NCBI GenBank assembly: GCA_965215945.1
Contig: CBDCFC010000018.1
Coordinates: forward strand, 61,740-125,739
Direction: 5' to 3'
Origin: Arenicellales bacterium
GTDB lineage: Bacteria > Pseudomonadota > Gammaproteobacteria > Arenicellales > JAHEKD01
DNA: 64,000 bases
Below are positions 1 through 64,000 of the stretch, in pieces. The position numbers and the translations under genes were made by a program. Numbering within the stretch: the stretch's first letter is position 1; every line of letters starts with the position of its first letter. The notes under the pieces were generated by a model. That model made no database searches. It was not told the origin of the DNA and saw nothing but the letters and a program-made list of their open reading frames with translations.

Positions 1-1966
1 CCTGCTTAGTTTCAGTCGCGCTTAGTGTTTCATTGTTAATTATCTCATCGGTATTATCATTCGATTGACTGATTTGGTCATATAAATCTTTGATAGTGAT
101 TTTTTCACCATTGTTATTATTTGCAGTGGTGTTTGCCGTGTCAGAATTTTTCTGATCAAGATCAGTCATTAATTGATCATAAAGCTCTTTAATCGTAATG
201 GTGGAATTATTTGAGTTAACCTTGATTGCACTATTTTTGGTTGTCTCGGTAGTTTTAGATTCGTCATCGGCGGAAAGTACCTTGTTAGTACCGACTGGCT
301 GAGTCTCAATTTTGGCAACCTGTATTGTCTCTACCGCTACAATCTCATTTGAGCTATTAGTATCATCATCGACATTATCATTGTTATTGAGCTCAGCTTC
401 ATCCATTATGGCTTGTTCTGTTTGTTTGATTTTACTGACCTCTGGAATATCAGCAGATGAAACACTGTCGACACCCTCGAAAATTGACTGCTCATTTTCG
501 GAATTGGAAACAACGGCGACATTTTGTTTTTCTTGTTCGACAATTTCTCTGACTTCTGATTCACTCACTTCGAAAATAGTGACCTGCGTGCTCTCATCAT
601 CAGTGTTAGCAAGTTCTTCAATAGACTCACCTTGATAGGGTTGTTCTTCCGGTGAATCTGCAACACTGATAACGGCTACTTTTTCTTGGCCTTGTTCGGG
701 ATCGGTAGCTTTGGAAAAATCAATTTCTATTACATCTGCAACAAGCTCTTTCCCATCATCATTTCTATTAAACACATTCGAAATTATCTTAGAAATGGTC
801 TTAATAGTACCTTGTTCAGCCTCATCCTGGGCGAATACATTTTTTTCAGTATCATCTGTTGCAGTCAGCGACTTTTCGGTGATTTCTACTGACGATTGTT
901 TCTTTGATCCAGAGCCTTGCGCAATAGTTTGCTCAGAGTTGACAAGGGTTTGTGCTTGATCGGAGTTTAAATTAATTTTTTCGATGTCTTGATTATCAGT
1001 ATTTTCCACTTCAATAGTAGCGACGCTTTCATCATCGACAACTGTTGCTGCTGATTCGGTTGACATCGTTTGTTCACCATTTGACAAATCTGACAACATT
1101 TCTGATGCCGAAGCATTTGTCTGTGCGTTTAGTTCTGTATCTCCATCTGATTCGATTTTCTCCTCAAGTTCTTCACTAGGAAGCTCCTCATTAGGCACTG
1201 GCGTATCACTCGCCGCCAATTCGATGTCCATTTGCTCAGAGTCAATGTTGTCATTATCGGTTAATTGATCCGTTGTTTGAACTACTCCATCATTTTCAGC
1301 AAGCGATTCTTCTGCCTCAATTTCATCAATATCAGCCTGACTTATTTCTTGCTCGTTTTCGGGTTCGGCTATATCAACAAGTGATTGTTCGGTGACAGCT
1401 TCGACAGATTCATCGCCGTCAACTTCCACCGAAGAATCTTCTTCTAATGTCAGGATTTGAGTTTCTTGTGTCGAATTATCTTCGTCATCAGAAACGGTTG
1501 CTTTCTCCAGGGTTGATGTATCCGCTGTCTGCGTGTCATTTTTCAAATTTTCAACCGCTAATTGTTCTTGATCATTAGTGGTTTCTAATGGTGTTGTCTC
1601 TGATTCCACAGGAGTATCAGTGTTACTTATTTGTTCTGCAGCCTCAACGGTTTCTTCCGCTTGTTTAGATTCTTCACTAGCAACCGCTTGATTGATTAGT
1701 GGAGACTGATTATCCGCATCGATGTCACTTTGTGATTGAACATTCTCCACTGCAATAGCAGCTTTTTGTTCAGAACTGGTGATAGAAGTAGAGTTGCTTT
1801 GCAGGGGTTTGCCTGAATTAAGGTAATAAAAATAACCGCCGATTGCGGCTACCAGTAAAGCGGATAGGAAAAGTTTCGGACCTTTACGCTTTTTTTTGAA
1901 TATATCTCTCTCTTTAATATATTGCTTTTCAAGATCACTTGATTGCGCTTTTATTTTAATAAACAT
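1..1966 (-). CDS. Partial (runs off window start) long acidic, low-complexity membrane-anchored protein, >655 aa
   Basis: ATG at 1966 gives MFIKIKAQSSDLEKQ..., then a basic stretch KKKRKGPK and a hydrophobic segment LFLSALLVAAIGGYFYYL, followed by an E/D/S/T-rich tract. The frame at bases 1-49 is the same and reads DEIINNETLSATETKQ. I did not check every intervening codon. It is missing from the ORF track because it has no stop in the window. Confidence 0.75.
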   Translation of the reverse strand, partial: MFIKIKAQSSDLEKQYIKERDIFKKKRKGPKLFLSALLVAAIGGYFYYLNSGKPLQSNSTSITSSEQKAAIAVENVQSQSDIDADNQSPLINQAVASEESKQAEETVEAAEQISNTDTPVESETTPLETTNDQEQLAVENLKNDTQTADTSTLEKATVSDDEDNSTQETQILTLEEDSSVEVDGDESVEAVTEQSLVDIAEPENEQEISQADIDEIEAEESLAENDGVVQTTDQLTDNDNIDSEQMDIELAASDTPVPNEELPSEELEEKIESDGDTELNAQTNASASEMLSDLSNGEQTMSTESAATVVDDESVATIEVENTDNQDIEKINLNSDQAQTLVNSEQTIAQGSGSKKQSSVEITEKSLTATDDTEKNVFAQDEAEQGTIKTISKIISNVFNRNDDGKELVADVIEIDFSKATDPEQGQEKVAVISVADSPEEQPYQGESIEELANTDDESTQVTIFEVSESEVREIVEQEKQNVAVVSNSENEQSIFEGVDSVSSADIPEVSKIKQTEQAIMDEAELNNNDNVDDDTNSSNEIVAVETIQVAKIETQPVGTNKVLSADDESKTTETTKNSAIKVNSNNSTITIKELYDQLMTDLDQKNSDTANTTANNNNGEKITIKDLYDQISQSNDNTDEIINNETLSATETKQ

Positions 1967-2018
1967 CGCTAATACTTCTTCATTGTTAAAACAACTGACT
2001 AATTAACAATGCTGTCAG

Positions 2019-2516
2019 TTAGGGGTTTAAAACAATAATCTCTACGCGTCGATTAGTTCTGCGTCCTTCGGATGTACTATTGTCAGCAACAGGTGAGGTT
2101 TCTCCTTTCCCTGTCGAAGCCATGCGAGTCTCATCAATATTACTGAAGGCAAGTTCCTTTAGAACGACCTCGGCACGTTCAGCTGAAAGTGTCAAGTTGT
2201 AGTTGGGGTCGCCGATATTATCGCTGTGTCCTTCAATTTCGATATTCCGGTTTTTTGCACGTTTATGATTTAATACGCTCGCAATCTGTGCAATTTTATC
2301 TCTTGACGATGCCTTTAAATTACTGCTGTCAAAGTCGAAATACACGGTCGGGAGTGTGATAATTAGACCTCGTTCATCTTCAGATATATTTACATCCATT
2401 CCTTCAAATTGCGCCGCTAACTGCTTGTTACTAAAAGCCATGCAGCCAGCAAGGATGATCGAAAAGACCACGACAAAAAAAGTGGAACTAACTCTATTGA
2501 ATGATTTTAAATCCAT
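2019..2516 (-). CDS. OmpA/Pal-family peptidoglycan-binding lipoprotein
   Basis: Lipobox ILAGC; OmpA-C motifs VYFDFDSSNL, IEGHSD..G...N..LS..RA and RRTNRRVEI. Confidence 0.9.
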   Translation of the reverse strand: MDLKSFNRVSSTFFVVVFSIILAGCMAFSNKQLAAQFEGMDVNISEDERGLIITLPTVYFDFDSSNLKASSRDKIAQIASVLNHKRAKNRNIEIEGHSDNIGDPNYNLTLSAERAEVVLKELAFSNIDETRMASTGKGETSPVADNSTSEGRRTNRRVEIIVLNP

Positions 2517-2716
2517 ACTTACCTACCTGAAAAACAATTATTAGTCTTGTTACCTTACTAAATGCAATACTGATATACCCTTGGCTCTCTCAACCAGCAT
2601 TTTTAGTTCTAACAGCTTAATTATACATGTTTGCTAAGGATTGTAAAAAAACTTTAAATTCAAAAATATATATAATATTTATAAAGTTAGCTAAGAATTT
2701 GCCTTAACTCGATAAA

Positions 2717-3923
2717 TCACAACACATCATCTAATTCAGCACATAAGTCACTAGCATCTTCAATTCCAACCGAAAAGCGAAATAAACCATTTCCGGCGAA
2801 GTCTCGATAGCGTTTTTCAGCGTCTGGATTTAATCGATAAGTCGAATTCATTAGCATTTGGGTAGGAATCCAATAGATAAGAGAACGATGATGCCCCAAT
2901 GAAACCGCATAATGAATGATGTTAAATTTCTCTATCATTCGTGAAGCAATTTTTTCGCCGTCTTCATCAGTTTGAAAACTTAGCATTGCCGAATAATTCT
3001 GCATTTGCTTTTTAGCTAAATCATGTTGTGGGTGAGAGGGTAAACCCGGATAGTAAACAGTTTTAACATTTCTATGGTTCTCTAAGAATTTTGCTACTTG
3101 TAATGCAGTTGCTTGATGAGCGCTCATCCTCAGGGGAAAAGTCGCCGCACCACGCATAATCAACCAGGCGTTAAAAGGTGACAGCACTCCGCCATAATGT
3201 ACTGTTGCCTCAAGATTGAGAGTTGCCAAATCATCCTTTCGCCCAATCACGGCACCACCCATCGCATCGCCGTGACCACCGATGTACTTCGTTAAAGAAT
3301 GAACGACAAAATCTGCGCCCAGTTCTAACGGCTTTGTCGCTGCGGGGGTAGCAAAAGTTGAATCTACCGTAACATCACGCACGCCTTTTTCATGCGCCAG
3401 GGTTGAAATAGTCTCAATGTCACTTAAACGCATAATTGGGTTAGCGGGGGTTTCCAGCCAAACCATTTTGGTGTTGGATTTAATCGATTCTTCAACCAGA
3501 TTTAAATCAGAGGTATCCACCGGGGTGACTTCAATGCCCCACCGAGGTAAGCTGTCTCTAACCAGTTCAGCGGTGCCAACATAATTAGTATCAGAAATAA
3601 CTAGATGATCACCTTGATTTAAGCGCCCGGCTAGCAAAGCATGGGAGGCTGCCAATCCCCGAGGCATAACATAGCGCTGATTCAGCGTTTTCCATGACCG
3701 CTAATTTTTGAGACAGTTGATCGATGGTTGGATTTGAAACCCGTGCGTAAACATAACCTTCGTAATCTGATCGGTTGCGTGCAGAAAAACCGGCTACCTG
3801 GTCCGGACAAAATGTTGACGACATTACCAGATTTGGAGAAGACGCTCTGGTTGTGGGGTCAATATACTCACCCGCATGTATTGCTTTAGTTTGTTCGCCC
3901 CAGGTGTTACTGTCGTTACTCAT
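2717..3923 (-). CDS. PLP-dependent trans-sulfuration enzyme (cystathionine gamma-synthase / methionine gamma-lyase family), split by a +1 frameshift near 3655
   Basis: N-part (3609-3923) has TKAIHAG and YARVSNPT...ALCYASG; C-part has WLETPANP, VDSTFATP and HSLTKYIGGHGD (PLP lysine). The junction reads GGG ATT GGC AGC where GGG ATG GCA GCC (SGMAA) is expected, i.e. one extra T. Confidence 0.88.
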
Positions 3924-4877
3924 GTATTTACCTGCTGAATAAATTCGTTATAAAGAATGTGTGCAACCATTAAGTCTAAATGTCCACCGCCGCCATTTTT
4001 AAAAACTGTAATTTTCTTCGTCATTGAATCTGGAAAACCTATCACTGGTTGCCGCATCGTAAAAATCGGCTTTGATATCTTGCTCGGTCATAACACCTTC
4101 TTTGATGGGTCGGACAATCTCACCAACGATACCGACGGTCATTCGTCTTGAATCAACAAAGACGTTACCGACGACGTATTGTTTCATTATCAGCTTCGCG
4201 TAAATCCTCAGTAAATGCACCAATTAAATCTACATGTGTGCCTGGTTTTAATAGCTCGCCTTTTATGTATGGAGAAGGAGTCGTTACTGCACTGCTAATT
4301 AAATCTGCTTGCTGCATCGCCGCCTCCAGGTCATGAGTTTGTGTAACAGCAATATTTTTCTCGGCAAGTTTTTCTATCGCTGAATGACAGCGTTGTGCTG
4401 TTCGATTCCAAATAAAAACTTCATTAATAGTCGGCCTGAGTGCACAATGTGCTTCGATCAAATGGGGTGCCATGCCGCCAGCACCAATCATTAGCATTGT
4501 TTTCACATCGTCTCTGGCCAGTAAATGCGTAGCCAGCGCGGAATCCGTTGCCGTTTTAATAAAGGTCAGGGCGGTGCCATCAATACAGCATAAAGGAGAG
4601 CCTGACTTGCCATCAAATAAAGTGTAAAGCGCCTGAATGAGGGCGGCGCGTCAGGATCACGATTTTGCGGGAAGATAGTAATATTCTTAGAGCCCAAATA
4701 ATGCCCCTTTTGCCAGGCGGCACGCAGAAAAAAATGATTTTTCAGATTTTCATGATCGGACTCGATTAATAGATCTTCGATTACTTCAGTAGGTGTTTTA
4801 TGTGCATCCAAAAGCTTTTCAGCCAGCTCGGGATAGGTAAATAGATTTTGGGCTGTAGTTGCGTTTATATAGTGCAC
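3920..4877 (-). CDS. Ornithine cyclodeaminase / mu-crystallin family protein, frameshifted (ORF fragments 4566-4877, 4165-4506, 3999-4223)
   Basis: Rossmann motif MIGAGGMA, WNRT, LKPGTHVDLIGAF and terminal ITVFKNGGGGHLDLM. Its TGA overlaps the next gene's ATG at 3920-3923. Confidence 0.82.
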
Positions 4878-4885
4878 AGCAGTTC

Positions 4886-5882
4886 CTATTGCTCGATTTC
4901 TGATAGATCATTGGCACCATTCACAATAGCTTTGTGAATGTTCATGTTAATATTACCACCGCTTAATACAATAACCGTTGATCCACTTAAGTTTAGTCTG
5001 TTTGACTAAAATGGCAGCCAAGCCGACGGAAGCTCCACCTTCAATAATTTGTCGTTCATGTGTATAAGCGTGCCTGATTGCTACGGCAATTTCTGCTTCA
5101 CTGACTACCGTTGTTTCATCGACTAATTGACTAACAATATCAAAAGTATAATGGTTGTCTGAATTAATTCCACCGGCCAGAGAATCAGCAAACGTTGGTT
5201 CTTCGTCCACACCAACAATCTTTCCTGCCTCTAGACTATTTATCATTGCGGGGCCGCGATCCATGCTTATTCCTATAATTTTACATTGAGGTCGAAAAAG
5301 CTTTTATAGCAATCGCCACACCTGAGATCAAGCCACCTCCAGATAGGGGAACCACCACATTTTCTACATCGGATAGTTGATTGATAACCTCCAGCCCTAA
5401 TGTACCTTGTCCACAGATTATGTCTTTGTGGTCAAAAGGGGGCAGATAGGTGGATTCCGGTGCGTTCAATATGTTCTATCGCGACTGCTTCGGCATCATC
5501 GGCGTTGTTTCCGGCAATAATGACTTCAGCGCCTAAATCACGTATTCCGTTTACTTTAATGTCAGGCACGAAAGGGGACATGAAAACTTTGGCAGCAACT
5601 CCAATTCGTTTTGCGGCCAAAGCGATACCACGGCCGTGATTCCCGGATGAGACACAGACCACGCCGGCCGCTTTTTGTGTCTCGGTTAATTGCAACATCG
5701 CATTTGTTGCACCACGAATCTTGAAGCTGTTTGTGATTTGCTGATGTTCCATTTTTCAAATACACTGGACTATTAACAAGCTTTGACAGCTGAGTAGATT
5801 TACTAAGGGGAGTCATTCGGATATAGTTCGGCAAACGTGCCCGAGCCGCTGCTATATCTTCCAATGTTATTTTGTTTATCAT
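4886..5882 (-). CDS. Threonine/serine dehydratase family, EutB-like (hydroxyectoine utilisation dehydratase), frameshifted
   Basis: TPL...VYLK, EHQQITNSFKIRGA (PLP lysine), SSGNHG, PFDH..IICGQGT and VPLSGGGL are spread over 4 ORF fragments. ATG at 5882, TAG at 4886. Confidence 0.85.
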
Positions 5883-5892
5883 CAGGGTCTGT

Positions 5893-6798
5893 CTAACGGC
5901 TTTCAGCATATGGGTCGTTTAATTTCGTTTTAGGAACAGAAGAAATAAGAGTGATGGCGACTAAAATAATAGCCAAACAAACCCATAAAACTATTTGCAA
6001 GGGTTCATCGAAAAAAAACATGCCAAGCAAGATACTTGCCGGGGAGAAATATATGCTGCCTGGGCAGCATAGACAGCACCACCTTTGCGAATGGCGCTGA
6101 AGAAAAGAATCCGCTCAAAACTCCACAATACGATCAGCAAAACAATAATCCAATAACCACTTTCCCAACCCTCCAATGGTTGCTGGTCACGAAGCTTAGC
6201 AATGCAAACGGTAGCGATAAAATACCTACAAACACCGACTCGCCGAATGCTACATCGATAGCATCATAATTCACTGGCCAGCGTGTTGAGGCATATACAT
6301 CATAAACTGCATAAGAAATTGAAACCAAAAAAAGACAGTAATAGCCAGGTATTAATTTGTTCGATAGAAAATTGATTGCGGGATAAAAGTAATATTAGAA
6401 CAGCCCCAAATCCCAGTACTAAACCTAGTGCTTTGCGAGAGTTATATTTGTCTTCTTTGAATAGTAATGCAAAGGAGTAAGTGAAGATCGGTGCCGTAGT
6501 CAAGACGATAGACAAAAGTCCTGCAGAAATGTGTTTCAAGACAAGTAAGCTGAAATACTCTGGAATTAAATACGCGGTAATTGCACAAATGAAACCAAAG
6601 GTCAAAAACCGCGAGCTATAAAGTGAATCGTCTACTTTGAGTTCTAAGATAAAGATATAAAACAATCGCAACACCAATGGTGCAAACAAAAATGATCTGA
6701 AAGAAATCAATGCCGGTTTTAGCCGCAAATTTTATCAGGATAACTGACAAACCCCAGGCTATGCCAAGCAAGATTGCTGTTGATGAGTTGTAGAACAC
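5893..6798 (-). CDS. EamA/DMT family transporter, frameshifted
   Basis: Four overlapping, highly hydrophobic ORF fragments (6616-6798, 6300-6728, 6134-6328, 5991-6176) with typical DMT segments: LLGIAWGLS, LTTAPIFT..FALLFKED and GAVYAAQ. Confidence 0.8.
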
Positions 6799-6824
6799 TC
6801 AATACTCCACTTAACTAGGGCTTG

Positions 6825-6855
6825 AGTTTACAAGCTAAAGTTAACTTTAAGTCAA
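6825..6855 (-). promoter_or_regulatory. SoxR-type (MerR family) promoter with a 19-bp spacer and SoxR-box palindrome
   Basis: On the minus strand: -35 TTGACT (6855-6850), 19-bp spacer, -10 TAAACT (6830-6825). The spacer contains the perfect 14-bp palindrome TAAAGTTAACTTTA (6836-6849), which resembles the E. coli soxS operator core CAAGTTAACTTG. Confidence 0.85.
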
Positions 6856-6891
6856 GTTATACTTAGAAATCATTTTACGTTGAATTAGATT

Positions 6892-7329
6892 ATGAATAAA
6901 TTTCTAACTATCGGAGAGGTCGCCAGTAGGTCTGGTGTGGCAACATCAGCATTACGTTTCTATGAAACAAAAGGTTTAATAACATCGATTCGAAATAATT
7001 CGAATCAGCGGAGATTCGACCGTTCAACCATCCGTCGTGTATCCGTTATTCGCTTCGCTCAAAAGCTTGGATTGTCACTTGAAGAAATCGTTGATGCTTT
7101 TAATAGTCTCCCGGATAAGCGAACACCAACAAAAAACGATTGGAAAAAGCTGTCAAAAAAATGGCAACAAAAATTAGATCAGCGTATTCAACATCTTCAA
7201 TCATTAAGAGATAACTTGGATAGTTGCATTGGTTGTGGTTGTTTATCATTCAAAGTTTGTTCAATTTATAATGAAAATGATAAAGCTGCCGCCGAGGGAC
7301 CAGGTCCCAGGCATTTGTTAAGAAAATAA
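6892..7329 (+). CDS. soxR: Redox-sensitive transcriptional activator SoxR
   Basis: MerR HTH LTIGEVASRSGVATSALRFYETKGLI and [2Fe-2S] motif CIGCGCLSFKVC (CX2CXCX5C). Confidence 0.96.
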   Translation: MNKFLTIGEVASRSGVATSALRFYETKGLITSIRNNSNQRRFDRSTIRRVSVIRFAQKLGLSLEEIVDAFNSLPDKRTPTKNDWKKLSKKWQQKLDQRIQHLQSLRDNLDSCIGCGCLSFKVCSIYNENDKAAAEGPGPRHLLRK

Positions 7330-7617
7330 AGCGGTTCACATGTCCCATTAAAAACATGTGATGAAGTATAAAACCCTGTAAACCAAGAGAAAACAGCAAA
7401 ATGCCAGAAGTAAGACATGAATCAGAAAAGCCCCCAACGTCATTCCGGAAAATACGAAGTATTTGTCCGGACGAAGTGCCCTTTGGGTGATCCAGCATCT
7501 TTTCTTATTACTCAGTGGATTCAGTGGGTGTTAATCTCTTGGAGAAGCCCGTTGCAACTTTTATCTTGAACAAGATGGTACTGACTGAAAGGATTGATAA
7601 ATTGGAAATGCCAATGG

Positions 7618-7661
7618 ATGCCGAATCCGTCATCCTGAACTTGATTCAGGATCGGCATGAC
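7618..7661. repeat. REP-like nested palindromic element
   Basis: ATGCCGA...TCGGCAT encloses an ATCCTGAA-CTTGA-TTCAGGAT hairpin; it shares GAATCCGTCA with the element at 48724. Confidence 0.5.
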
Positions 7662-7712
7662 GATGGGGGTAGTTAATGGAACACTGAAAAGCGGTTTAAA
7701 ATTAGTGGGCGT

Positions 7713-8810
7713 TTAACGATCATCCTGGCGCTTTAAAAAATCTTCAAATTCAATTTCATAAAGACTAAATAGTGCTAAAGCCAGACCGAATATCAGTGGT
7801 CCATAAATAAGCCCGAGTAAACCAAAAACCTGTAGACCGCCAATCAGAGAGAAAAAAATCAGTAGTGTATTCATGCCGGAATTGCCTTGCATGACTAATG
7901 GGCGGACAAAGTTATCGATCGAGCCAATAACAATTACCCCCCAGGCAATTAGAAAAATTCCCCACTGCCATTCATTAGTAAGTAACAAATAGATAGCTGC
8001 AGGAAGCCATATTAACGCGGTACCCACCATGGGGATGAATGAGCAAAAGCCCATCATCATGCCCCAGAATAAACCGGGAAAACCAACCAGCCACATGGCA
8101 AAACCGCCCTGCAATACCCTGCACCAGCGCGGTAATAAATGATCCGAGCATGGCCGATTTGGCGACATTTTCAATTTCGTTTAACAGTTTATCTTCCTGG
8201 CTGCGCGATAATGGAATAACATGGCGCATTTTCTCAACTAGAAATTCATGATCACGCAATAAAAAAAACAACACGAATAACATTAAAACAAATGTAGTGA
8301 CGACTTGGGTGACATTGCCGACCAATTTGGCACTAACGTTTAAAGCGCCGCTGCCGAGCTTGGAAAACGCACCGCCGGCTTGTTTTAAAATCATTTCCGT
8401 GTTTATGTCTTCAAAAGGGTAGATGCTATTTATCGCAGGCGATAACTTTTTGTATGTATGGATGCTCAAGCAGGTTCTTCGCTTTGCCAAGATTAACCCA
8501 TTCATATGCCGCTTTGGAAAAGGCACTGGCCTGATCGATAATTGCAGCAACAATAAATCCGAATGGAATGAGGATAATCACCGTCAGTAAAATACAAGAG
8601 AGGATGGCCCGCCGTGTTAGGTTTGTTACCTAAACGCTGTTCAATTTTTTGATGAAAGGGCAGACATAACAAAGACAATATAAAGGCCAAGATGATCGAG
8701 TTGACATAAGGTTTGATTAATAAGAAGACCCCTAAAAATGCCACGATAACAGCGGCAATCAGAATCCAGTGTTGAACTCGAAAATTAAATTTTTTCTTTT
8801 CTTCTGTCAT
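7713..8810 (-). CDS. AI-2E (PerM/YdiK) family transporter, frameshifted
   Basis: Fragments 8502-8828, 7975-8553 and 7713-8174 carry LFFLLRD, SFIPMVGTALIWLP, IDNFVRP and GLIYGPL motifs. Confidence 0.85.
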
Positions 8811-8895
8811 GGCCAATATTAAAAACAAGTAAAGCTATTTTAACTGCTAAGCTTGGATTAATGACATGAAATTTGCTTGAACAAACTGAGGTTCC

Positions 8896-9657
8896 TTAAT
8901 TTAATTGCAGCAGTTTTCCAAATCCTGAGATTTTCTCTTTATAACCGGTTTCGCGTAGGGCCTGCCAAAGCATGGCTTGATTGCTGGTTATCACCGGAAC
9001 ACCTAGCTCATCCTCAAGCTGAGCTATGATTGGAACAACTGGCAACGCTGTGCAAGCCAGGAATACACCTTGAGTAATAGAGTTAGCCGCTTGCTTGGCG
9101 GCTTTAATAATCGAATCCGGACTTAGTCGGCCAATATCCCGATCATCTTCAATGTCTAGATAGTCCATATTGTGAATATTAAGCCCCTGATCGCAAAAAT
9201 ATTGGGCGAGTATTTCACTGACTTGTTTTATATAGGGAGCGACTAATGTGATTTTATCTATTCCAAGTCTATTAAAACCTTCAATGGTAGCCGTAGTCGG
9301 TGTGATGACAGGGACGCCGGGTTTTCCTTTAGCAACAGATGTGCGAACCACGTCATCGCCGATAACAGCCGATGCAGAAGTGCAAGCGTAAACAATTGCA
9401 TCAAGTTCCATATCCGGTAGTATTAATCTTGCAGCATCGGTCAGCTTAGGTTGCATGGCTACTAGATTTTCTCGTGTAGTCGGATTAATAAATTCAACCC
9501 GATTGACGAAAAAGCCGATGTGATTGTTCGGCCGCATTAAGTAAAAATCATTTTCCACGGTTAAATCCGTGGACAAACAAACCAGGCCGATTTTTAAATC
9601 GCGATCCTGATTATCAAAATCAAGTTCGTGAGCGGTGACTTTTGAAGCGAACGTCAT
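8896..9657 (-). CDS. Maleate cis-trans isomerase / Asp-Glu racemase family (EutA-like)
   Basis: IGLVCLSTDLTVE, YACTSAS, FLACTALP and PVITSNQA motifs. The likely start is ATG 9657, just after the argE stop. Confidence 0.82.
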   Translation of the reverse strand: MTFASKVTAHELDFDNQDRDLKIGLVCLSTDLTVENDFYLMRPNNHIGFFVNRVEFINPTTRENLVAMQPKLTDAARLILPDMELDAIVYACTSASAVIGDDVVRTSVAKGKPGVPVITPTTATIEGFNRLGIDKITLVAPYIKQVSEILAQYFCDQGLNIHNMDYLDIEDDRDIGRLSPDSIIKAAKQAANSITQGVFLACTALPVVPIIAQLEDELGVPVITSNQAMLWQALRETGYKEKISGFGKLLQLN

Positions 9658-9658
9658 G

Positions 9659-10819
9659 TCAAGATAAATGCCTGCCAAGATCACTTAAAAACGCAAGACA
9701 TTTTTTTAATTCAGAGATTTCAATGTATTCGTCAGGCTTATGTGCCTGAGCCAGGCTACCGGGCCCATAAACAACGCTGTCAATCCCAATGTTCTGAAAA
9801 TAACCTGCGTCAGTACCAAATGAAACTACATCATATGAATCATTGTCGCTAATATTCTTGATTGTTTTGATGATTTCAGATTCCGGGTTAATTGACAACC
9901 CGGGAACAAAAGCCTTGTTGTCAGTGAAAATAGCTGCTTGAGCAGAAAATTCGCGCATTTGTGGGATAAGAACCTGTTGGCAGTAGTCTTCTATCTCCTG
10001 CATGATTTGCGCTTCATCCTCTTCAGGAATAGGGCGGATTTCCCAATCAAATTGGCAATGTCTGGCGATTGTGTTTCGGGAGGAGCCACCTCGGATAGTG
10101 CCGATATTGAAACTAGTATAGGGTGGATTAAAGGCAGAGTTTGCCGGGGCATTTTTCTTTAACTGCTCACTTTTATCGAGGATGAAATTAATCATTTTTA
10201 CGGCGTAATGAATTGCGCTCACGCCATCTTCAGGATTGGAGGAGTGCGCTTCAAAGCCTTTAATCGTTGTAGTGACTTCATTGCCGCCTTTATGTCCGGC
10301 GATGATTTTCATTTGCGTCGGCTCGCCAATAATGGCGCTGCTCGGCTTATACCGTCTGTCTTTCAACCATTGGGACAGTCGCTTGGCGCCGTAACCACCG
10401 GTCTCTTCGTCGTAAGTAAAACCCAGTTGAATAGGGTGCTTCAAATCTTGTTTAAGCCACTCGGGAACCGATGCCAGGCAACAAGCTAAAAAACCTTTCA
10501 TATCAACCGCGCCACGTCCATACAATCGAGAGTTTTTTTCGATCAAGTCAAAAGGATCATGAGTCCAATTTTGCCCGGTGACATGCACCACGTCTGTATG
10601 CCCACTGAGCATAATTCCGCCTGAAGTTTTTGGGCCAATTGTGACAAATAAGTTCGCTCGGGTTTTGTCTTCAGAATAAATCAGTTCGGATTCAATGCCA
10701 TATCCATCAAGATGCCTGACCATGTAATCAACCATATCAAGATTCGATTCACCTGACATGACAGCAAATGAAACGAGTTTCTTTAAAATTTCTCGGGTTT
10801 CTTTGAGTGCGTTTTGCAT
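9659..10819 (-). CDS. argE: Acetylornithine deacetylase (M20 family)
   Basis: SGHTDVV, GRGAVDMKGF, YDEETG, GEPT, FGTDAG and AHKPDEYI motifs. Confidence 0.88.
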   Translation of the reverse strand: MQNALKETREILKKLVSFAVMSGESNLDMVDYMVRHLDGYGIESELIYSEDKTRANLFVTIGPKTSGGIMLSGHTDVVHVTGQNWTHDPFDLIEKNSRLYGRGAVDMKGFLACCLASVPEWLKQDLKHPIQLGFTYDEETGGYGAKRLSQWLKDRRYKPSSAIIGEPTQMKIIAGHKGGNEVTTTIKGFEAHSSNPEDGVSAIHYAVKMINFILDKSEQLKKNAPANSAFNPPYTSFNIGTIRGGSSRNTIARHCQFDWEIRPIPEEDEAQIMQEIEDYCQQVLIPQMREFSAQAAIFTDNKAFVPGLSINPESEIIKTIKNISDNDSYDVVSFGTDAGYFQNIGIDSVVYGPGSLAQAHKPDEYIEISELKKCLAFLSDLGRHLS

Positions 10820-11068
10820 AATGGAATTGATTATATCGAAGTCGTTAACAATACTATAATCAATGAGGCTGTAACTTTTGTAAAAGTTAACTCAGGTAGA
10901 ATAGTTTTCGTTGCATTATGAAAAGACAACTTGGCCAACAAGTAAAGTTTCAGATGCAAGTAATAGGTTCGTTGTTTTACTGCAAAAAAATGAGAATGTT
11001 AAATAGTTAACAGAATTATTTTCTAACCGTAAGTAAGATGAGGCTTCTTATACCAAAGGAGATAAAAA

Positions 11069-11326
11069 ATGAAGCTAAAAATAATTTTTACAATAGTAAT
11101 AACTTTATTCACGTTAACAACCTATGCTGGTACTTGGACTTACTCTAATGGAGACGGTGGAGTGATTGTCCACAACGGGCCACGCGGCCATCCGGGTACA
11201 ACACATGTAAATGTAAAAAATGTACGACAAGGCCGGAAGTTAGCCAAAAAGCTCAACAAAATTGCAGAAGAAGATCAGGAAGGTTTTATGGATAATGGAG
11301 ATTGTCCTGAAGGTGTTTTGTGCTAA
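11069..11326 (+). CDS. Small secreted protein, paralogue 1 (C-terminal GFMDNGDCPEGVLC)
   Basis: AAGGAG RBS; signal-peptide-like MKLKIIFTIVITLFTLTTYA; C-terminus shared with the next gene. Confidence 0.8.
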   Translation: MKLKIIFTIVITLFTLTTYAGTWTYSNGDGGVIVHNGPRGHPGTTHVNVKNVRQGRKLAKKLNKIAEEDQEGFMDNGDCPEGVLC

Positions 11327-11348
11327 TTTAAATAATTGGAGAAAAATA

Positions 11349-11603
11349 ATGAATACAAAAACTATTTTATTGATCGCCGCTTTACTCATACTTTCACCTG
11401 TTCAGGCTGGTGAATGGAAAGTGACATATAGCAGCTTTACAAATACTTATGATGTTTCTGATGGTGTTCAGAACCCGATACACTACAAAACCGAAAGGGC
11501 CGCTAATAAGGCAGCCAAAGTACTGAACAAAAACGAGAAAAAAAATGAGAAAGCAAGTGGCTTTATAGATAATGGAGATTGTCCAGAAGGTGTTTTATGT
11601 TAA
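11349..11603 (+). CDS. Small secreted protein, paralogue 2 (C-terminal GFIDNGDCPEGVLC)
   Basis: GGAG RBS before ATG 11349; signal-peptide-like MNTKTILLIAALLILSPVQA; C-terminus shared with the previous gene. Confidence 0.8.
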   Translation: MNTKTILLIAALLILSPVQAGEWKVTYSSFTNTYDVSDGVQNPIHYKTERAANKAAKVLNKNEKKNEKASGFIDNGDCPEGVLC

Positions 11604-11698
11604 ACAAGGCCCTTGAAGTCCACGGTACAATTTCGTACGAGTAGCAATATACTGTACAAAACTAATTTTTATACACTAAAAATTGCTGGTAAATATAA

Positions 11699-12475
11699 CT
11701 AGCTGGCTAGTCCCAGTTTTGCCGGTTCGCGATATTCTTCAAATATGCATAAATGCTCAGTAATGTCTTTTTGCAGCATCGATATTTTATACATATCAAA
11801 ACAAGGCATTAAATCAGCCAGCATGCGGGTTGAGTAACGCGGCGAAGGATGAGAGCGATCATTGGTGAAGTTGGTGCACGTCACTGTGTTATCGGTTGAA
11901 AAATTGTATTGAGCGGGGTTTTTACTAAGAAACTGACTGCTGGAATTGATGAAATACAATAATGTACCTTCATGTGAATAGTTAGAAATAAAGTCCATCA
12001 GATGAACAATATTATCCCGGCTCATGTAATTTAATTGATCCCATAAAATGACTAAGTCCAGCTGATAATCATACGGATGGGCAAATTGGAAAATTTCCTG
12101 ATAACTTTGTAAATCAAGATATTCATCTTTATAGGGTTGAATAACTTCAGAGAAAAGATCAAACAATCGATAATTACAAGGCCATTGCTGGAAAAACTGC
12201 ATTGTCTTGCTGCGTGGTGTGCTTAAATCAAGAATATAATATTTGGTGAGTTGCAGATTGTTAAAAACATTTTGAATTATCGGCAAGCATAATGATTTGT
12301 TTTGCCAATGGCCCGGATTAATGCTTCCCTGTTCACCCGAACCAAGTGTGTAGCGATTAGATGTACGCGTAGATTGCGACGTTGACCCGATATAACCGGG
12401 TTTCGTCTTGATTAACGATTCTGATTTAGGGCGGCGGCTCAACAACGTTGTTTCAATGTATACCTGGACATCCAA
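11699..12475 (-). CDS. Hypothetical protein, possibly degenerate SAM-methyltransferase-like fold, downstream of bactofilin
   Basis: 258-aa ORF; segments YILDLS and LDLVILWDQLNYM resemble class I MTase motifs, but there is no clear glycine-rich motif I. Confidence 0.5.
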   Translation of the reverse strand: MDVQVYIETTLLSRRPKSESLIKTKPGYIGSTSQSTRTSNRYTLGSGEQGSINPGHWQNKSLCLPIIQNVFNNLQLTKYYILDLSTPRSKTMQFFQQWPCNYRLFDLFSEVIQPYKDEYLDLQSYQEIFQFAHPYDYQLDLVILWDQLNYMSRDNIVHLMDFISNYSHEGTLLYFINSSSQFLSKNPAQYNFSTDNTVTCTNFTNDRSHPSPRYSTRMLADLMPCFDMYKISMLQKDITEHLCIFEEYREPAKLGLAS

Positions 12476-12527
12476 TAATGTCCAGGTTAGTTTAGCTTGT
12501 TAGCACCCTGGGTGCTAGAGTTTTAGT

Positions 12528-13070
12528 TCAGGCTTTGGCAGGGTTCTCAATTTTAGTCTGACTACTTTTGCCAGCAGGTGGCGTCGCACCATTTGCCTTT
12601 GATTCTGATGGCTTGCTCTCTCCTGCAAGTTTTTGTTCTTGCATGTCGATACCGCCTCTGAATTGACAACCGTCCTCAAGGACAACCCTAGGCGCAGCTA
12701 TATCGCCTTTGACTTGCCCTGAAGGCTTGACTCTAACTATTTCGGCCGCTTGAACTGTACCGGCAACCTTGCCCTCAATTTCTACGGCTTTAGCACTAAC
12801 GTCAGCATCTATACTTCCTTGTTTGCCTACCGAAAGCATGTTATTTGGCAATGATATGCTTCCTGAGATTTGCCCATGAATGATTAAGTTTTCATTGCCG
12901 GCAATATCACCATTAATACGAATGCTAGGACCAATTGATGCTTGGGGGCCTGACGTTGAAGAACCTGACGCTGAAGGTGTGGAATCTTGACTTAAACTAG
13001 GGCTGTTTCCACCGCCTGGGCGCAATGAGGTTGGTGCGGTATTTTCCGAACTTTCATGTTTTTTAAACAT
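12528..13070 (-). CDS. Bactofilin (polymer-forming cytoskeletal protein)
   Basis: Beta-helix repeats SIGPSIRINGDIAG.ENLIIHGQISGSI...V.IEGKVAGTV...G.VKGDI.APRVVLEDGCQFRGGIDM, flanked by disordered Ser/Pro tails. Confidence 0.92.
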   Translation of the reverse strand: MFKKHESSENTAPTSLRPGGGNSPSLSQDSTPSASGSSTSGPQASIGPSIRINGDIAGNENLIIHGQISGSISLPNNMLSVGKQGSIDADVSAKAVEIEGKVAGTVQAAEIVRVKPSGQVKGDIAAPRVVLEDGCQFRGGIDMQEQKLAGESKPSESKANGATPPAGKSSQTKIENPAKA

Positions 13071-13859
13071 ACAATAATTTCCTTTAATAAATTCACTTAA
13101 CTCGTTATTTTTATTATCATTTAGTAGACCTGGTCATCAAAAGACCATGTTAGAGAATAATCTACATAATCATCCCGGTCAATTAAAATTTTGTAAACTG
13201 ATGTTTAACAGATACTTGCTTGAAAAACTTCATCTAATTTATTGACTTTTAGCATTTTTACACTCAATCTAACATTTCCTCTCCAAGAAAAAATCAGATA
13301 TGAATTTTTTGGTCGTATAACTGTTTGAACTGATACAGCAAATATGGTGAATCTATGCAAATACCAGAACAGTCTGGAGTATTCAAAGCGATGTGAGTGC
13401 ATTTTTCCAATATTTTTCTTTTATGGGATGTGATTATGATTAAGTTATTTCTGATTTCGGCACTAACGTTATTTTGTATGCAATGTACTACTGTTGAGAA
13501 TCCGGAATCAGCGCTAGTAATTGAGCTGTTTAATAAAAACTAGTACTAAGAGCTTGGGTTGATTATAAAAGTTAGCCTTTTAACCTGGAGTGCCTTTTAC
13601 TGATTTAGAGACTGCATAGGTTTTTTATTCACTTGCCTGTTAGCCTAACCACGGTTTATATAATGAACATCTGGAGGAGTCGGGGCGACGGTAATAGTTC
13701 TCAATTTCCCCAATTACTGCGGTAATATTTCACAATTAACGAATAGTGATTTGTGCTTATAAATCAAGCACATTAGAATGGATTAACAAGAATCAAAAGT
13801 TAACAACCATAAGAATTATTTGATGATAATATTTAATAACAACATCGTACGGGGAAAAC

Positions 13860-14519
13860 ATGATGAATGTGAAATTCATGACAGTGCTGCTGGGCGTTCT
13901 GTTAGTAGTGGGTTTCGTTTCAGTAAAAACTAAACAAACAGAAAACCAATCAATACGTAATGGCTATAAAGTCACGTTGTCCAAGAATAAGACGGCAATT
14001 TTTGTCGCTGGAAAATTTGATCACGGAATATCCGATGAGGTCGCCAAACTCTATCTCGCCAACAAAAACACTGTTAAATCAATCATGTATTCCAGTACTG
14101 GTGGAAAGCTTCACGAATCAATTACGCTTTATCAGCTTGCGCACAAAAACAATCTGAATACTTATGCCATAAACAATTGCATGAGTGCATGTACAACTGC
14201 ATTCGTAGGAGGGCGTAATCGCATTTCACTGGTGCAAACCAAGTTTGGATTTCATCAATTTGGTGCCAAAGGGTATGAGGACATCGAACCTGACAATACT
14301 GTTTTTGTTGCTGCTCAAAATATCAATACGAATTTATTTGAAAAACAAGGTGTGAAAAAGGAGTTTCTAAATCAAATTTATGACGCTGAACATACAGAAA
14401 TATGGAGCCCAAATTTTATTGAACTGCTTAAAGCCAACGTCGTGCACAAATTCGTCTATGATCTCAATACAATTCCTGATTTCGATATTACCAATAAAAG
14501 ACTTTATCCTGATATTTGA
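13860..14519 (+). CDS. Exported protein with ClpP/crotonase-like fold (COG3904-like)
   Basis: N-terminal hydrophobic segment; SSTGG...C.SACTTAFVGGRNR...GFHQ pattern. Confidence 0.6.
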   Translation: MMNVKFMTVLLGVLLVVGFVSVKTKQTENQSIRNGYKVTLSKNKTAIFVAGKFDHGISDEVAKLYLANKNTVKSIMYSSTGGKLHESITLYQLAHKNNLNTYAINNCMSACTTAFVGGRNRISLVQTKFGFHQFGAKGYEDIEPDNTVFVAAQNINTNLFEKQGVKKEFLNQIYDAEHTEIWSPNFIELLKANVVHKFVYDLNTIPDFDITNKRLYPDI

Positions 14520-14792
14520 CTGCTGGACATCCAAGTAAATAATTAAAAACTACAATTAGTAATACTCAGTTAATTCAACAAGTTAGCTTTCTATTATTCC
14601 AACTAAACCATAATAAATTCTACAGAAATCTGGTATTTACGTGAAATTCTAGTTTCTCCAACAAAAATATGAAATCTTTTAACCTCATTACAGATCAGTT
14701 ACATTAAAGTTAATAAACCACACATAATGAATTTCAAAACAATGAGTATCATTAATGGGTGACTGGCAAGTAATTTATTAGCAGAGCGTAGT

Positions 14793-15269
14793 ATGGGACT
14801 TATACACGCGCAAGTTAAATTAACTAATATCTCAATTAATCAAGCTATTGAGATTAGGGCAGTTGTTGATACTGGTATACCTTTCATGTGTGTGACTGAG
14901 GAAATGACTGTCCAACTGGGTTTCGATCTTTCTGAGTCCAGTGCACAGCATGTAATGACGATCGATAACCAACAAGTCTTGCTTCCAAAAATTTCACCAA
15001 TTGAAATTGAATTTGAAAATCGATCTTATGTGACAGAGGCACTAGTTTTAGCTGATGAAGCATTGATGGGGATGATTCCGCTTCAGGCGATGGATTTGGT
15101 AGTTGATCCAATACAACAAAAATTAATAGTAAACCCTGCACATCCTAATTATCCGCTTGTATTGGCTAAGAGTATAAACACTACAACCAATTGGAGTAAC
15201 AGAAGTAAATATTTTGAGTCGAATTGGCACCATTTTTTAGTTATATCGCAAGAAACCCACTGTTCTTAG
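14793..15269 (+). CDS. Clan AA (retropepsin-like) aspartic protease
   Basis: MGLIHAQVKLTN start, catalytic VVDTG and LMGMIPLQAMDLVVDP. About 30 extra residues after NPAHPNYPLVLAK overlap the tniQ 3' end. Confidence 0.8.
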   Translation: MGLIHAQVKLTNISINQAIEIRAVVDTGIPFMCVTEEMTVQLGFDLSESSAQHVMTIDNQQVLLPKISPIEIEFENRSYVTEALVLADEALMGMIPLQAMDLVVDPIQQKLIVNPAHPNYPLVLAKSINTTTNWSNRSKYFESNWHHFLVISQETHCS

Positions 15270-16650
15270 TGAATCGTAATTTATGGTTCAGGAAGACTTT
15301 GGGCAAAGTTAAAATAAAACAATCATTATCTTTATGAATATAGTATGGGCAAAAATATTCGCTGCTCGTCCTGACTATGGGGGGACATTCAGACCTAAGT
15401 TCGATTAAACATTTTGGGCCTTTTTTAAGTGATTTTTCTAGGTATACAAAACTTGTGTAGATTCTTAGAAATAAAGTCCATAAATCAATATGAAGTAATA
15501 ACGCCTGTATATTTTTATTCAAATAGATTGATTGGTCTAGTGTATTTTTTTTATCAAATACATTGAGTGTCGTTACCATCCTCGGAAACCTGATAAGATT
15601 ATCTGATGCCGTCAATTCCTTGAGTTGATTCGCAAAAACATAAGGGATCATCGGTGTATTCAGTTGTTCAGTTGAGACTCTGTATAAAAGTGAATTCAGT
15701 TCTTTCAAAAGAATAGATCTGAACAAATACAATGCTTTGCAAGAACCACAGTACAGTGCATAGTCGGTTTTGAGTCTGGAACAATATCCGGGGGGATGAT
15801 TTGATTTGTTGACTTCCGATATTGTGTCATGGGTTTTTCTCAAGAGTTTTTTAATGGTTTTTATCTTGATATCTTTCTCAACATAGTAACTATTCGCAGT
15901 CATTTTCTGCACTCTCGATGCGGAAAATTTTATGCAAAAATGTTTGTGTCGTGGAAGTTTGGCTGTACGAAATATACGACCATGATTAGTATTCTTATTA
16001 GAGTGGATTTTAACAGCGGTGGGTTGAAATGCTGATAATGTATTTATTGTAGGTCGATCATAAATTGATCTTTGAAATATAAATTCATACCACAAACCTT
16101 GACTTTTCTTTAGAGGCTTGAAAAGTTTTTTGAGTTTCTTTATTTCTACATATGGTTTTTTGTTGAATGCATTTCGCTCATGAAGAATCTTGATGGGTAT
16201 ATCAATCCCACAGGATAAACAGGTATTATTGAATAGTTGATTCATTGTTGGCCAACTTCCTCCGCAACCATCACAAATCTCTGTTAAAGGTCGTTTATGA
16301 ACAGGGCAGTTTGCCACCCATAGAAATTCAAATAAATCAGTGTGATAACCAATTTTTGCGCATTCAGGGCAGTTTCGCGTTATTTTAAGTTTAATTGATT
16401 TCGTTTTCTCGAAATCCAGTCGTGCTAAATTGGGATGATTGGCAGCTTGTTGATAGGCCAGGGCAATTTGAGTCAAAGGAGGACTATAAGCAGAATCATA
16501 TTTGCATTCTAAGTCAGTCACTAGTTCTTTCAGTGCGCTGGACATAATACTCTTTTCTCTCATACAACCAGAATTCGCAATTAATAAGGTTCTAAATTTC
16601 GAATAATCACTCTGATGAGGCTTAGCCAATAGTAAACCTGTGTTAATCAT
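15241..16650 (-). CDS. tniQ: TniQ/TnsD-like target-selector protein
   Basis: Zn-finger series CPEC...CPVH...CDGC...CLSC. The ATG at 16650 overlaps the tnsC stop (ATGA). It is the last gene of the tns operon. Confidence 0.8.
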   Translation of the reverse strand: MINTGLLLAKPHQSDYSKFRTLLIANSGCMREKSIMSSALKELVTDLECKYDSAYSPPLTQIALAYQQAANHPNLARLDFEKTKSIKLKITRNCPECAKIGYHTDLFEFLWVANCPVHKRPLTEICDGCGGSWPTMNQLFNNTCLSCGIDIPIKILHERNAFNKKPYVEIKKLKKLFKPLKKSQGLWYEFIFQRSIYDRPTINTLSAFQPTAVKIHSNKNTNHGRIFRTAKLPRHKHFCIKFSASRVQKMTANSYYVEKDIKIKTIKKLLRKTHDTISEVNKSNHPPGYCSRLKTDYALYCGSCKALYLFRSILLKELNSLLYRVSTEQLNTPMIPYVFANQLKELTASDNLIRFPRMVTTLNVFDKKNTLDQSIYLNKNIQALLLHIDLWTLFLRIYTSFVYLEKSLKKGPKCLIELRSECPPIVRTSSEYFCPYYIHKDNDCFILTLPKVFLNHKLRFTKNSGFLAI

Positions 16651-17609
16651 TTCTCGATACAAACCAGATTGGGTATGAGACCAGAAGCCTTGATTGATTC
16701 ATCAATCATGTCATAAGTAAGCCGATTATCATCAATACCATACCTTGGCAGATAATCAATAATGAGTGTTTTTAGAGTAGAAATGAAGTATTGCATTGGC
16801 CAGGAAGATAATTTGAGCTGTGATTTATAGTTATCATAAAAGACCTCCCAAATTTCATGGCTCAGCTCATTCAATCGCCAGCCTTTATCGTATTCAACCT
16901 TAAGAAAATATTCGGTGACTGATTGATTTTCACCGAGTGGAAATTTTACATCGTCGTATTGTTTTAAGCATTTCTTCACTTCGGCATGAGATTGTAAGCC
17001 GTGATAGATATAGCTGTCGGTAAAAAAACGACCACGAATAAGTTCATTCTCTGAACTTAATACCTTTTTAATCAAATCTTGAGTTGCCGTATAGTTGCCA
17101 ATAAAGAAAACGCTTATATTAACCTTGAGTTCCACTAAACGATCATATAGCTCAGCAAATGCCTCAAGCTGATGTATATTCAATCTGTGCATTTCATCTA
17201 CGATTAGGACGACCTGATTTGTATCGTTAGACATCGCTAATTCACCAAAGTAATGAATCAAATCGTTTGACATATCGTCAGCTCGAGCACGTAACGAAAT
17301 CTTTTTATTCAGAGAAAGGCATAAGTTTCTGAAGATGCTGGCTACGGTGTTTACATCTCGTCTGTGTATGGTTAGACGGTGTACGGGAATGAGTTGATCT
17401 GATCGATTTTTGAGTCTATTAGCAATATATTGAGTTGCTCTTGTCTTGCCAACACGGTAGTTGCCGACTATTAAGCCTCCTGTAATTCCGTTCCAGAGCC
17501 AGTGTTGGAGTTTAGATTCCAACTCTTCCATCATCGGTGTCTTAATCATGAATTCACTTTGATTGAAAATAGGGTGAGTAGAACTGAAATTAGTTTTGAG
17601 TTTAGTCAT
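16647..17609 (-). CDS. tnsC: TnsC-like AAA+ ATPase
   Basis: Walker A GNYRVGKT and Walker B LIVDEMH; ATGA overlap with the tnsB stop. Confidence 0.88.
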   Translation of the reverse strand: MTKLKTNFSSTHPIFNQSEFMIKTPMMEELESKLQHWLWNGITGGLIVGNYRVGKTRATQYIANRLKNRSDQLIPVHRLTIHRRDVNTVASIFRNLCLSLNKKISLRARADDMSNDLIHYFGELAMSNDTNQVVLIVDEMHRLNIHQLEAFAELYDRLVELKVNISVFFIGNYTATQDLIKKVLSSENELIRGRFFTDSYIYHGLQSHAEVKKCLKQYDDVKFPLGENQSVTEYFLKVEYDKGWRLNELSHEIWEVFYDNYKSQLKLSSWPMQYFISTLKTLIIDYLPRYGIDDNRLTYDMIDESIKASGLIPNLVCIEK

Positions 17610-19492
17610 GCTATTGGCCCATCTGAATACAAATTGGGCGACCAACTCGCAATTGCTTTTTTTGAAAGTAGTCTGGATCTTTTGATTTTTTGAAAATTTG
17701 CTCTTCGTTTTTCTAGCTTTTCCTTAGGATGAATAGTAGCGCTGTATTCACGAGAAACTCTGATTAACTCAGTTGAAATTTTAGGTAATTCCCTGTTCTC
17801 GAGCAAATAGTCAAAATAACCACTTAACGGGTCAGTAGAATCAAGCCGCTTCAATTTTGTAATTTTAGATATCTTTTGTCGTGTTTTTGTACTGTGAGCA
17901 AACTTTTGCCATGATTTAGGCGCATAAAGTTCACCAATTTCCTCTCCAGTCTGGGCAAACGCTTTGAGAATTCGTATATCTCTGCAATCAATTTCGACTA
18001 GAATTTCCTTATTATTCTGACGGAAACTGGAAATACATTTACCGTTATAACGTACTCCTAAAAAGTTAATATATGGATCTCGATTTTCTCGTTTGTTCCA
18101 TTTGATCTTTACTTTTTTAATCTGTTTATAAGGGCAGGCGTCGGGTTTTTTATTTAATCTAAAAAGCGGGATAGGGTAATTACGCATTTGATATTTCATC
18201 TCTTCCATGGGAGATCGACCTTTCAGCTGATCAGATGCTTTTATGTTATGTGACGTGATCAAAACGCTCAGAACTTCTTCGAGTGCGTTTATTGTCAATT
18301 TAGGCGGCTTTTTACGGTTTGATTTGCTTTCCCGAATTGGATCTGTTGGATACGATCCAGATGTTGAAGCAAATCTATTCATTTGGTCTGAAAGTTGTTT
18401 GAACGCATATTCAACATAATTTCTACCTTTGGGGTTGCCAGGTAAACCAAGATTAAATGTGGCTCCAAGAGATTCACAAATGTAATCACGTACGAGATGT
18501 GATAAATGACACAAGGCATTATCTAATCGTACAATTCCTATCCCCGCATTCTCGAATTCTGTTCCTAAACAACTCGGTAGGCAGGCACCCTGTTCATACT
18601 CAAGACCAGGTGTTTTAAGTTTCATCGGTCTCCAGGGCTTATGGATGTTTTCGAGCAAATTTAATAAATCAATTTGAGTCGGCGATTTAGTAAAACAAAG
18701 CTGAAAAGATAATATGCAATCTGATGCAACATCTTTTACTAGATAAAGTGAAAGTCGGCTTAACCGATGGGGTAGCAATTCTCCACCTACTTCAAGATAA
18801 ATGCTTGTTGTGACGTCAAGAACTTGCGAATCAATTTGTAATTCCTGATAAATTAAATTTGACGGAGTGATTGAATTTACAGTGCGCTGAATCTTTTCCT
18901 TGGGCTTGGTTAATTCTTTGGACCTTTGATGGAAATATTTTCGTGCTGTTTCGTAACCTCTTTTTTCTTGATTGAAAGGGTATTTGTCCTGCGGCCAGTG
19001 TTTCTCTCGTAAAAGCCGGAGAAATTCCGAGTGAAATACATTTGGTGTTAAATTCTGCCCATGAGATAGCTTTTTCAGATGGGCCAGAATCATTTTGTCT
19101 AACTTGACCCTTATCTCAGGATTTGATCGCATGATATGCATGAATGCACCACGATTACCAAAGTAATTCGCACCTTGGCTTAGTGGTTTCTTTCGATGAC
19201 CTAGTCTTAGTCGATAGCCCGGAATTAATGCTTTTGTAAGCGGGGGTGGAGACTGAGCATCGCCCGCTAACGATCTTTTTAACAAATGATAAATATGAGA
19301 AGTGCTGACATAGTTACGTTTAGCAATTCTATTAAAGGACATGTTTTCGAGAACACTGGTAATAATCCTACAGTTTCTATTGAAGGTTTTTTGTTTACTT
19401 TTGGGCAAATCATATAGATCGATATATGGCCAGTTGTTAAAGTTTTTGTAAGATGGAGATTGCTCCAAACGTTCGCGCCAGCTTAAGTGCAT
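17606..19492 (-). CDS. tnsB: TnsB-like DDE transposase (Mu/integrase fold)
   Basis: QIDS, RLDNA and GRNYVEYAF give the D-D-E triad; the C-terminal Mu-like region is YINFLGVRY...IDCRDIRIL. Confidence 0.85.
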   Translation of the reverse strand: MHLSWRERLEQSPSYKNFNNWPYIDLYDLPKSKQKTFNRNCRIITSVLENMSFNRIAKRNYVSTSHIYHLLKRSLAGDAQSPPPLTKALIPGYRLRLGHRKKPLSQGANYFGNRGAFMHIMRSNPEIRVKLDKMILAHLKKLSHGQNLTPNVFHSEFLRLLREKHWPQDKYPFNQEKRGYETARKYFHQRSKELTKPKEKIQRTVNSITPSNLIYQELQIDSQVLDVTTSIYLEVGGELLPHRLSRLSLYLVKDVASDCILSFQLCFTKSPTQIDLLNLLENIHKPWRPMKLKTPGLEYEQGACLPSCLGTEFENAGIGIVRLDNALCHLSHLVRDYICESLGATFNLGLPGNPKGRNYVEYAFKQLSDQMNRFASTSGSYPTDPIRESKSNRKKPPKLTINALEEVLSVLITSHNIKASDQLKGRSPMEEMKYQMRNYPIPLFRLNKKPDACPYKQIKKVKIKWNKRENRDPYINFLGVRYNGKCISSFRQNNKEILVEIDCRDIRILKAFAQTGEEIGELYAPKSWQKFAHSTKTRQKISKITKLKRLDSTDPLSGYFDYLLENRELPKISTELIRVSREYSATIHPKEKLEKRRANFQKIKRSRLLSKKAIASWSPNLYSDGPIA

Positions 19493-20133
19493 AGTGTTAC
19501 CCTCGTATCGAATGAAATGCCTGTTTGCTCTAAGTCAAGATTTATTTTTCCCCGATGTGCCAGCCTGAATACAGCGATTTCATCTAGATAACTTCTCAAT
19601 CGATCACCTAAATCTAAAATGTCGCCAAGATTAAGTTCACCGGATTCGAAAATGCGAGTAAGGATAGTTCGCTCTTGATATTGAGTATCCTCTGATTCTG
19701 CGTTTACAAGCGATCGAGTAATATGTAGCCAATTTAATCCGAGTGTTTCTTTCGCAAGAATTTCCTCATTCGAGAGAACTTTAAAAGTCATATTATTGAA
19801 ATTGAAAAATTCAACGAGTGGTATTTTTAGTTCGTCTTTAAATTTTCCCCCTGGTTTTATTTCAACAACTATTCTTTTTCCATCTTCTAATATATATAAG
19901 TCAGGTACATAGCGTCGGTTACCAACTCGTAAAGCTAAAGCCTGCGGCACAAATGACAAGACAGATGGCCTAGATTCTAAAATCGCGGAATGAATTAATT
20001 CTGCGTATGAATGAAAAATACCGGTACCGGGGAATTTAATAAAACGCTGTAAATAACAATCGGCACTTCGTAATAGTCTTAATGCTGATTTTGATTGTTG
20101 TTGTGGGATTAAACTTTCTGCGACTATGTTCAT
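19483..20133 (-). CDS. tnsA: TnsA-like endonuclease
   Basis: PD-(D/E)XK motif YVPDLY...VVEIKP, ES...E...LE and FVPQ; GGAGG RBS before ATG 20133. Confidence 0.85.
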   Translation of the reverse strand: MNIVAESLIPQQQSKSALRLLRSADCYLQRFIKFPGTGIFHSYAELIHSAILESRPSVLSFVPQALALRVGNRRYVPDLYILEDGKRIVVEIKPGGKFKDELKIPLVEFFNFNNMTFKVLSNEEILAKETLGLNWLHITRSLVNAESEDTQYQERTILTRIFESGELNLGDILDLGDRLRSYLDEIAVFRLAHRGKINLDLEQTGISFDTRVTLCT

Positions 20134-20227
20134 TATTTTTAGGCCTCCAATCTTTACGAACAAAGCGATTACAAATTCAGAACAAAAAATATATATTAAT
20201 TTCCAATAATATACGGTAAAATTCCTA

Positions 20228-20255
20228 AATAATTTGTTGTATACAACAAATTATT
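20228..20255. promoter_or_regulatory. Perfect 28-bp palindrome between divergent tnsA and HTH gene (putative operator)
   Basis: AATAATTTGTTGTATACAACAAATTATT is its own reverse complement. Confidence 0.7.
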
Positions 20256-20287
20256 ACTTTGCTAATGGTTTAAAATAGAGGATATTT

Positions 20288-20749
20288 ATGTATGTATCAC
20301 AGGGTTACAAACCCCAAGTAGCTCGTGATGTATTAAATGTTTCGCAAGAGACATTTAGATATTGGCGCGAAAATATTGATCCTAAAACAGCTCGAAGTCA
20401 CTTTTCGCCTTCGGATTTGCTTGTTTACAGAATCTTAAAGGCTTATACCATGGACCATGGTATTTCTATTAAAAGACTTAAAAATTTTGACTGGTCGAAA
20501 TTATTCACTGAATTTAATAGACAATCCTATCCGAAATTAAAAAACTTAGTTGTTGTTTTAAATCAAAGAGAAGGTTTTCTAAAATTAATGACATCTGAGG
20601 AGGCTGCACATTACAGCCATTATAGTAATCTTAAGGTAGATCTAAAAACGATAATTGAAGAGAATATTATGGCTCTACTGGGTAAAGGAGAAAACCCAAA
20701 TAAACGAATTCTTTCTTTGAACGATTTTATATTTTTAGAAACAGAATAA
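20288..20749 (+). CDS. MerR-like winged-HTH DNA-binding protein
   Basis: N-terminus YKPQVARDVLNVSQETFRYWRENI...RSHFSPSDL fits a MerR/excisionase-type HTH; GAGG RBS. Confidence 0.6.
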   Translation: MYVSQGYKPQVARDVLNVSQETFRYWRENIDPKTARSHFSPSDLLVYRILKAYTMDHGISIKRLKNFDWSKLFTEFNRQSYPKLKNLVVVLNQREGFLKLMTSEEAAHYSHYSNLKVDLKTIIEENIMALLGKGENPNKRILSLNDFIFLETE

Positions 20750-20812
20750 TAAAATTCGTCTGGTAGATAAATTCGTTTGCAAGGCTTGAGAAAGGCGTAG
20801 AGTTTATACAAA

Positions 20813-21070
20813 TCAGGATAAATCTAGCTTTTGATCGGTCAGTTCATTAAGTCTTTCTGGTTCGAAATCAATATCGGCTGCAGAATCCACCGAAAGTAAT
20901 TCAACAATGTTTCGTGAACCGCTGAAGAGTGATTGATAGGCTGTGATACTTAGTAAAACATATCTTGGACTACCGTCATCGGTAATGATAACTGGGCCGG
21001 AGTCAGCGCTACTTTTGGCTCTAGCAACATTGGACTCAAATTCCTCATTTGAAATTGTAGTGCTGCTAAT
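20813..21070 (-). CDS. Phd/YefM-family antitoxin (not in ORF track; ATT at the start position)
   Basis: Hand translation gives ISSTTISNEEFESNVARAKSSADSGPVIITDDGSPRYVLLSITAYQSLFSGSRNIVELLSVDSAADIDFEPERLNELTDQKLDLS*, matching the Phd pattern (REF...A...GPV.IT..G.P..VLLS...Y). GAGG RBS lies 8 nt upstream of the ATT. Confidence 0.75.
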   Translation of the reverse strand: MSSTTISNEEFESNVARAKSSADSGPVIITDDGSPRYVLLSITAYQSLFSGSRNIVELLSVDSAADIDFEPERLNELTDQKLDLS

Positions 21071-21274
21071 GGCTTATACCTCTGTACTGAGTGATAAGAT
21101 TAATAATCCCAGGATAGTACCAGATCATGTTGTGATTTTGATTATAATCACTTTTTATAAAGTAAGATTTATACCAAAACTAGGACGTTTGTGTAATCCA
21201 TGATCTAAGTAATTTCAATATAACTAAAATTTTGGTAATATATTGTCATAATTATATTATGAGGAGAAATAATA

Positions 21275-24200
21275 ATGACAATTAGAATATTTGCCGTATC
21301 ACCCTCTGGAAAATCTCGCCCGGGTATTGCCGTTGCGCTGTCTCATTCTAAAAAACACGATATCTCTGAAAGAGAAACAACTTTGGCTGTCAAGCAAGCA
21401 GATCGTGTCGGATTTATATCTTTTAAAACTGACAGTGTTCCAGAATATGGCGAATTCAAACTATACGTAGTAGGGAGTCCTGATTCGCATATCAAACTGG
21501 CCGTGGCTCATATTCCACCGGTAAGTGTGCTGGAAATACCAGATTCTGTTCCTGCAGAACCGACAGGTTCTTTTCCATCTGGATCGTGTGGTGATCCTGG
21601 AGATGTTGAAATATCGCCAGAATCCTTTGCAAAAACAACAAATATTGAAGGAAATAGCGAATGTGACTTGTTTTTACCTGGGGCACAAGCTGAAAGAGTT
21701 TATACATACAGACAACTAGCCATGAAGCCAAGCAAACCTCAACGCTTAAGATTTGCTGAAGGTGAATGCTTTGTAGATGAAAAAGGTCCGCAGATGCTCG
21801 ACGGACGAGATACTAATCCAGGTCCTTGCTATAGAAAAGGTGTTTTACTTGAGTATACGTCAACCTGGTGCGCAGTAGGTCATGCCTTAGGAGAGATCGC
21901 TTATAGTTTACCTCTTGCACCATGTGAATCTGTTAATTTGGCTGTCGTTGATTGGAGTCGCGATGATTTTACAAAAAGAACAGAATCAACTACTCAAACC
22001 GAATCATTATCTCATGATCAAAGACGTGACCGAGTTGTTGAAGAAACTGTTCAAGCTTCGTTGAAACAGACACAGCGTGGGTTTTCTGTAACTGGCGGGG
22101 CTTCGCTAGGTGGTGTAGTTTCAATCGGAGGGGGTTATTCATCTAGCACTGGAGAAACAGATCTACATTCTCAAAATACACAAAGCATAGCGGATGCTGT
22201 CCAACAAGCGAGCTCTGCTACTAGAGGCATATATAGTACGGTCATTGTTGAAGCTTCTCAGGCAGAAACAGATTCTGCCCAAACCAGAACAGTAACTAAT
22301 AACAATCATTGTCATGCAATGACGGTACTGTACTACGAAGTGCTTAGACGATATTTAGTAAGAATTGAGTTGAGTAAAGAAAGACATTTAATTCTTGTTC
22401 AGTTTGATATGCCTAATTTTACAGAGCAGTCTGCGTTATGTTTCAGATGGCTATTCGAACCAGTGTTGCTTGAACCAAGATTGAAAGATGGGTTTGATGC
22501 ACTTGCTCGAACAGAGTTTGGTGTTATTCCGCCCGACCCTTCATCATTTATTCTTCCACCATTGCCTACGCAACCAGTTACTAGGTTGAAAGTAACAACT
22601 ACAACCGGTACAAATGCTATGGATCAATCAAATGTTGACTTTGAACTATTTAAAGAAGATGGGTCAACCCTTATTTCTTTTGACTTAGATAACGAGTCAG
22701 GAGATTTTATTGACGAAGAGAATGATTTTGAAGAAGGGCAAACAAACATATTCGAAATTAGTGTTTCAGGAGATTGGAGTCCAAACGATATAGCTACGCT
22801 TGGACTTCAGTTTCATGAGTGGGGTGGTGTGGCTGGTATTGGAGGTGATGAGTGGCAAGTAGCAGAGATAACCGCACACTATAAAATCGAAGGTGACGAA
22901 GAATGGCACCTATTATACAAAAGTTCTGATGATAGTGAGAGTGGATTACCAAAAACACTATCAGGAAATGGTGTTTGGAGAAGACCTGTCCCACGAGAAG
23001 AGTCCGTTGGCCCATCACCAGAGGAATTAGAGGCTCGCAGGGCTGTCTCTAAATGGAACAGAGATATTAAGCAGGGTCAAAGATTATTGCATCATTTAAA
23101 TTGTAACCGTGAATATTATTATCGAAGAAAATGGGAAGGCGAGGATCCCGGAAATCGTGCCATTAAGCTAGCAAAGCTTAGGTATGGTGATGGGAGATTG
23201 ATAGACTCAATTGAAAATCGAGTTGTGGCTGTTGTGGGTGATACTATTGCTTTTCCACTGATTAAGAAAGACGATCCAAGCGAACCTCTTGAAAGAGCTG
23301 ATCCTGTTATTCGGTTAGTAGATTTACCAACAAGAGGACTTTTCGCTGAAGCGAAACTATCTAACTGTAATGTATGTGAAGAAAAGGATGTAACAAAATA
23401 TTGGGATTGGCAAGAGTCGCCATGTCCAGATTGTGCGCCAGAAATAGCTCCTGTTAGTTTGGGCTCACGCGATAGACCTACTTCGCCAGAACCGACTTCA
23501 TTTGCAAACCCAATTGTAAATATTACAAATCCACCTTCTGCACCTGATCCTATAGGCTTAAGTTCAGCATTACAGTTATTAGGGCAATCAGATTTATTTC
23601 GTGATATGTCAATGTCTTCAGAAGTATCAGATTTAGTATCAGATATATCATCTGGAGCAGTTACACTTGAGCAAGCTCGTATAAGGGCACAGCAAATAGA
23701 GGCACAACGTGATAGAGCTGGTTTAACTGACACTTCAAGAATTACAAGTGAGAGAAGAGCATCACCTCAGTCAACTCATGATGCCATTCAAGTGACCCGT
23801 GATGCTGTTAATAAAGGAAACTTGAGTGAAGAAGAAGGTAACCAAAAGATTTCCGATATGCTGGATGAAATGACTGGTGTAACAAGAAAAGGTGGAGAAA
23901 CTCTCGAGAGACAATGGTATAGAGAAAATCCTGGTATCAGAACGAATAATTTAGGAGCAACAGGAAATGAATTGTTGATTTGGAATTTTGATATTGGAAG
24001 TGCCGAGTTGGGAACTGACTCAGAGATTAGATCGTTAAACCTAGATGTAGAAAGGTTTTTTCTAAATAATGCCCCATTTACTTATCCTGATGGTGACGTT
24101 AGAACAGATAAAATATTATGGGTTGAGGGTCGCTCTAGTAGTAGTGGTTCAGATTTGGAAAACGAGGCACTTAGTATAAATAGAATAGCTAATGTTAGTA

Positions 24201-24889
24201 GCGAGCTTATTTCTAATTCTGCACCTAGGCCGCCAGAAATTAACATTAGAACTATACCTTTAGGTGAGGGACACCCACTCCTACCTGATGATACGCCAGA
24301 AGGTATGGCAAGAAATCGAAGTGTTAGACTCATTATAGAAGATCTAAATGAAGAATGTGAAGTAGATAGTGAGGTTCTTGGTATTGCTAGAACAATTCTT
24401 GAACGTCTTCTGGGATCTCGTCATTCTATTGATCCTTCTACACTTTGGACTCCACAAATTAATGGAATTAGAAGGTTACATCCCGTACCTACAATTCCGA
24501 CTAGAGTCTTTCCTTCTTGGTACGGATCACATACACCAGTCCCGGATGATCCAATTTGCGTAGACAGACCATCATTGTTATGTATGCCTAATGAATATCT
24601 AAGTTTTACGACCCTTGTAATCATGCTTGAAGCAGAATGCCGTAGAAGCGGTGTCTTGAATGAGGAAACTATAGGGAAAATAATAGGTTCATTTATGCAA
24701 CAAAGCCAACAGGCAATTAATGAGGAAACTAGGCTGCGTAATTTATTTCTAAGATACCCAACTTTTATCGGTGGTATGACATCTGCAAATGATATATTAG
24801 CTAGAGGCTACGATAGAATTCAAGATCAGTGGTTCTTAAGAGACCCAACATGTTCATGGAAATATATACATCCCGATGCTTCTCCCTAA
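21275..24889 (+). CDS. 1204-aa uncharacterised multidomain protein with PLAT/LH2-like and OmpA-C-like segments
   Basis: Intact ORF with GAGGAG RBS. About aa 436-547 is PLAT-like (KVTTTTG...NVDFEL...DFEEGQTNIF...DEWQVAEI). About aa 900-1022 is OmpA-like (WNFDIGSAEL, VEGRSS..G....N..LS..R, G...P...D.TPEG.ARNRSV). Confidence 0.7.
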   Translation: MTIRIFAVSPSGKSRPGIAVALSHSKKHDISERETTLAVKQADRVGFISFKTDSVPEYGEFKLYVVGSPDSHIKLAVAHIPPVSVLEIPDSVPAEPTGSFPSGSCGDPGDVEISPESFAKTTNIEGNSECDLFLPGAQAERVYTYRQLAMKPSKPQRLRFAEGECFVDEKGPQMLDGRDTNPGPCYRKGVLLEYTSTWCAVGHALGEIAYSLPLAPCESVNLAVVDWSRDDFTKRTESTTQTESLSHDQRRDRVVEETVQASLKQTQRGFSVTGGASLGGVVSIGGGYSSSTGETDLHSQNTQSIADAVQQASSATRGIYSTVIVEASQAETDSAQTRTVTNNNHCHAMTVLYYEVLRRYLVRIELSKERHLILVQFDMPNFTEQSALCFRWLFEPVLLEPRLKDGFDALARTEFGVIPPDPSSFILPPLPTQPVTRLKVTTTTGTNAMDQSNVDFELFKEDGSTLISFDLDNESGDFIDEENDFEEGQTNIFEISVSGDWSPNDIATLGLQFHEWGGVAGIGGDEWQVAEITAHYKIEGDEEWHLLYKSSDDSESGLPKTLSGNGVWRRPVPREESVGPSPEELEARRAVSKWNRDIKQGQRLLHHLNCNREYYYRRKWEGEDPGNRAIKLAKLRYGDGRLIDSIENRVVAVVGDTIAFPLIKKDDPSEPLERADPVIRLVDLPTRGLFAEAKLSNCNVCEEKDVTKYWDWQESPCPDCAPEIAPVSLGSRDRPTSPEPTSFANPIVNITNPPSAPDPIGLSSALQLLGQSDLFRDMSMSSEVSDLVSDISSGAVTLEQARIRAQQIEAQRDRAGLTDTSRITSERRASPQSTHDAIQVTRDAVNKGNLSEEEGNQKISDMLDEMTGVTRKGGETLERQWYRENPGIRTNNLGATGNELLIWNFDIGSAELGTDSEIRSLNLDVERFFLNNAPFTYPDGDVRTDKILWVEGRSSSSGSDLENEALSINRIANVSSELISNSAPRPPEINIRTIPLGEGHPLLPDDTPEGMARNRSVRLIIEDLNEECEVDSEVLGIARTILERLLGSRHSIDPSTLWTPQINGIRRLHPVPTIPTRVFPSWYGSHTPVPDDPICVDRPSLLCMPNEYLSFTTLVIMLEAECRRSGVLNEETIGKIIGSFMQQSQQAINEETRLRNLFLRYPTFIGGMTSANDILARGYDRIQDQWFLRDPTCSWKYIHPDASP

Positions 24890-25046
24890 TCTATAACTCT
24901 GCAAACATTTATTAGTTGCAAAAGAAGAATCAATGTTTATTTCTAGTTGGGCATATTCCCAAAATATTAGTAAGCGCCAAATTAGGGATGGGATTTTCAG
25001 TTAACGTTTGATCTGCCAGAGTAAGGTTTTCAAATTGGAGACTGGA

Positions 25047-25385
25047 ATGCTAGCAAAGACGATGACGACAAAACAGGGATTATGGCTAAGTCATGTTAAA
25101 GCGGCAGATGAAAGCAAAGGTACTATTGCAGATTACGCCAACACACACGGATTGCGTTTAAAAACGCTGTATCAATGGAAGTCGAAGCTAATTAAGTTAG
25201 GGCTATACAGACCTGCTGCTTAGTCGAGTCAATCAGCGTTTGTTCCGGTCGCACCTGTTCAATCCGTTTCATCAAAACCAAGCTGTAAGGTCAAGTTGAC
25301 CAATGGCACTGTGATTGAGTTTGCCGGTGAGTTGGATACCAAGATAATTCGAGCTGTAATTACCAGTTCGGAATTAAAGCGTTGA
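25047..25385 (+). pseudogene. tnpA: IS66 TnpA accessory protein with an in-frame TAG at 25221-25223
   Basis: HTH segment GLRLKTLYQWKSKL; after the TAG the same frame continues SSQSAFVPVAP...KLTNGTVIEF to a TGA overlapping the tnpB start. Confidence 0.7.
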
Positions 25386-25738
25386 TTCGTCCATCAGTGG
25401 ACTCGGCGATTTATTTATATCGCCATCCGGTGGATATGCGTAAGTCAATAAACGGACTGGTCGCGATTGTCGAAGGCCAAATGAATCTAGATCCATTTTC
25501 CTCAAAATTGTTTGTCTTTTGTAATTCCGCGAGAACGATTATCAAGATGGTCGGCTGGGAAGGCAATGGTTTTATCTTGTGGATGAAACGCATTGAGAAG
25601 GCACGATTCCGTTGGCCAGTGAATCTGCCGATAGATCAGGTTGAACTGAATGCCAGGCAGATTAACTGGTTATTGGATGGCTATGATTTAACGTTATTAC
25701 AAGGTCATTCGAGTTTACCTCATCACACTGTTCTTTAA
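25382..25738 (+). CDS. tnpB: IS66 TnpB
   Basis: PVDMRKSINGL, LFVFCN and WMKRIEKARFRWP motifs. Confidence 0.93.
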   Translation: MIRPSVDSAIYLYRHPVDMRKSINGLVAIVEGQMNLDPFSSKLFVFCNSARTIIKMVGWEGNGFILWMKRIEKARFRWPVNLPIDQVELNARQINWLLDGYDLTLLQGHSSLPHHTVL

Positions 25739-25773
25739 AGGTTTTAAAGCCGTTAGCATGATAAAATACAGCC

Positions 25774-27369
25774 ATGAATCAACGCATTAAATCACTCCCC
25801 AATGACCCTGAACAACTCAAGGAATTAGTGATTCAATTGCAAGATAAACTCGACACAGAACAGGCTAAAAACAAACACCAATCGGATTATATCAACCAGC
25901 TAATTGAAGCAATTGCCTTAGCCAAACAGCAACACTTCGGATCACGAAGTGAGAAGTTTAATGTTGATCAGCTCTCACTATTATTCAATGAGGCCGAAGC
26001 CTTATCCGATCATGATACTGACAATTCCAATGGGCATACTGATGACGAAAGCAAAACATTGGTTGCTGCGCACGCTCGTCGTAAAGGCAAAGGCGGTCGA
26101 AGGAAGCTGCCGGATCATTTTCCCAGAATCGAAGTTGTGCATGAATTGGATGAATCTGAATGCACCTGCGGCCACTGTCAGAGTCAGCTTATTGCGATGA
26201 GTGAGAAGTCCAGCGAGCAGATCGAACTGATTCCGATGACGGTCAAGGTCATCAAACACATCAAGAAGACCTATAGCTGCCCCAACTGTAAACAATCCAT
26301 TAAGGCGGCTAAGCTACCGCCCCAGCCGATTCCGGGCAATATCGCCAGTCCGGGAACAATCGCGCATGTAGTCGTCGGTAAATATATCAACAGTATGCCG
26401 TTATATCGGCAGGAACAAGAATTTAAACGGCTGGATATTCCACTCAACCGTTCAACCTTAGCAAATTGGATGATTAAGGCTGGGTTATTGATCCAACCGC
26501 TGATTAATCTGATGCGTGATTCGATGTTGGACTACGATATTGTCCAAATGGACGAAACACGGTGTCAGGTATTAAAAGAACCGGGGAAAACGCCGCAAAG
26601 CCAATCGTTTATGTGGATTCAGCGTGGCGGGCCACCGGGCCGAAGAATCATTCTATATGATTATGCGCCGAGCCGGTCTCAAGAGATTCCCGTACAGTTG
26701 CTCGGTGATTATTCCGGTTATTTACAAACAGATGGTTACGAGGGGTATAACAAAGTTTGTCAACGAAATGACATTACCCAACTTGGCTGCTGGGCACATG
26801 TGAGGCGAAAGTTTGATCAAGCGATCAAAGCTCAGGACAAGCTCAAGACGAAGAAAGTGTCTTTAGCCAAACAAGCCTTGCAACGGATTCAACTGCTGTA
26901 CCGAATTGAGAAGAAGTCCAAAGACTTAACTGTTGAACAGCGATTCGCACTTCGCCAATCCCGGCCTGTGCCGATTCTTAAAGACCTAAGGAAATGGCTG
27001 GATCGGCAGCTGCCAATCGTGGTCAAGCAATCAGCCTTGGGCAAGGCTATGCACTATATGGATAAACAGTGGGATAAGTTAACCGTATATACGACTGATG
27101 GTCGATTACATATCGACAATAATCAATGTGAGAACGCAATTCGACCATTTGTGATTGGGCGTAAAAATCATTTGTTCTCCGACACGGTTTCAGGGGCGAA
27201 GTCCAGTGCTAATCTTTATTCATTGATTGAAACGGCTAAGGCTAACGGGTTGGAACCTTATAACTACTTAAAGACTGTTTTTACTGAACTACCAAAAGCC
27301 ACTTGTGTTGAGCAGATCGAAGCCTTGCTACCGTTCAAGCTACTGACTGAACTGGAGCAGGCGGCATAA
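25774..27369 (+). CDS. tnpC: IS66 transposase TnpC
   Basis: FGSRSEK, Zn-binding CGHC...CPNC, MDET, LQTDGY, GCWAHVRRKF and IDNNQCENAIRP motifs. Confidence 0.96.
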   Translation: MNQRIKSLPNDPEQLKELVIQLQDKLDTEQAKNKHQSDYINQLIEAIALAKQQHFGSRSEKFNVDQLSLLFNEAEALSDHDTDNSNGHTDDESKTLVAAHARRKGKGGRRKLPDHFPRIEVVHELDESECTCGHCQSQLIAMSEKSSEQIELIPMTVKVIKHIKKTYSCPNCKQSIKAAKLPPQPIPGNIASPGTIAHVVVGKYINSMPLYRQEQEFKRLDIPLNRSTLANWMIKAGLLIQPLINLMRDSMLDYDIVQMDETRCQVLKEPGKTPQSQSFMWIQRGGPPGRRIILYDYAPSRSQEIPVQLLGDYSGYLQTDGYEGYNKVCQRNDITQLGCWAHVRRKFDQAIKAQDKLKTKKVSLAKQALQRIQLLYRIEKKSKDLTVEQRFALRQSRPVPILKDLRKWLDRQLPIVVKQSALGKAMHYMDKQWDKLTVYTTDGRLHIDNNQCENAIRPFVIGRKNHLFSDTVSGAKSSANLYSLIETAKANGLEPYNYLKTVFTELPKATCVEQIEALLPFKLLTELEQAA

Positions 27370-27438
27370 TAACTGATAGAATGATTATTTTCGCTGCTAA
27401 CTCAATTAGCGACATTACGCCGAAAGCGTTAAATTCAT

Positions 27439-27744
27439 ATGGAAAAACCTAGATTTATAATTTTTTATTATATTGTGGGAGTTTTGCTATTTCCTCTGGT
27501 ATTCATGGTTGGGAATATGAAGGCAGATAATACATCATTTTATTTTTGTTTAATTCTATACTATTTAGGGGTGTGGAACTGCTATGCATTTTTTGAAAAT
27601 AAACTGATAATAATAGGGTATGGTTCAATTAAGCCGAAAGCCGAAAAAAACACTAGGAGACTGGCTTTTCTACTAAACTTTTTAGTAATGGGTTTGTGTT
27701 TATTCGAATTATTTTTTGCGAGATTGAAAAGTTACCCTTTGTAA
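27439..27744 (+). CDS. Small membrane protein carried inside the IS66 ends
   Basis: 101-aa ORF with three hydrophobic segments, lying between the tnpC stop and the right IR. Confidence 0.55.
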   Translation: MEKPRFIIFYYIVGVLLFPLVFMVGNMKADNTSFYFCLILYYLGVWNCYAFFENKLIIIGYGSIKPKAEKNTRRLAFLLNFLVMGLCLFELFFARLKSYPL

Positions 27745-27835
27745 GAAGCGAGATTGTCACGCCTTTAATCCAACGCTTACAATATTAGAAATATAATTGA
27801 CGCACCAATATAGCTAATAATGTTGCAAAATTTGC

Positions 27836-28525
<690 letters not shown>

Positions 28526-28537
28526 GAAAGAAATAAA

Positions 28538-29206
28538 ATGGAAAAAGCAATAATTTTCGATTGTGATGGTGTTCTGGTTGATTCAGAAATTATATACAGT
28601 GCTATTGAGCGTAAGTACCTGTCAGATATTGGATTAACTTACACAGACTACGAATATCAAAGTAGATTTGTGGGATTGACTTCAAGCGATTACATCAAGG
28701 AACTCCGCGCAGATTTCCATACAATTTATAGAAAATCATTCCCAACTGATTTTGAGAATCTTGTTTCAAAAGAATGCTCTACTGCTTTTGAAACAGAACT
28801 CAAAGCGATTATTGGTGCCGCGGATTTTATTGAAAAATTAAATTGCCCAATTGCAGTTGCGTCGTCTAGCGAATTAGAAATATTAAATAAAAAACTCACT
28901 ATTACAGGGTTACTGAAATATTTTGATACACATATTTATTCTGGCGCGCAAGTACCAAAAGGCAAACCGGAACCAGACATTTTCTTGTTTGCTGCAAACA
29001 AACTTGGGGTAGTTCCCAATAAGTGTATCGTTATTGAAGACAGTGCTAATGGGATTGTTGCTGGATTAAATGCTGGTATGAAAGTATGGGGCTTTTTGGG
29101 TGGAAGTCACACCGATCCAGATATGTCAACTCGACTCTACAATGCAGGTGCGAATCAATTATTTAAAGATTTTACAGAACTTTCTAATTTTGTGCATTTA
29201 AAATAG
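28538..29206 (+). CDS. HAD-superfamily hydrolase (beta-PGM-like)
   Basis: FDCDGVLVDSE, VASSS, KGKPEPDIF and VIEDSANG motifs. Confidence 0.92.
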   Translation: MEKAIIFDCDGVLVDSEIIYSAIERKYLSDIGLTYTDYEYQSRFVGLTSSDYIKELRADFHTIYRKSFPTDFENLVSKECSTAFETELKAIIGAADFIEKLNCPIAVASSSELEILNKKLTITGLLKYFDTHIYSGAQVPKGKPEPDIFLFAANKLGVVPNKCIVIEDSANGIVAGLNAGMKVWGFLGGSHTDPDMSTRLYNAGANQLFKDFTELSNFVHLK

Positions 29207-29212
29207 ATTTTG

Positions 29213-29250
29213 CTTAGCGTACGTTTTCGTTCCGTTGGACTTCAAACCCC
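29213..29250 (-). repeat. Classical 38-bp Tn3-family terminal inverted repeat (unpaired)
   Basis: The reverse complement reads GGGGTTTGAAGTCCAACGGAACGAAAACGTACGCTAAG, matching the Tn3 IR pattern GGGG...GAACGAAAAC..ACG.TAAG. Confidence 0.88.
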
Positions 29251-29579
29251 GATACGCTCTTGGGGCAGCGCCCCAAGTTAGAGGAGTAATTGAAGCTAAA
29301 ACCACGAAAAAAACATCCCTTTATGAGATATCTGCAGCAGAAAAATTGTCAGCCGTACGAAAAGTGTTATGGGGAGATTGGCTTCATATTCCAGATCAAT
29401 GACAGCGATAAGTAAAATTGATGCATCAGATTTGGCAAAAGAACTTGGAATATCAATGAAAATATTGTATGAGTATGTTTAATCAACGGGTGAAAATCGA
29501 AAACCAGGCTAGAAAGTTTTACCGTCGAATTGATATATGAATATATGAAGACATTACGTAAGGTTTGTGGGAGGATTAA

Positions 29580-30848
29580 TTGAAAGCATTTGCCATCGTA
29601 AATGATTCGCTTAGAGGTTCGTTACTTGATAGATCGACTAATTCATCTTCTAGAGTCCTATCTACATCAGATGAAATATCTCATCAATTAAAACAACTTA
29701 TTCCGGCATTAGAATTAAAAGAATCTGGTTCCTTTTTCACTGGCGATATTATGGCAAAACAAGCCATTAAAACATTAAGTAAGAGTTTTAATACTAATTC
29801 TATTCTTCTGGATCCAACATGCGGTATAGGAAATTTATTGATTTCAGCGTCAGAATATATGCCAGTTTTTGGTTCTTTACGGGATACCATTGAACATTGG
29901 GGACAAAGGCTACATGGATTCGACTTGCATCCTGAATTTGTTGAATGTACGAAATTAAGGTTAATTCAAACAGCAATTTATCGAGGTGCCAAACCTACTG
30001 GGAATAACTTGGAAGAAATAGAGTTTCTCTTTAAAAACATTAGAATTGGTAACATATTTAGCCACATTAATAATTGTGAAAGTGCTAGTCACATATTATT
30101 AAATCCACCTTATATCTTGAGGGCATTGCCAGAAGATCGAAGCTGGGGCCGCGGTAAAGTTAACATGGCTGCAGTATTTGTCGAGGATGTGTTTAAGCAC
30201 TGCAAAAAGGATACTCGATATGTGGCGATACTTCCAGATGTCTTAAGGAGCGGATCTAGGTATGTCAAATGGAGAGAATCAATTTCTTCAAATAATACTG
30301 TAGAGCAGAGCATTATTGGTCGGTTTGATAAAAAGACTGATGTTGATGTGTTTTTAATGACAGGAATCATCGGACATCCGTGTAAAAATAAAAATAATAA
30401 AATTAAAGTTTCCACTGTAGCAACAAAAGTAGGAGATAAATTCGATGTTCGTATTGGGCCCCTGGTCGCATATCGAGATAAGATGGTTGGCCAAATACAC
30501 CCATACATACAATCAAAGAATCTCAATATTTGGGATACAACAGAATCATTTAAATATAGAAGGACCAAGTGTACTTTGATAAAACCACCATTTGTCGTTA
30601 TTAACCGTACTTCAAGTCCCTCGGACAAACATCGTGCTAGAGCAACGATCATTGCCGGAAACCAACCTGTGGCAGTTGAAAATCATCTAGTTATATTGAA
30701 ACCTAAAAAAGGAGGGGTGCGTATTTGCCGCAGGTTAATTTCACAACTGAAGTCTGAGTCTACAAATCAATTTCTAAATAAAAGAATTCGATGTCGACAC
30801 TTGACTGTATCAGCAGTTAAAGAAATACCATGGCAAGAAAAATACTAG
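29580..30848 (+). CDS. Amino-DNA methyltransferase (m6A/m4C, gamma class, TaqI/Eco57I-like)
   Basis: Motif I LLDPTCGIGNLL precedes motif IV LLNPPY; a C-terminal target-recognition-like region follows. Confidence 0.88.
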   Translation: MKAFAIVNDSLRGSLLDRSTNSSSRVLSTSDEISHQLKQLIPALELKESGSFFTGDIMAKQAIKTLSKSFNTNSILLDPTCGIGNLLISASEYMPVFGSLRDTIEHWGQRLHGFDLHPEFVECTKLRLIQTAIYRGAKPTGNNLEEIEFLFKNIRIGNIFSHINNCESASHILLNPPYILRALPEDRSWGRGKVNMAAVFVEDVFKHCKKDTRYVAILPDVLRSGSRYVKWRESISSNNTVEQSIIGRFDKKTDVDVFLMTGIIGHPCKNKNNKIKVSTVATKVGDKFDVRIGPLVAYRDKMVGQIHPYIQSKNLNIWDTTESFKYRRTKCTLIKPPFVVINRTSSPSDKHRARATIIAGNQPVAVENHLVILKPKKGGVRICRRLISQLKSESTNQFLNKRIRCRHLTVSAVKEIPWQEKY

Positions 30849-31084
30849 ATTCTCTTCCTTTTGAGATTGAGGCTTGCATTTCCATACAGTTGGGTCGAGA
30901 AAGCATTTCAAGTTCCATAGTAGCAATCTCTGAATCAGTAAAAAATACATACGATGCGGATGCTACAAAAGTAAAAGTAGAATTAGTTAAAAACATTTGT
31001 GGCAATAATAGCTTGCTAATCTCTGATAATGGCCACGGAATGGACTTGAGTGATATCAATGGTGCACTACTTTTAGGTATATAG
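30830..31084 (+). pseudogene. Truncated GHKL (HATPase/MORC-like) ATPase N-terminal fragment
   Basis: SESVKNTYDADATKV and ISDNGHGM are GHKL motifs I and II; the frame stops after 84 aa, before the GxG motifs. Confidence 0.75.
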
Positions 31085-31096
31085 GGTGAGTAGTCA

Positions 31097-33877
31097 TTGT
31101 CTATGAAAAGGAAAAGCAGGGAGCAGTTATTCAGGATGCATGAATCTCGTACTGAAGCTCATACTAAATTGCTGAAGAAGCGTATTGTACGCAAGAAACG
31201 AACAAACGCGATAGTAAACAAAGGATTAAGTTTGGCTGAGTCAATTACTGAGAGCGAAGCACCTGTAAATATAATAAATGAAAACTCAGAGAAATTTATA
31301 TGTTCTGCTAGATTCGCGGATGAACGGGATGACACGCTTGATTATTTGCAGGCTGAGTTTCTTTACAAAATCCTAGCAGAGGAATTGACAAATCTGGCTG
31401 GCAAACTAAGAGTGAGTACAAATCTTGTATGGCCGGCTTATATGTCGTGTACACCTTTGATACATTCTGTAGCAACATGTGCAGCGTATGAATGGGGACG
31501 CAAAATTGGACTAAGGACATTATTGTATCCAGCGAAGGCAAATTCGTTTCGAGAGCTCAATCACATACGAATTGATGCGCAATGGCTCTATGATATTGCC
31601 CAGAATTGGCAATCAAAGATACGTGAAGGGACCACAGAATCAATTGTTTCGGATTGTGAGCATAAAGATATTCTCTATCTAACTCTTTGCCACTACCTAG
31701 ATGAGCCTGGAGATCCAGCCGGATACCCTAGCGTGGGAGAGACATTTCCCACATTTCCTGTCGGGCGACAAGTCTGGGGAAATTTTGAGGGCAAATTATT
31801 CAACAAAATTTTCAAGAAAGCCCCAAAAGCAGGAAAACCAGTGCAGTTACTAGGGCACCCATCGACTGCTCCAGATGCAATTTTCGGTATCCACCCCGAT
31901 TTAGATAATGATGCAATTACTGTAAGACTTACCACAGATGATCTAATGACTGAGACGGGTAGAAAACCCGATGTTGCAATTATTTCACTTGATAATAGAT
32001 CACGATCAAGCTTGAAGAACAACTGGGCAGAAAAAGCTGCAAAATTCACCCGTATGTGCCTTTTCGATCTGCCATATTCTCCAATTGGAGTTTTGGTGCT
32101 TGTAGATGATCCGATTGCGTATCTAACTTTTAGAAAAAAGCTTAAAAAGCATCTTCGCTTTAAGAAAAAACTATTGAGTAAGTCGAACGCCGTTTCGTAT
32201 CGTTCGATTTTCAACCTAAACAGTTCAATTAGCCCCAGGCATGGAATTCCTCAGCGGACGATCAGCGACATTCGTCTGAATGCCCATGTCGTCGACGCCG
32301 AGGCAGCCGCAGTCGCCGCTGAGTTCAGTCAGGCTGCGCGAGCAGTCCAAAGTGATAGTGAACCACTCGCGTTTGCTTTACGAGAATGTGGCGGCTATTT
32401 ACTGTGGTCAGCACGATTGCCGACGGGTCAAGCCGCCCTCCAGGAGATGTTGCATGATGACTCGGGCTCGGACCAGGAGCTGCAGTGGAAGACAGAAAGG
32501 TACAGCTGGATTGGTGTAATAAGTCGCCTGGACGAAATTAGGTCAAAAGTCGCTGAATCGGCCGAAACACCGAACATCGACCATTTGGTTGAAAAAGCGA
32601 ATGACATGTTGAATTCTTACAACTCAGGTACCCCCAGCGGTGCCAAGTTGAATGAGCTTGTCGCCGAGATAATGGAGGCGACTTCAGATTCTCGTGCGAA
32701 GAAGAAACAGCGCTCTCGACCAACGATTACTGTCGCAGTACCAAGTGCGCTTCAGGCCCGATTGATCTATGATGCTCTTGAGCGAGATTGGGGGCTTTTC
32801 GACGATCATGGAAATGAAGTCATTCAGGTTGTACGCACTGTCGAGCTTTTTTCTAGGAATGTGCCGGTCATAGCGCGACGATTGATTGTAATGGGCGCTC
32901 GCGCACAGACTATCGCTGAATTATGTAGTGCAAATGATTTGCCAAAGAGAATTGATCTAATCCTTAGCGCGGGAGACGCCGAGCGCGTGGTCCAGAGACT
33001 TGACTTTATTCTCAACGAAGAGGCCTTTGAGCAGCTTCATGAGCCAGTATCAGAATTGGTAGAGCAACTCAAAGGATTTCTGGAATCAGCTTCAACTCAA
33101 TTTTCGATACTGTCGAACTTGGTCTATTGGAGGCCACAGACTCATGTGCAGGCTTCGGCGTCTCTTTCATCAACTAATACAACAGATCCCGACTACCAGG
33201 TTCAGTTAGATGACGGAAGAACGATAGGGCTTTACAAGTCACGTCCAGTTCTAGTGTATGACGAAACGCGGCGTCCGCCATTTGCGCAAAGAGTAGGGTC
33301 TGAAGTCGAAGTCGGTGATCATCTACTGGTCATATCTGATGAAATGCGGAACGACATTGAAGCCTATATGGATCTGGCTGGCCGATTCAGAAACGAGAAT
33401 GTCGTGCGCAAGTATCATCAACATGTCTTGGAAAAGCTTCAAAGTCTATATCCAGACAGCAATCAGTCGCAATTAATAGACAGTGTGCAATCTGCCATCC
33501 AAGAGGCATTCCCCGATGCCGAGGATATTACTGAGCATAAGATTAGGTATTGGGTAACAGTCGGTCATGAAATTGACCAGTCATTTGATGACCTGCGGTC
33601 ACATGCGCCGCGCTCCAGGGAAGACTTTGACCTATTCATGCACGTGCTAGGTATAGATGAGCAACTCACGGACCTATATTGGACGCTAGGAATTAATAGC
33701 CTCAGGATTGATCGTCGTTATGAAGGGCGGCAGGCAACTTTGGTTTACCAACGCTTCTTGTTGGATTCCACGTCCGTTGCCGGGTTGCTGAGTATTCCCG
33801 CAGCCGAGGAGTCGAGGCTGTTGGTACAAGCGCGATCGAACGTGTTTGAGGTAATTGAGAAGAAGGAAATGCAGTGA
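31097..33877 (+). CDS. 926-aa protein of unknown function, DrmE-like by position and C-terminal pattern
   Basis: Its stop overlaps the drmA start (GTGA). No SNF2/helicase motifs are seen. The C-terminal pattern V..GD.LL...IRYW...P...DF..FM..LG...W resembles my recollection of DrmE and needs HMM confirmation. Confidence 0.5.
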   Translation: MSMKRKSREQLFRMHESRTEAHTKLLKKRIVRKKRTNAIVNKGLSLAESITESEAPVNIINENSEKFICSARFADERDDTLDYLQAEFLYKILAEELTNLAGKLRVSTNLVWPAYMSCTPLIHSVATCAAYEWGRKIGLRTLLYPAKANSFRELNHIRIDAQWLYDIAQNWQSKIREGTTESIVSDCEHKDILYLTLCHYLDEPGDPAGYPSVGETFPTFPVGRQVWGNFEGKLFNKIFKKAPKAGKPVQLLGHPSTAPDAIFGIHPDLDNDAITVRLTTDDLMTETGRKPDVAIISLDNRSRSSLKNNWAEKAAKFTRMCLFDLPYSPIGVLVLVDDPIAYLTFRKKLKKHLRFKKKLLSKSNAVSYRSIFNLNSSISPRHGIPQRTISDIRLNAHVVDAEAAAVAAEFSQAARAVQSDSEPLAFALRECGGYLLWSARLPTGQAALQEMLHDDSGSDQELQWKTERYSWIGVISRLDEIRSKVAESAETPNIDHLVEKANDMLNSYNSGTPSGAKLNELVAEIMEATSDSRAKKKQRSRPTITVAVPSALQARLIYDALERDWGLFDDHGNEVIQVVRTVELFSRNVPVIARRLIVMGARAQTIAELCSANDLPKRIDLILSAGDAERVVQRLDFILNEEAFEQLHEPVSELVEQLKGFLESASTQFSILSNLVYWRPQTHVQASASLSSTNTTDPDYQVQLDDGRTIGLYKSRPVLVYDETRRPPFAQRVGSEVEVGDHLLVISDEMRNDIEAYMDLAGRFRNENVVRKYHQHVLEKLQSLYPDSNQSQLIDSVQSAIQEAFPDAEDITEHKIRYWVTVGHEIDQSFDDLRSHAPRSREDFDLFMHVLGIDEQLTDLYWTLGINSLRIDRRYEGRQATLVYQRFLLDSTSVAGLLSIPAAEESRLLVQARSNVFEVIEKKEMQ

Positions 33878-36800
33878 ACGATGAGGTACCGAGTGTCGTG
33901 AATCGAGTCGATCCGACTTCCATCGACGTCACATTGAAAGAGGCTGTTGCTCACGCCTTACTAGGTTCCATATTCCAACGGCTTTCTGGTAATGGCCTGT
34001 CTGGTCGGACGCTACAGGGAGAGAAACCGTCACGACGCCTGACCAGCGCGTTTTTAATGCCAGCTAATCCGGACGAGGAAGGCTTGGATGATGAAACGTC
34101 GCCAATCAGGATTACGGCGACAGGTTTCGACTTCATGGTTAGGGCAGACGCAACCGGCACAGTCACTGCGCGTCCTCAATTTTCGATCTACCTTCGTGTG
34201 CTTCCGTCAGTTGAAGAGCTGAGGGAGGAGGGGGTTGGCTTTCGGCTCACGCAAGCGATTGACCGTGATGTGCGTCGAGAGGTCAGAGCTAGAGAGCGCA
34301 GTCTCTGGGAGGAGCAAAAAGGCGACCTTGATGGCGATAGAAATCATCCCGACTGGGTGCGGGCGCGCTCGAATATAGCGAGAGAGGTCTACGAGCAGTT
34401 TGGCGTGTACGAGAATAGTGAGGTCGTCGCCATTGAAGACACGCAAGAACAGTTAGAGGTTGGCGACGATGTATTCGAAGTCCGAGGTTTTCGCGTACAA
34501 CCGGGAGACACGACGTTTCCCTCCTCGGAAGTTGTTCGACCAGAGAAGCCAATCGAAAAGTGGGTTCGAGTTCCGATTACCTGCTCGCCACTAGTGTTTG
34601 ACCTTGACGACCAATCAAGCCTCGATTCTGCTGTGTCGCACTCCAACAATGATATTCGTGCAGCCATCAATGATGCGATAGACGAATGGTTGGAATCTGA
34701 GGATCCGGCAACAGGCGGGGTTCTATGGGCGTACCCGCGGAGGCGGGCCTTTACGCCGACGGAGATTGCCAATTGGCAAGATACTCTTGACGAGATTCGG
34801 GCCGCAACGGCAGATATGAGTCTCACGGATCGTCGCAATTTTACTGCACTGCCGGAGCTGAGTATCGAGTGGGCCGCGGCGATTAAGCCTGATTGGTCGG
34901 AGCCTACTCGTCGCGCTGTTCACGTGTCACTCGAGAATCGAAGCATTCGCCCGAGACAATACAGCTCAGAAACTGACGAGTCGATTTTTCAAGTTGGTCT
35001 TCGGTGCCAGGTGCCGGCAGATGCCCATACACCGATGAGGTTGGATCGAGTTAGGTCTTCTTATCGATTCAATCGGTATCTTCACTATTCGGCTCTCGGA
35101 TTCAACTGCGGAGTTCGGGACACACAAGAGCCGGGATTCGCTGTGCTCGAAACCGACTGGATGCCCAAATACGCACTGCCAAAGATCGAGCCGACAACGC
35201 ACGGCATCGATTGCACCTTCCAGTCTCTCGCAGACACTGATCGCAGCATGGGTGCAATTTCAGAAATCGCCAATGAGCTCCGTTCTTGGGTTGGACAATT
35301 AGACATTGATGTGGCCGACGGGCTGTCCGACTCCGAAGGAGAGAAGGCCGAACGTGAAAGAGTGCAATATGAAGCCGATCTGAACGCCTGGAACAGAGAG
35401 GCCGAGATGATACAGCGAGGGATTGACTTGCTAGGCCAAGCAAGTCAATTCGATAGCGAAGACAATCGATCTATCCCATTTCGAGCTTGGCTCCTAATGA
35501 ATGAGACTATGCGCCGACTTGCGTTAGGGCGCTACGACTCTTGGAGACTTTTCCAGCTTTCATTCGTATTGGCATCCTTGCCAAGTCTCGTCACTCGAAT
35601 GCCTGAATTTGCGGACGACTTCGATAGCGAAGTAGATGATGCGACTACACTGCTCTACTTTGCGACTGGCGGCGGCAAATCTGAGGCATTTTTTGGGCTC
35701 CTAGTATTTGCGCTGTTCTTCGATCGCTTGCGGGGCAAATCACTCGGTGTAACGGCGATGCTTCGCTATCCACTTCGCTTGCTCACTGTTCAACAAGCAC
35801 AAAGGGCATCGAAGGTTCTCGCGCGGGCGGAAATCGTAAGGCGAGAGAGTGGCATCAACGGCGAACCGTTCAGCATTGGATTCTGGGTTGGTAGCAGCAA
35901 CACACCAAATTACCACGGTGCCTTGGGCGTTGCAGACATTCCGTATATCGACGATATAGAGGATTCAGAGGAGGAGCTAAGGAGATCAAATAGGAAGTAT
36001 AAGCAAGCGGTATCTGATTGGTTGAAATTGCCGACCTGTCCGTTCTGCGGAGGCGTTACAGGACTTCGACGTACGCGCTCGGCGAACGATGTGATGCCAC
36101 ATGGTGTAGTTGGCCATGTTTGTCTAGAGAATCAGTGCGATTGGAATACTTCTAATGGCGAGTTACGTCCATTGCCGTTTTACATTGTCGACGCCGACAT
36201 ATACTCAGTTATCCCGTCGGTCCTCCTGGGGACGATTGATAAACTCGCGCTGATCGGGCAATCACCTCAAACAATCAGGCGTGTTCTAGGCATGTTCGGG
36301 TTTACGGCATGGCGGGACGCGTTATCAGGACGTTTTATCAATCCTACTCCTCAGCAGTTCGAGGAGGGGTCGGACAATGTTGTTCACTTAAAACCGATTT
36401 ACGACAATGGTGAATCGACATTTTTCGATCCGTTCCCTTCGCTGTTGATTCAAGACGAAGCGCATCTTCTTGAAGAGTCTCTTGGCACATTTGCCGGGCT
36501 GTTCGAGACGGCCTTGTTCGAAGTCTACAATCGTTTGGCGCATTACAACCCCAATGTTGCAAAAGCACCTAACGGCAATGTTCGAATGCCAAAGATTGTA
36601 GCTGCCACAGCTACGGTGTCAGATCCCGAGCGGCAAGTTGAGAATCTCTACCAAAGGCAGCTAATTCAATTTCCGTACCCCGGCCCGAGGTTGTACGAGT
36701 CGTTCTACGCTATGCCAGAGTTGCCAGAATTGGGTAACCAGGAACCAAGTGATGATGTAGAAGATATTGCGCATCAGAGGCGTATCTACGCGACCGTTCT

Positions 36801-38043
36801 TACGAATGGGAAACCGCACACGACTGCGTCGGTTTCGGTCTTGTCGGCATTCCATTCACAAATTACGTCTCTTTTCAGATCGCTTGTTGAAGGTGATCAG
36901 GAAACTAGAGGCCAGTCTCGGCAGACGCTTGCTGAAGCGCTTCCGACCGAGTCTGATCGCGATTCCTACATAAACGCGATTGAGAACGCTCCCTTCGATC
37001 ACCTGGCGACGTTGGTCGACCTGCATCGAATAGCCTTGACGTACGTCACAAACAAGAAAGGTGGCGATCAGATATTGGCGGCAGAGTCTGAGCAAGTTAG
37101 AAAGGACCACGTTCGCGAAACACTGCCGCACACAAATTTTGAACGACGTCTCATTACGGGGTCAGTCGACGCCGGCCTTATTCAACAAGTGATTGAGGAT
37201 GCGGAGTATAGACCGGCAGCAGGTCAACCCTTCTACGACCTTGACTCTAGCCTACGTTCTATCGTTGCTACATCCGCGATTTCCCATGGCGTTGACGTTG
37301 AAGAACTTAACTCGATGTTCTTTGCCGGTATGCCTTCGGACATTGCGGAATACATACAAGCTTCATCTCGAGTGGGTAGAACTCACGTTGGATTCAGTTT
37401 GTTGCTGCCAGTGCCACAGCGAAAACGCGATCGTTACATCGTTGAAACTCACGACATATTCCATCGTTTTTTGGAGCGGATGATCCAACCCCCCGCAATT
37501 GACAGATGGGCAGAAAAAGCACTGATTCGGGTTGTCCCCAGCTTCTTCCAAACTTACCTTGTTTGTGTCTTAGCAATACACAGGTTAGTTACCGCAGTGG
37601 CGGATCAGAAGGCCAGGGCCCCAACGTTCGGTCGGGTATCTGATGTGAGGAACGCGGCGGCCGATCCAGTCGGTTTTCGTGAAGGAGTTGTCAGCTTCAT
37701 CTCAGATGCGGTGGGACTCGCCGGCGCTTACGGGCCGCCGAATGGCGATTTCTATAATGAGCTCCTGCAGCTTAGGGTTCGGCAGCTCTTGGATGACATT
37801 CAGGAACCGGACATGGCCAATCTCACGATGCGAGATTTTTTCGATCAACTCGCAAAGCGGAGTCCGGAGACGCTTGAAAAGCCCATGACCTCCCTGCGCG
37901 ATGTCGATGTACCTGGTTATCTTGTGCCGGCGCCAGGCGATACCGGGAGGCCGAGCGCGCATCTAAACGATGAACAAATGGCTGAGTTGATGAGGTTTTT
38001 ACGTAGAGGCGGAGGCGGTGTAGTTGGCCGCGACGGAGCTTAG
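33874..38043 (+). CDS. drmA: DISARM DrmA-like SF2 helicase
   Basis: Motif I FATGGGKSEAF, Ia LRYPLRLLTVQQ, II QDEAH, III ATAT, V TSAISHGVDV and VI QASSRVGR; a CPFC Zn insert; C-terminal MTSLRDVD. Confidence 0.85.
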   Translation: MNDEVPSVVNRVDPTSIDVTLKEAVAHALLGSIFQRLSGNGLSGRTLQGEKPSRRLTSAFLMPANPDEEGLDDETSPIRITATGFDFMVRADATGTVTARPQFSIYLRVLPSVEELREEGVGFRLTQAIDRDVRREVRARERSLWEEQKGDLDGDRNHPDWVRARSNIAREVYEQFGVYENSEVVAIEDTQEQLEVGDDVFEVRGFRVQPGDTTFPSSEVVRPEKPIEKWVRVPITCSPLVFDLDDQSSLDSAVSHSNNDIRAAINDAIDEWLESEDPATGGVLWAYPRRRAFTPTEIANWQDTLDEIRAATADMSLTDRRNFTALPELSIEWAAAIKPDWSEPTRRAVHVSLENRSIRPRQYSSETDESIFQVGLRCQVPADAHTPMRLDRVRSSYRFNRYLHYSALGFNCGVRDTQEPGFAVLETDWMPKYALPKIEPTTHGIDCTFQSLADTDRSMGAISEIANELRSWVGQLDIDVADGLSDSEGEKAERERVQYEADLNAWNREAEMIQRGIDLLGQASQFDSEDNRSIPFRAWLLMNETMRRLALGRYDSWRLFQLSFVLASLPSLVTRMPEFADDFDSEVDDATTLLYFATGGGKSEAFFGLLVFALFFDRLRGKSLGVTAMLRYPLRLLTVQQAQRASKVLARAEIVRRESGINGEPFSIGFWVGSSNTPNYHGALGVADIPYIDDIEDSEEELRRSNRKYKQAVSDWLKLPTCPFCGGVTGLRRTRSANDVMPHGVVGHVCLENQCDWNTSNGELRPLPFYIVDADIYSVIPSVLLGTIDKLALIGQSPQTIRRVLGMFGFTAWRDALSGRFINPTPQQFEEGSDNVVHLKPIYDNGESTFFDPFPSLLIQDEAHLLEESLGTFAGLFETALFEVYNRLAHYNPNVAKAPNGNVRMPKIVAATATVSDPERQVENLYQRQLIQFPYPGPRLYESFYAMPELPELGNQEPSDDVEDIAHQRRIYATVLTNGKPHTTASVSVLSAFHSQITSLFRSLVEGDQETRGQSRQTLAEALPTESDRDSYINAIENAPFDHLATLVDLHRIALTYVTNKKGGDQILAAESEQVRKDHVRETLPHTNFERRLITGSVDAGLIQQVIEDAEYRPAAGQPFYDLDSSLRSIVATSAISHGVDVEELNSMFFAGMPSDIAEYIQASSRVGRTHVGFSLLLPVPQRKRDRYIVETHDIFHRFLERMIQPPAIDRWAEKALIRVVPSFFQTYLVCVLAIHRLVTAVADQKARAPTFGRVSDVRNAAADPVGFREGVVSFISDAVGLAGAYGPPNGDFYNELLQLRVRQLLDDIQEPDMANLTMRDFFDQLAKRSPETLEKPMTSLRDVDVPGYLVPAPGDTGRPSAHLNDEQMAELMRFLRRGGGGVVGRDGA

Positions 38044-38053
38044 GAGTTGGCTT

Positions 38054-40220
38054 ATGCCTGACAACAACATCAAAGCACCAATGATGCAGAGATCGCGGAC
38101 GCAGCTAATGTCTTCGTATGCGCCAGGCTCGTATTTCACTTTTGAGGGCGGACTCGCAGCCTGCAAGAGCGTGGCTATATCTGTGCGGCCGATAGACCTT
38201 CCGCATCACACTGTCCGAATAGTCCGAGACCGGATTGAGGAGCTTGTTCGTAGTTGGTATGACCGTGCGATCTCCGCAAGAGGAGATAACGACGATCGAC
38301 GTATTTTTTCCTGATATGTGTGTCGACGGGCGGTTGATAGATCAGTCTGGCGCAGGAATTCGTGGCGATCTTGGATCCTTATTCGAGCTCGTTGTACCTA
38401 GCAGAGTTGGCTATGTACCAGAGCCAATCACTTTGATCTGCGGCAACTGCAATCGGATTCATTGGTATGACAGTTCATACCAGCTTTATCGTGACCTCGA
38501 TCGTATTCGAAACGAGCGGTGCCCTGCCGACGATGGTAATTCAACGTGCGACTGGCAACAGTTGGATGTTATGTTCGTCCATTGGTCGGGTGGGGCGGAA
38601 TCTGCAAAGCCAGAGCGCAATCAATGGTACGCCGACAGCGGTGTGACGCATACGAGATGGAGTTGCACTTGTGGATCGCGAGAGGTAGCGCTTGATAGAA
38701 GTGCTTCGCAAATAGGTAGTTGGTCGTTCCGTTGTGCATCCTGTGGATTGCCACAGCCGGATCGCTGGGTTCAGCTCGATAGAGACACTCTCGGAATGCT
38801 GAGAGAAAGCTTCTTCACCGATGGTCGAAGAGCCGATACGGCAATGGAAGCGACTTCATATAGGGCCTCTGTCGTTCACTACGTCCAGGGCGACCGCGTG
38901 ATTGCGTTCAAGGACGGTAGCTTGCTCGAGAAACTCAATCCCACTCGCGTCGAGGAGCTGAAGTTATTTGTTGCACAAAAATTCGGTTTCGACAGTGCCG
39001 AGATCGACGAAGATTCGATCCGTGAAGCCATTGGACAGTATCCAGATGAGGCGGACAGATTAGATACGTATCAGAAAAGAATGGAGATGGCCGAAGAGGT
39101 TGATAATCAAGGCCTGGCAGACGTCGCACAGCAACTCAGGGAGTCAGCAGGAGAGATTAGAGACCAATGGCAGCAGAGTGGTTACTTGATGCCGACGGCA
39201 GACCTGCCTGCAGCATTGGAAAATTCCTTAAACGCTAGACGAAATCTTCCGTCAAAGTACGACCCGTTTCGGCTCTTAGTGGAGCACGAGTGCCTTGAGA
39301 ATGAGTGTCTTAGACAAGGGCCGGGCCCGACAGGCAAACGCCCGTTCGTTCCATTCGATAACCCAGATACTGATTTGGTCCATCCGGAGTTCGCAGATGG
39401 TATTGAAGATTACAAAGCGCGATTAGGTGTGACCCGAATCGGCTTAATCCGAAATTTTGAATTGTGCTTCTTTTCGTACGGGTATACGCGAATGAGTGCA
39501 ACACCGACGTTACCCAATAAGCACAACACAACGATGCCCGTGCGGCTGAACCTGTTTCGTCCTATTAATGTCCGCGAGAGGCAAGCTAATCCGATTTACA
39601 CAGTCAAGCAGGAGAATGAAGCGATATACGTACAGCTTGACGAAGAGGTAGTTAGGCAGTGGTTACTTGGACTTGGTTGTGCTGAAGGAGAGGCTTTGGA
39701 GAATGGTCCAATCGGGAGCATAACTCTTCAGAACGTATTTCCTATGTCGGCGTATTTGGACAACTTGCCGACACGTGACGATAGACAGCCGCCAAATGTG
39801 TACTTGGCGACATATACATTACTTCACACCTATGCGCATCACCTAGTCCACGCAATTACAGAGTTTGCTGGTTTGGATGCTGGGTCATTGGGCGAGTACA
39901 TATTTCCAGGAGATCTATCATTCGTGGTCTACCGGTCTGGTATGACGATGGACCTAGGCAACATTTCCGCGATGTGGCGAAACAATGGACGCGCGTTTCT
40001 TGATCACCTGCTTATCCCTACGTCGCTGAACTGCGGACTGGGAACGCTTTGTACTGAACGAGGAGGAGCGTGTCCCAATTGCATCATGGTTCCCGAGGTA
40101 ACCTGCATCGCCCAGAATCGTCTGCTGTCGCGCTCGGTATTGAATGGTGACGGACGCCCAGAAGAAGATGGCACAAACGACAGAATCACGGGTTACTTTG
40201 AGATTGCGGGTAGTCGATAG
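38054..40220 (+). CDS. drmB: DISARM DrmB-like DUF1998 protein (one +1 frameshift in a T run near 38305)
   Basis: AGGAG RBS, ATG 38054 and N-terminal RSRTQLMSSYAPG. A six-T run, where five would keep the frame, joins ORF 38024-38314 to ORF 38235-40220. The C-terminus has LLHTYAHHL and C..G.LC...GGACPNC...E.TC. Confidence 0.85.
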
Positions 40221-40225
40221 GCGCG

Positions 40226-41101
40226 ATGGCACAAATAGACCCCAAGTTGATTGACTCTCTGACCGACTATCTGCAGACCGCACGTAGTGTGGTGGCAGGT
40301 TTCGAGGGCGGTGAGATGTCGAGCCAATACTCAGTGGCAGATTTAACCCGAGCGGCTTCGATTCCTCACGTACGGAAATCGGAGGCAATCACCGTCCTCG
40401 GAATCCTGGAGCAGCATGGGATGGTTAGAAAGAACGGCGATACCTGGTCTCGTGTTTCTTCGCTGGACGACCTCGATGCCTTGGGATATGCGCTTCTTGG
40501 AGCCCAAGTACAGAAAGAAATTTCAGCTAAGGTAATTGAGTTTGAAAGTCAGGAAGTTGTACTAACGCGCCCACGAGCGCCAAGTCAGCTGGACCAGGTT
40601 ATCGGCAACGACGCCTCACTTCTGGTCCATATTGAAAACACTGATGACGCGTTCGCATCTCTTGCCGCGTCAGCTCGCACATCTCTAACGATAATGACGC
40701 CATTTCTGGACAATGTTGGGGCGAAGTGGGCAGTGGCGCTTTTCGAGGCCGCGGATAGAGCAGTATCAAAGGAGTTGATACTGAGGTTCCTGCAGGATTC
40801 AGAGAGTGACCTGTATCCGGAAGGCTATCCAAGCATCGCAGATGATCTCCGGCGGTTACAGGTCAAGGTCTATGACTTCGCCGTGCCAAGGCCAGACACA
40901 ACAAATTTCTTTGAAACTTTTCATGCGAAAGTGATTTGTGCCGATGGGGAGCGAGCATATGTCGGTTCGGCTAATCTAAGTCAACATTCAAAGGAAACGT
41001 CTATGGAGTTAGGTATGTTGGTTTCGGGATCGGCAGCAGCCCGTGTTAAATCCATTTTGGATAAAGTAAGAGATATCGCAATACTAGAGAAAATCAGATA
41101 A
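40226..41101 (+). CDS. drmC: DISARM DrmC-like phospholipase D-family nuclease
   Basis: A single HKD motif FHAKVICAD followed by YVGSANLS...ELG. Confidence 0.85.
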   Translation: MAQIDPKLIDSLTDYLQTARSVVAGFEGGEMSSQYSVADLTRAASIPHVRKSEAITVLGILEQHGMVRKNGDTWSRVSSLDDLDALGYALLGAQVQKEISAKVIEFESQEVVLTRPRAPSQLDQVIGNDASLLVHIENTDDAFASLAASARTSLTIMTPFLDNVGAKWAVALFEAADRAVSKELILRFLQDSESDLYPEGYPSIADDLRRLQVKVYDFAVPRPDTTNFFETFHAKVICADGERAYVGSANLSQHSKETSMELGMLVSGSAAARVKSILDKVRDIAILEKIR

Positions 41102-41313
41102 TCGTACATTGTATTATCAGAAGTTAAATTCCATCGCATTTTATATTTGTGAAGGTTACTGGTTGTCTGATTCAATGGTTTAGTTGTTTTTCTTATAGGT
41201 TAGTTGCAAATATTCTTACGAATTAATTGGACGCCCAACTGCAAAGCTAGACAGCCGCGGTGCATATAAATATTACTTTACATAATATATATTATGCGCA
41301 ATCATTACTTATA

Positions 41314-41521
41314 TCAGTCAATGAGCAATGATACTCGTTTGATAGAAGACCAAGGAATAAAAGGATGTGTGTTTTTAAAGATCAACTTGGCATGCTCAAT
41401 AATGACACCAGTGGAATCTACTCCCATTAATTTGAAAGTATTTTCTGTTTTCTTGTAATCTAAATCAGGGTAAACAAATTCTATTTTTATAAGCTGTCCA
41501 ACATGGTTTTCAAATAGTTGG
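41314..41521 (-). pseudogene. Small hypothetical gene whose 5' end is replaced by the Tn3 left IR
   Basis: The first ~15 codons of track ORF 41314-41565 lie within the IR at 41522-41558. Confidence 0.35.
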
Positions 41522-41634
41522 CCCAGTGCCCACGAAGCTGTGCAAAACGGCAAGATTTTCGTCAAAATTGAACAGCCATTCTAAATACAAAATGTTCCAT
41601 TTATTATTTCCGTTAGATTGTGTATTATCTACCG

Positions 41635-44542
41635 ATGAAACAGTTTTGGACAGACACTGAACTCGGCAATTGGTGGACACTCACAGATCAGGATCATGCG
41701 CTTCTCAAGGGTAAAGCCGGGTCCGGTCGATTAGCCATTGCCTTACAGCTAAAATATTACCAGCTGTATGCTCGATTTCCAGAGTCTGTACAATACTTCC
41801 CGAATTGTGTTGTCGATTATGTCAGCACACAAATTAATCATCCATCCGATGATCTTACCCATTACTCAGAAAACAGCCGGACCGCTCGTCAGCATAGACG
41901 TTTTATTCTCTCACATCTGAAAATTTCACCTTTTGATGGTGTTTATGAAACCTCATTATGTCACTGGTTAATGGAAACAGTTCTGCCACAGGCACCGAAT
42001 GCTTCGTACCAGGATGAGCTGATTACAACCTGGTTTATTAACAATAAAGTTGAGCGCCCAGGAGCCTATCGACTGGAGTGTGTGATCAAATCCACCGAAC
42101 GTGAATTTGACGCTTATTTCAGAGGGTCAATCAATCACTGCCTAAAACAGTATGCCGCCAGCTAGATGCACTGCTTACAGAAGGCGATGGAAAAAGTGAT
42201 TTTTCGTGGATTCGTTCAGATATGGGACCGGTCAGTCTGGCGAGTGTATTACAGGCTATCGACAAACTGGAAAGGCTCAGACAGTTGAAGATTCCCGCAG
42301 ATATTATAAAAGGGATTCATCCCAAATTAATCAGCCGATATCGACAAAGGGCGGCGACAGAAAATGCCTGGGAGCATCGTCGCCACCCATCATCGATTCG
42401 TTATTCACTTTTGGTTTTCTATTGTGTTGTACGTGAAAGTGAGATTATCGATACACTGGTTGATTTGCTTATTCAGGTTATTCACAAGCTGTCGGTTCGT
42501 TCTGAACGAAAAGTCATCAATGAACTGATCAGTAACATCACCCAGGTTCATGGCAAGAACACTATTTTGTTTCATATTGCAGAAGCGGCCACGGGGAATC
42601 CTGACGGAACCGTTCGAGAAGTTATCTTTCCCGTTGCCCCGGAAGACATGATGAACAACCTGGTTAAGGAATTTCGCTCCAGCGGTCCGGCTTATGTTAA
42701 GAGAATATACACCAAGATTCGCTCGTCCTACGCCCATCATTATCGACGCATGTTACCGCGCATTTTGGATGTACTGGTATTTCGTTCAAATAATTCAAGT
42801 TGGCGCTCAATGGTAGATGCCATCACAATTATTCAAAACGCTCAATCGGATCGTCGTCGTTATTTCTCGCTGGACGAGGTGCCTATTGAGGACATTATTC
42901 AAAATAAGTGGCAGGATATTGTGATTGAACGCGCCCCCGATGGGACGCAACGCATCAACCGTATTAATTATGAAATCTGTGTACTGCAATCGCTGCGTAA
43001 CAAATTACGGTGCAAGGAGATATGGGTTGAAGGTGCCGACCGGTTCTGTAATCCGGATGATGATACCCCTGCTGATTTTGAAGAAAATCGTGCTGCTTAC
43101 TATGCGGCACTAAATTGGCCTGTGAATTCCAGAGTTTTTATCGAACAAACCCGGGCCAGTCTGACGCAGGCATTAAGCCAGCTTAATGAGAACCTGCCGC
43201 ACAATACCAGGGTTTCTATCGTGCGCAGAGGAAAAAAGTCGCATATTCGTGTTGCCAAGCTTGATCGTCAAACGGATCCACCGACATTAGCAGCTGTAAA
43301 AGCGGAGTTGAGTCATCGGTGGCCGGCCACCAGTTTACTGGATGTACTCAAAGAAACCGATTACCGGGTTGGATTTACAAAAGTGTTTTCGTCTTCTGCC
43401 TCTAGAGAGGCTATTACACCGGACGACCTCATGTATCGTTTACTGCTTACACTATATGGGTTGGGAACTAACGCGGGACTAAAACGGCTTGCGTCCGGGC
43501 AAAGCAGTCCCAGTTATAAAGAACTTCGGCACATACGCCTGCGTTTTATCAATAAGGATTCCTTGCGTGAGGCCATCAGACAGGTTGTTAACGCCACTTT
43601 TCGGGTAAGATCACCAAAAATATGGGGTGAAGCGACCACGACCTGCGCCTCAGATTCGACACAGGTGGGTGCGTGGGACCAAAATCTGATGACGGAATGG
43701 CACATTCGTTATGGTGGGCCGGGTGTCATGATTTACTGGCATGTGGATGAAAATGCAACGTGTATTTATTCGCAACTAAAACGCTGTTCCTCATCTGAAG
43801 TGGCATCAATGATCGAGGGCGTGTTGCACCACTGCACGGATAAAGAGGTCAAACAGCACTACGTCGATAGCCACGGTCAAAGCGTGGTCGCCTTTGCCTT
43901 CTGCCATCTTTTGGGTTTTTCATTAATGCCTCGTTTTAAGGGAATTGATAAAATCAAACTGGTCCAGCCTCAAAAAGGATCACGCAAAGATTATCCAAAC
44001 ATTGAATCCATATTTCAAAGCAAACCCATTAAATGGAATCTGATTGCACAACAATATGACGAACTGATTAAATTGGCCACTGCGTTACGTGAATTTACAG
44101 CGCAACCCGAGGCCATTTTGCGACGGTTTACTCGCCACAACGCACAGCACCCTACCTATCGAGCGCTGATTGAATTAGGCCGGGCTATTAAAACGATTTT
44201 TGTGTGTAATTATCTGATGTCGGAGGCGCTTCGCCAGGAAATCAATACCGGGCTGAATGTGATTGAACGATGGCATGGCGTGAACGATTTTATCTATTTT
44301 GGCAAGACGGGAGAACTGTCAACAAACAAAACAGACGATCAGGAGATTTCCATCCTGTCATTACATTTACTGCAAATGTCTCTAGTGTATATCAATACAT
44401 TGATGATTCAGCAGATACTGGCAGAATCGGTGTGGTTTGATCGGATGACGGAACGTGATATGGCTGCACTGACCCCGACGGTCAATTCGAGCTGGATATG
44501 GATCAGCGCTTGAAGTTAGACGAATTTCCCATGGCAGCATAA
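41635..44542 (+). pseudogene. tnpA: Tn3-family transposase (DUF4158 + DDE_Tnp_Tn3), frameshifted near 42150-42220 and with a short deletion near 44475
   Basis: N-part RLAIALQLKY; C-part CASDS, WHIRYGGPG, YVDSHG and LNVIERWHGVN..IYFG. The terminal GQFELDM lies out of frame right after LTP. Confidence 0.85.
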
Positions 44543-44625
44543 TGAGATGTGGATACTTAAACATAGTTTCATTCGTTGGATCAGGGGCTTTGCCTTTTTC
44601 GTAATTTATAAATTGTTGAGTTGCT

Positions 44626-45216
44626 ATGAAAGTTCGTGAAAGTGGGATGCCAGATAAAGATGTATGGCAATCCTTTTTCAATCCTGGTGATATTCTCACC
44701 AAGCTTGGAGTTAACTCATCAATAAAGCATATCGTTGATTTTGGTTGCGGTTACGGTACATTTTCCATAGCTGCTGCAAAGTATATTTCTGGAAATGTTT
44801 ATGCACTAGATATAGAGCATTCGATGCTGGAACAAGCAAAGGATCAAGCCTCATCTCTGAATATCTCAAATATCAATTTTATTCATCGTGATTTTGTTTC
44901 AGATGGAACTGGACTGCCGGATAAAAGCGTGGATTATGCGATGATATTTAATCTCTTACATATTGAAAACCCCATCCTTTTATTAACAGAAGCCTTTCGT
45001 ATATTAATAGATAACGGTCAACTCGGTATTATCCATTGGATTCATGATCCGGATACGCCACGAGGGCCACCAATATCAATTCGACCAACCCCCGAACAAT
45101 GCCAGCACTGGGCAACTCAGACAGGGTTCATTAATATCAGGCAGGAAGTTATTGATTTAGCGCCTTACCATTTTGGATTAGTCTTTAACAAATCGAGAAA
45201 AAGGCGCTTACCGTGA
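44626..45216 (+). CDS. Class I SAM-dependent methyltransferase
   Basis: VDFGCGYG motif I, YALDI and VDYAMIFNLLH. Confidence 0.88.
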   Translation: MKVRESGMPDKDVWQSFFNPGDILTKLGVNSSIKHIVDFGCGYGTFSIAAAKYISGNVYALDIEHSMLEQAKDQASSLNISNINFIHRDFVSDGTGLPDKSVDYAMIFNLLHIENPILLLTEAFRILIDNGQLGIIHWIHDPDTPRGPPISIRPTPEQCQHWATQTGFINIRQEVIDLAPYHFGLVFNKSRKRRLP

Positions 45217-46028
45217 ACGAAGAAACTGCTGTTTTCAATCATGAACCCATCATCAGACTCGGGATTTTTGGTTTTCTTTTTCTCTTTATCTCTGTTTACG
45301 AAGTCATAGCGCCGCGTCGAAAATTGGATATCAAACGTTCAGTTCGTTGGTCAAATAACCTCGCCATTGCGATACTTAATACCGTTGTTTTGCGATTACT
45401 CTTCCCTGGCGCAGCAGTTGGCATAGCTTATTATGCTGAATCATTAGATTCATCTTTAATGAAATTCCTTCCATTCCCTGGTTGGATGGATGTTGTAATA
45501 GCGATAATACTGCTGGATTTGGCGATTTACTTCCAACACCGATTATTTCACGCTATTCCATTTACTTGGCGATTGCATAGAATGCACCATGCAGATACAA
45601 CTTTCGATATCACCACCGGATTACGTTTCCATCCTTTGGAAATTATTCTTTCCATGCTGATTAAGTCACTGGCTATTATTGTTATTGGTGCACCTGTTTT
45701 AGCTGTATTGATTTTTGAATTATTATTAAGTTCTACTTCCTTATTTAATCACGGCAATATGAAGCTTCCCAAGAATGTAGACCATCTAATCCGTTGGTTC
45801 ATCGTCACACCGGATATGCATAGAGTACATCATTCCAGTACAGGTGTTGAAACGGATAGTAACTTTGGGTTTAACTTGCCTTGCTGGGATAGATTGTTTA
45901 ATACATACAAAGATCAACCTAAATTAGGCCATAGAAATATGGAGATTGGATTGAAGGAATTTCGTAATTCTAAAGAATTAAGGATCGATCAATTACTCAC
46001 ACAGCCTTTTCGGAGTGAAAAAAAGTGA
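45213..46028 (+). CDS. Sterol desaturase / fatty acid hydroxylase family membrane protein
   Basis: His boxes YFQHRLFH, WRLHRMHH, FNHGN and HRVHH; GTGA overlap with the upstream gene. Confidence 0.9.
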   Translation: MNEETAVFNHEPIIRLGIFGFLFLFISVYEVIAPRRKLDIKRSVRWSNNLAIAILNTVVLRLLFPGAAVGIAYYAESLDSSLMKFLPFPGWMDVVIAIILLDLAIYFQHRLFHAIPFTWRLHRMHHADTTFDITTGLRFHPLEIILSMLIKSLAIIVIGAPVLAVLIFELLLSSTSLFNHGNMKLPKNVDHLIRWFIVTPDMHRVHHSSTGVETDSNFGFNLPCWDRLFNTYKDQPKLGHRNMEIGLKEFRNSKELRIDQLLTQPFRSEKK

Positions 46029-46843
46029 ATTTTGTTGCAAGTTTGCCCATGTATGATTTGCCGGAAATACGTCATGCAACCGATGCTTTGTGGCAAGGTA
46101 TTTCCAGACATTTGAAATTACATGGTATTGTGGGGGTGCCTGCTCAACTCCTGCACGACACGCCTGTTCAACAGCTTTGGTCCGATAAGCATTTATTTTT
46201 TAGTCAATGCTGTGGTTACGATGTCATATCCAGATATAAAGAACATGTCCAAATTCTTGCAACACCAAAATATAATGCCCCTGGTTGTTTAAACCATGAT
46301 TATGTCAGTCTGATTGTTGTTCACGAGGATAGTCATTATACGGATATTAGCGAAATGTCTGGTGCTGTGGCGGTGATTAATGGCCCAGAATCCCATTCAG
46401 GCATGAATGCACTGATGTCGTTAGTTGCACCATTATCTAATGGCAATCAATTTTTCTCAGATATAAAAATCAGCGGTGGGCATGTACATAGCTTGTTCTA
46501 TTTACAACATAAACATGCTGATGTAGCGTCAATTGACAGTATTACCTATTCGTTAGTTAAGCAGCATCGACCAAATAGTGTTCTCGGTACGCGAGTCCTT
46601 GGCACAACTTACTTAGCGCCTGCGCCACCATACATCACGTATAAAACTACCAGCATGGAGGCGATCAATCACATGCGTGCGGCACTTGTTGAAGCCTTTA
46701 ATGATCCACTATTGGAAACAGCAAAAGAAACTTTACTATTAGTAGGTTTAGACACTGCAACGGATAGCGAATACGTAAGAATTCAACAGGAATTTAATCA
46801 TAACTTTCATCATCAGATAAAAGGATCTATTAGTTTTGCTTAG
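46025..46843 (+). CDS. PhnD/SsuA-like substrate-binding protein
   Basis: ASLPMYD start, SQCCGY, NGPESHSG, SGGH..SL...ADVASID motifs. Confidence 0.78.
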   Translation: MNFVASLPMYDLPEIRHATDALWQGISRHLKLHGIVGVPAQLLHDTPVQQLWSDKHLFFSQCCGYDVISRYKEHVQILATPKYNAPGCLNHDYVSLIVVHEDSHYTDISEMSGAVAVINGPESHSGMNALMSLVAPLSNGNQFFSDIKISGGHVHSLFYLQHKHADVASIDSITYSLVKQHRPNSVLGTRVLGTTYLAPAPPYITYKTTSMEAINHMRAALVEAFNDPLLETAKETLLLVGLDTATDSEYVRIQQEFNHNFHHQIKGSISFA

Positions 46844-46877
46844 CGAAAGTTTTCATTTCTTTAGGATTTCAATCCCC
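46839..46877 (-). repeat. Second classical Tn3-type IR (39 bp, unpaired), same orientation as 29213-29250
   Basis: The reverse complement reads GGGGATTGAAATCCTAAAGAAATGAAAACTTTCGCTAAG. Confidence 0.72.
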
Positions 46878-46893
46878 GATAAATGGCATGACT

Positions 46894-46921
46894 TGTTCCG
46901 AAATTTATAAATTAAGGAACG
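46894..46921 (+). promoter_or_regulatory. res site I of the Tn3-family transposon
   Basis: 28-bp dyad TGTTCCGAAATTTATAAATTAAGGAACG centred on TTATAA, upstream of the resolvase. Confidence 0.7.
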
Positions 46922-47003
46922 TTTTTTTAGTTCAGCAAAATCAATCGGTTACAGATTCCGTATTTTTGTTCCGTAGCAAAACACCCAAAACAGGGAAATT
47001 TCC

Positions 47004-47567
47004 ATGCTAATCGGTTATGGACGTGTTTCGACCACCGGACAGAGTTTATCGGTTCAACGAGAGCAGCTTAAAGCAGCGGGTTGTGAGCGAATCTTTGAAG
47101 AAAAAAAGACCGGTGCTGACCGAAAACGGCAACAGCTTAACAAAATGCTAGACACTATTAGCGAAGGAGACACACTAATTATTACCGGTCTTGACCGGCT
47201 TGCGCGTTCAACGCATGATTTGTTTGTAATCACTCATAAACTAGAAGAAAAAGGCGCTCAATTTCGATCACTGCGAGAACCCTGGGCGGATTCCACCAGT
47301 TCGATGGGAAAGTTCTTACTCACTGTATTTGCAGGACTTTCAGAGCTTGAGCGCAGTTTAATTCGTGAGCGAACTGAAGAAGGTCGCCGAGCCGCAAAAA
47401 AACAAGGTGTGCGATTTGGTCGAAAACCGAAACTGACAACCCATCAGCAAAAGGAAGTGTTGAAAATGTTAAAACAAGGCGGGAGAATTCGCGAAATAGC
47501 CCGTCACTTCAATGTGGGTGTAGCCACTATTGATCGACTAAAGACGCGAGGAATACCTTACAGTTGA
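47004..47567 (+). CDS. Serine resolvase
   Basis: IGYGRVSTTGQSL, LDRLARS and a C-terminal HTH IREIARHFNVGVATI. Confidence 0.93.
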   Translation: MLIGYGRVSTTGQSLSVQREQLKAAGCERIFEEKKTGADRKRQQLNKMLDTISEGDTLIITGLDRLARSTHDLFVITHKLEEKGAQFRSLREPWADSTSSMGKFLLTVFAGLSELERSLIRERTEEGRRAAKKQGVRFGRKPKLTTHQQKEVLKMLKQGGRIREIARHFNVGVATIDRLKTRGIPYS

Positions 47568-48274
47568 AATCTTGCCGTTTTGCACAGCTTCGTGGGCACT
47601 GGGGCATATTAGGTTTTCTTTAACTCAAATTATGCCATGCCCTGGGCGTTCTCAAAAGTATTAGTTTTGGCGCTAGAATAGATTTTATTGGTCGCTCATG
47701 GTTCAGTCGTCAACCAAGCTATCAATAGAACAATGCCGCACAAGATAACTAAGGCATAGAAAACCTTATCGGCTTTTTTATCGATTTGTTTAGTCAGATT
47801 ATCTATTTTTTGAGAAAAGGATGGGGTTAGTTGTTTGTTGTGCCCTTCATTTCCCTCACTTTCTTTCAAACCAAATTTACCTTTATTTGAGGTCGTTCTG
47901 TTTTTTAGTATAACTTATTCAGCAGTAGTACCCCATGAGCCCGGTACCAATGTATTGCGCGATTGCCGACTGTTGCCAATGTTAAAATAGAAGTGTTCAG
48001 TTTCAAATCTATACAAGTAGCACTGTTGAAACACAAATCACTTGCAGGTTACCTTCCTGATAAATAAACTAGTTAAGATTTTATCCATTGTATGATTTAT
48101 TACTAACTGTCTGAGTGAAAATCGTTAGAAAAATTTATCGACAAGTGGATATCAAAGACCCCTTGGAATACGGCGCGACTTTCCACCGCATCCAGAAGCA
48201 ATTGCTTAAACAATATTAGCGCCAGTTTAAGTTAAATTAGAGAATATTAAGTGGATTGAGAATTAGGCTGATGT

Positions 48275-48511
48275 TTAGATATCATATTTTAATACCGAGA
48301 CACGTCTGCCCTTTCGCATCCGAGTTGCTTTACGTTTACGGAAAAATCTTTTTGTAAATATGAATATGTCTGGAATATAAAAGAGTAATACCAGGAGAAT
48401 CAGTATTGGAGGTAAAAACCCGAATAACGCTAACAAGGTCACGCCAATTAAACAAAGTATTCCCATTAAATTACAAAATTTTATGAACAAAGCAATTGGC
48501 TTTGGATACAT
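48275..48511 (-). CDS. Small hypothetical membrane protein
   Basis: 78-aa ORF with two hydrophobic segments and a basic tail; GGAG RBS. Confidence 0.5.
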   Translation of the reverse strand: MYPKPIALFIKFCNLMGILCLIGVTLLALFGFLPPILILLVLLFYIPDIFIFTKRFFRKRKATRMRKGRRVSVLKYDI

Positions 48512-48723
48512 ATTTAAACTCCAATATGATGGACAAAAAACGTGCCTTCCAGATGCTAAACATTAAGAAGACAAAAACACATGAAACCCCGGTAGCAGGA
48601 TTATAAAACATTTCACATGGTTATATTGTTAATTTTTAGTAATTGTTGTAACTATATTATTATGCTTGCCTGTTGTGCATTATTAGAAGGTTGGCCTTCC
48701 TAAATAACCTAGTATTTAACTGA

Positions 48724-48950
48724 CGTCATTCCGTACACTGAATCCGTCACCTCGGATCAAGTCCGGGGTCAGCACAGGCTTGACACGAAATATACTGGTA
48801 TTTCTGTCATCTATTTGTTCAGTCAGTACCCATCTATTCAATATATAAAGTTTAAAACGGCATACAGTTATATAACTTATCTGATAGGCTTGTAATAGCG
48901 TGCACTTGAATCAGGTCGTTGGATTACGGATCAAAGTCCGCAATGACGGG
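48724..48950. repeat. Two REP-like palindromic elements (48724-48785 and 48921-48950)
   Basis: GTCATTCCG...GAATCCGTCACCTCGGATCAAGTCCGGGG and GGATTACGGATCAAAGTCCGCAATGACGG resemble the element at 7618. Confidence 0.4.
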
Positions 48951-49012
48951 CTGATAATAGAGTTAAGTAATTATTTTAAATCTAAATCCACAGCTGGTTA
49001 TGCTTTAAATTA

Positions 49013-49588
49013 TTAACTTTTTGAAAAATCTGGGTGATTATTGAACTTATTATCCATATTGAGTTTATTTTTCAATATTTCGTCTACGGTCAAGCCACTG
49101 AGCTCATGAGGAAAAACCAGCCACTGATCTGTTTCATGAAGATAAAAGTCAGGAACTAATTCAGTTTGATTATTGCCTGGCTTGTACCAGGGTGTTGCGA
49201 TCCTAATATCTTTAGGCGTGTTGCGCCTGCATTTTAAATTTAACTCATTAATAACGGCTTCCACGCTTAAACCGGAATCAAAAACATCGTCAACGATAAG
49301 TAAGGAATTATCATAGTTAGCATAGTCTTCAATGTAATTAAGTCCGTGAACTCTTACAGTTTTGTTGCGTTGATTGATGCCCGTGTACGAAGAGGTGCGT
49401 ATAGCAATGTGATCTGTTTCAATATTGTAATAGGTCAAAATTTCCTGAATTGCGATTCCAACGGGCGTACCACCACGCCACACTGCAACAATAAAATCAG
49501 GATGAAACCCACTTTCGATTATTTGCAAACCAAGCTTAAAGGAATCATCAAGTAGTTGTTGTGCAGTAATGTAATATTTTTCGATCAT
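49013..49588 (-). CDS. Type I phosphoribosyltransferase
   Basis: VAVWRGG and the PRPP loop LLIVDDVFDSG. Confidence 0.85.
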   Translation of the reverse strand: MIEKYYITAQQLLDDSFKLGLQIIESGFHPDFIVAVWRGGTPVGIAIQEILTYYNIETDHIAIRTSSYTGINQRNKTVRVHGLNYIEDYANYDNSLLIVDDVFDSGLSVEAVINELNLKCRRNTPKDIRIATPWYKPGNNQTELVPDFYLHETDQWLVFPHELSGLTVDEILKNKLNMDNKFNNHPDFSKS

Positions 49589-49597
49589 TGCTTAAAA

Positions 49598-50146
49598 TCA
49601 GAAAACGGTCACAATCTCTTCAACACTGCGGCGTGGTTGTGGTTTAGGCACTTTATCCGGATAACCGTACCATAGCAAACCGACAACGATTTGCGAATGT
49701 TTGTCTAGCCAACAAATGTCATAGAAATCTTCATCTCTAATGACATGACCTGTTGTCCATTTCATTCCAATTCTTTGTTGCCATAAAATCAAACTCAATG
49801 CGTAAATGCTACAACAACAGGCCGCGTAGTCTTCCTGTTGCTGTAATTCGTCGCTTGATAAATCGCAACTAACGACTAACCAGCCGGGCATGTTTGACCA
49901 CCTTTGGCGTTTTTTTTGAGCAGCGTCCTGCCCTTTTTTCTGTGCTACTAATTTAGCATTCAACTCGACAATTTTATTAATCATCGCTTCATCTGGAAAA
50001 TAAAAATGCCAGGGTTGAGTTAAATGGTGATTCGGTACCCAGCGTGCCAGTTCAATAGCATCAATAATTATTTGGCGATCAGGGGTTTGTGTTTTGAAAT
50101 CGTTGATAGTTCGGCGATCACCAATCAAACGACCGAGTTGGTTCAT
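49598..50146 (-). CDS. Nitroreductase (YdjA-like)
   Basis: RRTINDF, ARWVPNHHLTQPWHF and GMKWTTG motifs. Confidence 0.85.
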   Translation of the reverse strand: MNQLGRLIGDRRTINDFKTQTPDRQIIIDAIELARWVPNHHLTQPWHFYFPDEAMINKIVELNAKLVAQKKGQDAAQKKRQRWSNMPGWLVVSCDLSSDELQQQEDYAACCCSIYALSLILWQQRIGMKWTTGHVIRDEDFYDICWLDKHSQIVVGLLWYGYPDKVPKPQPRRSVEEIVTVF

Positions 50147-50715
50147 TATTTCTCTAAGATAAGACTTAGATCGACATTCCCCTGCCCTTCTTCATGTGGA
50201 GTCACATCGATTTTTTGCACTGTAACACCATATTTGCCGATGCTGTTTATCCAATTAAGGATAGTGGCGAAAGGCGCTTTTTCCATCCAGATTTGAGTGG
50301 TGTTGTTTTCCGGAACTATACGCTGGGTGGCTTCACGTAGTTTGAATTGCGCCAGAGTTTGTTCAATCAATGCCGCCAGTGGACGCTCATCCTCGCGGAT
50401 TAGCACGGGGTTTTTTTGTCTGAGTTGTTGGACGAGTGGTAATTGTTGCTCCATCCAGAGCACATCGTTTTGTTGGCTTTCAACAGCATTGACCTTAGCT
50501 TGAAGCCTTGCCTTTAAGGGTTCCACAATAAACAAGTAACAAACTAGCAAGGTGACAAAACAGGCCGCAATAGCTAATAACAAGCGTTCCCTATCGCTCA
50601 AATTCTGCCAGTAAGGAGAAAACTTATTAGCTATAAAAGATTTCTGCTCTTTGATTTTATCCATGCCCTGACGGACAGTGTTATTGGTTGCGCTCAATTC
50701 TTTGTTGATGGCCAT
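50146..50715 (-). CDS. gspM: T2SS protein M
   Basis: W.NLSDRER followed by a TM segment, then a ferredoxin-like C-terminus; position after gspL. Confidence 0.85.
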   Translation of the reverse strand: MAINKELSATNNTVRQGMDKIKEQKSFIANKFSPYWQNLSDRERLLLAIAACFVTLLVCYLFIVEPLKARLQAKVNAVESQQNDVLWMEQQLPLVQQLRQKNPVLIREDERPLAALIEQTLAQFKLREATQRIVPENNTTQIWMEKAPFATILNWINSIGKYGVTVQKIDVTPHEEGQGNVDLSLILEK

Positions 50716-50718
50716 TTG

Positions 50719-51924
50719 TTATCCTTGTGTCAGAGTGACTTCCAGGACGCCTTGAACCTGATTATCCTGGGCTACAGCATCCTTGGTTAACACAGTAGCG
50801 TATCCCTGAGTGACTTCAGCTAGCCTTAGAAATAACGCATCAAGTGCTGCGAAATCTGCGACATTCACTTGTGCTTTAAGTACATTTTCTTCAAATATCA
50901 AATTGGTTAGGGTCGTATTTGGTGCTGCCTTCAATTGATTTGCCACCACTTGGAAAATAGGTAAAAAACTATCCGATTGATAATTACCGCTGCGCAGCGC
51001 ACTCATTGCCTTGCGCATGTCATAGACTGGGTCGTCTGTTTCTTGATCTTGAAATTCCGGAAAGGCTACCTGGTATATTTCAGTGGCCTTACTTTCTAGT
51101 CGGCTGGACTTGAATTCCAGATAGAAGTAATTGAGTAATAAGCTGCCTACGTATATTCCGATGCCGGCCAGCATCAAGTTGGCTGCCATTTTGTAATCAA
51201 AGCGAGTTTGCTGTTGTTCCGTATCATCATATTTTCCTCGCAAAACACACGGGGAATTTAATAACTTGGCCCCACCGTGACTAATCCAGTCAGGGAATTC
51301 AGGGCCGATATCCCAATATTGAACATTTTCAAAGCCCTGTTGAATCAGATCTTTAACCATCGGCTCATCGTTGATAGCAATGACTTTGTCTTTGGCCTCC
51401 ATCTCCCACCACAACTCGACCATGCTTTCATCAATTAAGGTGCCAGAGTAATCACCACCTCGTATTAAATAGTCACCGGATGTTTTTTGCGTTAGAGTGA
51501 TATCGGCACTCGGGTGGCGCGGCAGTAGCAAATATTCAGGAACAATATCCGCTACTTCAAAACCCGCCTGTTTAAACTTTTTAAGCCATTGTGCAATGAT
51601 GGCATCATTTATCACTAATACTTCAGAATCTTCTCCGGCCGTCCATTTTTGCACGGCAAAATGTAGATCTTCAATGTCATCGGTAAGCTCTTCCTCCAGA
51701 ACAAAGGGAATGGCACTCTCGACCTTTTTTCTCGATGTGCCTGGAACATTGACCTTATGTGAAGCTATGCGTGAGCCATCGGCAACCAAAGTGATTTGAG
51801 TGATTGGCTGAACAAAATTCAAATCTTCTAACGACTCAACTTCACCTCGACCGATTAAAGTGCCTTGCTCGGCATGAAAAGTTGCCCATGTATAAGGGGC
51901 GTCTACGCTGATATATAAATTCAT
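50719..51924 (-). CDS. gspL: T2SS protein L
   Basis: IPFVLEEELTDDIEDLHFA and VPEYLLLP, a TM segment and a periplasmic domain. Confidence 0.88.
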   Translation of the reverse strand: MNLYISVDAPYTWATFHAEQGTLIGRGEVESLEDLNFVQPITQITLVADGSRIASHKVNVPGTSRKKVESAIPFVLEEELTDDIEDLHFAVQKWTAGEDSEVLVINDAIIAQWLKKFKQAGFEVADIVPEYLLLPRHPSADITLTQKTSGDYLIRGGDYSGTLIDESMVELWWEMEAKDKVIAINDEPMVKDLIQQGFENVQYWDIGPEFPDWISHGGAKLLNSPCVLRGKYDDTEQQQTRFDYKMAANLMLAGIGIYVGSLLLNYFYLEFKSSRLESKATEIYQVAFPEFQDQETDDPVYDMRKAMSALRSGNYQSDSFLPIFQVVANQLKAAPNTTLTNLIFEENVLKAQVNVADFAALDALFLRLAEVTQGYATVLTKDAVAQDNQVQGVLEVTLTQG

Positions 51925-51938
51925 TGGGTTATTTTACT

Positions 51939-53229
51939 TCAAGATGACTCATCTTCCTCAGGATTTCTTAGTTGCCCTAGGGGTAACCAATCATAAGTTC
52001 TTTGCACCACAATGGGTCTTTTATCAAACCCATCATCAAAGTTAAGGTACACCAAACTTTCTAAGTTAAAACTAATACCGTTTGTTTTCTGGATAAAGCT
52101 TTCAATTAGAAAAAACCGACTATATTCATCTGCAACCAATCGGATACTTTCTTTTATTTGTTCTAAATCTAGTGCTTGGCCAGGGCTAATAGGTACACTG
52201 TTAGCATAGAGTTGGATAAAATCTCTGGCATCATTTCTGTTTGTGCCGGCCCCTCTTTGAAATTTACCTTGTTCCTGTAAGAATATACCCATTGCACTTT
52301 GATTATTATAAATCGCAAACAATCCGGCTAACAATTCTGGTGCAGCTGTATTCACATTTAGTTTGGTCAAAGCCGGTGAATTGGGGCCGTCAAATCCCTG
52401 TGCTCCTTGTATATTAGGACTGAACGCCTGCTTATAAGGCGCGAAGTTAGCCATGTAAACGGGTAAGGCAACTATATACTCTGATAATTTATTCATTAGT
52501 TGGGGCGTCATGCCGAGCACGTTTTCGAGTTCGCCAATGCTGGTTATGGGTCGATTGGGTGGCCTGAACGTGGAATCTGCACGCCTGTAGACGTCATCTT
52601 CAGTGAATAAGATGACCGAACGTGAGTCATCATCATGATCTAGCCAATCGATAATTTCATTCGTTATTTTATCTGTATCAATATCAAAATCATCGTTGTT
52701 AATTTGCCTGATCAATTCTTTGAAAATCGTGACATTATTTTGAAATGCCCGTTTAACATTGATGTCAGCGCTGTTAGCAAAATGCAGATTATTGATATTA
52801 AAAAAACGATTCAAATCAGTGATATATAAAGCATCTTGTTGAACAAAATCGTTTGTTAAATCAGCCTTTATGAATTCCGGGGGTTTGCGGTTTTGACCAG
52901 GATTCAAACAGCGAATCATTATGCGGGTCATAACTGAGCGGATTATCTTCATCATCAAACAGTTTTACGGAATTATCACCAAATCTTTCTTCTTGATCGG
53001 GAAAGAAATCAAAAAAATTATCGCGATATAAAACATCAATACCGTAGTTTTCAACGGCTCTAGTCAGTAACAAAAATTGTTCATTTTCGATGCGTTGCTG
53101 TGTTTTTCGCATCACCGTATAGCCTGAGTCGATCAGATATACCGCTGACGCTGAAACCACTGCAACTATCAATATTGCAGTAATCAGAGCAATGCCTTTC
53201 TGGTCGGTTTTAGCTTTCCAGGCTGGCAC
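51939..53229 (-). CDS. gspK: T2SS minor pseudopilin K (frameshift near 52940)
   Basis: QKGIALITAILIV N-terminus (52861-53229) and IIDWLDHD...ELENVLGMT...LNVNTA in 51939-52958. Confidence 0.85.
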
Positions 53230-53887
53230 TGCCGACCTCCAATACCCGATAATAGTCTCGTCCTGATAGTGTTTTAACCGTGATTTTGACTAATTTAGGC
53301 AGTGAATATAGGCTTTCGTCAAAATCGTTTGTGAAAGCTTGTTCATTATAGTCGGTCTGGTCTTCATCATCACCATCACTGAATACGCTAATTTCAAATG
53401 ACTCAATGTCGCTTGCCACACGCTGGATGTGTTGTAATTGCGGATCTTTATCGCCAAGCGTGCGATCTTTTAAATCAAGCTCGTTCCATGAATATCGATA
53501 GACAGAATTATTGTCTAGGCGCCAGGATACTCTGAAATTAACTTGCGCCATCTTGTTAAGCGGTGTTGGCCTGGAAGTTGTAAATTGCATTTTTTCTCCA
53601 GTAAATACCGGACGATTTTTATAGACTTCTAAAGCGGCATAAGTCGCATTATTGTAATGAACCGGACGTGCAACCATGTAACGAACGTCCTGTTCTAACA
53701 AGGCAAAAACTTTTTGAATTTGCTCCAGGCGCTGATGGGCCTGTTCGATTTTTTGACTTTGATCAAAAAAACGGATCAGGCTGGCATAACTGACGGTGCT
53801 GATGACTGCAAAAATAGCCACAGCAATCACTATTTCTAATAGCGTAAAGCCGGACTGTCTAGTTTGTGATTTGCAGTTGGTCATCAT
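53210..53887 (-). CDS. gspJ: T2SS minor pseudopilin J
   Basis: Prepilin motif SGFTLLEIVIA and LEQDVRYM. Confidence 0.9.
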   Translation of the reverse strand: MMTNCKSQTRQSGFTLLEIVIAVAIFAVISTVSYASLIRFFDQSQKIEQAHQRLEQIQKVFALLEQDVRYMVARPVHYNNATYAALEVYKNRPVFTGEKMQFTTSRPTPLNKMAQVNFRVSWRLDNNSVYRYSWNELDLKDRTLGDKDPQLQHIQRVASDIESFEISVFSDGDDEDQTDYNEQAFTNDFDESLYSLPKLVKITVKTLSGRDYYRVLEVGSASLES

Positions 53888-54293
53888 CGACTAGTTTTGG
53901 TTTTGGGTTTAGAAAATAGCTGAATAAACTTGCGACCTGGTACTCACCGCGTTTATCAAGCGAGACATTAACTTCAATTCGCCGGATATTTTCATCTTTT
54001 GTTTCTTTAATAGTGTGAACCACATACCATTCGCGACCGGCCATTTGCACATCTACTTTGCGCTCACCAGTTTGTGGCCAGCTATTGAAGGCTTTAAGCT
54101 CGGTCATAGTGTTACTGGCGACCCAGTTGCCAATCATGCGTTCTTCAACCCTGGATGTCAGTCTTGTGCCCTGAGTTAGAGCACTAAACAACGCAGTGAG
54201 TGCAATGGCAACTACGGCCAGAGCAGCTAGTACCTCAAGCAAGGTAAAACCTTTATGTTTTTTCAACTTATTGAATCTGGATTTCAACATCAT
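53859..54293 (-). CDS. gspI: T2SS minor pseudopilin I
   Basis: KGFTLLEVLAAL, WVASN and MAGREW motifs. Confidence 0.9.
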   Translation of the reverse strand: MMLKSRFNKLKKHKGFTLLEVLAALAVVAIALTALFSALTQGTRLTSRVEERMIGNWVASNTMTELKAFNSWPQTGERKVDVQMAGREWYVVHTIKETKDENIRRIEVNVSLDKRGEYQVASLFSYFLNPKPKLVDDDQLQITN

Positions 54294-54813
54294 CAAATTC
54301 ATCAGTAGTGACGATATAGTTTTTGGTTTCACCGCTAAGGATCAAATTGGCCGGCTCAAATTCTAAGAATGGTGTGATTAAGGCAATCTCTGAATTTGAA
54401 GATCGCCTACTCGATTTTTCCTCTGTTATATTATCAGGGCCATTTTCAGAGGTTTCCGCCTTGCGTTTCTGGATCTTTGTTCTGACTCGCTCATTGATTT
54501 TATGCGGGCTTAGCAATTTACTACCCGCTTTGGCATTGAGCCGATTCCAATTTTGTTGAACCGGGTCTACGTAAAGAAAAAAGTAGGTATTTCTTTTCTT
54601 ATCCAGCCTTAAACTGAGTATTCGCCCGGTATAAGCACTGTATTCTTTGGTGTAATTAAGAACTCTGGCAAAACGTTTGGCTTCATTGTGGGCGACGGTA
54701 TCAAGATTACGATCAAAATTTAAACCTACAAGACCCAGCACCACGCCCATTATTGCAACAACAATGAGTATTTCTAATAAGGTAAACCCTGCATATTTTT
54801 TTATGGATGCCAT
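54268..54813 (-). CDS. gspH: T2SS minor pseudopilin H
   Basis: AGFTLLEILIV; position between gspG and gspI. Confidence 0.85.
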   Translation of the reverse strand: MASIKKYAGFTLLEILIVVAIMGVVLGLVGLNFDRNLDTVAHNEAKRFARVLNYTKEYSAYTGRILSLRLDKKRNTYFFLYVDPVQQNWNRLNAKAGSKLLSPHKINERVRTKIQKRKAETSENGPDNITEEKSSRRSSNSEIALITPFLEFEPANLILSGETKNYIVTTDEFDDVEIQIQ

Positions 54814-54985
54814 CTCATTTATTATCGTTCGCGTAAGCGACAGAATACCACGGGCTTGCCCGTGGATGAATGAGTGTATATAGACTGAACATCGCTCCAC
54901 TATAAAGCGCGATGTTCATCGGATCAGCCCAAAGGGCTGTTGCGGTAAGCACCTCGGGTTTACCCGGGGGAATCTATGAGTCGCT

Positions 54986-55429
54986 CTATTCATCAAGATT
55001 CCAGTTGCCTATGTCCCTGTTTTCATCGACACCACCGTCTTTTCCATCTGCACCGTGTGACCAGAGATCAAATTCACCATTTTTACCAGGCCGCCGATAT
55101 TGATAGTCATTGCCCCATGGGTCTTTGGGAACAGTTTTGCTATTTAGATAACCCCCTTTTTGCCAATTCTTGGCATTGCCGGGTTTACTGACCAGCGCAT
55201 TAAGACCCTCCTGGGTTGCCGGATAGCTGAAATTATCCAACTTGTAGAGTTCAAGTGCCTGGCTGATAGTTCTGATGTCCGTTTTAGCTCGCACCTGTAG
55301 GGCTTGTTCCTGGCGGCCAATTACTTTTGGCAACACCATTGTGGCCAACAGACCAATTATAATTACCACTACCATGATTTCGATGAGAGTGAAACCGCGT
55401 TGTTTGTTTTGTTGTTTAGATTTAGACAT
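54986..55429 (-). CDS. gspG: T2SS major pseudopilin G
   Basis: RGFTLIEIMVV, YKLDN..YP...GL.AL, DPWGNDYQY and GADG..GG. Confidence 0.96.
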   Translation of the reverse strand: MSKSKQQNKQRGFTLIEIMVVVIIIGLLATMVLPKVIGRQEQALQVRAKTDIRTISQALELYKLDNFSYPATQEGLNALVSKPGNAKNWQKGGYLNSKTVPKDPWGNDYQYRRPGKNGEFDLWSHGADGKDGGVDENRDIGNWNLDE

Positions 55430-55443
55430 TTGATCACCAGTAA

Positions 55444-56683
55444 CTAAATAATATCGTTCAAATTAATAATCGGCATTAACACGGCCAAGACGATGACAAC
55501 CACGACTAATGCCATAATGACAACCATCATCGGCTGGAATAAGCTAATAAAAGTATCCAGTCTTGCTTCAAATTCGCTTTCGGTTGACTGCGCAGCTTTT
55601 TCAAGCATCATGTCAAGCTTACCACTAGACTCTCCGCTGTTAACCATTTGCACTAACATTGGCGGAAACACAGCCAGCTCTTTCTAACGCTCTGTTTAAA
55701 CTCGCCCCTTCTGAAACGTCAATAGCGGCTTTGTCCATGGCCAGGCGCATGAACTGATTGCTCAATACTTTTGCACTGGCTTTCATTGCAGCTAATAATG
55801 GTACACCACTGCCAACCATTATTGATAAAGTGCGTGACATTTTCGCCGTATTCAAGACCACGAATTAGTTTTTTAAACAAAGGGTAGTTTTAAGTATTGT
55901 TCATCTAGCCACAGATCGAGGACCTTCGCGCTTGAAATAGGCCGCAGATGAGTATACCTCCCACAATCAAGATTATCCCTAGTAATAATCCATAATTTTG
56001 CATGAAATCACTAATGCTGAAATTATGATTCGAGTAATTAGCGGTAATTCTTGATCATTGTCAGCATAGACTGATGTGCTCTTGGGGATAATATATGTCA
56101 CTAACAAAATCACAACTAAAATTGAAAAAATAAGAATAAATATTGGATAGGCAAGTTTATTAGAAATATCCTTTTTGCAGGCGTTGCCGGGTTTCAGTGT
56201 AATCAGCCAATCGCTCCATGATCTCGGGTAGTTTGCCGGTTTGCTCACCAGCACTTACAGAAGCAATATAAAGATTATCAAACGTTCTAGGATATAAAGC
56301 CATTGCATCTGCAAGTGATCGCCCTTCTAACACTGAGGAACGTATTCCGGTCAGATACAGCTTGTGTGCTTAATGATTCTGCTTGCTTGATTAAGGCGTT
56401 CAGGCTGTCTTCTACTGTTAAACCAGACCCAAGCAGTGTTGCTAATTGACGGATCATCACAGAAAACTCAGTAGAATTTATTTTATGGCGGCCGCCTGTA
56501 CTTGTCGAAACTGATTTTGAAGTTTTTTTATTCGCTTTTGAGTCTGTGACTGATTTAAGATCAAGCGGAGTTAAGCCAAGCTCACGTAATTTATCACGAG
56601 CAAGTCTGAGCCGTATCTGCTGTTAAAACCCCTTTTTTAGTACGCCCACTTTCATCAAGCGCTTGATACTCGAATGCCCCCAT
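55444..56683 (-). CDS. gspF: T2SS inner-membrane protein F (several frameshifts)
   Basis: The start reads MGAFEYQALD; fragments have LAYPIF, LSIMVGSGVPLL and FPPMLVQMVNSGESSGKL. Confidence 0.85.
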
Positions 56684-56689
56684 ATTGAA

Positions 56690-58239
56690 TTATTCTTCCT
56701 GGGTTACACGCAGAACTTCGTCAAGCGAAGTTCTGCCATCGAGTACAAGTCCAAATCCATAACGAGTGATTGATGGTGTTGTCTGGCGAACGTATTGCAA
56801 CATGTCAGACTCAGAACGATTATCATGAATCATGTTTCGTAGTTCATCGTCGAGAAATTATCATTTCAAATATACCTGAGCGACCACGATAACCAACCTG
56901 GTCACATTGTTCACAACCGTTAGCTCGGAAACAACTGGACATTATCAGTCGAAGGCAAAAATAATAATGACAGTTCACGTTCAGTGGCTTGATAATGTTG
57001 TTTGCAATTGCTCACATAAAGTTCTGAACTAATCGTTGTGCAACCATTGCGGTCATGCTAGAAGCAATCAAGAATGGTTCAACACCCATATCGACCAAAC
57101 GCTTGTTACTGCACCAATTGCCGTATTAGTATGTAGTGTGGATAATACTAAGTGACCAGTTAAACTGGCCTGAACAGAAATTTGTGCTGTTTCTAAATCA
57201 CGAATCTCACCGACCAAAACCACATCTGGATCTTGTCGTAAGATTGATCGTAAGCCACTTGCGAATGTCATTGCTATCTTGGGTAGAACCTGTGATTGTC
57301 CGACTCCCTCAAGATCATATTCAACCCGGATCTTCGATGGTGAGTATATTTAAACGCTTTGCGATCTAAGACCAGTTAGACCAGCATATAGTGTTGTAGT
57401 TTTACCCCGAGCCTGTGGGTCCTGTAAGCAAAATTATGCCATGTGGTGTCTGCATGATTTGTTCGAACTTTGTCTCGCAGTTCTGCATTCATTCCCAACT
57501 GGCCTACATCAAGCATAGCACCTTGTTTATCCAGTATTCGAAGGCACGACTCTCTCACCATGTTGGGTCGGTAATGTTGACACACGAATATCAATAGGTC
57601 TTTCACCTAATCGAATAGATATTCGACCATCCTGTGGCAACCTTTTTTCTGCTATATCGAGCTTTGGCCATGACCTTCAAGGCGGGAAACCTAGCGCACT
57701 ATGTAATGCGCGTTGAACAGTAAGAATATCTTTAAGTATGCCGTCGACACGTAGCCGTACAACCGAATCATTTTCAAAATGCTTCCAGATGAATATCCGA
57801 AGCACCTTCTCGGACTGCTTGTGACAACAACGCATTAATTAAGCGAACTATGGGGGCATGGTCTTCTGTTTCTAACAGGTCGGTTGTAACTGGAACTTCC
57901 TGTGACAGCATTTCCAAATCAATTTCGTCACCCAGAGGTGTCAACCATATCACTGGCTTGGGAGCGACCTTTATCATAAGCACGACTAAGAACAAATTGA
58001 AAATCATCATTCGGTAGAGTCACAATATTTAATTTCGAATCAGAATACTGACGCTTAATTTCCGAAATAATTTCCAGTGTCGGTTTATTGCTGGTTATTA
58101 CAGCAGCGGAATCATCAGGGAGTATTTACCGACTAAAACACGAATGGCGTTTGGCAAATTGATACGGGATACGGTTAATCCATTCCGCATCCGCATTACT
58201 CAATAATTCTTCAACTTGCTGGCGAGCCAGTTCTGCCAT
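56690..58239 (-). CDS. gspE: T2SS ATPase E (several frameshifts)
   Basis: Fragments show [15 protein letters not shown], a Walker A region TGPTGx[17 protein letters not shown] and [13 protein letters not shown]. Confidence 0.88.
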
Positions 58240-58245
58240 TTTGTA

Positions 58246-60507
58246 CTACCTTCCGCTGCGCTGTTTTTCTTTTTCCCAGTCGATATCGGGTAATACAGGC
58301 GGTTCAGTATCACGAATCAGCAATCGTGTATCAGGCAGGCTTAGTAATTCTTCTTCCTGAAGTTGCAAATACTTTTGTTGAGTTGTGTCAGCAATATCCG
58401 AATGGTTATCAACAATTTTGGGTCTAAGAAAAACCATTAAATTTCGCCTGATTGCTGTTTTTTCTTTGTCCCGAAATAAAGCACCTACTAGAGGAATCCG
58501 ACTTAGTACAGGAACACGCTGTATTGAGTCATTGAAATCTTCTTGCGTTAGGCCACCTAAAACTACGATTTGCCCGTCGTCAACTTCAGTAACAGTTTTT
58601 ATATTGCGTGTATCTGTAATGAGATCAGAAGCATCTTCTAGTTGTATAGGGGCAATGTTTGAAACCTCCTGTTCGATTTCCATACGAATGACATCACCCT
58701 GGTTGATCTGAGGCTTTATTTTAAGTTTGACACCGATATCTTTACGTTCAATATTTTGGTTCTGTAATAAACCAGTCGTATCACCATCCTGTTCAACAGT
58801 TCCAGTCGAGGTTGTTCTACTGGTAATAAATGGAACTTCTTGGCCTACTACTAACTCTGCTTCTTCATTTTCTAGTGTTAAAACAGTTGGAGTAGATAAT
58901 ATATTTGTGTTTGTATCGGTCCGTAGCGCATTTAAAACAGCACTAAGCTCAGGAACGACTGTTGTGCCGCCAACAATAACTTGTCCGGTTAGAAAACCTA
59001 TATTAATGCCACCACCACCGGCACCCCCTGTGACATTCTGATCCAGGCCAAAGTTTGTATTGGCCTCGATTGTTCCCTGGCTAAGTCGATCGTTAAATAC
59101 ACCTTGCCATTGAATACCCAATGATTGTTGATAATTTTCACCAACCTCGGCAACAATCGCTTCAACAAAGACTTGTGAACGCCTAATATCAAGTTGGTCG
59201 ATAATCGCCTGTATTTCAGCAAAATCAGTATCTTCAGAGCGCACGATCAAAGCATTAGTATTTTCATCGGCTTCTACTGTTACAGTAACTGCGCCCGCAC
59301 CTGTTGCACCGTCTTCTCCGGTGACCTCTTGTTGTTCAGATATAATGTTATTTAAGACTTCTGCAAGATCTTTGGCGTTAGCATACTTGAGGTATGCAAC
59401 ATGGATATTGCCAGCGTTTTCAGGCTTGGGGATATCAATTTGATCGATAATGCTTTTCATCACCAAGTAACGATCATAGGAGGCGCGAATAATCACCGCA
59501 TTAATTGAATCATCAGACTGAATTGAAGTGGAAATTGTCTGCCCGGGTATTTGCCCTTCAACTGGCTGGTCTTGAGTATTTGAAGATTCAAGGTTAGTTA
59601 AGATATTAGCGATACGACTGGCCTTCGCATGTTTGGTGTAAACCACATATATGTCTGAATCTAGTCCTTCTCGTTGAACATCGAGTTTGTCGATAACTTC
59701 TTTTGCACGCAGAAAAATAGATTCCGGGGCCTGTATAACAATTGCATTAATTGCATCATCAGGCTGAATACTAACTCCGGTTGTTGCGGCTGGACGCCCT
59801 TCTGCGGCGGCTTGTGCTTGAATGTTGGCAACGATCTGACTGAGGACACCGGCGATTTTCGAAGCCTTGGTATTGTTTAAATAAACAATATTGATATCCG
59901 AGCGCGTGTCAGGTTGATCAACTTTGTTGATAATGCCAAGTACCCGGTCAATATTAGCCGCTGTACCGGAGATAATTAAGGAGTTGCTGGGTGCATGGGC
60001 AGAAATATAACTGGTGGGTGGCAATAAAGGCTGCACGATCGGTAATATGGTTTGCACCGAGCCATTTTTGACCGCATAAATATAAGTGACAATTTCATCT
60101 CGATTTAGACCTTCAAGTTCAGTAATTGTCGGTGTGGGTTGTTGTCGAACAACATTGCTGGGAACAATCTTAATAACATCACCGGATGGCACTGCAGATA
60201 AATTATGAACATCCAGAACGGACAAAAACACTTCGTAGATTTGATCGGCATTAAGCGGAGTTCCAGAAACAAGAGTGAAATTACCCCGCACACGTGGATC
60301 GATAATGAAATTCCGGCCTGTAAGCTTGGAAATTGAATTAATTAAGCCGCGAATATCAGCGTCTTGAAAGTTCAAGATCACTGTTGCATCGTCAGCCAGC
60401 TCAGTCGTCGCTAATTCTGTTGCGGTTTCCTGAGCAATCACCGGTGATAACGTAATGCCAGTATTCAGCACTACAATTAGTAAAAATCGTGCTATTAGAT
60501 TTAGCAT
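58246..60507 (-). CDS. gspD: T2SS secretin D
   Basis: Signal peptide, NFQDADI N0 domain, three N domains and the secretin core (QVFVEAIV, STPTVLT, VPVLSRIPLVGALF). Confidence 0.96.
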   Translation of the reverse strand: MLNLIARFLLIVVLNTGITLSPVIAQETATELATTELADDATVILNFQDADIRGLINSISKLTGRNFIIDPRVRGNFTLVSGTPLNADQIYEVFLSVLDVHNLSAVPSGDVIKIVPSNVVRQQPTPTITELEGLNRDEIVTYIYAVKNGSVQTILPIVQPLLPPTSYISAHAPSNSLIISGTAANIDRVLGIINKVDQPDTRSDINIVYLNNTKASKIAGVLSQIVANIQAQAAAEGRPAATTGVSIQPDDAINAIVIQAPESIFLRAKEVIDKLDVQREGLDSDIYVVYTKHAKASRIANILTNLESSNTQDQPVEGQIPGQTISTSIQSDDSINAVIIRASYDRYLVMKSIIDQIDIPKPENAGNIHVAYLKYANAKDLAEVLNNIISEQQEVTGEDGATGAGAVTVTVEADENTNALIVRSEDTDFAEIQAIIDQLDIRRSQVFVEAIVAEVGENYQQSLGIQWQGVFNDRLSQGTIEANTNFGLDQNVTGGAGGGGINIGFLTGQVIVGGTTVVPELSAVLNALRTDTNTNILSTPTVLTLENEEAELVVGQEVPFITSRTTSTGTVEQDGDTTGLLQNQNIERKDIGVKLKIKPQINQGDVIRMEIEQEVSNIAPIQLEDASDLITDTRNIKTVTEVDDGQIVVLGGLTQEDFNDSIQRVPVLSRIPLVGALFRDKEKTAIRRNLMVFLRPKIVDNHSDIADTTQQKYLQLQEEELLSLPDTRLLIRDTEPPVLPDIDWEKEKQRSGR

Positions 60508-60513
60508 ATTATT

Positions 60514-61458
60514 CTAGCCCCTGATCCTTGGCTGATTTTGTAAAAACCATTCATATGTTTTTCCTATCCCTGTTGCCAGGTCTATCCTAGTCTGCCAACC
60601 CAGCTCTGTTAGTCTACTTAACTCAAGTAATTTTCTTGGTGTGCCATCGGGCTTGCTGTTGTCATAGACACATTCACCCTCATGACCGACAATAGCCCGT
60701 ATTGTATCTGTTAATTGCCTGATTGTGCACTCCTGGCCTGAACCTATATTAAATACAGCATGTTCTAATTTTTGTTGGTTTATCAAGAAAATGCATGCGT
60801 GTGCCATGTCATCTACATACATAAACTCCCGTAATGCATTACCTGTCCCCCATACCTGTAGTTTATCATTATTTTTAAGCATTGCTTCGTGGGCTTTGCG
60901 TAAAAGAGCGGGCAAGACATGGGCATTTTCAGGATGAAAATTGTCCTCAGGTCCGTAAAGATTAGTGGGCATAACACTAATAAAATCCGTCCCATACTGA
61001 GTATTAAAGGCCTCACACATTTTAAGTCCGGCAATTTTGGCAACCGCATAGGGCTCGTTGGTTGATTCCAGTGGACCGGTGAGCAAATATTCTTCTTTCA
61101 TCGGCTGCGGGCAGTTGCGAGGATAAATACAGGAACTGCCTAAAAATAATAAGCGTTTTACACCTGAATCGTAGGCACTTTTAATCACATTATTTTGAAT
61201 GGTTAAATTTTCGTATATGAAGTCAGCGCGATAAATATTATTGGCCTGTATTCCTCCTACTTTCGCCGCGGCCAGGAAAACATACTCTGGGTTATGCTCT
61301 GTAAAAAAATTCGATACCGAATTTTGATTGCATAAATCAAGTTTGTTTCGATCACAAACAATTAGATTTCCATACCCCTGTGCTGCTAATTGCCGATGAA
61401 TGGCCGATCCCACCATACCATTGTGTCCGGCAATAAATATTTTTGCATCTTTTCTCAT
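60514..61458 (-). CDS. fcl: GDP-L-fucose synthase
   Basis: IAGHNGMVGSA, AAAKVGGI, GSSCIYP, YAVAK and PTNLYGP motifs. Confidence 0.95.
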   Translation of the reverse strand: MRKDAKIFIAGHNGMVGSAIHRQLAAQGYGNLIVCDRNKLDLCNQNSVSNFFTEHNPEYVFLAAAKVGGIQANNIYRADFIYENLTIQNNVIKSAYDSGVKRLLFLGSSCIYPRNCPQPMKEEYLLTGPLESTNEPYAVAKIAGLKMCEAFNTQYGTDFISVMPTNLYGPEDNFHPENAHVLPALLRKAHEAMLKNNDKLQVWGTGNALREFMYVDDMAHACIFLINQQKLEHAVFNIGSGQECTIRQLTDTIRAIVGHEGECVYDNSKPDGTPRKLLELSRLTELGWQTRIDLATGIGKTYEWFLQNQPRIRG

Positions 61459-61466
61459 GAGTTAAG

Positions 61467-62777
61467 TTAATCGAAGTATTCGACACGAATTCGCTTTATT
61501 TTTTCCACGACGCTGGCCAATTGATCGAGTTGAATAAGCGCATCTTGCATTGATGATTCACTAGTTTGGTTGGTTAATATAATCACATCAGCCAGTTCAG
61601 TATCCGATGCAGTGCGTTTTTGCTCAATAGCCTCGATACTAATGCCCTGATCACCCAGAATTCGAGTGACATCAGCGAGAACACCGGGCTGATTGGCCGC
61701 TTTCATATTAAGATAATAAGCACAATTAATTTCTGATATAGGCAAGATAGGCGTATTCGATAGTTGGTCAGGCTGGAAGGCCAGATGCGGTACTCTGTTT
61801 TCGCTGTCCGTGGTCAATGTTCGTACCACGTCAACCAAATCGGCAACCACAGAAGATGCTGTTGGCTCGGCCCCTGCGCCTGGACCATAATACATCGAAG
61901 AACCCACCGCATCGCCATGGACCATAATTGCATTCATTACGCCATTTACATTTGCGATCAAACGTTGCCTGGGAATTAAGGTCGGATGGACCCGCAATTC
62001 AATTCCCTTGGCTGTTCTTTTTGCTAGGCCGAGGTGTTTGATTCGATAACCTAACTCTTTCGCATTGACAATATCATCATAACTAACTTGTGTAATTCCT
62101 TCGGTATAGACCTTGTCAAATTGCAGTGGAACACCAAAAGCAATGGAGGCCAATATGGTTAATTTATGTGCAGCATCAATGCCTTCAACATCAAATGTTG
62201 GATCAGCTTCAGCATAACCAAGTTGCTGGGCTTCACTTAGTACTTCAGCAAAATCACTTTGCTGGCTTTCCATTGAGGTCAAAATAAAATTTCCGGTGCC
62301 ATTAATAATTCCGGCAAGCCATTCAATTCGATTTGCTGCCAGGCCTTCCCTTATCGCTTTTATGACAGGAATACCACCTGCCACCGCTGCCTCAAAGGCA
62401 ACAACTACATGATTTTTATGTGCGGCTGAGAAAATTTCATTCCCGTGAATGGCAATCAAAGCCTTGTTTGCTGATACAACGTGTTTACCATTTTCGATCG
62501 CTTTCAACACGACATCGCGGGCCAGTTCTATGCCCCCCATTAACTCAACAATGACATCAACTTCAGGATGATTTGCAACAGCTAATGGATCATCAGTAAT
62601 GGTTATGTCGGCACCATTAATGTCGCGTTTTTTGCCGGTGTCTTTGACAGCTGCAATAGTAGGAATAATTTGCCGCCCCGCACGGCGGGAAATTTCATCG
62701 GCATTACGCAGCAACACTTTGACTGTGCCTGCGCCCACAGTACCTAGGCCTACGAGTCCTATCTTAACTGGCTTCAC
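61467..62777 (-). CDS. hom: Homoserine dehydrogenase with C-terminal ACT domain
   Basis: GLVGLGTVG, ANKAL, EAAVAGGIP, INGTGN, GYAEADPTFDVEG.DAAHK and an ACT domain. Confidence 0.96.
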   Translation of the reverse strand: MKPVKIGLVGLGTVGAGTVKVLLRNADEISRRAGRQIIPTIAAVKDTGKKRDINGADITITDDPLAVANHPEVDVIVELMGGIELARDVVLKAIENGKHVVSANKALIAIHGNEIFSAAHKNHVVVAFEAAVAGGIPVIKAIREGLAANRIEWLAGIINGTGNFILTSMESQQSDFAEVLSEAQQLGYAEADPTFDVEGIDAAHKLTILASIAFGVPLQFDKVYTEGITQVSYDDIVNAKELGYRIKHLGLAKRTAKGIELRVHPTLIPRQRLIANVNGVMNAIMVHGDAVGSSMYYGPGAGAEPTASSVVADLVDVVRTLTTDSENRVPHLAFQPDQLSNTPILPISEINCAYYLNMKAANQPGVLADVTRILGDQGISIEAIEQKRTASDTELADVIILTNQTSESSMQDALIQLDQLASVVEKIKRIRVEYFD

Positions 62778-62813
62778 ATTCTTTCCTTTGAATAAAACGA
62801 CTAAAGCGCGATT

Positions 62814-63629
62814 TTATCCTACTTTTTTGGGTAAAAGGCTAAGAGGACTAACTGGTTTGCCATTTTTTCGAATCTCGAAATGTAGTTTGGCCTGGTTGGC
62901 ATCGGAACTGCCAACCTCGGCAATTTTTTGGCCTTGTGAAATTTGGTCGCCCTCTTTGACATTCAATGATTGATTGTGCGCATAAGCGCTAAGATAAGTT
63001 TCATTGTGTTTGATAATAATCAGATTGCCATAGCCTTTTAAACCGTTACCGGCATAAACGACTTTTCCGGAGGCAGTTGCTTTAACATCAGCACCACGGT
63101 GGCTAATAATATCCAGGCCGTTATTTTGGCTGGATTTTTTATAATTAACGATGTTCAAAGCGGCAATTGGCCAGCGCCAGGAATTATCGAATGGCACAAA
63201 CTTTAGATTGGCGACCTCGGGTTGCGGCCGGGTTTCGGGTTCCTCGACCTCAGGTTGAGGTGGTTTGACGATTTCGGTTTCTGGCTGTTTAACTTCAATT
63301 TGATTGGTTTGCGCTTCAACGGGTCTAATTACATCATTCGTGACGTTCTTGTCATAGTTTTCAGGTTTAACCAGTGTTATTTTTTGGCCACGCTTGATCA
63401 AATATGGGTCGGGAATGCTATTCCAGGCCGCAAGTTCTTTATAATCAAGTCCCGCTAAAAAGGCGATGCTATACAATGTGTCACCGCTACCAGCTATATG
63501 AACAGTTTTTTTTGGTTTTACAAAAGATTGGTCATCGAGTGGTACTACGGGCGGCTGTGAACAGGCGGCCAGTAGTAAATAAGCGAGTGAAAATGTCAGT
63601 GTAGTTCGTTTTTTATTTATAAGTGGCAT
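62814..63629 (-). CDS. nlpD: LysM/M23 lipoprotein NlpD
   Basis: Lipobox LAAC, LysM GDTLYSIA and M23 NGLDI...YGNLIIIKH...AYAHN...LHFEIR. Confidence 0.9.
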   Translation of the reverse strand: MPLINKKRTTLTFSLAYLLLAACSQPPVVPLDDQSFVKPKKTVHIAGSGDTLYSIAFLAGLDYKELAAWNSIPDPYLIKRGQKITLVKPENYDKNVTNDVIRPVEAQTNQIEVKQPETEIVKPPQPEVEEPETRPQPEVANLKFVPFDNSWRWPIAALNIVNYKKSSQNNGLDIISHRGADVKATASGKVVYAGNGLKGYGNLIIIKHNETYLSAYAHNQSLNVKEGDQISQGQKIAEVGSSDANQAKLHFEIRKNGKPVSPLSLLPKKVG

Positions 63630-64000
63630 AAAAAATCAACAAGATAGTGACAATTACTAAAGTTATCCATCCGATTATATCAATAACTTTATGTAATTGC
63701 TCGCCATATCTTGGTCCAAACCACTTTCCTAATGCAGCGACCAGGAAGAATCTACCACCTCGCCCAATCACAGAAGCGACCACAAATGGTATAAAAGCCA
63801 TACTTAGCACACCAGCGGTTATGGTGAAAATTTTATAAGGAATGGGTGTGAACCCGGCAATAAAAACGATCCAGATACCATATTGATCAAACAGGCCTTT
63901 GACGTGTTCAAATTTTTCCTGGGCATGGTAAAAGTTAATGATGTCTTCACCAATAAAAGTAAATAAATATTTACCGATCAGATAACCAAGCACCCCCCCA
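63613..64000 (-). CDS. yqaA: YqaA/DedA family membrane protein (partial)
   Basis: LGYLIG, AGFTPIPYKIFTITAG and GRGGRFFLVA; located upstream of nlpD as usual. Confidence 0.85.
   Translation of the reverse strand, partial: GGVLGYLIGKYLFTFIGEDIINFYHAQEKFEHVKGLFDQYGIWIVFIAGFTPIPYKIFTITAGVLSMAFIPFVVASVIGRGGRFFLVAALGKWFGPRYGEQLHKVIDIIGWITLVIVTILLIFYATYK

Follow-up and report, generated by a model that had tools for sequence, protein, structure and literature searches.

The locus lies in a stretch of 64,000 nucleotides from an Arenicellales genome (G000), referred to here as the window, and consists of two small tandem genes on the forward strand. The upstream gene, of type B (ORF1, 11069-11326, +), is a real ORF preceded by a Shine-Dalgarno sequence (AAGGAG, 11056-11061, +) and encodes an 85-aa protein, P0001. 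The downstream gene, of type A (ORF2, 11349-11603, +), starts with an ATG at 11349 and encodes the 84-aa protein P0002. An intergenic spacer of 22 nt (11327-11348, +), with a GGAG at 11338-11341, lies between them, and GGAG is found 7 nt 5' of the ATG in both genes. The short spacing suggests co-transcription of the B and A genes. Their promoter is presumably held by the AT-rich non-coding segment upstream (10823-11068, +), in which a sigma-70 consensus scan called no promoter.

Codons 1-20 of each gene encode a signal peptide (11069-11128, + in P0001; 11349-11408, + in P0002). By direct reading both signals are of the Sec type, with an n-region that contains Lys, a hydrophobic core of 13-15 residues and an AxA-like site for cleavage. 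Cleavage is predicted at TYA↓G in P0001 and VQA↓G in P0002, and the mature N-termini are G-T-W and G-E-W, respectively. Each protein carries a basic helix, RKLAKKLNK in P0001 (a helix with KLAKKLNK) and NKAAKVLNK in P0002 (within AANKAAKVLNK), and each has a linker from head to tail. The linker of P0001, IAEEDQE, is without a basic residue or basic cleavage site, and that of P0002, NEKKNEKAS, is Lys-rich; both mature proteins are near neutral, with a pI of about 7. The preliminary description of this DNA, made from the sequence alone, had reported two small signal-peptide proteins with basic helices and a common C-terminus, and all of these are present in both ORFs. Its statement that the two share only the tail was wrong. 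Their bodies are homologous, with cores 35% identical; BLASTP aligns P0001 and P0002 at 41% identity over 70 residues (E 4e-13), and the profile of the family described below scores them at E 6e-28 and 5e-18.

Both C-termini read GF(M/I)DNGDCPEGVLC and then the stop codon. The tail of B (GFMDNGDCPEGVLC plus stop codon, 11282-11326, +) and the tail of A (GFIDNGDCPEGVLC plus stop codon, 11559-11603, +) were returned by the repeat search as a 45-nt direct repeat of 89% identity (repeat D2). Over the last 14 codons, 5 of 42 nt differ between the genes; four of these changes are synonymous and one gives the M/I exchange. Judging from the Cys spacing, Cys79 and Cys85 of P0001 would close a seven-residue ring at the extreme C-terminus, the corresponding residues of P0002 being Cys78 and Cys84; this putative ring is read from the spacing and falls where confidence in the model is low (pLDDT about 51). 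The tail is acidic, without any hydrophobic stretch. The search of the genome for the tail pattern, proposed earlier, was run in six frames over the whole 3.36-Mb assembly and found the motif in the two window ORFs only.

These properties bear on the earlier suggestion that the tail is a sorting or anchoring signal, that is, a C-terminal tag read by a dedicated sorting enzyme. The element does stand at the extreme C-terminus, is conserved and is common to two proteins, but the motif is followed by no hydrophobic segment or basic stop-transfer cluster, it marks only two ORFs in this genome whereas known tags mark many proteins per genome, the 877-bp cassette that holds the pair contains no sorting enzyme, and across lineages the tails vary and no neighbour is conserved. 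We consider a sorting tag extremely improbable. PEP-CTERM and GlyGly-CTERM-type tags, which combine a motif, a hydrophobic helix and a basic cluster and occur on several proteins per genome, were rejected as counterparts on the same grounds.

Homologs were collected by a word-indexed search of 5.8 billion protein clusters, phmmer over 1.8 billion representatives and a profile search. The resulting family comprises 33 proteins of 71-93 aa from the roughly 5.8 billion clusters, to which the genome search added one pair. The preliminary description had recognized no family, and indeed no Pfam, NCBIfam or PADLOC model matches: searches of Pfam, NCBIfam, PADLOC and PHROGs with single proteins and with all 33 members gave nothing above threshold, and Pfam gave no match for P0001 or P0002 at E 10. 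The sole recurrent weak match was to a phage family, phrog_1747, reached by 7 of the 33 members over positions 21-61 (best E 2e-4). Searches of 50,697 phage records, 72,556 plasmids and the IMG/VR contigs turned up no relative, and for this reason a phage or plasmid origin was rejected. One phmmer match, P0014 (2216 aa), was discarded as false, being due to the repeated Y.VTYDVSD..GN strand of Ig-like/HYR repeats. No fused or longer forms of the family were found. Members share a common plan: a signal peptide, a core some 40 residues long, a linker that is charged and varies in length, and a short tail. A Trp one or two residues past the predicted cleavage site is invariant, and the core ends in a Lys/Ala-rich helix with a near-invariant A..AK.(L/M/I)NK. 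The family to which P0001 and P0002 belong is real, very rare and without a name or model in Pfam or NCBIfam.

The carriers belong to the Gammaproteobacteria, Burkholderiaceae and Nitrospirales, and the source metagenome-assembled genomes (MAGs) are labeled Nitrospirales, Burkholderiaceae and Chromatiales. The Arenicellales genome and a Chromatiales-labeled MAG fall in the same GTDB class. Only one of 243 genomes of its own order, G000 itself, has the family, as do 3 of 400 GTDB species genomes in the class sample. Two of 401 genomes matched in the phylum sample, the second (G010) falsely, as its weak match is an unrelated gene within a type IV pilus cluster.

In a maximum-likelihood tree built from the cores, types A and B separate with 99/99 support and in 98% of bootstrap trees, P0001 falling in the B clade and P0002 in the A clade. 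The type A core has the signature ..A↓EW.V....F...Y.VSDG... (the arrow marking the cleavage site), and the type B core ..↓(G)TW..., an NG-centered second hairpin and KK(L/M)NK in the helix. With such a split in the core tree, the duplication that produced A and B took place, on sequence grounds, before the carrier lineages diverged. Six A/B couples lie on one contig each in the protein table. At the DNA level three loci were read, namely the window, the Chromatiales MAG locus (L005) and a locus of genome G946 from the class search (L027), and this reading left out the long contigs of P0003/P0032, P0004/P0033, P0008/P0024, P0016 and P0019. B precedes A in all three, with spacers of 22, 40 and 48 nt, respectively. 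The search found no B partner for the A-type P0016, which is on a 556-kb contig, and the contigs of some other A-type members are too short to reveal one.

Each head is followed by a charged linker, not constant in length, and then by a short acidic, Gly/Pro-rich tail. The B and A tails match within each of four lineages and differ between lineages. Lineage c1 (G000 and two relatives) has GF(I/M)DNGDCPEGVLC; lineage c2, of the Nitrospirales type, has KEGKGFKDDGDCPPGLRC; lineage c3, of the Chromatiales MAG type, has VMAGPDGQGDYRPGG.LP., without Cys; and lineage c4 (G946) has ..DG..CDDP(R/N)SGV(V/R)C. The tail types found between lineages are thus Cx5C, Cx8C and Cys-free, and A-type members from short contigs add further ring variants, Cx6C and Cx8C. 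Two members, P0007 and P0013, have no tail. In most members two Cys can, going by their positions, close a ring at the extreme C-terminus. When A and B of the same genome are compared, the cores are 20-39% identical and the linker plus tail 61-88%; when the same type is compared across lineages, the cores are 27-41% identical and the linker plus tail 16-52%. Compared across lineages, the head equals or exceeds the tail in conservation in 5 of 6 cases, the exception being type A between c1 and c2, and among close relatives the tail is the best-conserved part.

The preliminary description had taken the excess of synonymous changes in the window tails as a sign of purifying selection, and the same was seen again in the other two DNA-level loci: B and A differ synonymously in 10 of 14 conserved tail codons in L005 and in 4 of 8 in L027. 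Since so many synonymous differences separate matched tails, it is selection that keeps the peptides alike, and not recent gene conversion. Matched tails would also result if each lineage had undergone gene conversion long ago and selection had then acted on each tail separately. The earlier proposal had depended on homologs that conserve the tail, and in this it was half right: the CX5C pattern is not family-wide, but a tail matched between the partners is kept. Distant homologs with other tails, Cys-free ones and the two tail-less members indicate that CX5C is not the essential feature.

The composition of the tails also raises the possibility that they bind Ca2+ or another metal, the proteins serving as a periplasmic buffer or as a Ca-stabilized envelope component. 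All tail types contain Asp/Gly-rich stretches (DNGD, DDGD, DDGSG, PDGQGD, DPDG), and at the motif level we take them to resemble DxDxDG-type loops such as those of Excalibur and thrombospondin type-3 repeats, which also contain Cys. By direct reading, however, the spacing departs from canonical DxDxDG, and among the Pfam families listed at E 0.5 (the 25 most frequent of 32) there was no Excalibur, TSP_3 or EF-hand match, the motif being too short for a profile to decide. Metal binding moreover leaves both the difference between lineages and the match within pairs unexplained, and we regard it as very unlikely.

AlphaFold models built on the family alignments place strands of P0001 at residues 24-28, 31-35 and 46-49 and a helix at 52-68 (head pLDDT about 75), and strands of P0002 at 24-28, 33-37 and 44-46 and a helix at 49-69 (head pLDDT 87-90). 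The tails have a pLDDT of about 51-58 across the models of both proteins, with about 51 in P0002. A and B are predicted to share the same fold order, strand-strand-strand-helix, with the sheet packed on the Lys/Ala-rich helix. A Foldseek search of the A model against the PDB gave nothing at E <= 0.001. When VIA-align compared the same model with 48,161 chains, the highest Z was 5.0, for the three-strand-plus-helix half of PH domains, which is a common arrangement and uninformative. The best score in an ESM Atlas search was 0.83, to unnamed clusters, and the family profile run against PDB sequences returned only de novo designed Lys/Ala helices, which were set aside.

The genomic setting of the window pair was compared with that in two sister species (G002 and G003). 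There, the same slot holds a gene for a 386/387-aa PLP enzyme, by eye D-threonine-aldolase/alanine-racemase-like (candidate gene at L013:3025-4188 in G002 and L015:336-1496 in G003). The slot is bounded by an M20 peptidase gene and by a convergent 248/258-aa gene following bactofilin. In G000, similarity to the sister species ends at about 10822 and is back at 11700, where the convergent 248/258-aa gene has its stop, and the 1.2-kb sister-species stretch is replaced by 877 bp (10823-11699) with the pair alone inside; the downstream non-coding end of the replaced segment is 11604-11699. No remnant of the PLP-enzyme gene is left in G000. The GC content of the replaced stretch is 0.35-0.37 (0.35 in 10823-11068) versus 0.425 for the genome, and the pair is flanked by core genes that are in synteny within the genus. 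The possibility that the pair is Tn7 cargo was rejected because of these core-gene flanks and because there are no Tn7-like end repeats on the pair's side. As the preliminary description had stated, no modifying enzyme is adjacent to the window pair.

At the Chromatiales MAG locus, the pair sits in a 1.5-kb low-GC islet (0.41-0.47 versus about 0.65) beside a vapBC-like module, and the one match of the metagenome scan, contig L008, is a second copy of this arrangement. Convergent to that pair is a gene for a NarE-like ADP-ribosyltransferase of 146 aa (L005:4964-5404, -; PF21641, E 9e-25), without a signal peptide. A link to NarE was rejected, as G000 has no NarE and the neighbors in G946 differ. 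In G946 the pair is divergent from a unit of PepSY, OmpR-type response-regulator and histidine-kinase genes. Downstream of the G946 pair (L027:5377-9003, -) are exported proteins of 691 aa (porin-like by eye) and 513 aa (Gly/Ser-rich), with no Pfam match. No neighbor is common to the pair loci of G000, G711 and G946, and therefore the pair is a self-contained unit; we read it as a cassette that moves horizontally.

Small periplasmic immunity proteins and lysozyme inhibitors protect the envelope, and such settings could be those of orphan immunity or inhibitor proteins directed against a toxin, enzyme or phage protein from other organisms. Small Sec-exported tandem paralogs with a patchy, island-like spread and no adjoining cognate toxin would fit this explanation, as would the islet shared by the L005 pair with an ADP-ribosyltransferase beside vapBC. 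But neither PADLOC nor any immunity family gave a match, immunity proteins are not known to have a flexible tail matched between two paralogs, and the NarE-like neighbor, itself without a signal peptide, has no counterpart in G000. Overall, an immunity function is distinctly unlikely.

The composite reading that we favor, with a probability of roughly 0.35, is that B and A are an exported pair whose tethered end-loops address one common partner. Both proteins would be exported by Sec, their signal peptides removed and their heads folded, after which the periplasmic Dsb system would close the C-terminal ring. DsbA-like genes are present in G000; DsbB and VKOR were not found in its 92%-complete assembly, although both sister species have DsbB, and this is probably an assembly gap. 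B and A would then act together, most simply as a heterodimer, and their two like tails would be loops tethered on flexible charged linkers, either binding one common partner as a bivalent ligand or pairing tail to tail. The head would be the constant working part and the tail a lineage-specific specificity element; we take the tail as such since tails match within pairs and differ between lineages. The cassette would require general host machinery only, that is, Sec, signal peptidase and Dsb. Its patchy spread and island-like sites suggest that it has an accessory function in binding or blocking, either at the envelope or extracellularly.

The main rival to tethered loops is that B and A are pre-pro-peptides. 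The head would then be a pro-region, the last 10-20 residues would be released as a mostly disulfide-cyclized peptide acting as a signal or toxin, and both B and A would serve as its precursors. This accounts for the same tail on two precursors and for the tail being best conserved among close relatives; the Lys-rich linkers of most members could serve as cleavage sites, and an immunity gene would be unnecessary if the producer lacks the target. The layout is also like that of E. coli STb, with a Sec signal, a basic helix, a KKGF..G.RDG..G.C stretch and a C-terminal disulfide Cys. Yet in 5 of 6 cross-lineage comparisons the head is conserved at least as well as the tail, the reverse of typical pro-regions, and the head is predicted to fold. 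The A and B head types have been distinct since before the lineage split, the type-B linker of c1 (IAEEDQE) has no basic residue, two members have a head without a tail, and similarity to STb is not significant. The option of a released peptide, raised in the preliminary description, is for these reasons less likely than a tethered loop; we judge it unlikely, and the pair is probably not a precursor of a modified or released peptide.

The likeness to STb merits a closer comparison, for which the STb sequence was taken from plasmid CP055625.1 (locus L022:232-444). As in the pair, the Sec-exported precursor has about 70-90 aa, a basic helix and a disulfide Cys as its last residue, and its Lys-Lys-Gly-Phe ... 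Gly-x-Arg-Asp-Gly ... Gly-x-Cys resembles the tails of P0011 and P0010 (KK..G(V/F).DDG.G.C). STb is, again like the pair, a small mobile genetic unit (in its case a single gene) on general host machinery; heat-stable enterotoxins need only Sec, Dsb and a general exporter. STb is an animal-directed toxin with two disulfides, a helical mature form without a beta-sheet head, and no paralog pair. The family profile aligned to STb with an hhalign probability of 4%, BLASTP of P0011 against STb gave E 0.006 (a single comparison, 11 of 35 identical), and neither phmmer of P0011 nor the family profile returned the STb structure from the PDB sequences. The likeness is best described as an analogy of layout, not membership.

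Other systems of small exported proteins resemble the pair in part. Lactococcin 972 (TIGR01653) has a similar size and a Sec signal, and its mature N-terminus is x-G-T-W-like. One of the 33 members, P0002, matches the TIGR01653 model, at 14.1 bits (E 0.043), below the cut-off of 32.1 bits; lactococcin 972 is moreover an all-beta sandwich, in contrast to the three strands and helix predicted for the pair, and no multi-pass membrane immunity protein or ABC transporter lies within the 877-bp segment. Class IIb (two-peptide) bacteriocins and class II microcins have a double-glycine leader, a C39-peptidase ABC exporter and an immunity gene in the locus; they were rejected because the pairs have Sec leaders and no exporter or immunity gene in the three loci. 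Entericidins A and B (ecnAB) are tandem paralogous, very small exported envelope proteins that form a toxin-antidote pair, but they are 40-50-aa lipoproteins, lack both a folded head and a Cys-closed tail, and have no sequence relation to the pair. The 'Rana box' frog peptides (brevinins) have a cationic helix followed by a C-terminal seven-residue Cys-x5-Cys ring. This ring has the same size as that of c1, but it is cationic and that of the pair acidic, and the frog peptides have no folded head.

Bufferins are Sec-exported, Cys-bearing periplasmic RiPPs modified by MNIO enzymes, and their precursors adjoin the MNIO enzyme (PF05114) and a DUF2063 partner (PMC11626156, PMC12452194). The window pair differs in that its neighbors are the M20 peptidase and the 258-aa protein followed by bactofilin, with no MNIO or DUF2063. 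The only MNIO in G000, at C18:156461, is 83 kb from the pair and has its own 86-aa precursor. DUF2282 and BUF_6/12Cys precursor domains were absent among the 25 most frequent of 32 Pfam families reached by the 33 members at E 0.5. RiPP and bacteriocin readings of the pair are not supported.

To our knowledge, there is no described counterpart for two ancient exported paralogs with selection-matched end-loops. What is new is the pairing rule itself, namely ancient exported paralogs whose end-loops are matched by selection in four lineages, and the useful result is evolutionary rather than functional: tails matched within pairs and variable between them mark a specificity element. A stronger reading would make the pair the first case of a new kind of two-component exported system, with a constant heterodimeric head presenting two copies of a short, lineage-specific tethered loop as a recognition code. 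The code would be a signal of the pherotype kind, or else a ligand or toxin specific for a receptor and co-evolving with its target. This reading as a whole lies well on the unlikely side. The logic would be comparable to the specificity groups of peptide pheromones and bacteriocins, but here with Sec-exported folded proteins and without a dedicated enzyme or exporter. No part of bacterial genomes is less well understood than the small exported proteins. A loop that served as a recognition code would make the pair a minimal system, of two genes, for recognition at the envelope or between cells; otherwise the pair only adds to the rare accessory gene pairs. With about 35 sequences among billions, the family is so rare that its general importance is limited.

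A few further genes were observed along the way. The gene bounding the slot (11699-12475, -) encodes the 248/258-aa protein, has no Pfam match and lies directly downstream of the bactofilin gene (12528-13070, -); its start is probably 10 codons inside the listed ORF. It is conserved in the sister species, its 90% cluster has 8 members, and its product may be a bactofilin partner. The ORF at 13860-14519 (+) encodes 219 aa, has a hydrophobic signal or anchor at its N-terminus and gave no above-threshold match to any family. At 14793-15269 (+), between the core genes and a Tn7-like element, lies an ORF of 158 aa whose VDTG motif gives it the look of a retropepsin-type aspartic protease. Outside the window, G000:C18:156145-158558 (L020:1184-3597) holds a complete bufferin-type cluster with the 86-aa Cys-rich signal-peptide precursor, the MNIO gene (PF05114, E 4e-105), a gene for 258 aa placed where the DUF2063 partner would be, and a candidate DoxX-like membrane protein assigned by eye.

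Follow-up and report, generated by a model that had tools for sequence, protein, structure and literature searches.

The window analysed here, 64,000 nucleotides of an Arenicellales bacterium contig, carries on its forward strand an ORF at 21275-24889 that encodes a protein referred to as P0001. A first-pass annotation, made from the sequence without database searches, had described an intact orphan gene without an obvious signal peptide, built from scaffold-like motif blocks. The ORF is indeed uninterrupted, with 1204 aa and a GAGGAG at 21261-21266, and a hydrophobic N-terminal segment that could act as an export signal was found neither in P0001 nor in 222 relatives. Every quoted motif could be located in the protein: the blocks beginning YSLPLAPCES (residues 210-227) and NNNHCH (342-358), LPTRGLFAEAKLSNCNVCE (684-702) and YWDWQESPCP (709-718), with the reported Ser/Thr/Gly-rich stretch corresponding to a Gly/Ser run at residues 269-295. 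The term orphan does not hold, however, as hundreds of full-length relatives were retrieved at E-values down to 1e-164. The features of the locus, all on the forward strand, are as follows.

21261..21266 (+), Shine-Dalgarno-like GAGGAG, 8 nt 5' of the ATG, read from the sequence
21275..24889 (+), whole ORF P0001, 1204 aa plus stop; full-length relatives down to E 1e-164
21275..21559 (+), residues 1-95, N-terminal beta-sandwich (carboxypeptidase-regulatory/transthyretin-like); AlphaFold 2 (AF2) pLDDT ~90, Foldseek match 3e8v with TMt 0.70
21560..21826 (+), residues 96-184, conserved SPxSF/GCE block with Cys130 (partner Cys698); family conservation and Cys pairing
21827..21982 (+), residues 185-236, long strands A and B and the YSLPLAPCES turn (Cys217, invariant Glu218); AF2 pLDDT 70-92, covariation 195-365 and 221-339
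21983..22243 (+), residues 237-323, candidate membrane-insertion element, a beta hairpin or two helices (two AF2 states)
22070..22150 (+), residues 266-292, uncharged tip rich in Gly/Ser/Ala, with a hydrophobic and a Gly/Ser face
22244..22402 (+), residues 324-376, long strands C and D and the NNNHCH turn (invariant N342, N344 and H347; Cys346); conservation, AF2 and covariation
22562..22999 (+), residues 430-575, PLAT/LH2-like beta-sandwich belonging to the constant scaffold; Pfam, family profile and Foldseek
23012..23674 (+), residues 580-800, scaffold core, second half, with helices at 582-633 and the motifs LPTRG...CNVCE, SPCP and FRDMS
23675..23956 (+), residues 801-894, helical linker, conserved up to about residue 860
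23957..24349 (+), residues 895-1025, OmpA-like domain (peptidoglycan-binding fold); Pfam, NCBIfam, PDB phmmer and Foldseek
24350..24886 (+), residues 1026-1204, terminal module for which no relative was detected; AF2 pLDDT <50

P0001 belongs to a family of 3448 clusters (50% identity) at E<=1e-3, 1290 of which are retained at E<=1e-30. Members, typically stand-alone proteins of 1000-1400 aa, were placed at 282 loci in named genomes covering nearly all bacterial phyla and two methanogen lineages (Methanosarcina and Methanotrichaceae), and further copies occur in lichen fungi, one of them in the vicinity of a HeLo cell-death gene. Many of the hosts grow as filaments or aggregates. Close to our host, itself a diderm with BamA, the distribution is patchy (one of three congeners and one other among 40 relatives). 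The scaffold had no match in Pfam, NCBIfam, PADLOC or the PDB, PADLOC-DB 2.0 returned no defence family for P0001 at E<=1, and searches of PHROGs and BFVD gave nothing meaningful. A literature search, which included the passages reached by a term search of the full text of PMC7159879, found no description of the family.

The constant scaffold spans ~860 residues and combines the N-terminal beta-sandwich and the PLAT sandwich with a beta-rich core that residues ~100-420 and ~580-800 build together. One relative has been named carboxypeptidase-regulatory/transthyretin-like by NCBI. When the isolated core was modeled with AF2 and compared with the PDB using Foldseek, no match was obtained (best E 3.3; perforin-2 appeared only at E>5), and structure searches assigned the scaffold to no known benign family. 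The second core half holds Cys610, 698, 701 and 717. Each of the Cys pairs 130-698, 346-701, 217-717, 406-600 and 389-610 is kept or lost as a unit and independently of the other pairs, by statistics that ignore phylogeny. Up to five Cys pairs that look like disulfides in their behavior across the alignment hold the core together, which points to action outside the cytoplasm.

Between strands B and C lies the 87-residue element at residues 237-323, for which the family alignment is consistent with an antiparallel hairpin. Conservation follows a period of two across 245-276 and 285-341 (p<0.0005), whereas a control helix gives a period of 3.6. Covarying pairs (266-290, 268-290, 270-288, 272-284, 242-316 and 260-298) continue the register of the flanking strands at i+j~558-560, as fits an antiparallel hairpin, and the invariant complementary pairs R253-D307, E257-Q303 and E265-R295 sit at i+j=560. 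Measured column-wise, hydrophobic residues make up 0.37-0.41 of the even face of the tip, Gly/Ser/Ala/Thr account for at least 0.94 of the odd face outside positions 273 and 281, and charge amounts to 0.01-0.17. The amphipathic, uncharged insertion hairpin expected of a beta-barrel toxin is thus seen in the columns of the alignment but not in individual sequences, where hydrophobic alternation over the 13 residues at either end of the tip did not exceed that in shuffles. On the stem, the conserved face carries conserved hydrophobic residues alongside charges, a mixture that, judged from the alignment, seems odd for a water-filled lumen.

Two conformations of this element were obtained by modeling. 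In the full-length AF2 model, residues 237-323 form an extended beta hairpin, and in the isolated-core model they form two helices. Family-averaged hydropathy likewise contains a 100-degree periodicity in 236-268 and 295-323. As a second AF2 run gave helices, both states were kept; a helical hairpin of the glycine-zipper type was dropped as the sole reading on the strength of the period-2 conservation and the alternate-residue covariation. Glycine-zipper motifs themselves are present in every member, yet at 60% Gly/Ala/Ser they are expected by chance. Foldseek searches with the extended model retrieved, among pore formers, only pore-state structures (aerolysin, CDTb, iota Ib, anthrax PA and leukocidins), in matches with TM <=0.11, rmsd 26-50 Å and prob <=0.75 that rest on the low-confidence part of the model (pLDDT 33-42).

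The PLAT/LH2-like domain was confirmed by its structure. On the isolated segment PF01477 reached 20.2 bits (E 0.001), short of the gathering score of 23, and the family profile matched the PLAT domain of Clostridium perfringens alpha-toxin (E 0.0011). With Foldseek, the best match reached E 4e-6 at prob 1.0 (rmsd 2.4-3.4, ~142 columns), and the segment, modeled at pLDDT ~80, superposes as an eight-stranded sandwich on the solved domains of alpha-toxin, lipases and lipoxygenases, with E 4e-6 to 3e-3 and rmsd 2.4-4.5 at prob 1.0. The beta-sandwich fold shared with these proteins comes with an identity of only 12-17%, and, unlike the C-terminal PLAT of alpha-toxin, that of P0001 is embedded midway in a different scaffold. 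The fold suggested in the first-pass annotation was thus upheld, but its description as an inserted and swappable module was not, as 217 of 222 members contain an insert of 140-200 aa at this position. The domain is a sandwich of the lipid-binding type, and a calcium-dependent membrane- or lipid-binding role is putative.

Swapping takes place in the C-terminal part, where the proposed modular build with exchangeable parts was borne out. After residue ~860 the family is polymorphic, with 237 tails falling into 74 BLAST clusters (41 of them singletons). Mapped on the scaffold tree, the tail labels change 118 times, where 67 changes would be the minimum and shuffled labels give ~145. Among the domains at the C-terminal end of relatives are OmpA, Amidase_2, PG_binding_1, an Rv2525c-like glycoside hydrolase, Peptidase_C92 and C70, and CBM5/12. 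In P0001 itself, the OmpA-like domain proposed earlier is supported structurally, with the beta-alpha-beta-alpha-beta-beta fold of the OmpA C-domain recovered for residues 895-1025 and Foldseek matches to 6jfw, 4rha, 5u1h, 7rjj and 3s0w (prob 1.0, TMt 0.54-0.65, best 0.62-0.65). Sequence matches were weaker: E 9.5e-5 for PF00691 (23.1 bits, under the gathering score of 27.2), E 1.9e-6 in NCBIfam (far below the curated cut-offs) and E 7e-6 by phmmer against the PDB. Together with the fold, P0001 shares the N-x2-LS-x2-R and ARNRxV motifs of T6SS TagL (7bba), PA0833, the OmpA C-domain and MotB; of the residues that contact peptidoglycan in such domains, the Arg of LS-x2-R is kept, as is the NRxV end motif, and the Asp position of H-T-D is a Ser (R-S-S) when aligned with 7bba and 5m38. 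The domain also differs from these proteins in its setting, a 1204-aa protein without signal peptide or lipobox in which a further 180 residues follow. For this ~180-aa tail, which had been noted as unfamiliar, no homolog was found as a short protein, within long proteins or across 400 genomes belonging to the class.

Our preferred reading, held tentatively and at somewhat short of even odds, is that P0001 is a released, membrane-perforating toxin resembling beta-barrel pore formers and ending in a polymorphic, envelope-targeting part. Homology to any pore-former family was not detected. Pore formation is proposed from the amphipathic, uncharged hairpin tip, the two AlphaFold states and the weak shape matches (TM <=0.11) to pore-state toxins, and both pore formation and oligomerization are predictions from these models. 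Such a toxin would leave its producer without a Sec signal, by lysis or another route, and would work in an oxidizing environment. It would dock on the target membrane through its PLAT domain and then oligomerize, upon which element 237-323 could refold from a packed, partly helical form into a long beta hairpin that crosses the membrane with its tip in the manner of beta-barrel toxins. The C-terminal modules might bind or cut the target cell wall, or might themselves be what the pore delivers to it. Speaking against this reading are the missing signal peptides and the lack of conserved secretion, chaperone or immunity genes nearby, the poor shape matches to pore formers, the unmatched isolated core, the mixed character of the stem face, the negative per-sequence alternation test, Cys-pair statistics that take no account of phylogeny, and the Ser in the OmpA-like domain.

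Several known systems share parts of this arrangement. With beta-barrel toxins (aerolysin; anthrax PA, CDTb and iota Ib; leukocidins), P0001 has in common a Gly/Ser-rich, uncharged, amphipathic hairpin between long strands and accessory binding domains attached to the putative pore-forming core, and its full-length AF2 model matches these toxins in their pore states only. Their core fold was sought without a Pfam or PDB sequence match or a confident fold match (TM <=0.11), and the isolated core remained unmatched. P0001 further differs from them in lacking a signal peptide, in its much larger size, in the polymorphic C-terminal fusion and in the mixed hydrophobic and charged character of the conserved stem face. 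The likeness to MACPF/CDC proteins is one of principle alone: between sheet strands lies a segment that can be helical in one state and a hairpin in the other, to which the coexisting 3.6-residue hydropathy and 2-residue conservation signals may be likened. However, P0001 has no MACPF or CDC Pfam match and one such element instead of two. Finally, the family resembles polymorphic toxin systems (Zhang et al. 2012, PMC3482391) in joining a constant N-terminal part to diverse, recombining C-terminal modules, but differs from them in that it lacks a neighboring immunity gene and a known trafficking domain and is not linked to any secretion system.

The P0001 gene stands alone within a mosaic of transposons and adjoins a DISARM-like operon. 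A Tn7-like element lies nearby, with the P0001 gene located beyond tnsA; in such elements the right end is normally expected on the tnsA-proximal side. A search for the ends of this element gave no terminal repeats, no repeat family and no second copy of the palindrome at 20233-20250. The proposed carriage on mobile DNA is supported by the surrounding mosaic; membership in the cargo of the Tn7-like element would be no more than a possibility. Across 80 loci, apart from synteny in Nocardia, no neighbor family was shared and no cognate immunity gene directly downstream was identified, and five loci inspected by hand had no conserved secretion, chaperone or immunity gene adjacent. Frequent neighbors are integrases, IS elements, AbiEii, TIR and NB-ARC/CHAT genes, although several loci are ordinary metabolic neighborhoods. 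This setting of stand-alone genes beside mobile and defense elements, and here beside the DISARM-like operon, would suit an intracellular suicide effector of abortive infection or programmed cell death which, once triggered, perforates its own inner membrane while the C-terminal wall module reaches peptidoglycan, much like a fused holin and endolysin. The missing signal peptides and immunity genes, the patchy presence, the filamentous or aggregating hosts and the fungal copy close to the HeLo gene argue in the same direction. Conversely, five disulfide-like Cys pairs would be unexpected in a protein waiting in the cytoplasm, no PADLOC match and no sensor or NTPase domain (Pfam, NCBIfam) were detected, and the metabolic surroundings of several loci do not fit, leaving this explanation unlikely.

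Slightly less likely still is a protein of the envelope or surface that does not lyse cells, for instance an adhesin, a spacer or a component of an envelope-spanning assembly, anchored to the wall of its own producer through the C-terminal module and to a membrane through PLAT. OmpA-like, PG_binding_1 and CBM5/12 tails bind and do not kill, all three OmpA-type members in named genomes belong to diderm lineages, as does our BamA-containing host, and both the lack of an immunity gene and the N-terminal sandwich, of a type common in surface proteins, would be in keeping with such a role. However, other tails are hydrolases (Amidase_2, Peptidase_C92 and C70, and Rv2525c-like), the nearly random spread of tails across the scaffold tree resembles that of conflict proteins, the family occurs patchily and in association with mobile elements, no export signal is present, and archaea without peptidoglycan carry the family. 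An enzyme, with PLAT and tails for targeting and a catalytic or metal site formed by the invariant E218, N342, N344, H345, H347, R687, E692 and E702 (in turns brought close by covariation and by the Cys pairs 217-717, 346-701 and 130-698), is very doubtful, as no enzyme family was matched by sequence or by fold and invariant residues line the whole hairpin, which suits a structural or lumen role better than a single pocket.

Returning to the released toxin, a broader proposition, to which we give somewhat less weight, is that the family represents an unrecognized superfamily of self-contained pore-forming toxins. Such toxins would have a fold of their own, an insertion element that turns from helix to hairpin, a PLAT membrane anchor within the chain and a recombining wall-directed C-terminus; they would be exported without any classical signal, and bacteria, methanogenic archaea and lichen fungi would share them. 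The family, which is very large and reaches across bacteria, archaea and lichen fungi, is as yet unnamed, and its 700-residue core has neither a Pfam model nor a relative of solved structure. If its members act as suicide effectors, they would constitute a single-gene lysis device in defense islands. If they are pore formers, disulfide-type cysteines without an export signal would pose a secretion puzzle, a new architecture would be added to a well-studied class, and nature would have provided, in this family, an extensive collection of end modules directed at the cell wall, the majority of them uncharacterized.

P0001, the 1204-residue protein encoded at 21275–24889 (+), is read from an intact frame whose ATG is preceded by GAGGAG at a distance of eight bases, and all motifs quoted in the first-pass annotation were found in it. 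As that annotation held, no signal peptide is obvious: the N-terminus is not hydrophobic, and a hydrophobic N-terminus was found in none of 222 relatives. The label "orphan" had to be given up. A word-indexed search returned 240 full-length relatives, the best 120 of which had E values from 7e-164 to 1e-84 and were all annotated as hypothetical, and when residues 1–860 were run exhaustively with HMMER against 1.84 billion cluster representatives, 3448 clusters reached E ≤ 1e-3, of which 1290 also reached E ≤ 1e-30. With one genome taken per species, relatives were encoded at 282 loci, in Proteobacteria, Actinobacteria (many Nocardia and Streptomyces), Firmicutes, Bacteroidota, Cyanobacteria, Chloroflexota, Planctomycetota, Acidobacteriota and Nitrospirota, and in the archaea Methanosarcina and Methanotrichaceae. 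The host genome holds a single copy; among 40 relatives, one congener carries a member with 33% identity, and another genome a weak match to the OmpA-like part only.

Assemblies of lichen fungi gave three family matches. In Gallowayella cf. fulva, an intronless 1282-aa member (locus L092:8001–11849) lies in a gene-sparse region of a 196-kb contig, together with one GH12, one NRPS condensation-domain and one HeLo cell-death-domain gene, and has the appearance of a gene passed into a eukaryote. On the Methanosarcina sp. Mfa9 chromosome (L008:6580–6640), an in-frame TAG interrupts the family member at the equivalent of P0001 residue 199, within the conserved EYxxxW-x-PxGH block; as the frame is open on both sides, this points to either pyrrolysine read-through or a pseudogene.

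Family conservation mapped onto P0001 formed blocks at 1–420 and 600–800, weakened up to ~860 and ended there, separating a constant scaffold from the tail that follows. Residues 420–595, which contain the PLAT-like domain, are poorly conserved in sequence; their length (median 169 aa) falls between 140 and 200 aa in 217 of 222 members, so the stretch belongs to the scaffold and is not the swappable insert it had been taken for. Pfam, NCBIfam, PADLOC and PHROGs recognized nothing in the scaffold, and the sole match of the family profile among all PDB sequences was the PLAT domain of C. perfringens alpha-toxin (E 0.0011). Foldseek against the PDB upheld this similarity (alpha-toxin, E 4e-6, prob 1.0, rmsd 2.4–3.4), with lipases and lipoxygenases also matching. 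An AF2 model of residues 1–1200 (mean pLDDT 65, pTM 0.46) was confident for the N-terminal sandwich, strands 185–236 and 324–376, helices 384–415 and 582–633 and the PLAT-like sandwich, and poor for 239–323, 695–780 and the last 150 residues. Outside the PLAT- and OmpA-like parts it matched only pore-state aerolysin, CDTb, iota Ib, anthrax PA, leukocidins and Cry51, at TM 0.11 or lower and rmsd 26–50 Å, which indicates a likeness of shape to pore formers rather than homology. When residues 96–425 were modeled alone (pLDDT 64.7, pTM 0.53), a structure search with the result found no match (best E 3.3), nor did BFVD return anything; the scaffold core is thus without a solved relative.

Five pairs of cysteines showed near-perfect co-occurrence within each pair, the presence or absence of each pair being independent of the others.

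Cysteine pairs in 222 family members (P0001 numbering; CC / C-only / only-C / neither)
130–698: 216 / 0 / 3 / 3
346–701: 129 / 0 / 1 / 92
217–717: 114 / 2 / 0 / 106
406–600: 86 / 5 / 3 / 128
389–610: 17 / 1 / 0 / 204

Losses were compensated pairwise, by Ser+Ser or Gly+Ile. Judged from these sequence statistics, which ignore phylogeny, the cysteines behave as disulfide partners do, and not as the ligands of a four-ligand metal site. P0001 holds four of the five pairs, which join its most conserved motifs (GCE, YSLPLAPCES, NNNHCH, CNVCE and SPCP) in one knot. Disulfides would place folding or action outside the cytoplasm, at odds with the absence of any export signal. An intracellular suicide effector, the main rival to a released toxin, would better account for the missing signal peptide and the missing immunity gene but leaves the cysteine pairs unexplained, and we consider it unlikely.

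The two models differ on the candidate membrane-insertion element (237–323). In the full-length model it continues from strands B and C as a hairpin with ~60 residues in each strand (pLDDT 33–42); in the isolated-core model it forms two helices, 251–268 and 294–320 (pLDDT up to 76), and its family-averaged hydropathy has helical periodicity. Conservation, on the other hand, followed a clean period of 2 over 245–276 and 285–341 (p<0.0005, 2000 shuffles), versus 3.6 in the control helix 582–610. Next to the cysteine pairs, the top covarying pairs were 270–288, 266–290, 268–290, 268–292 and 272–284; these share with 242–316, 260–298, 221–339, 219–341, 195–365 and 192–366 an i+j of ~556–562, which indicates nested antiparallel pairing centered on 279/280, matching the full-length model. 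Invariant residues are opposed at i+j=560 (R253–D307, E257–Q303, E265–R295). At the tip (265–292), the variable face is 0.37–0.41 hydrophobic and nearly uncharged, and the conserved face is Gly/Ser/Ala/Thr at a frequency of at least 0.94 at most positions, except 273 (Met, 0.88 hydrophobic), 277 (0.77) and 281 (0.71); a per-sequence alternation test on the tip was negative. The stem has a polar variable face, and on its conserved face invariant charged residues alternate with conserved hydrophobic ones, the latter fitting a simple water-filled lumen poorly. We read 237–323 as a segment under constraint from two states; its tip would be built like the hairpin by which a β-barrel pore crosses the membrane.

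The OmpA-like similarity was likewise upheld by Foldseek against the PDB (PA0833, OmpA C-domain, OprF and MotB; TMt 0.54–0.65, prob 1.0). Aligned by sequence to TagL and 5m38, P0001 keeps the N-x2-LS-x2-R and ARNRxV motifs and has Ser for the Asp of H-T-D. The proposed modularity with a swappable part holds for this C-terminal region: tails, taken from 90 residues past the FRDMS motif, fell into 74 BLAST clusters in 237 proteins (41 singletons), and 68 tail labels required 118 changes on a scaffold tree (FastTree, 437 columns) against a minimum of 67 and ~145 with shuffled labels, indicating frequent exchange. Recognizable tails were OmpA, Amidase_2, PG_binding_1, Rv2525c-like glycoside hydrolase, Peptidase_C92, Peptidase_C70, CBM5/12, DUF2272 and DUF4056; most tails had no match, including the commonest type (44 members, both archaeal copies among them). 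P0001 belongs to an OmpA-type cluster of 16. With the end motif found by pattern, five of 14 other OmpA-type members have 170–210 more residues past the OmpA-like domain, differing between members, and one stops 13 residues past the motif, which was not located in seven. For the last 180 residues of P0001, already noted as unfamiliar, no relative turned up as a short protein, within longer ones or across 400 genomes from the class. Unlike P0001, some tail types carry, close to the very C-terminus, a strongly hydrophobic segment that resembles a transmembrane one (members P0058, P0064, P0067, P0083, P0099, P0102, P0103, P0209 and P0213).

As proposed, the gene lies within a mosaic of mobile DNA (Tn7-like, IS66, Tn3).

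Features around the P0001 gene
15241–20163 (−): Tn7-like tnsA-tnsB-tnsC-tniQ run, upstream
20288–20749: divergent HTH gene, upstream
20816–21073 (−): Phd/YefM-like antitoxin frame, 86 codons (Pfam E 3e-4, below cut-off)
25008–25223: possible IS66 orf1
25382–25738: IS66 tnpB
25774–27369: IS66 transposase
41620–44513 (+): split Tn3-family transposase (DUF4158 part 41620–42165, DDE part 42222–44513)

The Tn7-like module is very divergent: presumed tnsB (628 aa, 17606–19492, −) and tniQ (473 aa, 15241–16662, −) have no Pfam match even at E 0.1, tnsA matches weakly and tnsC matches AAA_22/TniB. The P0001 gene, possibly Tn7 cargo, sits on the tnsA side, and a search for element ends found none. The antitoxin frame is probably a remnant, as it has no ATG, GTG or TTG start near its beginning and no recognizable toxin partner. 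The IS66 element starts downstream, within ~100 bases of the P0001 stop, and may have displaced the original neighbor; past it follow a resolvase, a HAD hydrolase, a methylase, a DISARM-like operon, the split Tn3 transposase and a second resolvase. The DDE part of the split transposase shares 95–97% identity with a copy from one congener, against 64–70% between a flanking core gene and its congeneric orthologues, indicating recent mobility of the Tn3 element. In other genomes the family member is a stand-alone gene: neither five contexts nor clustering of all ORFs of 80 loci gave a shared neighbor, except for synteny among Nocardia species.

Overall, the evidence is good for the family, its constant PLAT-containing scaffold, its polymorphic tail, the OmpA-like fold and the cysteine pairs. 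Beyond the suicide effector, a non-lytic envelope protein seems rather improbable and an enzyme more doubtful again. Membership tests against every named pore-former family failed, and the claim is that P0001 works like such proteins, not that it is one of them. The host has BamA and is therefore diderm. Our best reading, held tentatively, is that P0001 would be a released membrane-perforating toxin acting in the manner of β-barrel pore formers, with end modules directed to the wall.

What the first reader, a model, noticed from the sequence alone, without database searches (positions are those of the whole stretch)
31097..41101. DISARM-like four-gene defence operon without its canonical methylase
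Seen: a tightly coupled run of a 926-aa unknown, an SF2 helicase (1389 aa), a DUF1998 protein (~720 aa) and a PLD nuclease, followed by AT-rich DNA with no methylase. Known: DISARM class 1 is drmABC plus the SNF2 helicase drmD and adenine methylase drmMI; class 2 is drmE-drmA-drmB-drmC plus the 5mC methylase drmMII. The gene order here is class 2-like, but there is no 5mC MTase (no PC motif) in the window, and the only DNA MTase is an upstream NPPY amino-MTase from an apparently different module. Inference: this is a DISARM variant that is methylation-independent, uses a borrowed adenine mark, or carries a novel first subunit. It is the best candidate in the window for an undescribed defence subtype.
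Basis: partly seen in the sequence, partly recalled or inferred. Interest (0 to 1): 0.75.

Follow-up and report, generated by a model that had tools for sequence, protein, structure and literature searches.

The report
Broken DISARM-like operon missing its methylase
This is a damaged copy of a widespread but unnamed relative of the DISARM anti-phage system. Relatives carry their own adenine DNA methylase, so the missing methylase here is a local deletion, found together with a frameshift in drmB, not a methylation-free subtype.

Summary
X (926 aa, no family match), DrmA (1389 aa), DrmB (frameshifted) and DrmC (PLD nuclease) form a tightly coupled, GC-rich run at 31103-41101. No cytosine methylase is found in the window or in the 91.6%-complete genome.

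X is a real, unclassified first subunit. It has no PADLOC DrmD or DrmE hit, no Pfam hit and no PDB sequence hit. Its predicted fold is an SF2 helicase without a Walker A motif.

Methylase absence is not a feature of the subtype:
- All 8 close loci have a ~580-aa Eco57I-type adenine methylase beside the operon.
- So do about 70 of 71 assessable loci among 79 from other species.
- X sits directly upstream of DrmA in 71 of 72 assessable loci.

In the window that methylase is gone. X abuts an 84-codon stump of a GHKL/MORC-like ATPase gene, which belongs to a different methylase cassette. No remnant of the lost genes exists elsewhere in the genome. drmB carries a +1 frameshift in a T6 run.

Best reading: a deletion-fused, probably inactive remnant of an undescribed five-gene DISARM-like class. 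The class is moderately novel; this copy is degenerate.

The parts
29208..29250 (.). Tn3-family terminal inverted repeat. It marks the end of a transposon remnant to the left (resolvase 27959-28525, HAD hydrolase 28538-29206).
   Evidence: Megablast hits of 92-97% to Tn3-family ends on Vibrio, Marinomonas, Nitrosococcus and Stutzerimonas plasmids. Resolvase and HAD by Pfam.
29580..30848 (+). Intact 422-aa N6-adenine DNA methylase (NPPY motif, Eco57I/N6_Mtase type). It belongs to a foreign methylase-GHKL cassette and is not the cognate methylase of the DISARM-like operon.
   Evidence: Pfam Eco57I and N6_Mtase. Only 21-23% identical to the cognate methylases. Full-length member of a family of more than 3300 proteins of about 425 aa. 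In L010 and L011 this family is followed at once by a 686-758-aa HATPase_c_3 protein.
30830..31087 (+). 84-codon stump of a GHKL (paraMORC-like) ATPase gene. It overlaps the methylase stop by 19 nt and is cut off after the DNGxGM motif.
   Evidence: HATPase_c_3 at 4e-11. 50% identical to residues 1-83 of the 758-aa L011 protein. The rest of that protein is found nowhere in the genome.
31079..31102 (.). Rearrangement junction. Homology to the GHKL gene ends here and homology to the DISARM-like operon begins at the X start codon. In relatives the cognate methylase ends 1-20 nt upstream of X.
31103..33877 (+). X, the class-specific first subunit (about 924 aa from ATG 31103; the ORF opens at TTG 31097). 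Predicted SF2-helicase fold without a Walker A motif.
   Evidence: Aligns end to end with 8 close homologues. 236 clusters at 50% identity in 1.84 billion representatives. AF2 pLDDT 85.6. Foldseek hits to RIG-I, Hef, FANCM and DDM1 at 2.5e-8 and weaker. Motif columns.
33874..38043 (+). DrmA, an SF2 (YprA-type) helicase with intact GGGKS and DEAH motifs.
   Evidence: PADLOC DrmA 9.5e-87. PDB 7S9V DrmA 6.8e-52. 71% identical over its full length to L007 DrmA. Motifs visible in the translation.
38055..38314 (+). drmB 5' part (residues 1-83 of the protein), ending in a premature stop caused by the frameshift.
   Evidence: 82% identical to L007 DrmB residues 1-83.
38304..38309 (+). T6 run holding a +1 frameshift in drmB.
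   Evidence: The two tblastn segments meet here. Sequence. Relatives have one uninterrupted ORF of 719-723 aa.
38310..40220 (+). drmB 3' part (residues 84 to about 720), including the four-cysteine DUF1998-type C-terminus.
   Evidence: 75% identical to L007 DrmB residues 83-718. PADLOC DrmB 3e-15.
40226..41101 (+). DrmC, a PLD-family nuclease with the HKD motif present.
   Evidence: PADLOC DrmC 8e-20 and Pfam PLDc_2 9e-11.
41102..41518 (.). AT-rich spacer with no convincing gene. It ends at the left inverted repeat of a Tn3-family element.
41519..47606 (+). Tn3-family transposon with 40-nt inverted repeats. It holds a frameshifted tnpA, a small-molecule-type SAM methyltransferase, a fatty-acid hydroxylase, a phosphonate-binding protein and a resolvase. 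It is not part of the defence system but bounds it.
   Evidence: Inverted-repeat pair I1, 98% complementary. Pfam results. tnpA frames.

Best explanation
The four genes are what remains of a five-gene DISARM-like defence operon. Its normal form is an Eco57I-type N6-adenine methylase, X, DrmA, DrmB and DrmC.

How the intact system probably works:
- Inferred from the Serratia DrmAB structures: the DrmA-DrmB helicase complex loads on invading DNA, favouring single-stranded 5' ends and unmethylated DNA, and translocates along it.
- Inferred: the PLD nuclease DrmC is an accessory.
- Inferred from fold and motifs only: X acts as a non-catalytic DNA-binding or adaptor subunit in the place that DrmD or DrmE occupy in the known classes. 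It has the fold of an SF2 helicase (RIG-I/Hef-like, with an inserted helical domain) but lacks a Walker A motif.

What happened in this genome:
- Shown: the cognate methylase gene is absent, and the 3' part of a neighbouring methylase/GHKL-ATPase cassette is absent too.
- Shown: X now sits about 15 nt after an 84-codon GHKL stump, behind a foreign methylase.
- Shown in the assembly, not checked in reads: drmB carries a +1 frameshift in a T6 run.
- Inferred: a single deletion between two adjacent cassettes would account for both losses.
- Inferred: the copy is an inactive remnant. Loss of the methylase may have made the restriction part harmful and selected for the drmB frameshift, as reported for class 2 DISARM.
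For: Cognate methylase in relatives:
- All 8 loci holding close X homologues (41-78% identity) have a 534-586-aa Eco57I/N6_Mtase gene 1-20 nt upstream of X.
- In 79 further species genomes found with a DrmA profile, 69 of 79 have the cognate-family methylase.
- The other 10 are cut by contig ends, except L064, which has a divergent Eco57I-type methylase downstream.
- X lies directly upstream of DrmA in 71 of 72 assessable loci.

Loss in the window:
- The window methylase is only 21-23% identical to the cognate family.
- It belongs to a family of about 425 aa that is followed by a HATPase_c_3 gene.
- The 84-aa ORF after it is the N-terminus of that ATPase.
- Neither the cognate methylase nor the rest of the GHKL cassette is found elsewhere in the genome.

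drmB frameshift:
- Located by tblastn.
- The assembly is not indel-ridden: ORFs of at least 100 aa cover 85.4% of it, with a median of 278 aa.

System identity:
- DrmA, DrmB and DrmC identities.
- X fold and motifs.
- Literature: loss of drmMII in class 2 DISARM was deleterious to cells (10.1101/2021.12.28.474362, citing Ofir 2018). The DrmAB mechanism is in PMC9142583.
Against: - A one-base homopolymer error would leave drmB intact.
- Indels of this kind do occur in relatives' assemblies. DrmA is split in L004, and DrmB is 461 aa in L002 against 720 aa in L003 for the same organism.
- In Serratia class 1 DISARM, loss of the methylases caused no autoimmunity and defence persisted. A methylase-less copy therefore need not be toxic or dead.
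- X, DrmA and DrmC are full-length with their motifs intact, so any decay is recent.
- The single-deletion scenario is inferred. No ancestral arrangement with both cassettes side by side was found.
Confidence: 0.68

Rival explanations
1. Functional hybrid. After the rearrangement, X-DrmABC is transcribed behind the foreign 422-aa adenine methylase and uses its m6A mark for self-protection. The drmB frameshift would be a sequencing error, or the two pieces would still work.
For: - The foreign methylase is intact, with motif I and NPPY present.
- It lies in the same orientation, 255 nt upstream of X, with no terminator-like gap examined.
- X, DrmA and DrmC are intact.
- In Serratia, methylation by either of two unrelated methylases damps DISARM.
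Against: - The junction truncates a gene, which looks accidental and not like a designed module swap.
- In about 70 of 71 assessable loci the system keeps its own methylase family, which suggests specificity.
- drmB is frameshifted in an otherwise clean assembly.
Confidence: 0.12
2. Methylase-independent defence. X-DrmAB(C) recognises invader DNA by structure (5' single-stranded ends) and works without any methylase, so loss of the methylase is tolerated and the remnant still defends.
For: - Serratia class 1 DISARM protects without its methylases and shows no autoimmunity.
- DrmAB discriminates by DNA structure through a trigger loop.
- An earlier scan note reports methylase-free drmE-drmA-drmB trios in another lineage (untested here).
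Against: - Within this class the methylase is essentially always present, which argues that it is needed.
- DrmAB heterodimer formation is essential in Serratia, and drmB is broken here.
Confidence: 0.15
3. Assembly artefact. The 36% to 50% GC switch at about 31090 is a chimeric join in a draft or metagenome-derived assembly, and the real operon has its methylase.
For: - The genome is a 51-contig draft, 91.6% complete.
- There is an abrupt GC change at the junction.
- Reads could not be inspected.
Against: - The GC-rich block is embedded in one 215-kb contig with low-GC DNA on both sides, so two false joins would be needed.
- Estimated contamination is 0.52%.
- No contig holds the missing methylase or the GHKL remainder.
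Confidence: 0.04

Closest known systems
DISARM class 1 (drmD, drmMI, drmA, drmB, drmC; Serratia sp. SCBI; Ofir 2018 as cited in 10.1101/2021.12.28.474362; Bravo 2022, PMC9142583)
   Same: - A split YprA-type helicase (DrmA plus a separate DUF1998-type DrmB) with a PLD nuclease DrmC.
- An adenine methylase and a helicase-fold auxiliary protein encoded upstream of drmA.
- DrmA matches the solved Serratia DrmA (7S9V) at 6.8e-52.
   Different: - The auxiliary protein X is not an SNF2 ATPase. It has no PF00176 or PADLOC DrmD hit, no Walker A motif and no conserved arginine finger.
- The methylase is Eco57I/type II-like (PADLOC MTase_II PDLC03338 at about 1e-117), not the DrmMI/PglX type.
- The match to Serratia DrmA covers only the helicase core (residues 446-947), so the first 445 residues differ.
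- In the window itself the methylase is missing.
DISARM class 2 (drmE, drmA, drmB, drmC, drmMII; Bacillus paralicheniformis; Ofir 2018 as cited)
   Same: - The gene order, with an unknown large protein followed by DrmA, DrmB and DrmC, is the same as drmE-drmA-drmB-drmC.
- The first protein has no Pfam domain.
- Loss of the methylase was reported to be deleterious, which would fit the drmB frameshift here.
   Different: - X does not match the PADLOC DrmE models.
- The methylase of the class is an N6-adenine enzyme, usually upstream, not a 5mC enzyme downstream.
- Only 2 of 79 related loci hold any C5-methylase-like ORF within 10 kb, and the own genome holds none.
Uncharacterised 'DISARM-like classes' of the YprA helicase tree (Bell et al. 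2025, 10.1101/2025.09.15.676423)
   Same: That survey states that the DISARM-like clade contains many uncharacterised DISARM-like classes. The class found here is most likely one of them.
   Different: The main text of the paper neither names nor describes a class with an Eco57I-type methylase and this helicase-fold protein. Its supplementary tables were not examined.
Methylase-linked paraMORC/GHKL cassettes (Iyer, Abhiman & Aravind 2008, PMC2292703; Bellieny-Rabelo et al. 2021, PMC8011034)
   Same: The window's 422-aa methylase and the 84-aa HATPase_c_3 stump match the first two genes of such cassettes. L010 has the order methylase, GHKL protein with a second kinase-type HATPase domain, small protein, metallo-beta-lactamase-fold protein.
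   Different: Only the methylase and the first 84 codons of the ATPase survive here. The papers were identified by title and abstract and were not read in detail.

Membership tests
DISARM (core) | DrmA: SF2 helicase of the YprA/DrmA type | tested here: met
   PADLOC DrmA 9.5e-87. Pfam Helicase_C. PDB 7S9V DrmA 6.8e-52. GGGKS and DEAH motifs present.
DISARM (core) | DrmB: a separate DUF1998-type protein encoded next to DrmA | tested here: met
   PADLOC DrmB 3e-15 over the C-terminal 200 residues. Pfam PF09369 was not reached at E<=1e-3. The gene is interrupted by a +1 frameshift.
DISARM (core) | DrmC: PLD-family nuclease | tested here: met
   PADLOC DrmC 8e-20 and PLDc_2 9e-11.
DISARM (core) | A DNA methylase belonging to the operon | tested here: not met
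   In the window, no cognate methylase and no remnant of one. In relatives it is present in about 70 of 71 assessable loci.
DISARM class 1 | DrmD: SNF2 helicase (PF00176) | tested here: not met
   X has no Pfam or PADLOC hit at E<=10. The DrmD models PDLC02622 and PDLC02632 do not match the locus. X does have an SF2 fold, so very remote descent cannot be excluded.
DISARM class 1 | DrmMI: PglX-like N6-adenine methylase (PF13659) | tested here: not met
   The cognate methylases of relatives match MTase_II PDLC03338 best (about 1e-117), with no DrmMI model among the 25 best. The DrmMI models PDLC02640 and PDLC02645 find nothing in the own genome.
DISARM class 2 | DrmE | tested here: not met
   No PADLOC DrmE hit for X or for 10 diverse X homologues. 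PDLC02636 finds nothing in the own genome. No profile-profile or structural comparison with DrmE was possible.
DISARM class 2 | DrmMII: C5-cytosine methylase (PF00145) | tested here: not met
   None in the own genome. A motif screen finds a C5-type ORF in only 2 of 79 related loci. That screen is a regular expression, not an HMM.
New class: Eco57I-type methylase, X, DrmA, DrmB, DrmC | X homologue immediately upstream of DrmA | tested here: met
   True in the window, in the 8 close loci and in 71 of 72 assessable species loci.
New class: Eco57I-type methylase, X, DrmA, DrmB, DrmC | Methylase of about 580 aa from the cognate Eco57I-type family adjacent to the operon | tested here: not met
   Absent from the window and from the genome. 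The window copy is therefore an incomplete member.

The most novel reading that the evidence does not exclude
The rearrangement created a working hybrid. X-DrmABC is now read through from a foreign adenine methylase of a paraMORC cassette and uses that enzyme's mark for self-protection, and the drmB frameshift is an assembly error. This would show that DISARM-like effectors can swap methylases as modules. Separately, and more likely, the class itself (Eco57I-type methylase, ATPase-dead helicase-fold X, DrmABC) is an undescribed third DISARM class.
Probability: 0.1. Interest if true: 0.65.

Novelty: new variant of a known kind. Interest (0 to 1): 0.45.

Why it matters
DISARM is still poorly understood. 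What the class-specific subunits (DrmD, DrmE) do, and how methylation is read, are open questions (PMC9142583, discussion). This locus led to a third, widespread architecture. X forms 236 clusters at 50% identity. The architecture was seen in 79 species of Beta-, Gamma- and Alphaproteobacteria and Acidobacteriota, plus a cyanobacterial MAG.

The architecture has two distinctive parts. The auxiliary subunit has a helicase fold with degenerate ATPase motifs. The methylase is an ordinary type II-like adenine enzyme. The PADLOC 2.0 library has no model that matches X. By the class 1 and class 2 definitions quoted from the literature, such loci would fit neither.

The class offers a simpler setting for asking what the auxiliary subunit does. 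The window copy is a natural methylase-loss mutant with a broken drmB. That hints that in this class, as in class 2, the effector is harmful without its methylase.

Tried and rejected
- The first AF2 run of X with 9 close sequences gave pLDDT 51 and was unusable. A 65-sequence alignment fixed this.
- Profile searches of X against PDB sequences, Pfam and PADLOC gave nothing meaningful.
- hhalign of X against DrmA showed no relation.
- I located the PADLOC DrmE model (PDLC02636) in order to collect DrmE sequences for a profile-profile test. It found none in 400 genomes of the same phylum, so the comparison could not be made.
- My first greedy ORF map wrongly suggested four complete loci without a methylase. 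Pfam on their neighbours found no methylase either. Six-frame HMM searches then showed that all four have the methylase directly upstream of X. The error came from spurious antisense ORFs in high-GC DNA.
- Megablast of the region against plasmids matched only the Tn3 end.
- I looked for the rest of the GHKL gene downstream of DrmC and beyond the Tn3 element, and found none.
- No clean 5-bp target duplication flanks the Tn3 element, so nothing can be said about what it displaced.
- An McrBC association is seen only in L064.
- Ofir et al. 2018 is not held. Its statements are cited second-hand.
Full report
**1. What is in the window**

Four forward-strand genes lie at 31.1-41.1 kb.
- X runs from 31097/31103 to 33877 (926 aa).
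- DrmA runs from 33874 to 38043 (1389 aa). Its GTG start overlaps the X stop by 4 nt.
- DrmB starts at ATG 38055, 11 nt after DrmA.
- DrmC runs from 40226 to 41101 (291 aa), 5 nt after DrmB.

The block is 49-55% GC, while the flanks are 36-42% GC. The 418 bp after DrmC are AT-rich.

PADLOC assigns DrmA (9.5e-87), DrmB (3e-15) and DrmC (8e-20). Pfam sees Helicase_C and PLDc_2. DrmA also matches the solved Serratia DrmA, PDB 7S9V, at 6.8e-52 over its helicase core. X matches nothing in PADLOC or Pfam, even at E<=10.

drmB is in two frames. An intact 719-aa homologue aligns with residues 1-83 in one frame (82% identity) and residues 83-718 in the next (75% identity). The two segments meet at the T6 run 38304-38309, so there is one base too many in that run.

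**2. The upstream methylase is foreign**

The 422-aa NPPY methylase at 29580-30848 is a full-length member of a large family of about 425-aa adenine methylases, with more than 3300 hits. In two loci of that family, L010 and L011, the methylase is followed at once by a 686-758-aa HATPase_c_3 (GHKL, MORC-like) protein and two smaller genes.

In the window, an ORF starts at ATG 30830 and overlaps the methylase stop by 19 nt. It encodes 84 residues that are 50% identical to the N-terminus of the L011 ATPase. It matches HATPase_c_3 at 4e-11 and stops right after the DNGxGM motif at 31087.

So the methylase and this stump are the remains of a methylase-linked paraMORC-type cassette. Cassettes of this kind are described in PMC2292703 and PMC8011034, which I identified but did not read in detail.

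**3. Relatives carry their own methylase**

X has only eight close relatives (41-78% identity) among 5.8 billion proteins. Every one of their loci has a 534-586-aa Eco57I/N6_Mtase gene 1-20 nt upstream of X. Where the contig allows, DrmA (about 1385 aa), DrmB (719-723 aa) and DrmC (287-293 aa) follow. These methylases match PADLOC MTase_II PDLC03338 best (about 1e-117) and not DrmMI. They are only 21-23% identical to the window's methylase.

A DrmA-profile scan of one genome per species returned 80 loci with full-length DrmA at 37-58% identity. They come from Beta-, Gamma- and Alphaproteobacteria, Acidobacteriota, one Synechococcus MAG and one bin labelled Parcubacteria. L012 repeats the record behind L002, so the counts below use the 79 loci L013-L091.

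Six-frame HMM searches of those 79 loci gave these counts:

| Feature | Count |
|---|---|
| X homologue directly upstream of DrmA | 71 of 72 loci with enough upstream sequence |
| Cognate-family methylase | 69 of 79 |
| DrmB | 74 of 79 |
| DrmC-like PLD protein | 53 of 79 |
| C5-methylase-like ORF within 10 kb | 2 of 79 (motif screen only) |

By my ORF map, 42 of the 58 cognate methylases it found lie upstream, next to X, and 16 lie downstream of DrmB or DrmC, some on the other strand. Of the ten loci without a methylase hit, nine are cut by contig ends. The tenth, L064, has a divergent Eco57I-type methylase after DrmC.

An earlier count of 'four methylase-less loci' was an artefact of my ORF picking. 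I withdrew it.

**4. What happened here**

tblastn finds no trace of the cognate methylase in the window or in the 3.36-Mb, 91.6%-complete genome. It also finds no trace of the remainder of the GHKL cassette. Homology to the GHKL gene ends at about 31078, and homology to the DISARM-like operon begins at the X start codon, 31103.

The simplest history is one deletion between two neighbouring, co-oriented defence cassettes. It would have removed the 3' part of the first cassette and the methylase of the second. This is an inference, because no intact ancestral arrangement was found.

The Tn3-family element at 41519-47606 and the Tn3 end at 29208-29250 flank the region, but neither sits at the junction.

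X was not found in any of 60 related genomes searched, including three of the same genus. The block is therefore a horizontally acquired island.

**5. Is the frameshift real?**

The assembly as a whole is clean: ORFs of at least 100 aa cover 85.4% of it, with a median of 278 aa. The neighbouring housekeeping and Tn7-like genes are uninterrupted. The only other broken gene I saw in the window is the Tn3 transposase. I put the frameshift at roughly two to one in favour of being real.

**6. What X is**

A profile of X finds 236 clusters at 50% identity in 1.84 billion representatives. Most listed hits are 860-960 aa, and the shorter ones match only part of the profile.

With a 65-sequence alignment, AlphaFold2 gives pLDDT 85.6 and pTM 0.67. 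Foldseek against the PDB returns SF2 helicase cores with an inserted helical domain, at E = 2.5e-8 to about 3e-6 and probability 1.0. The hits are RIG-I, MDA5, LGP2, Hef, FANCM, Dicer-2 and the SNF2 enzyme DDM1. The whole-chain TM-scores are low (0.2-0.37), as expected for multi-domain proteins.

The family alignment shows no GK[ST] P-loop. After the first strand there is instead a conserved W-P...H pattern. A D-[DE]-P triplet remains at the end of the motif II-like strand. No conserved arginine finger is present in the second RecA-like domain. X shows no profile-level relation to DrmA.

I therefore read X as a helicase-fold protein that has lost ATPase chemistry. It probably serves as a DNA-binding or bridging subunit. 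This rests on fold and motifs only.

**7. Mechanism**

For the intact class I infer the DISARM scheme:
- the methylase marks self DNA;
- DrmAB loads on invading DNA and translocates, favouring 5' single-stranded ends, with methylation damping its ATPase (PMC9142583);
- DrmC is an accessory nuclease;
- X occupies the role of the class-specific partner (DrmD or DrmE).

For the window copy, the missing methylase and the broken drmB point to an inactive remnant.

The literature is split on whether methylase loss is harmful. It was reported as deleterious in class 2 and harmless in Serratia class 1 (10.1101/2021.12.28.474362). The link between methylase loss and the frameshift is therefore a hypothesis.

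**8. Comparison with known systems and novelty**

The core is DISARM. By the definitions quoted:
- class 1 needs DrmD (SNF2) and DrmMI;
- class 2 needs DrmE and DrmMII.

Neither pair is met here. Bell et al. 2025 state that the DISARM-like clade of YprA helicases holds many uncharacterised classes. They do not describe this one in their main text. My literature searches found no name for it.

I rate the class as a new variant of a known kind. The window copy is an incomplete member of it. Notes from this scan describe other DISARM variants in other genomes, but none with this X protein.

**9. Verdict**

Noticed in passing
window 41519-47606: Tn3-family transposon with 40-nt inverted repeats (98% complementary). 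Its tnpA is frameshifted between 42111 and 42165. The cargo is a small SAM methyltransferase, a fatty-acid hydroxylase and a phosphonate-binding protein, followed by a resolvase. No clean 5-bp target duplication flanks it.
   Followed up: partly
window 27959-29250 and 46834-46876: A resolvase, a HAD hydrolase and a Tn3-type end at 29208-29250 look like the remnant of a second Tn3-family element. A 74%-identical copy of that end lies inside the other transposon, just before its resolvase, which suggests nested or recombined Tn3 elements.
   Followed up: no
window 25382-27369: An IS66-family element with an intact TnpB-like Orf2 (118 aa) and a 531-aa DDE transposase.
   Followed up: no
window 41314-41580 (minus strand): An 88-codon open frame runs into the left inverted repeat of the Tn3 element. 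It may be the stump of a gene cut by the insertion.
   Followed up: no
The DISARM-like remnant lies on the tnsA side, among several mobile elements.
   Followed up: no
L064:17788-22664: In one distant member (an uncultured Caulobacter MAG), the DISARM-like operon is followed by a divergent Eco57I-type methylase and an McrB-like AAA_5 gene with a partner. This recalls the McrBC-linked DISARM-like cassette mentioned by Bell et al. 2024. It was not seen in the other 78 loci.
   Followed up: partly
L004:12781-16951; L002 versus L003 at about 16924-19086: Relatives' assemblies also contain split genes. DrmA is 1249 + 157 aa in L004. DrmB is called as 461 aa in the NCBI MAG but 720 aa in the Logan contig of the same organism. 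Single-base indels in such loci can therefore be assembly errors.
   Followed up: no
L010:8272-11917: The GHKL partner of the window-type methylase carries a second, kinase-type HATPase domain at its C-terminus. A 238-aa protein and a metallo-beta-lactamase-fold protein follow it. This is a four-gene methylase-linked cassette of unknown mechanism.
   Followed up: partly
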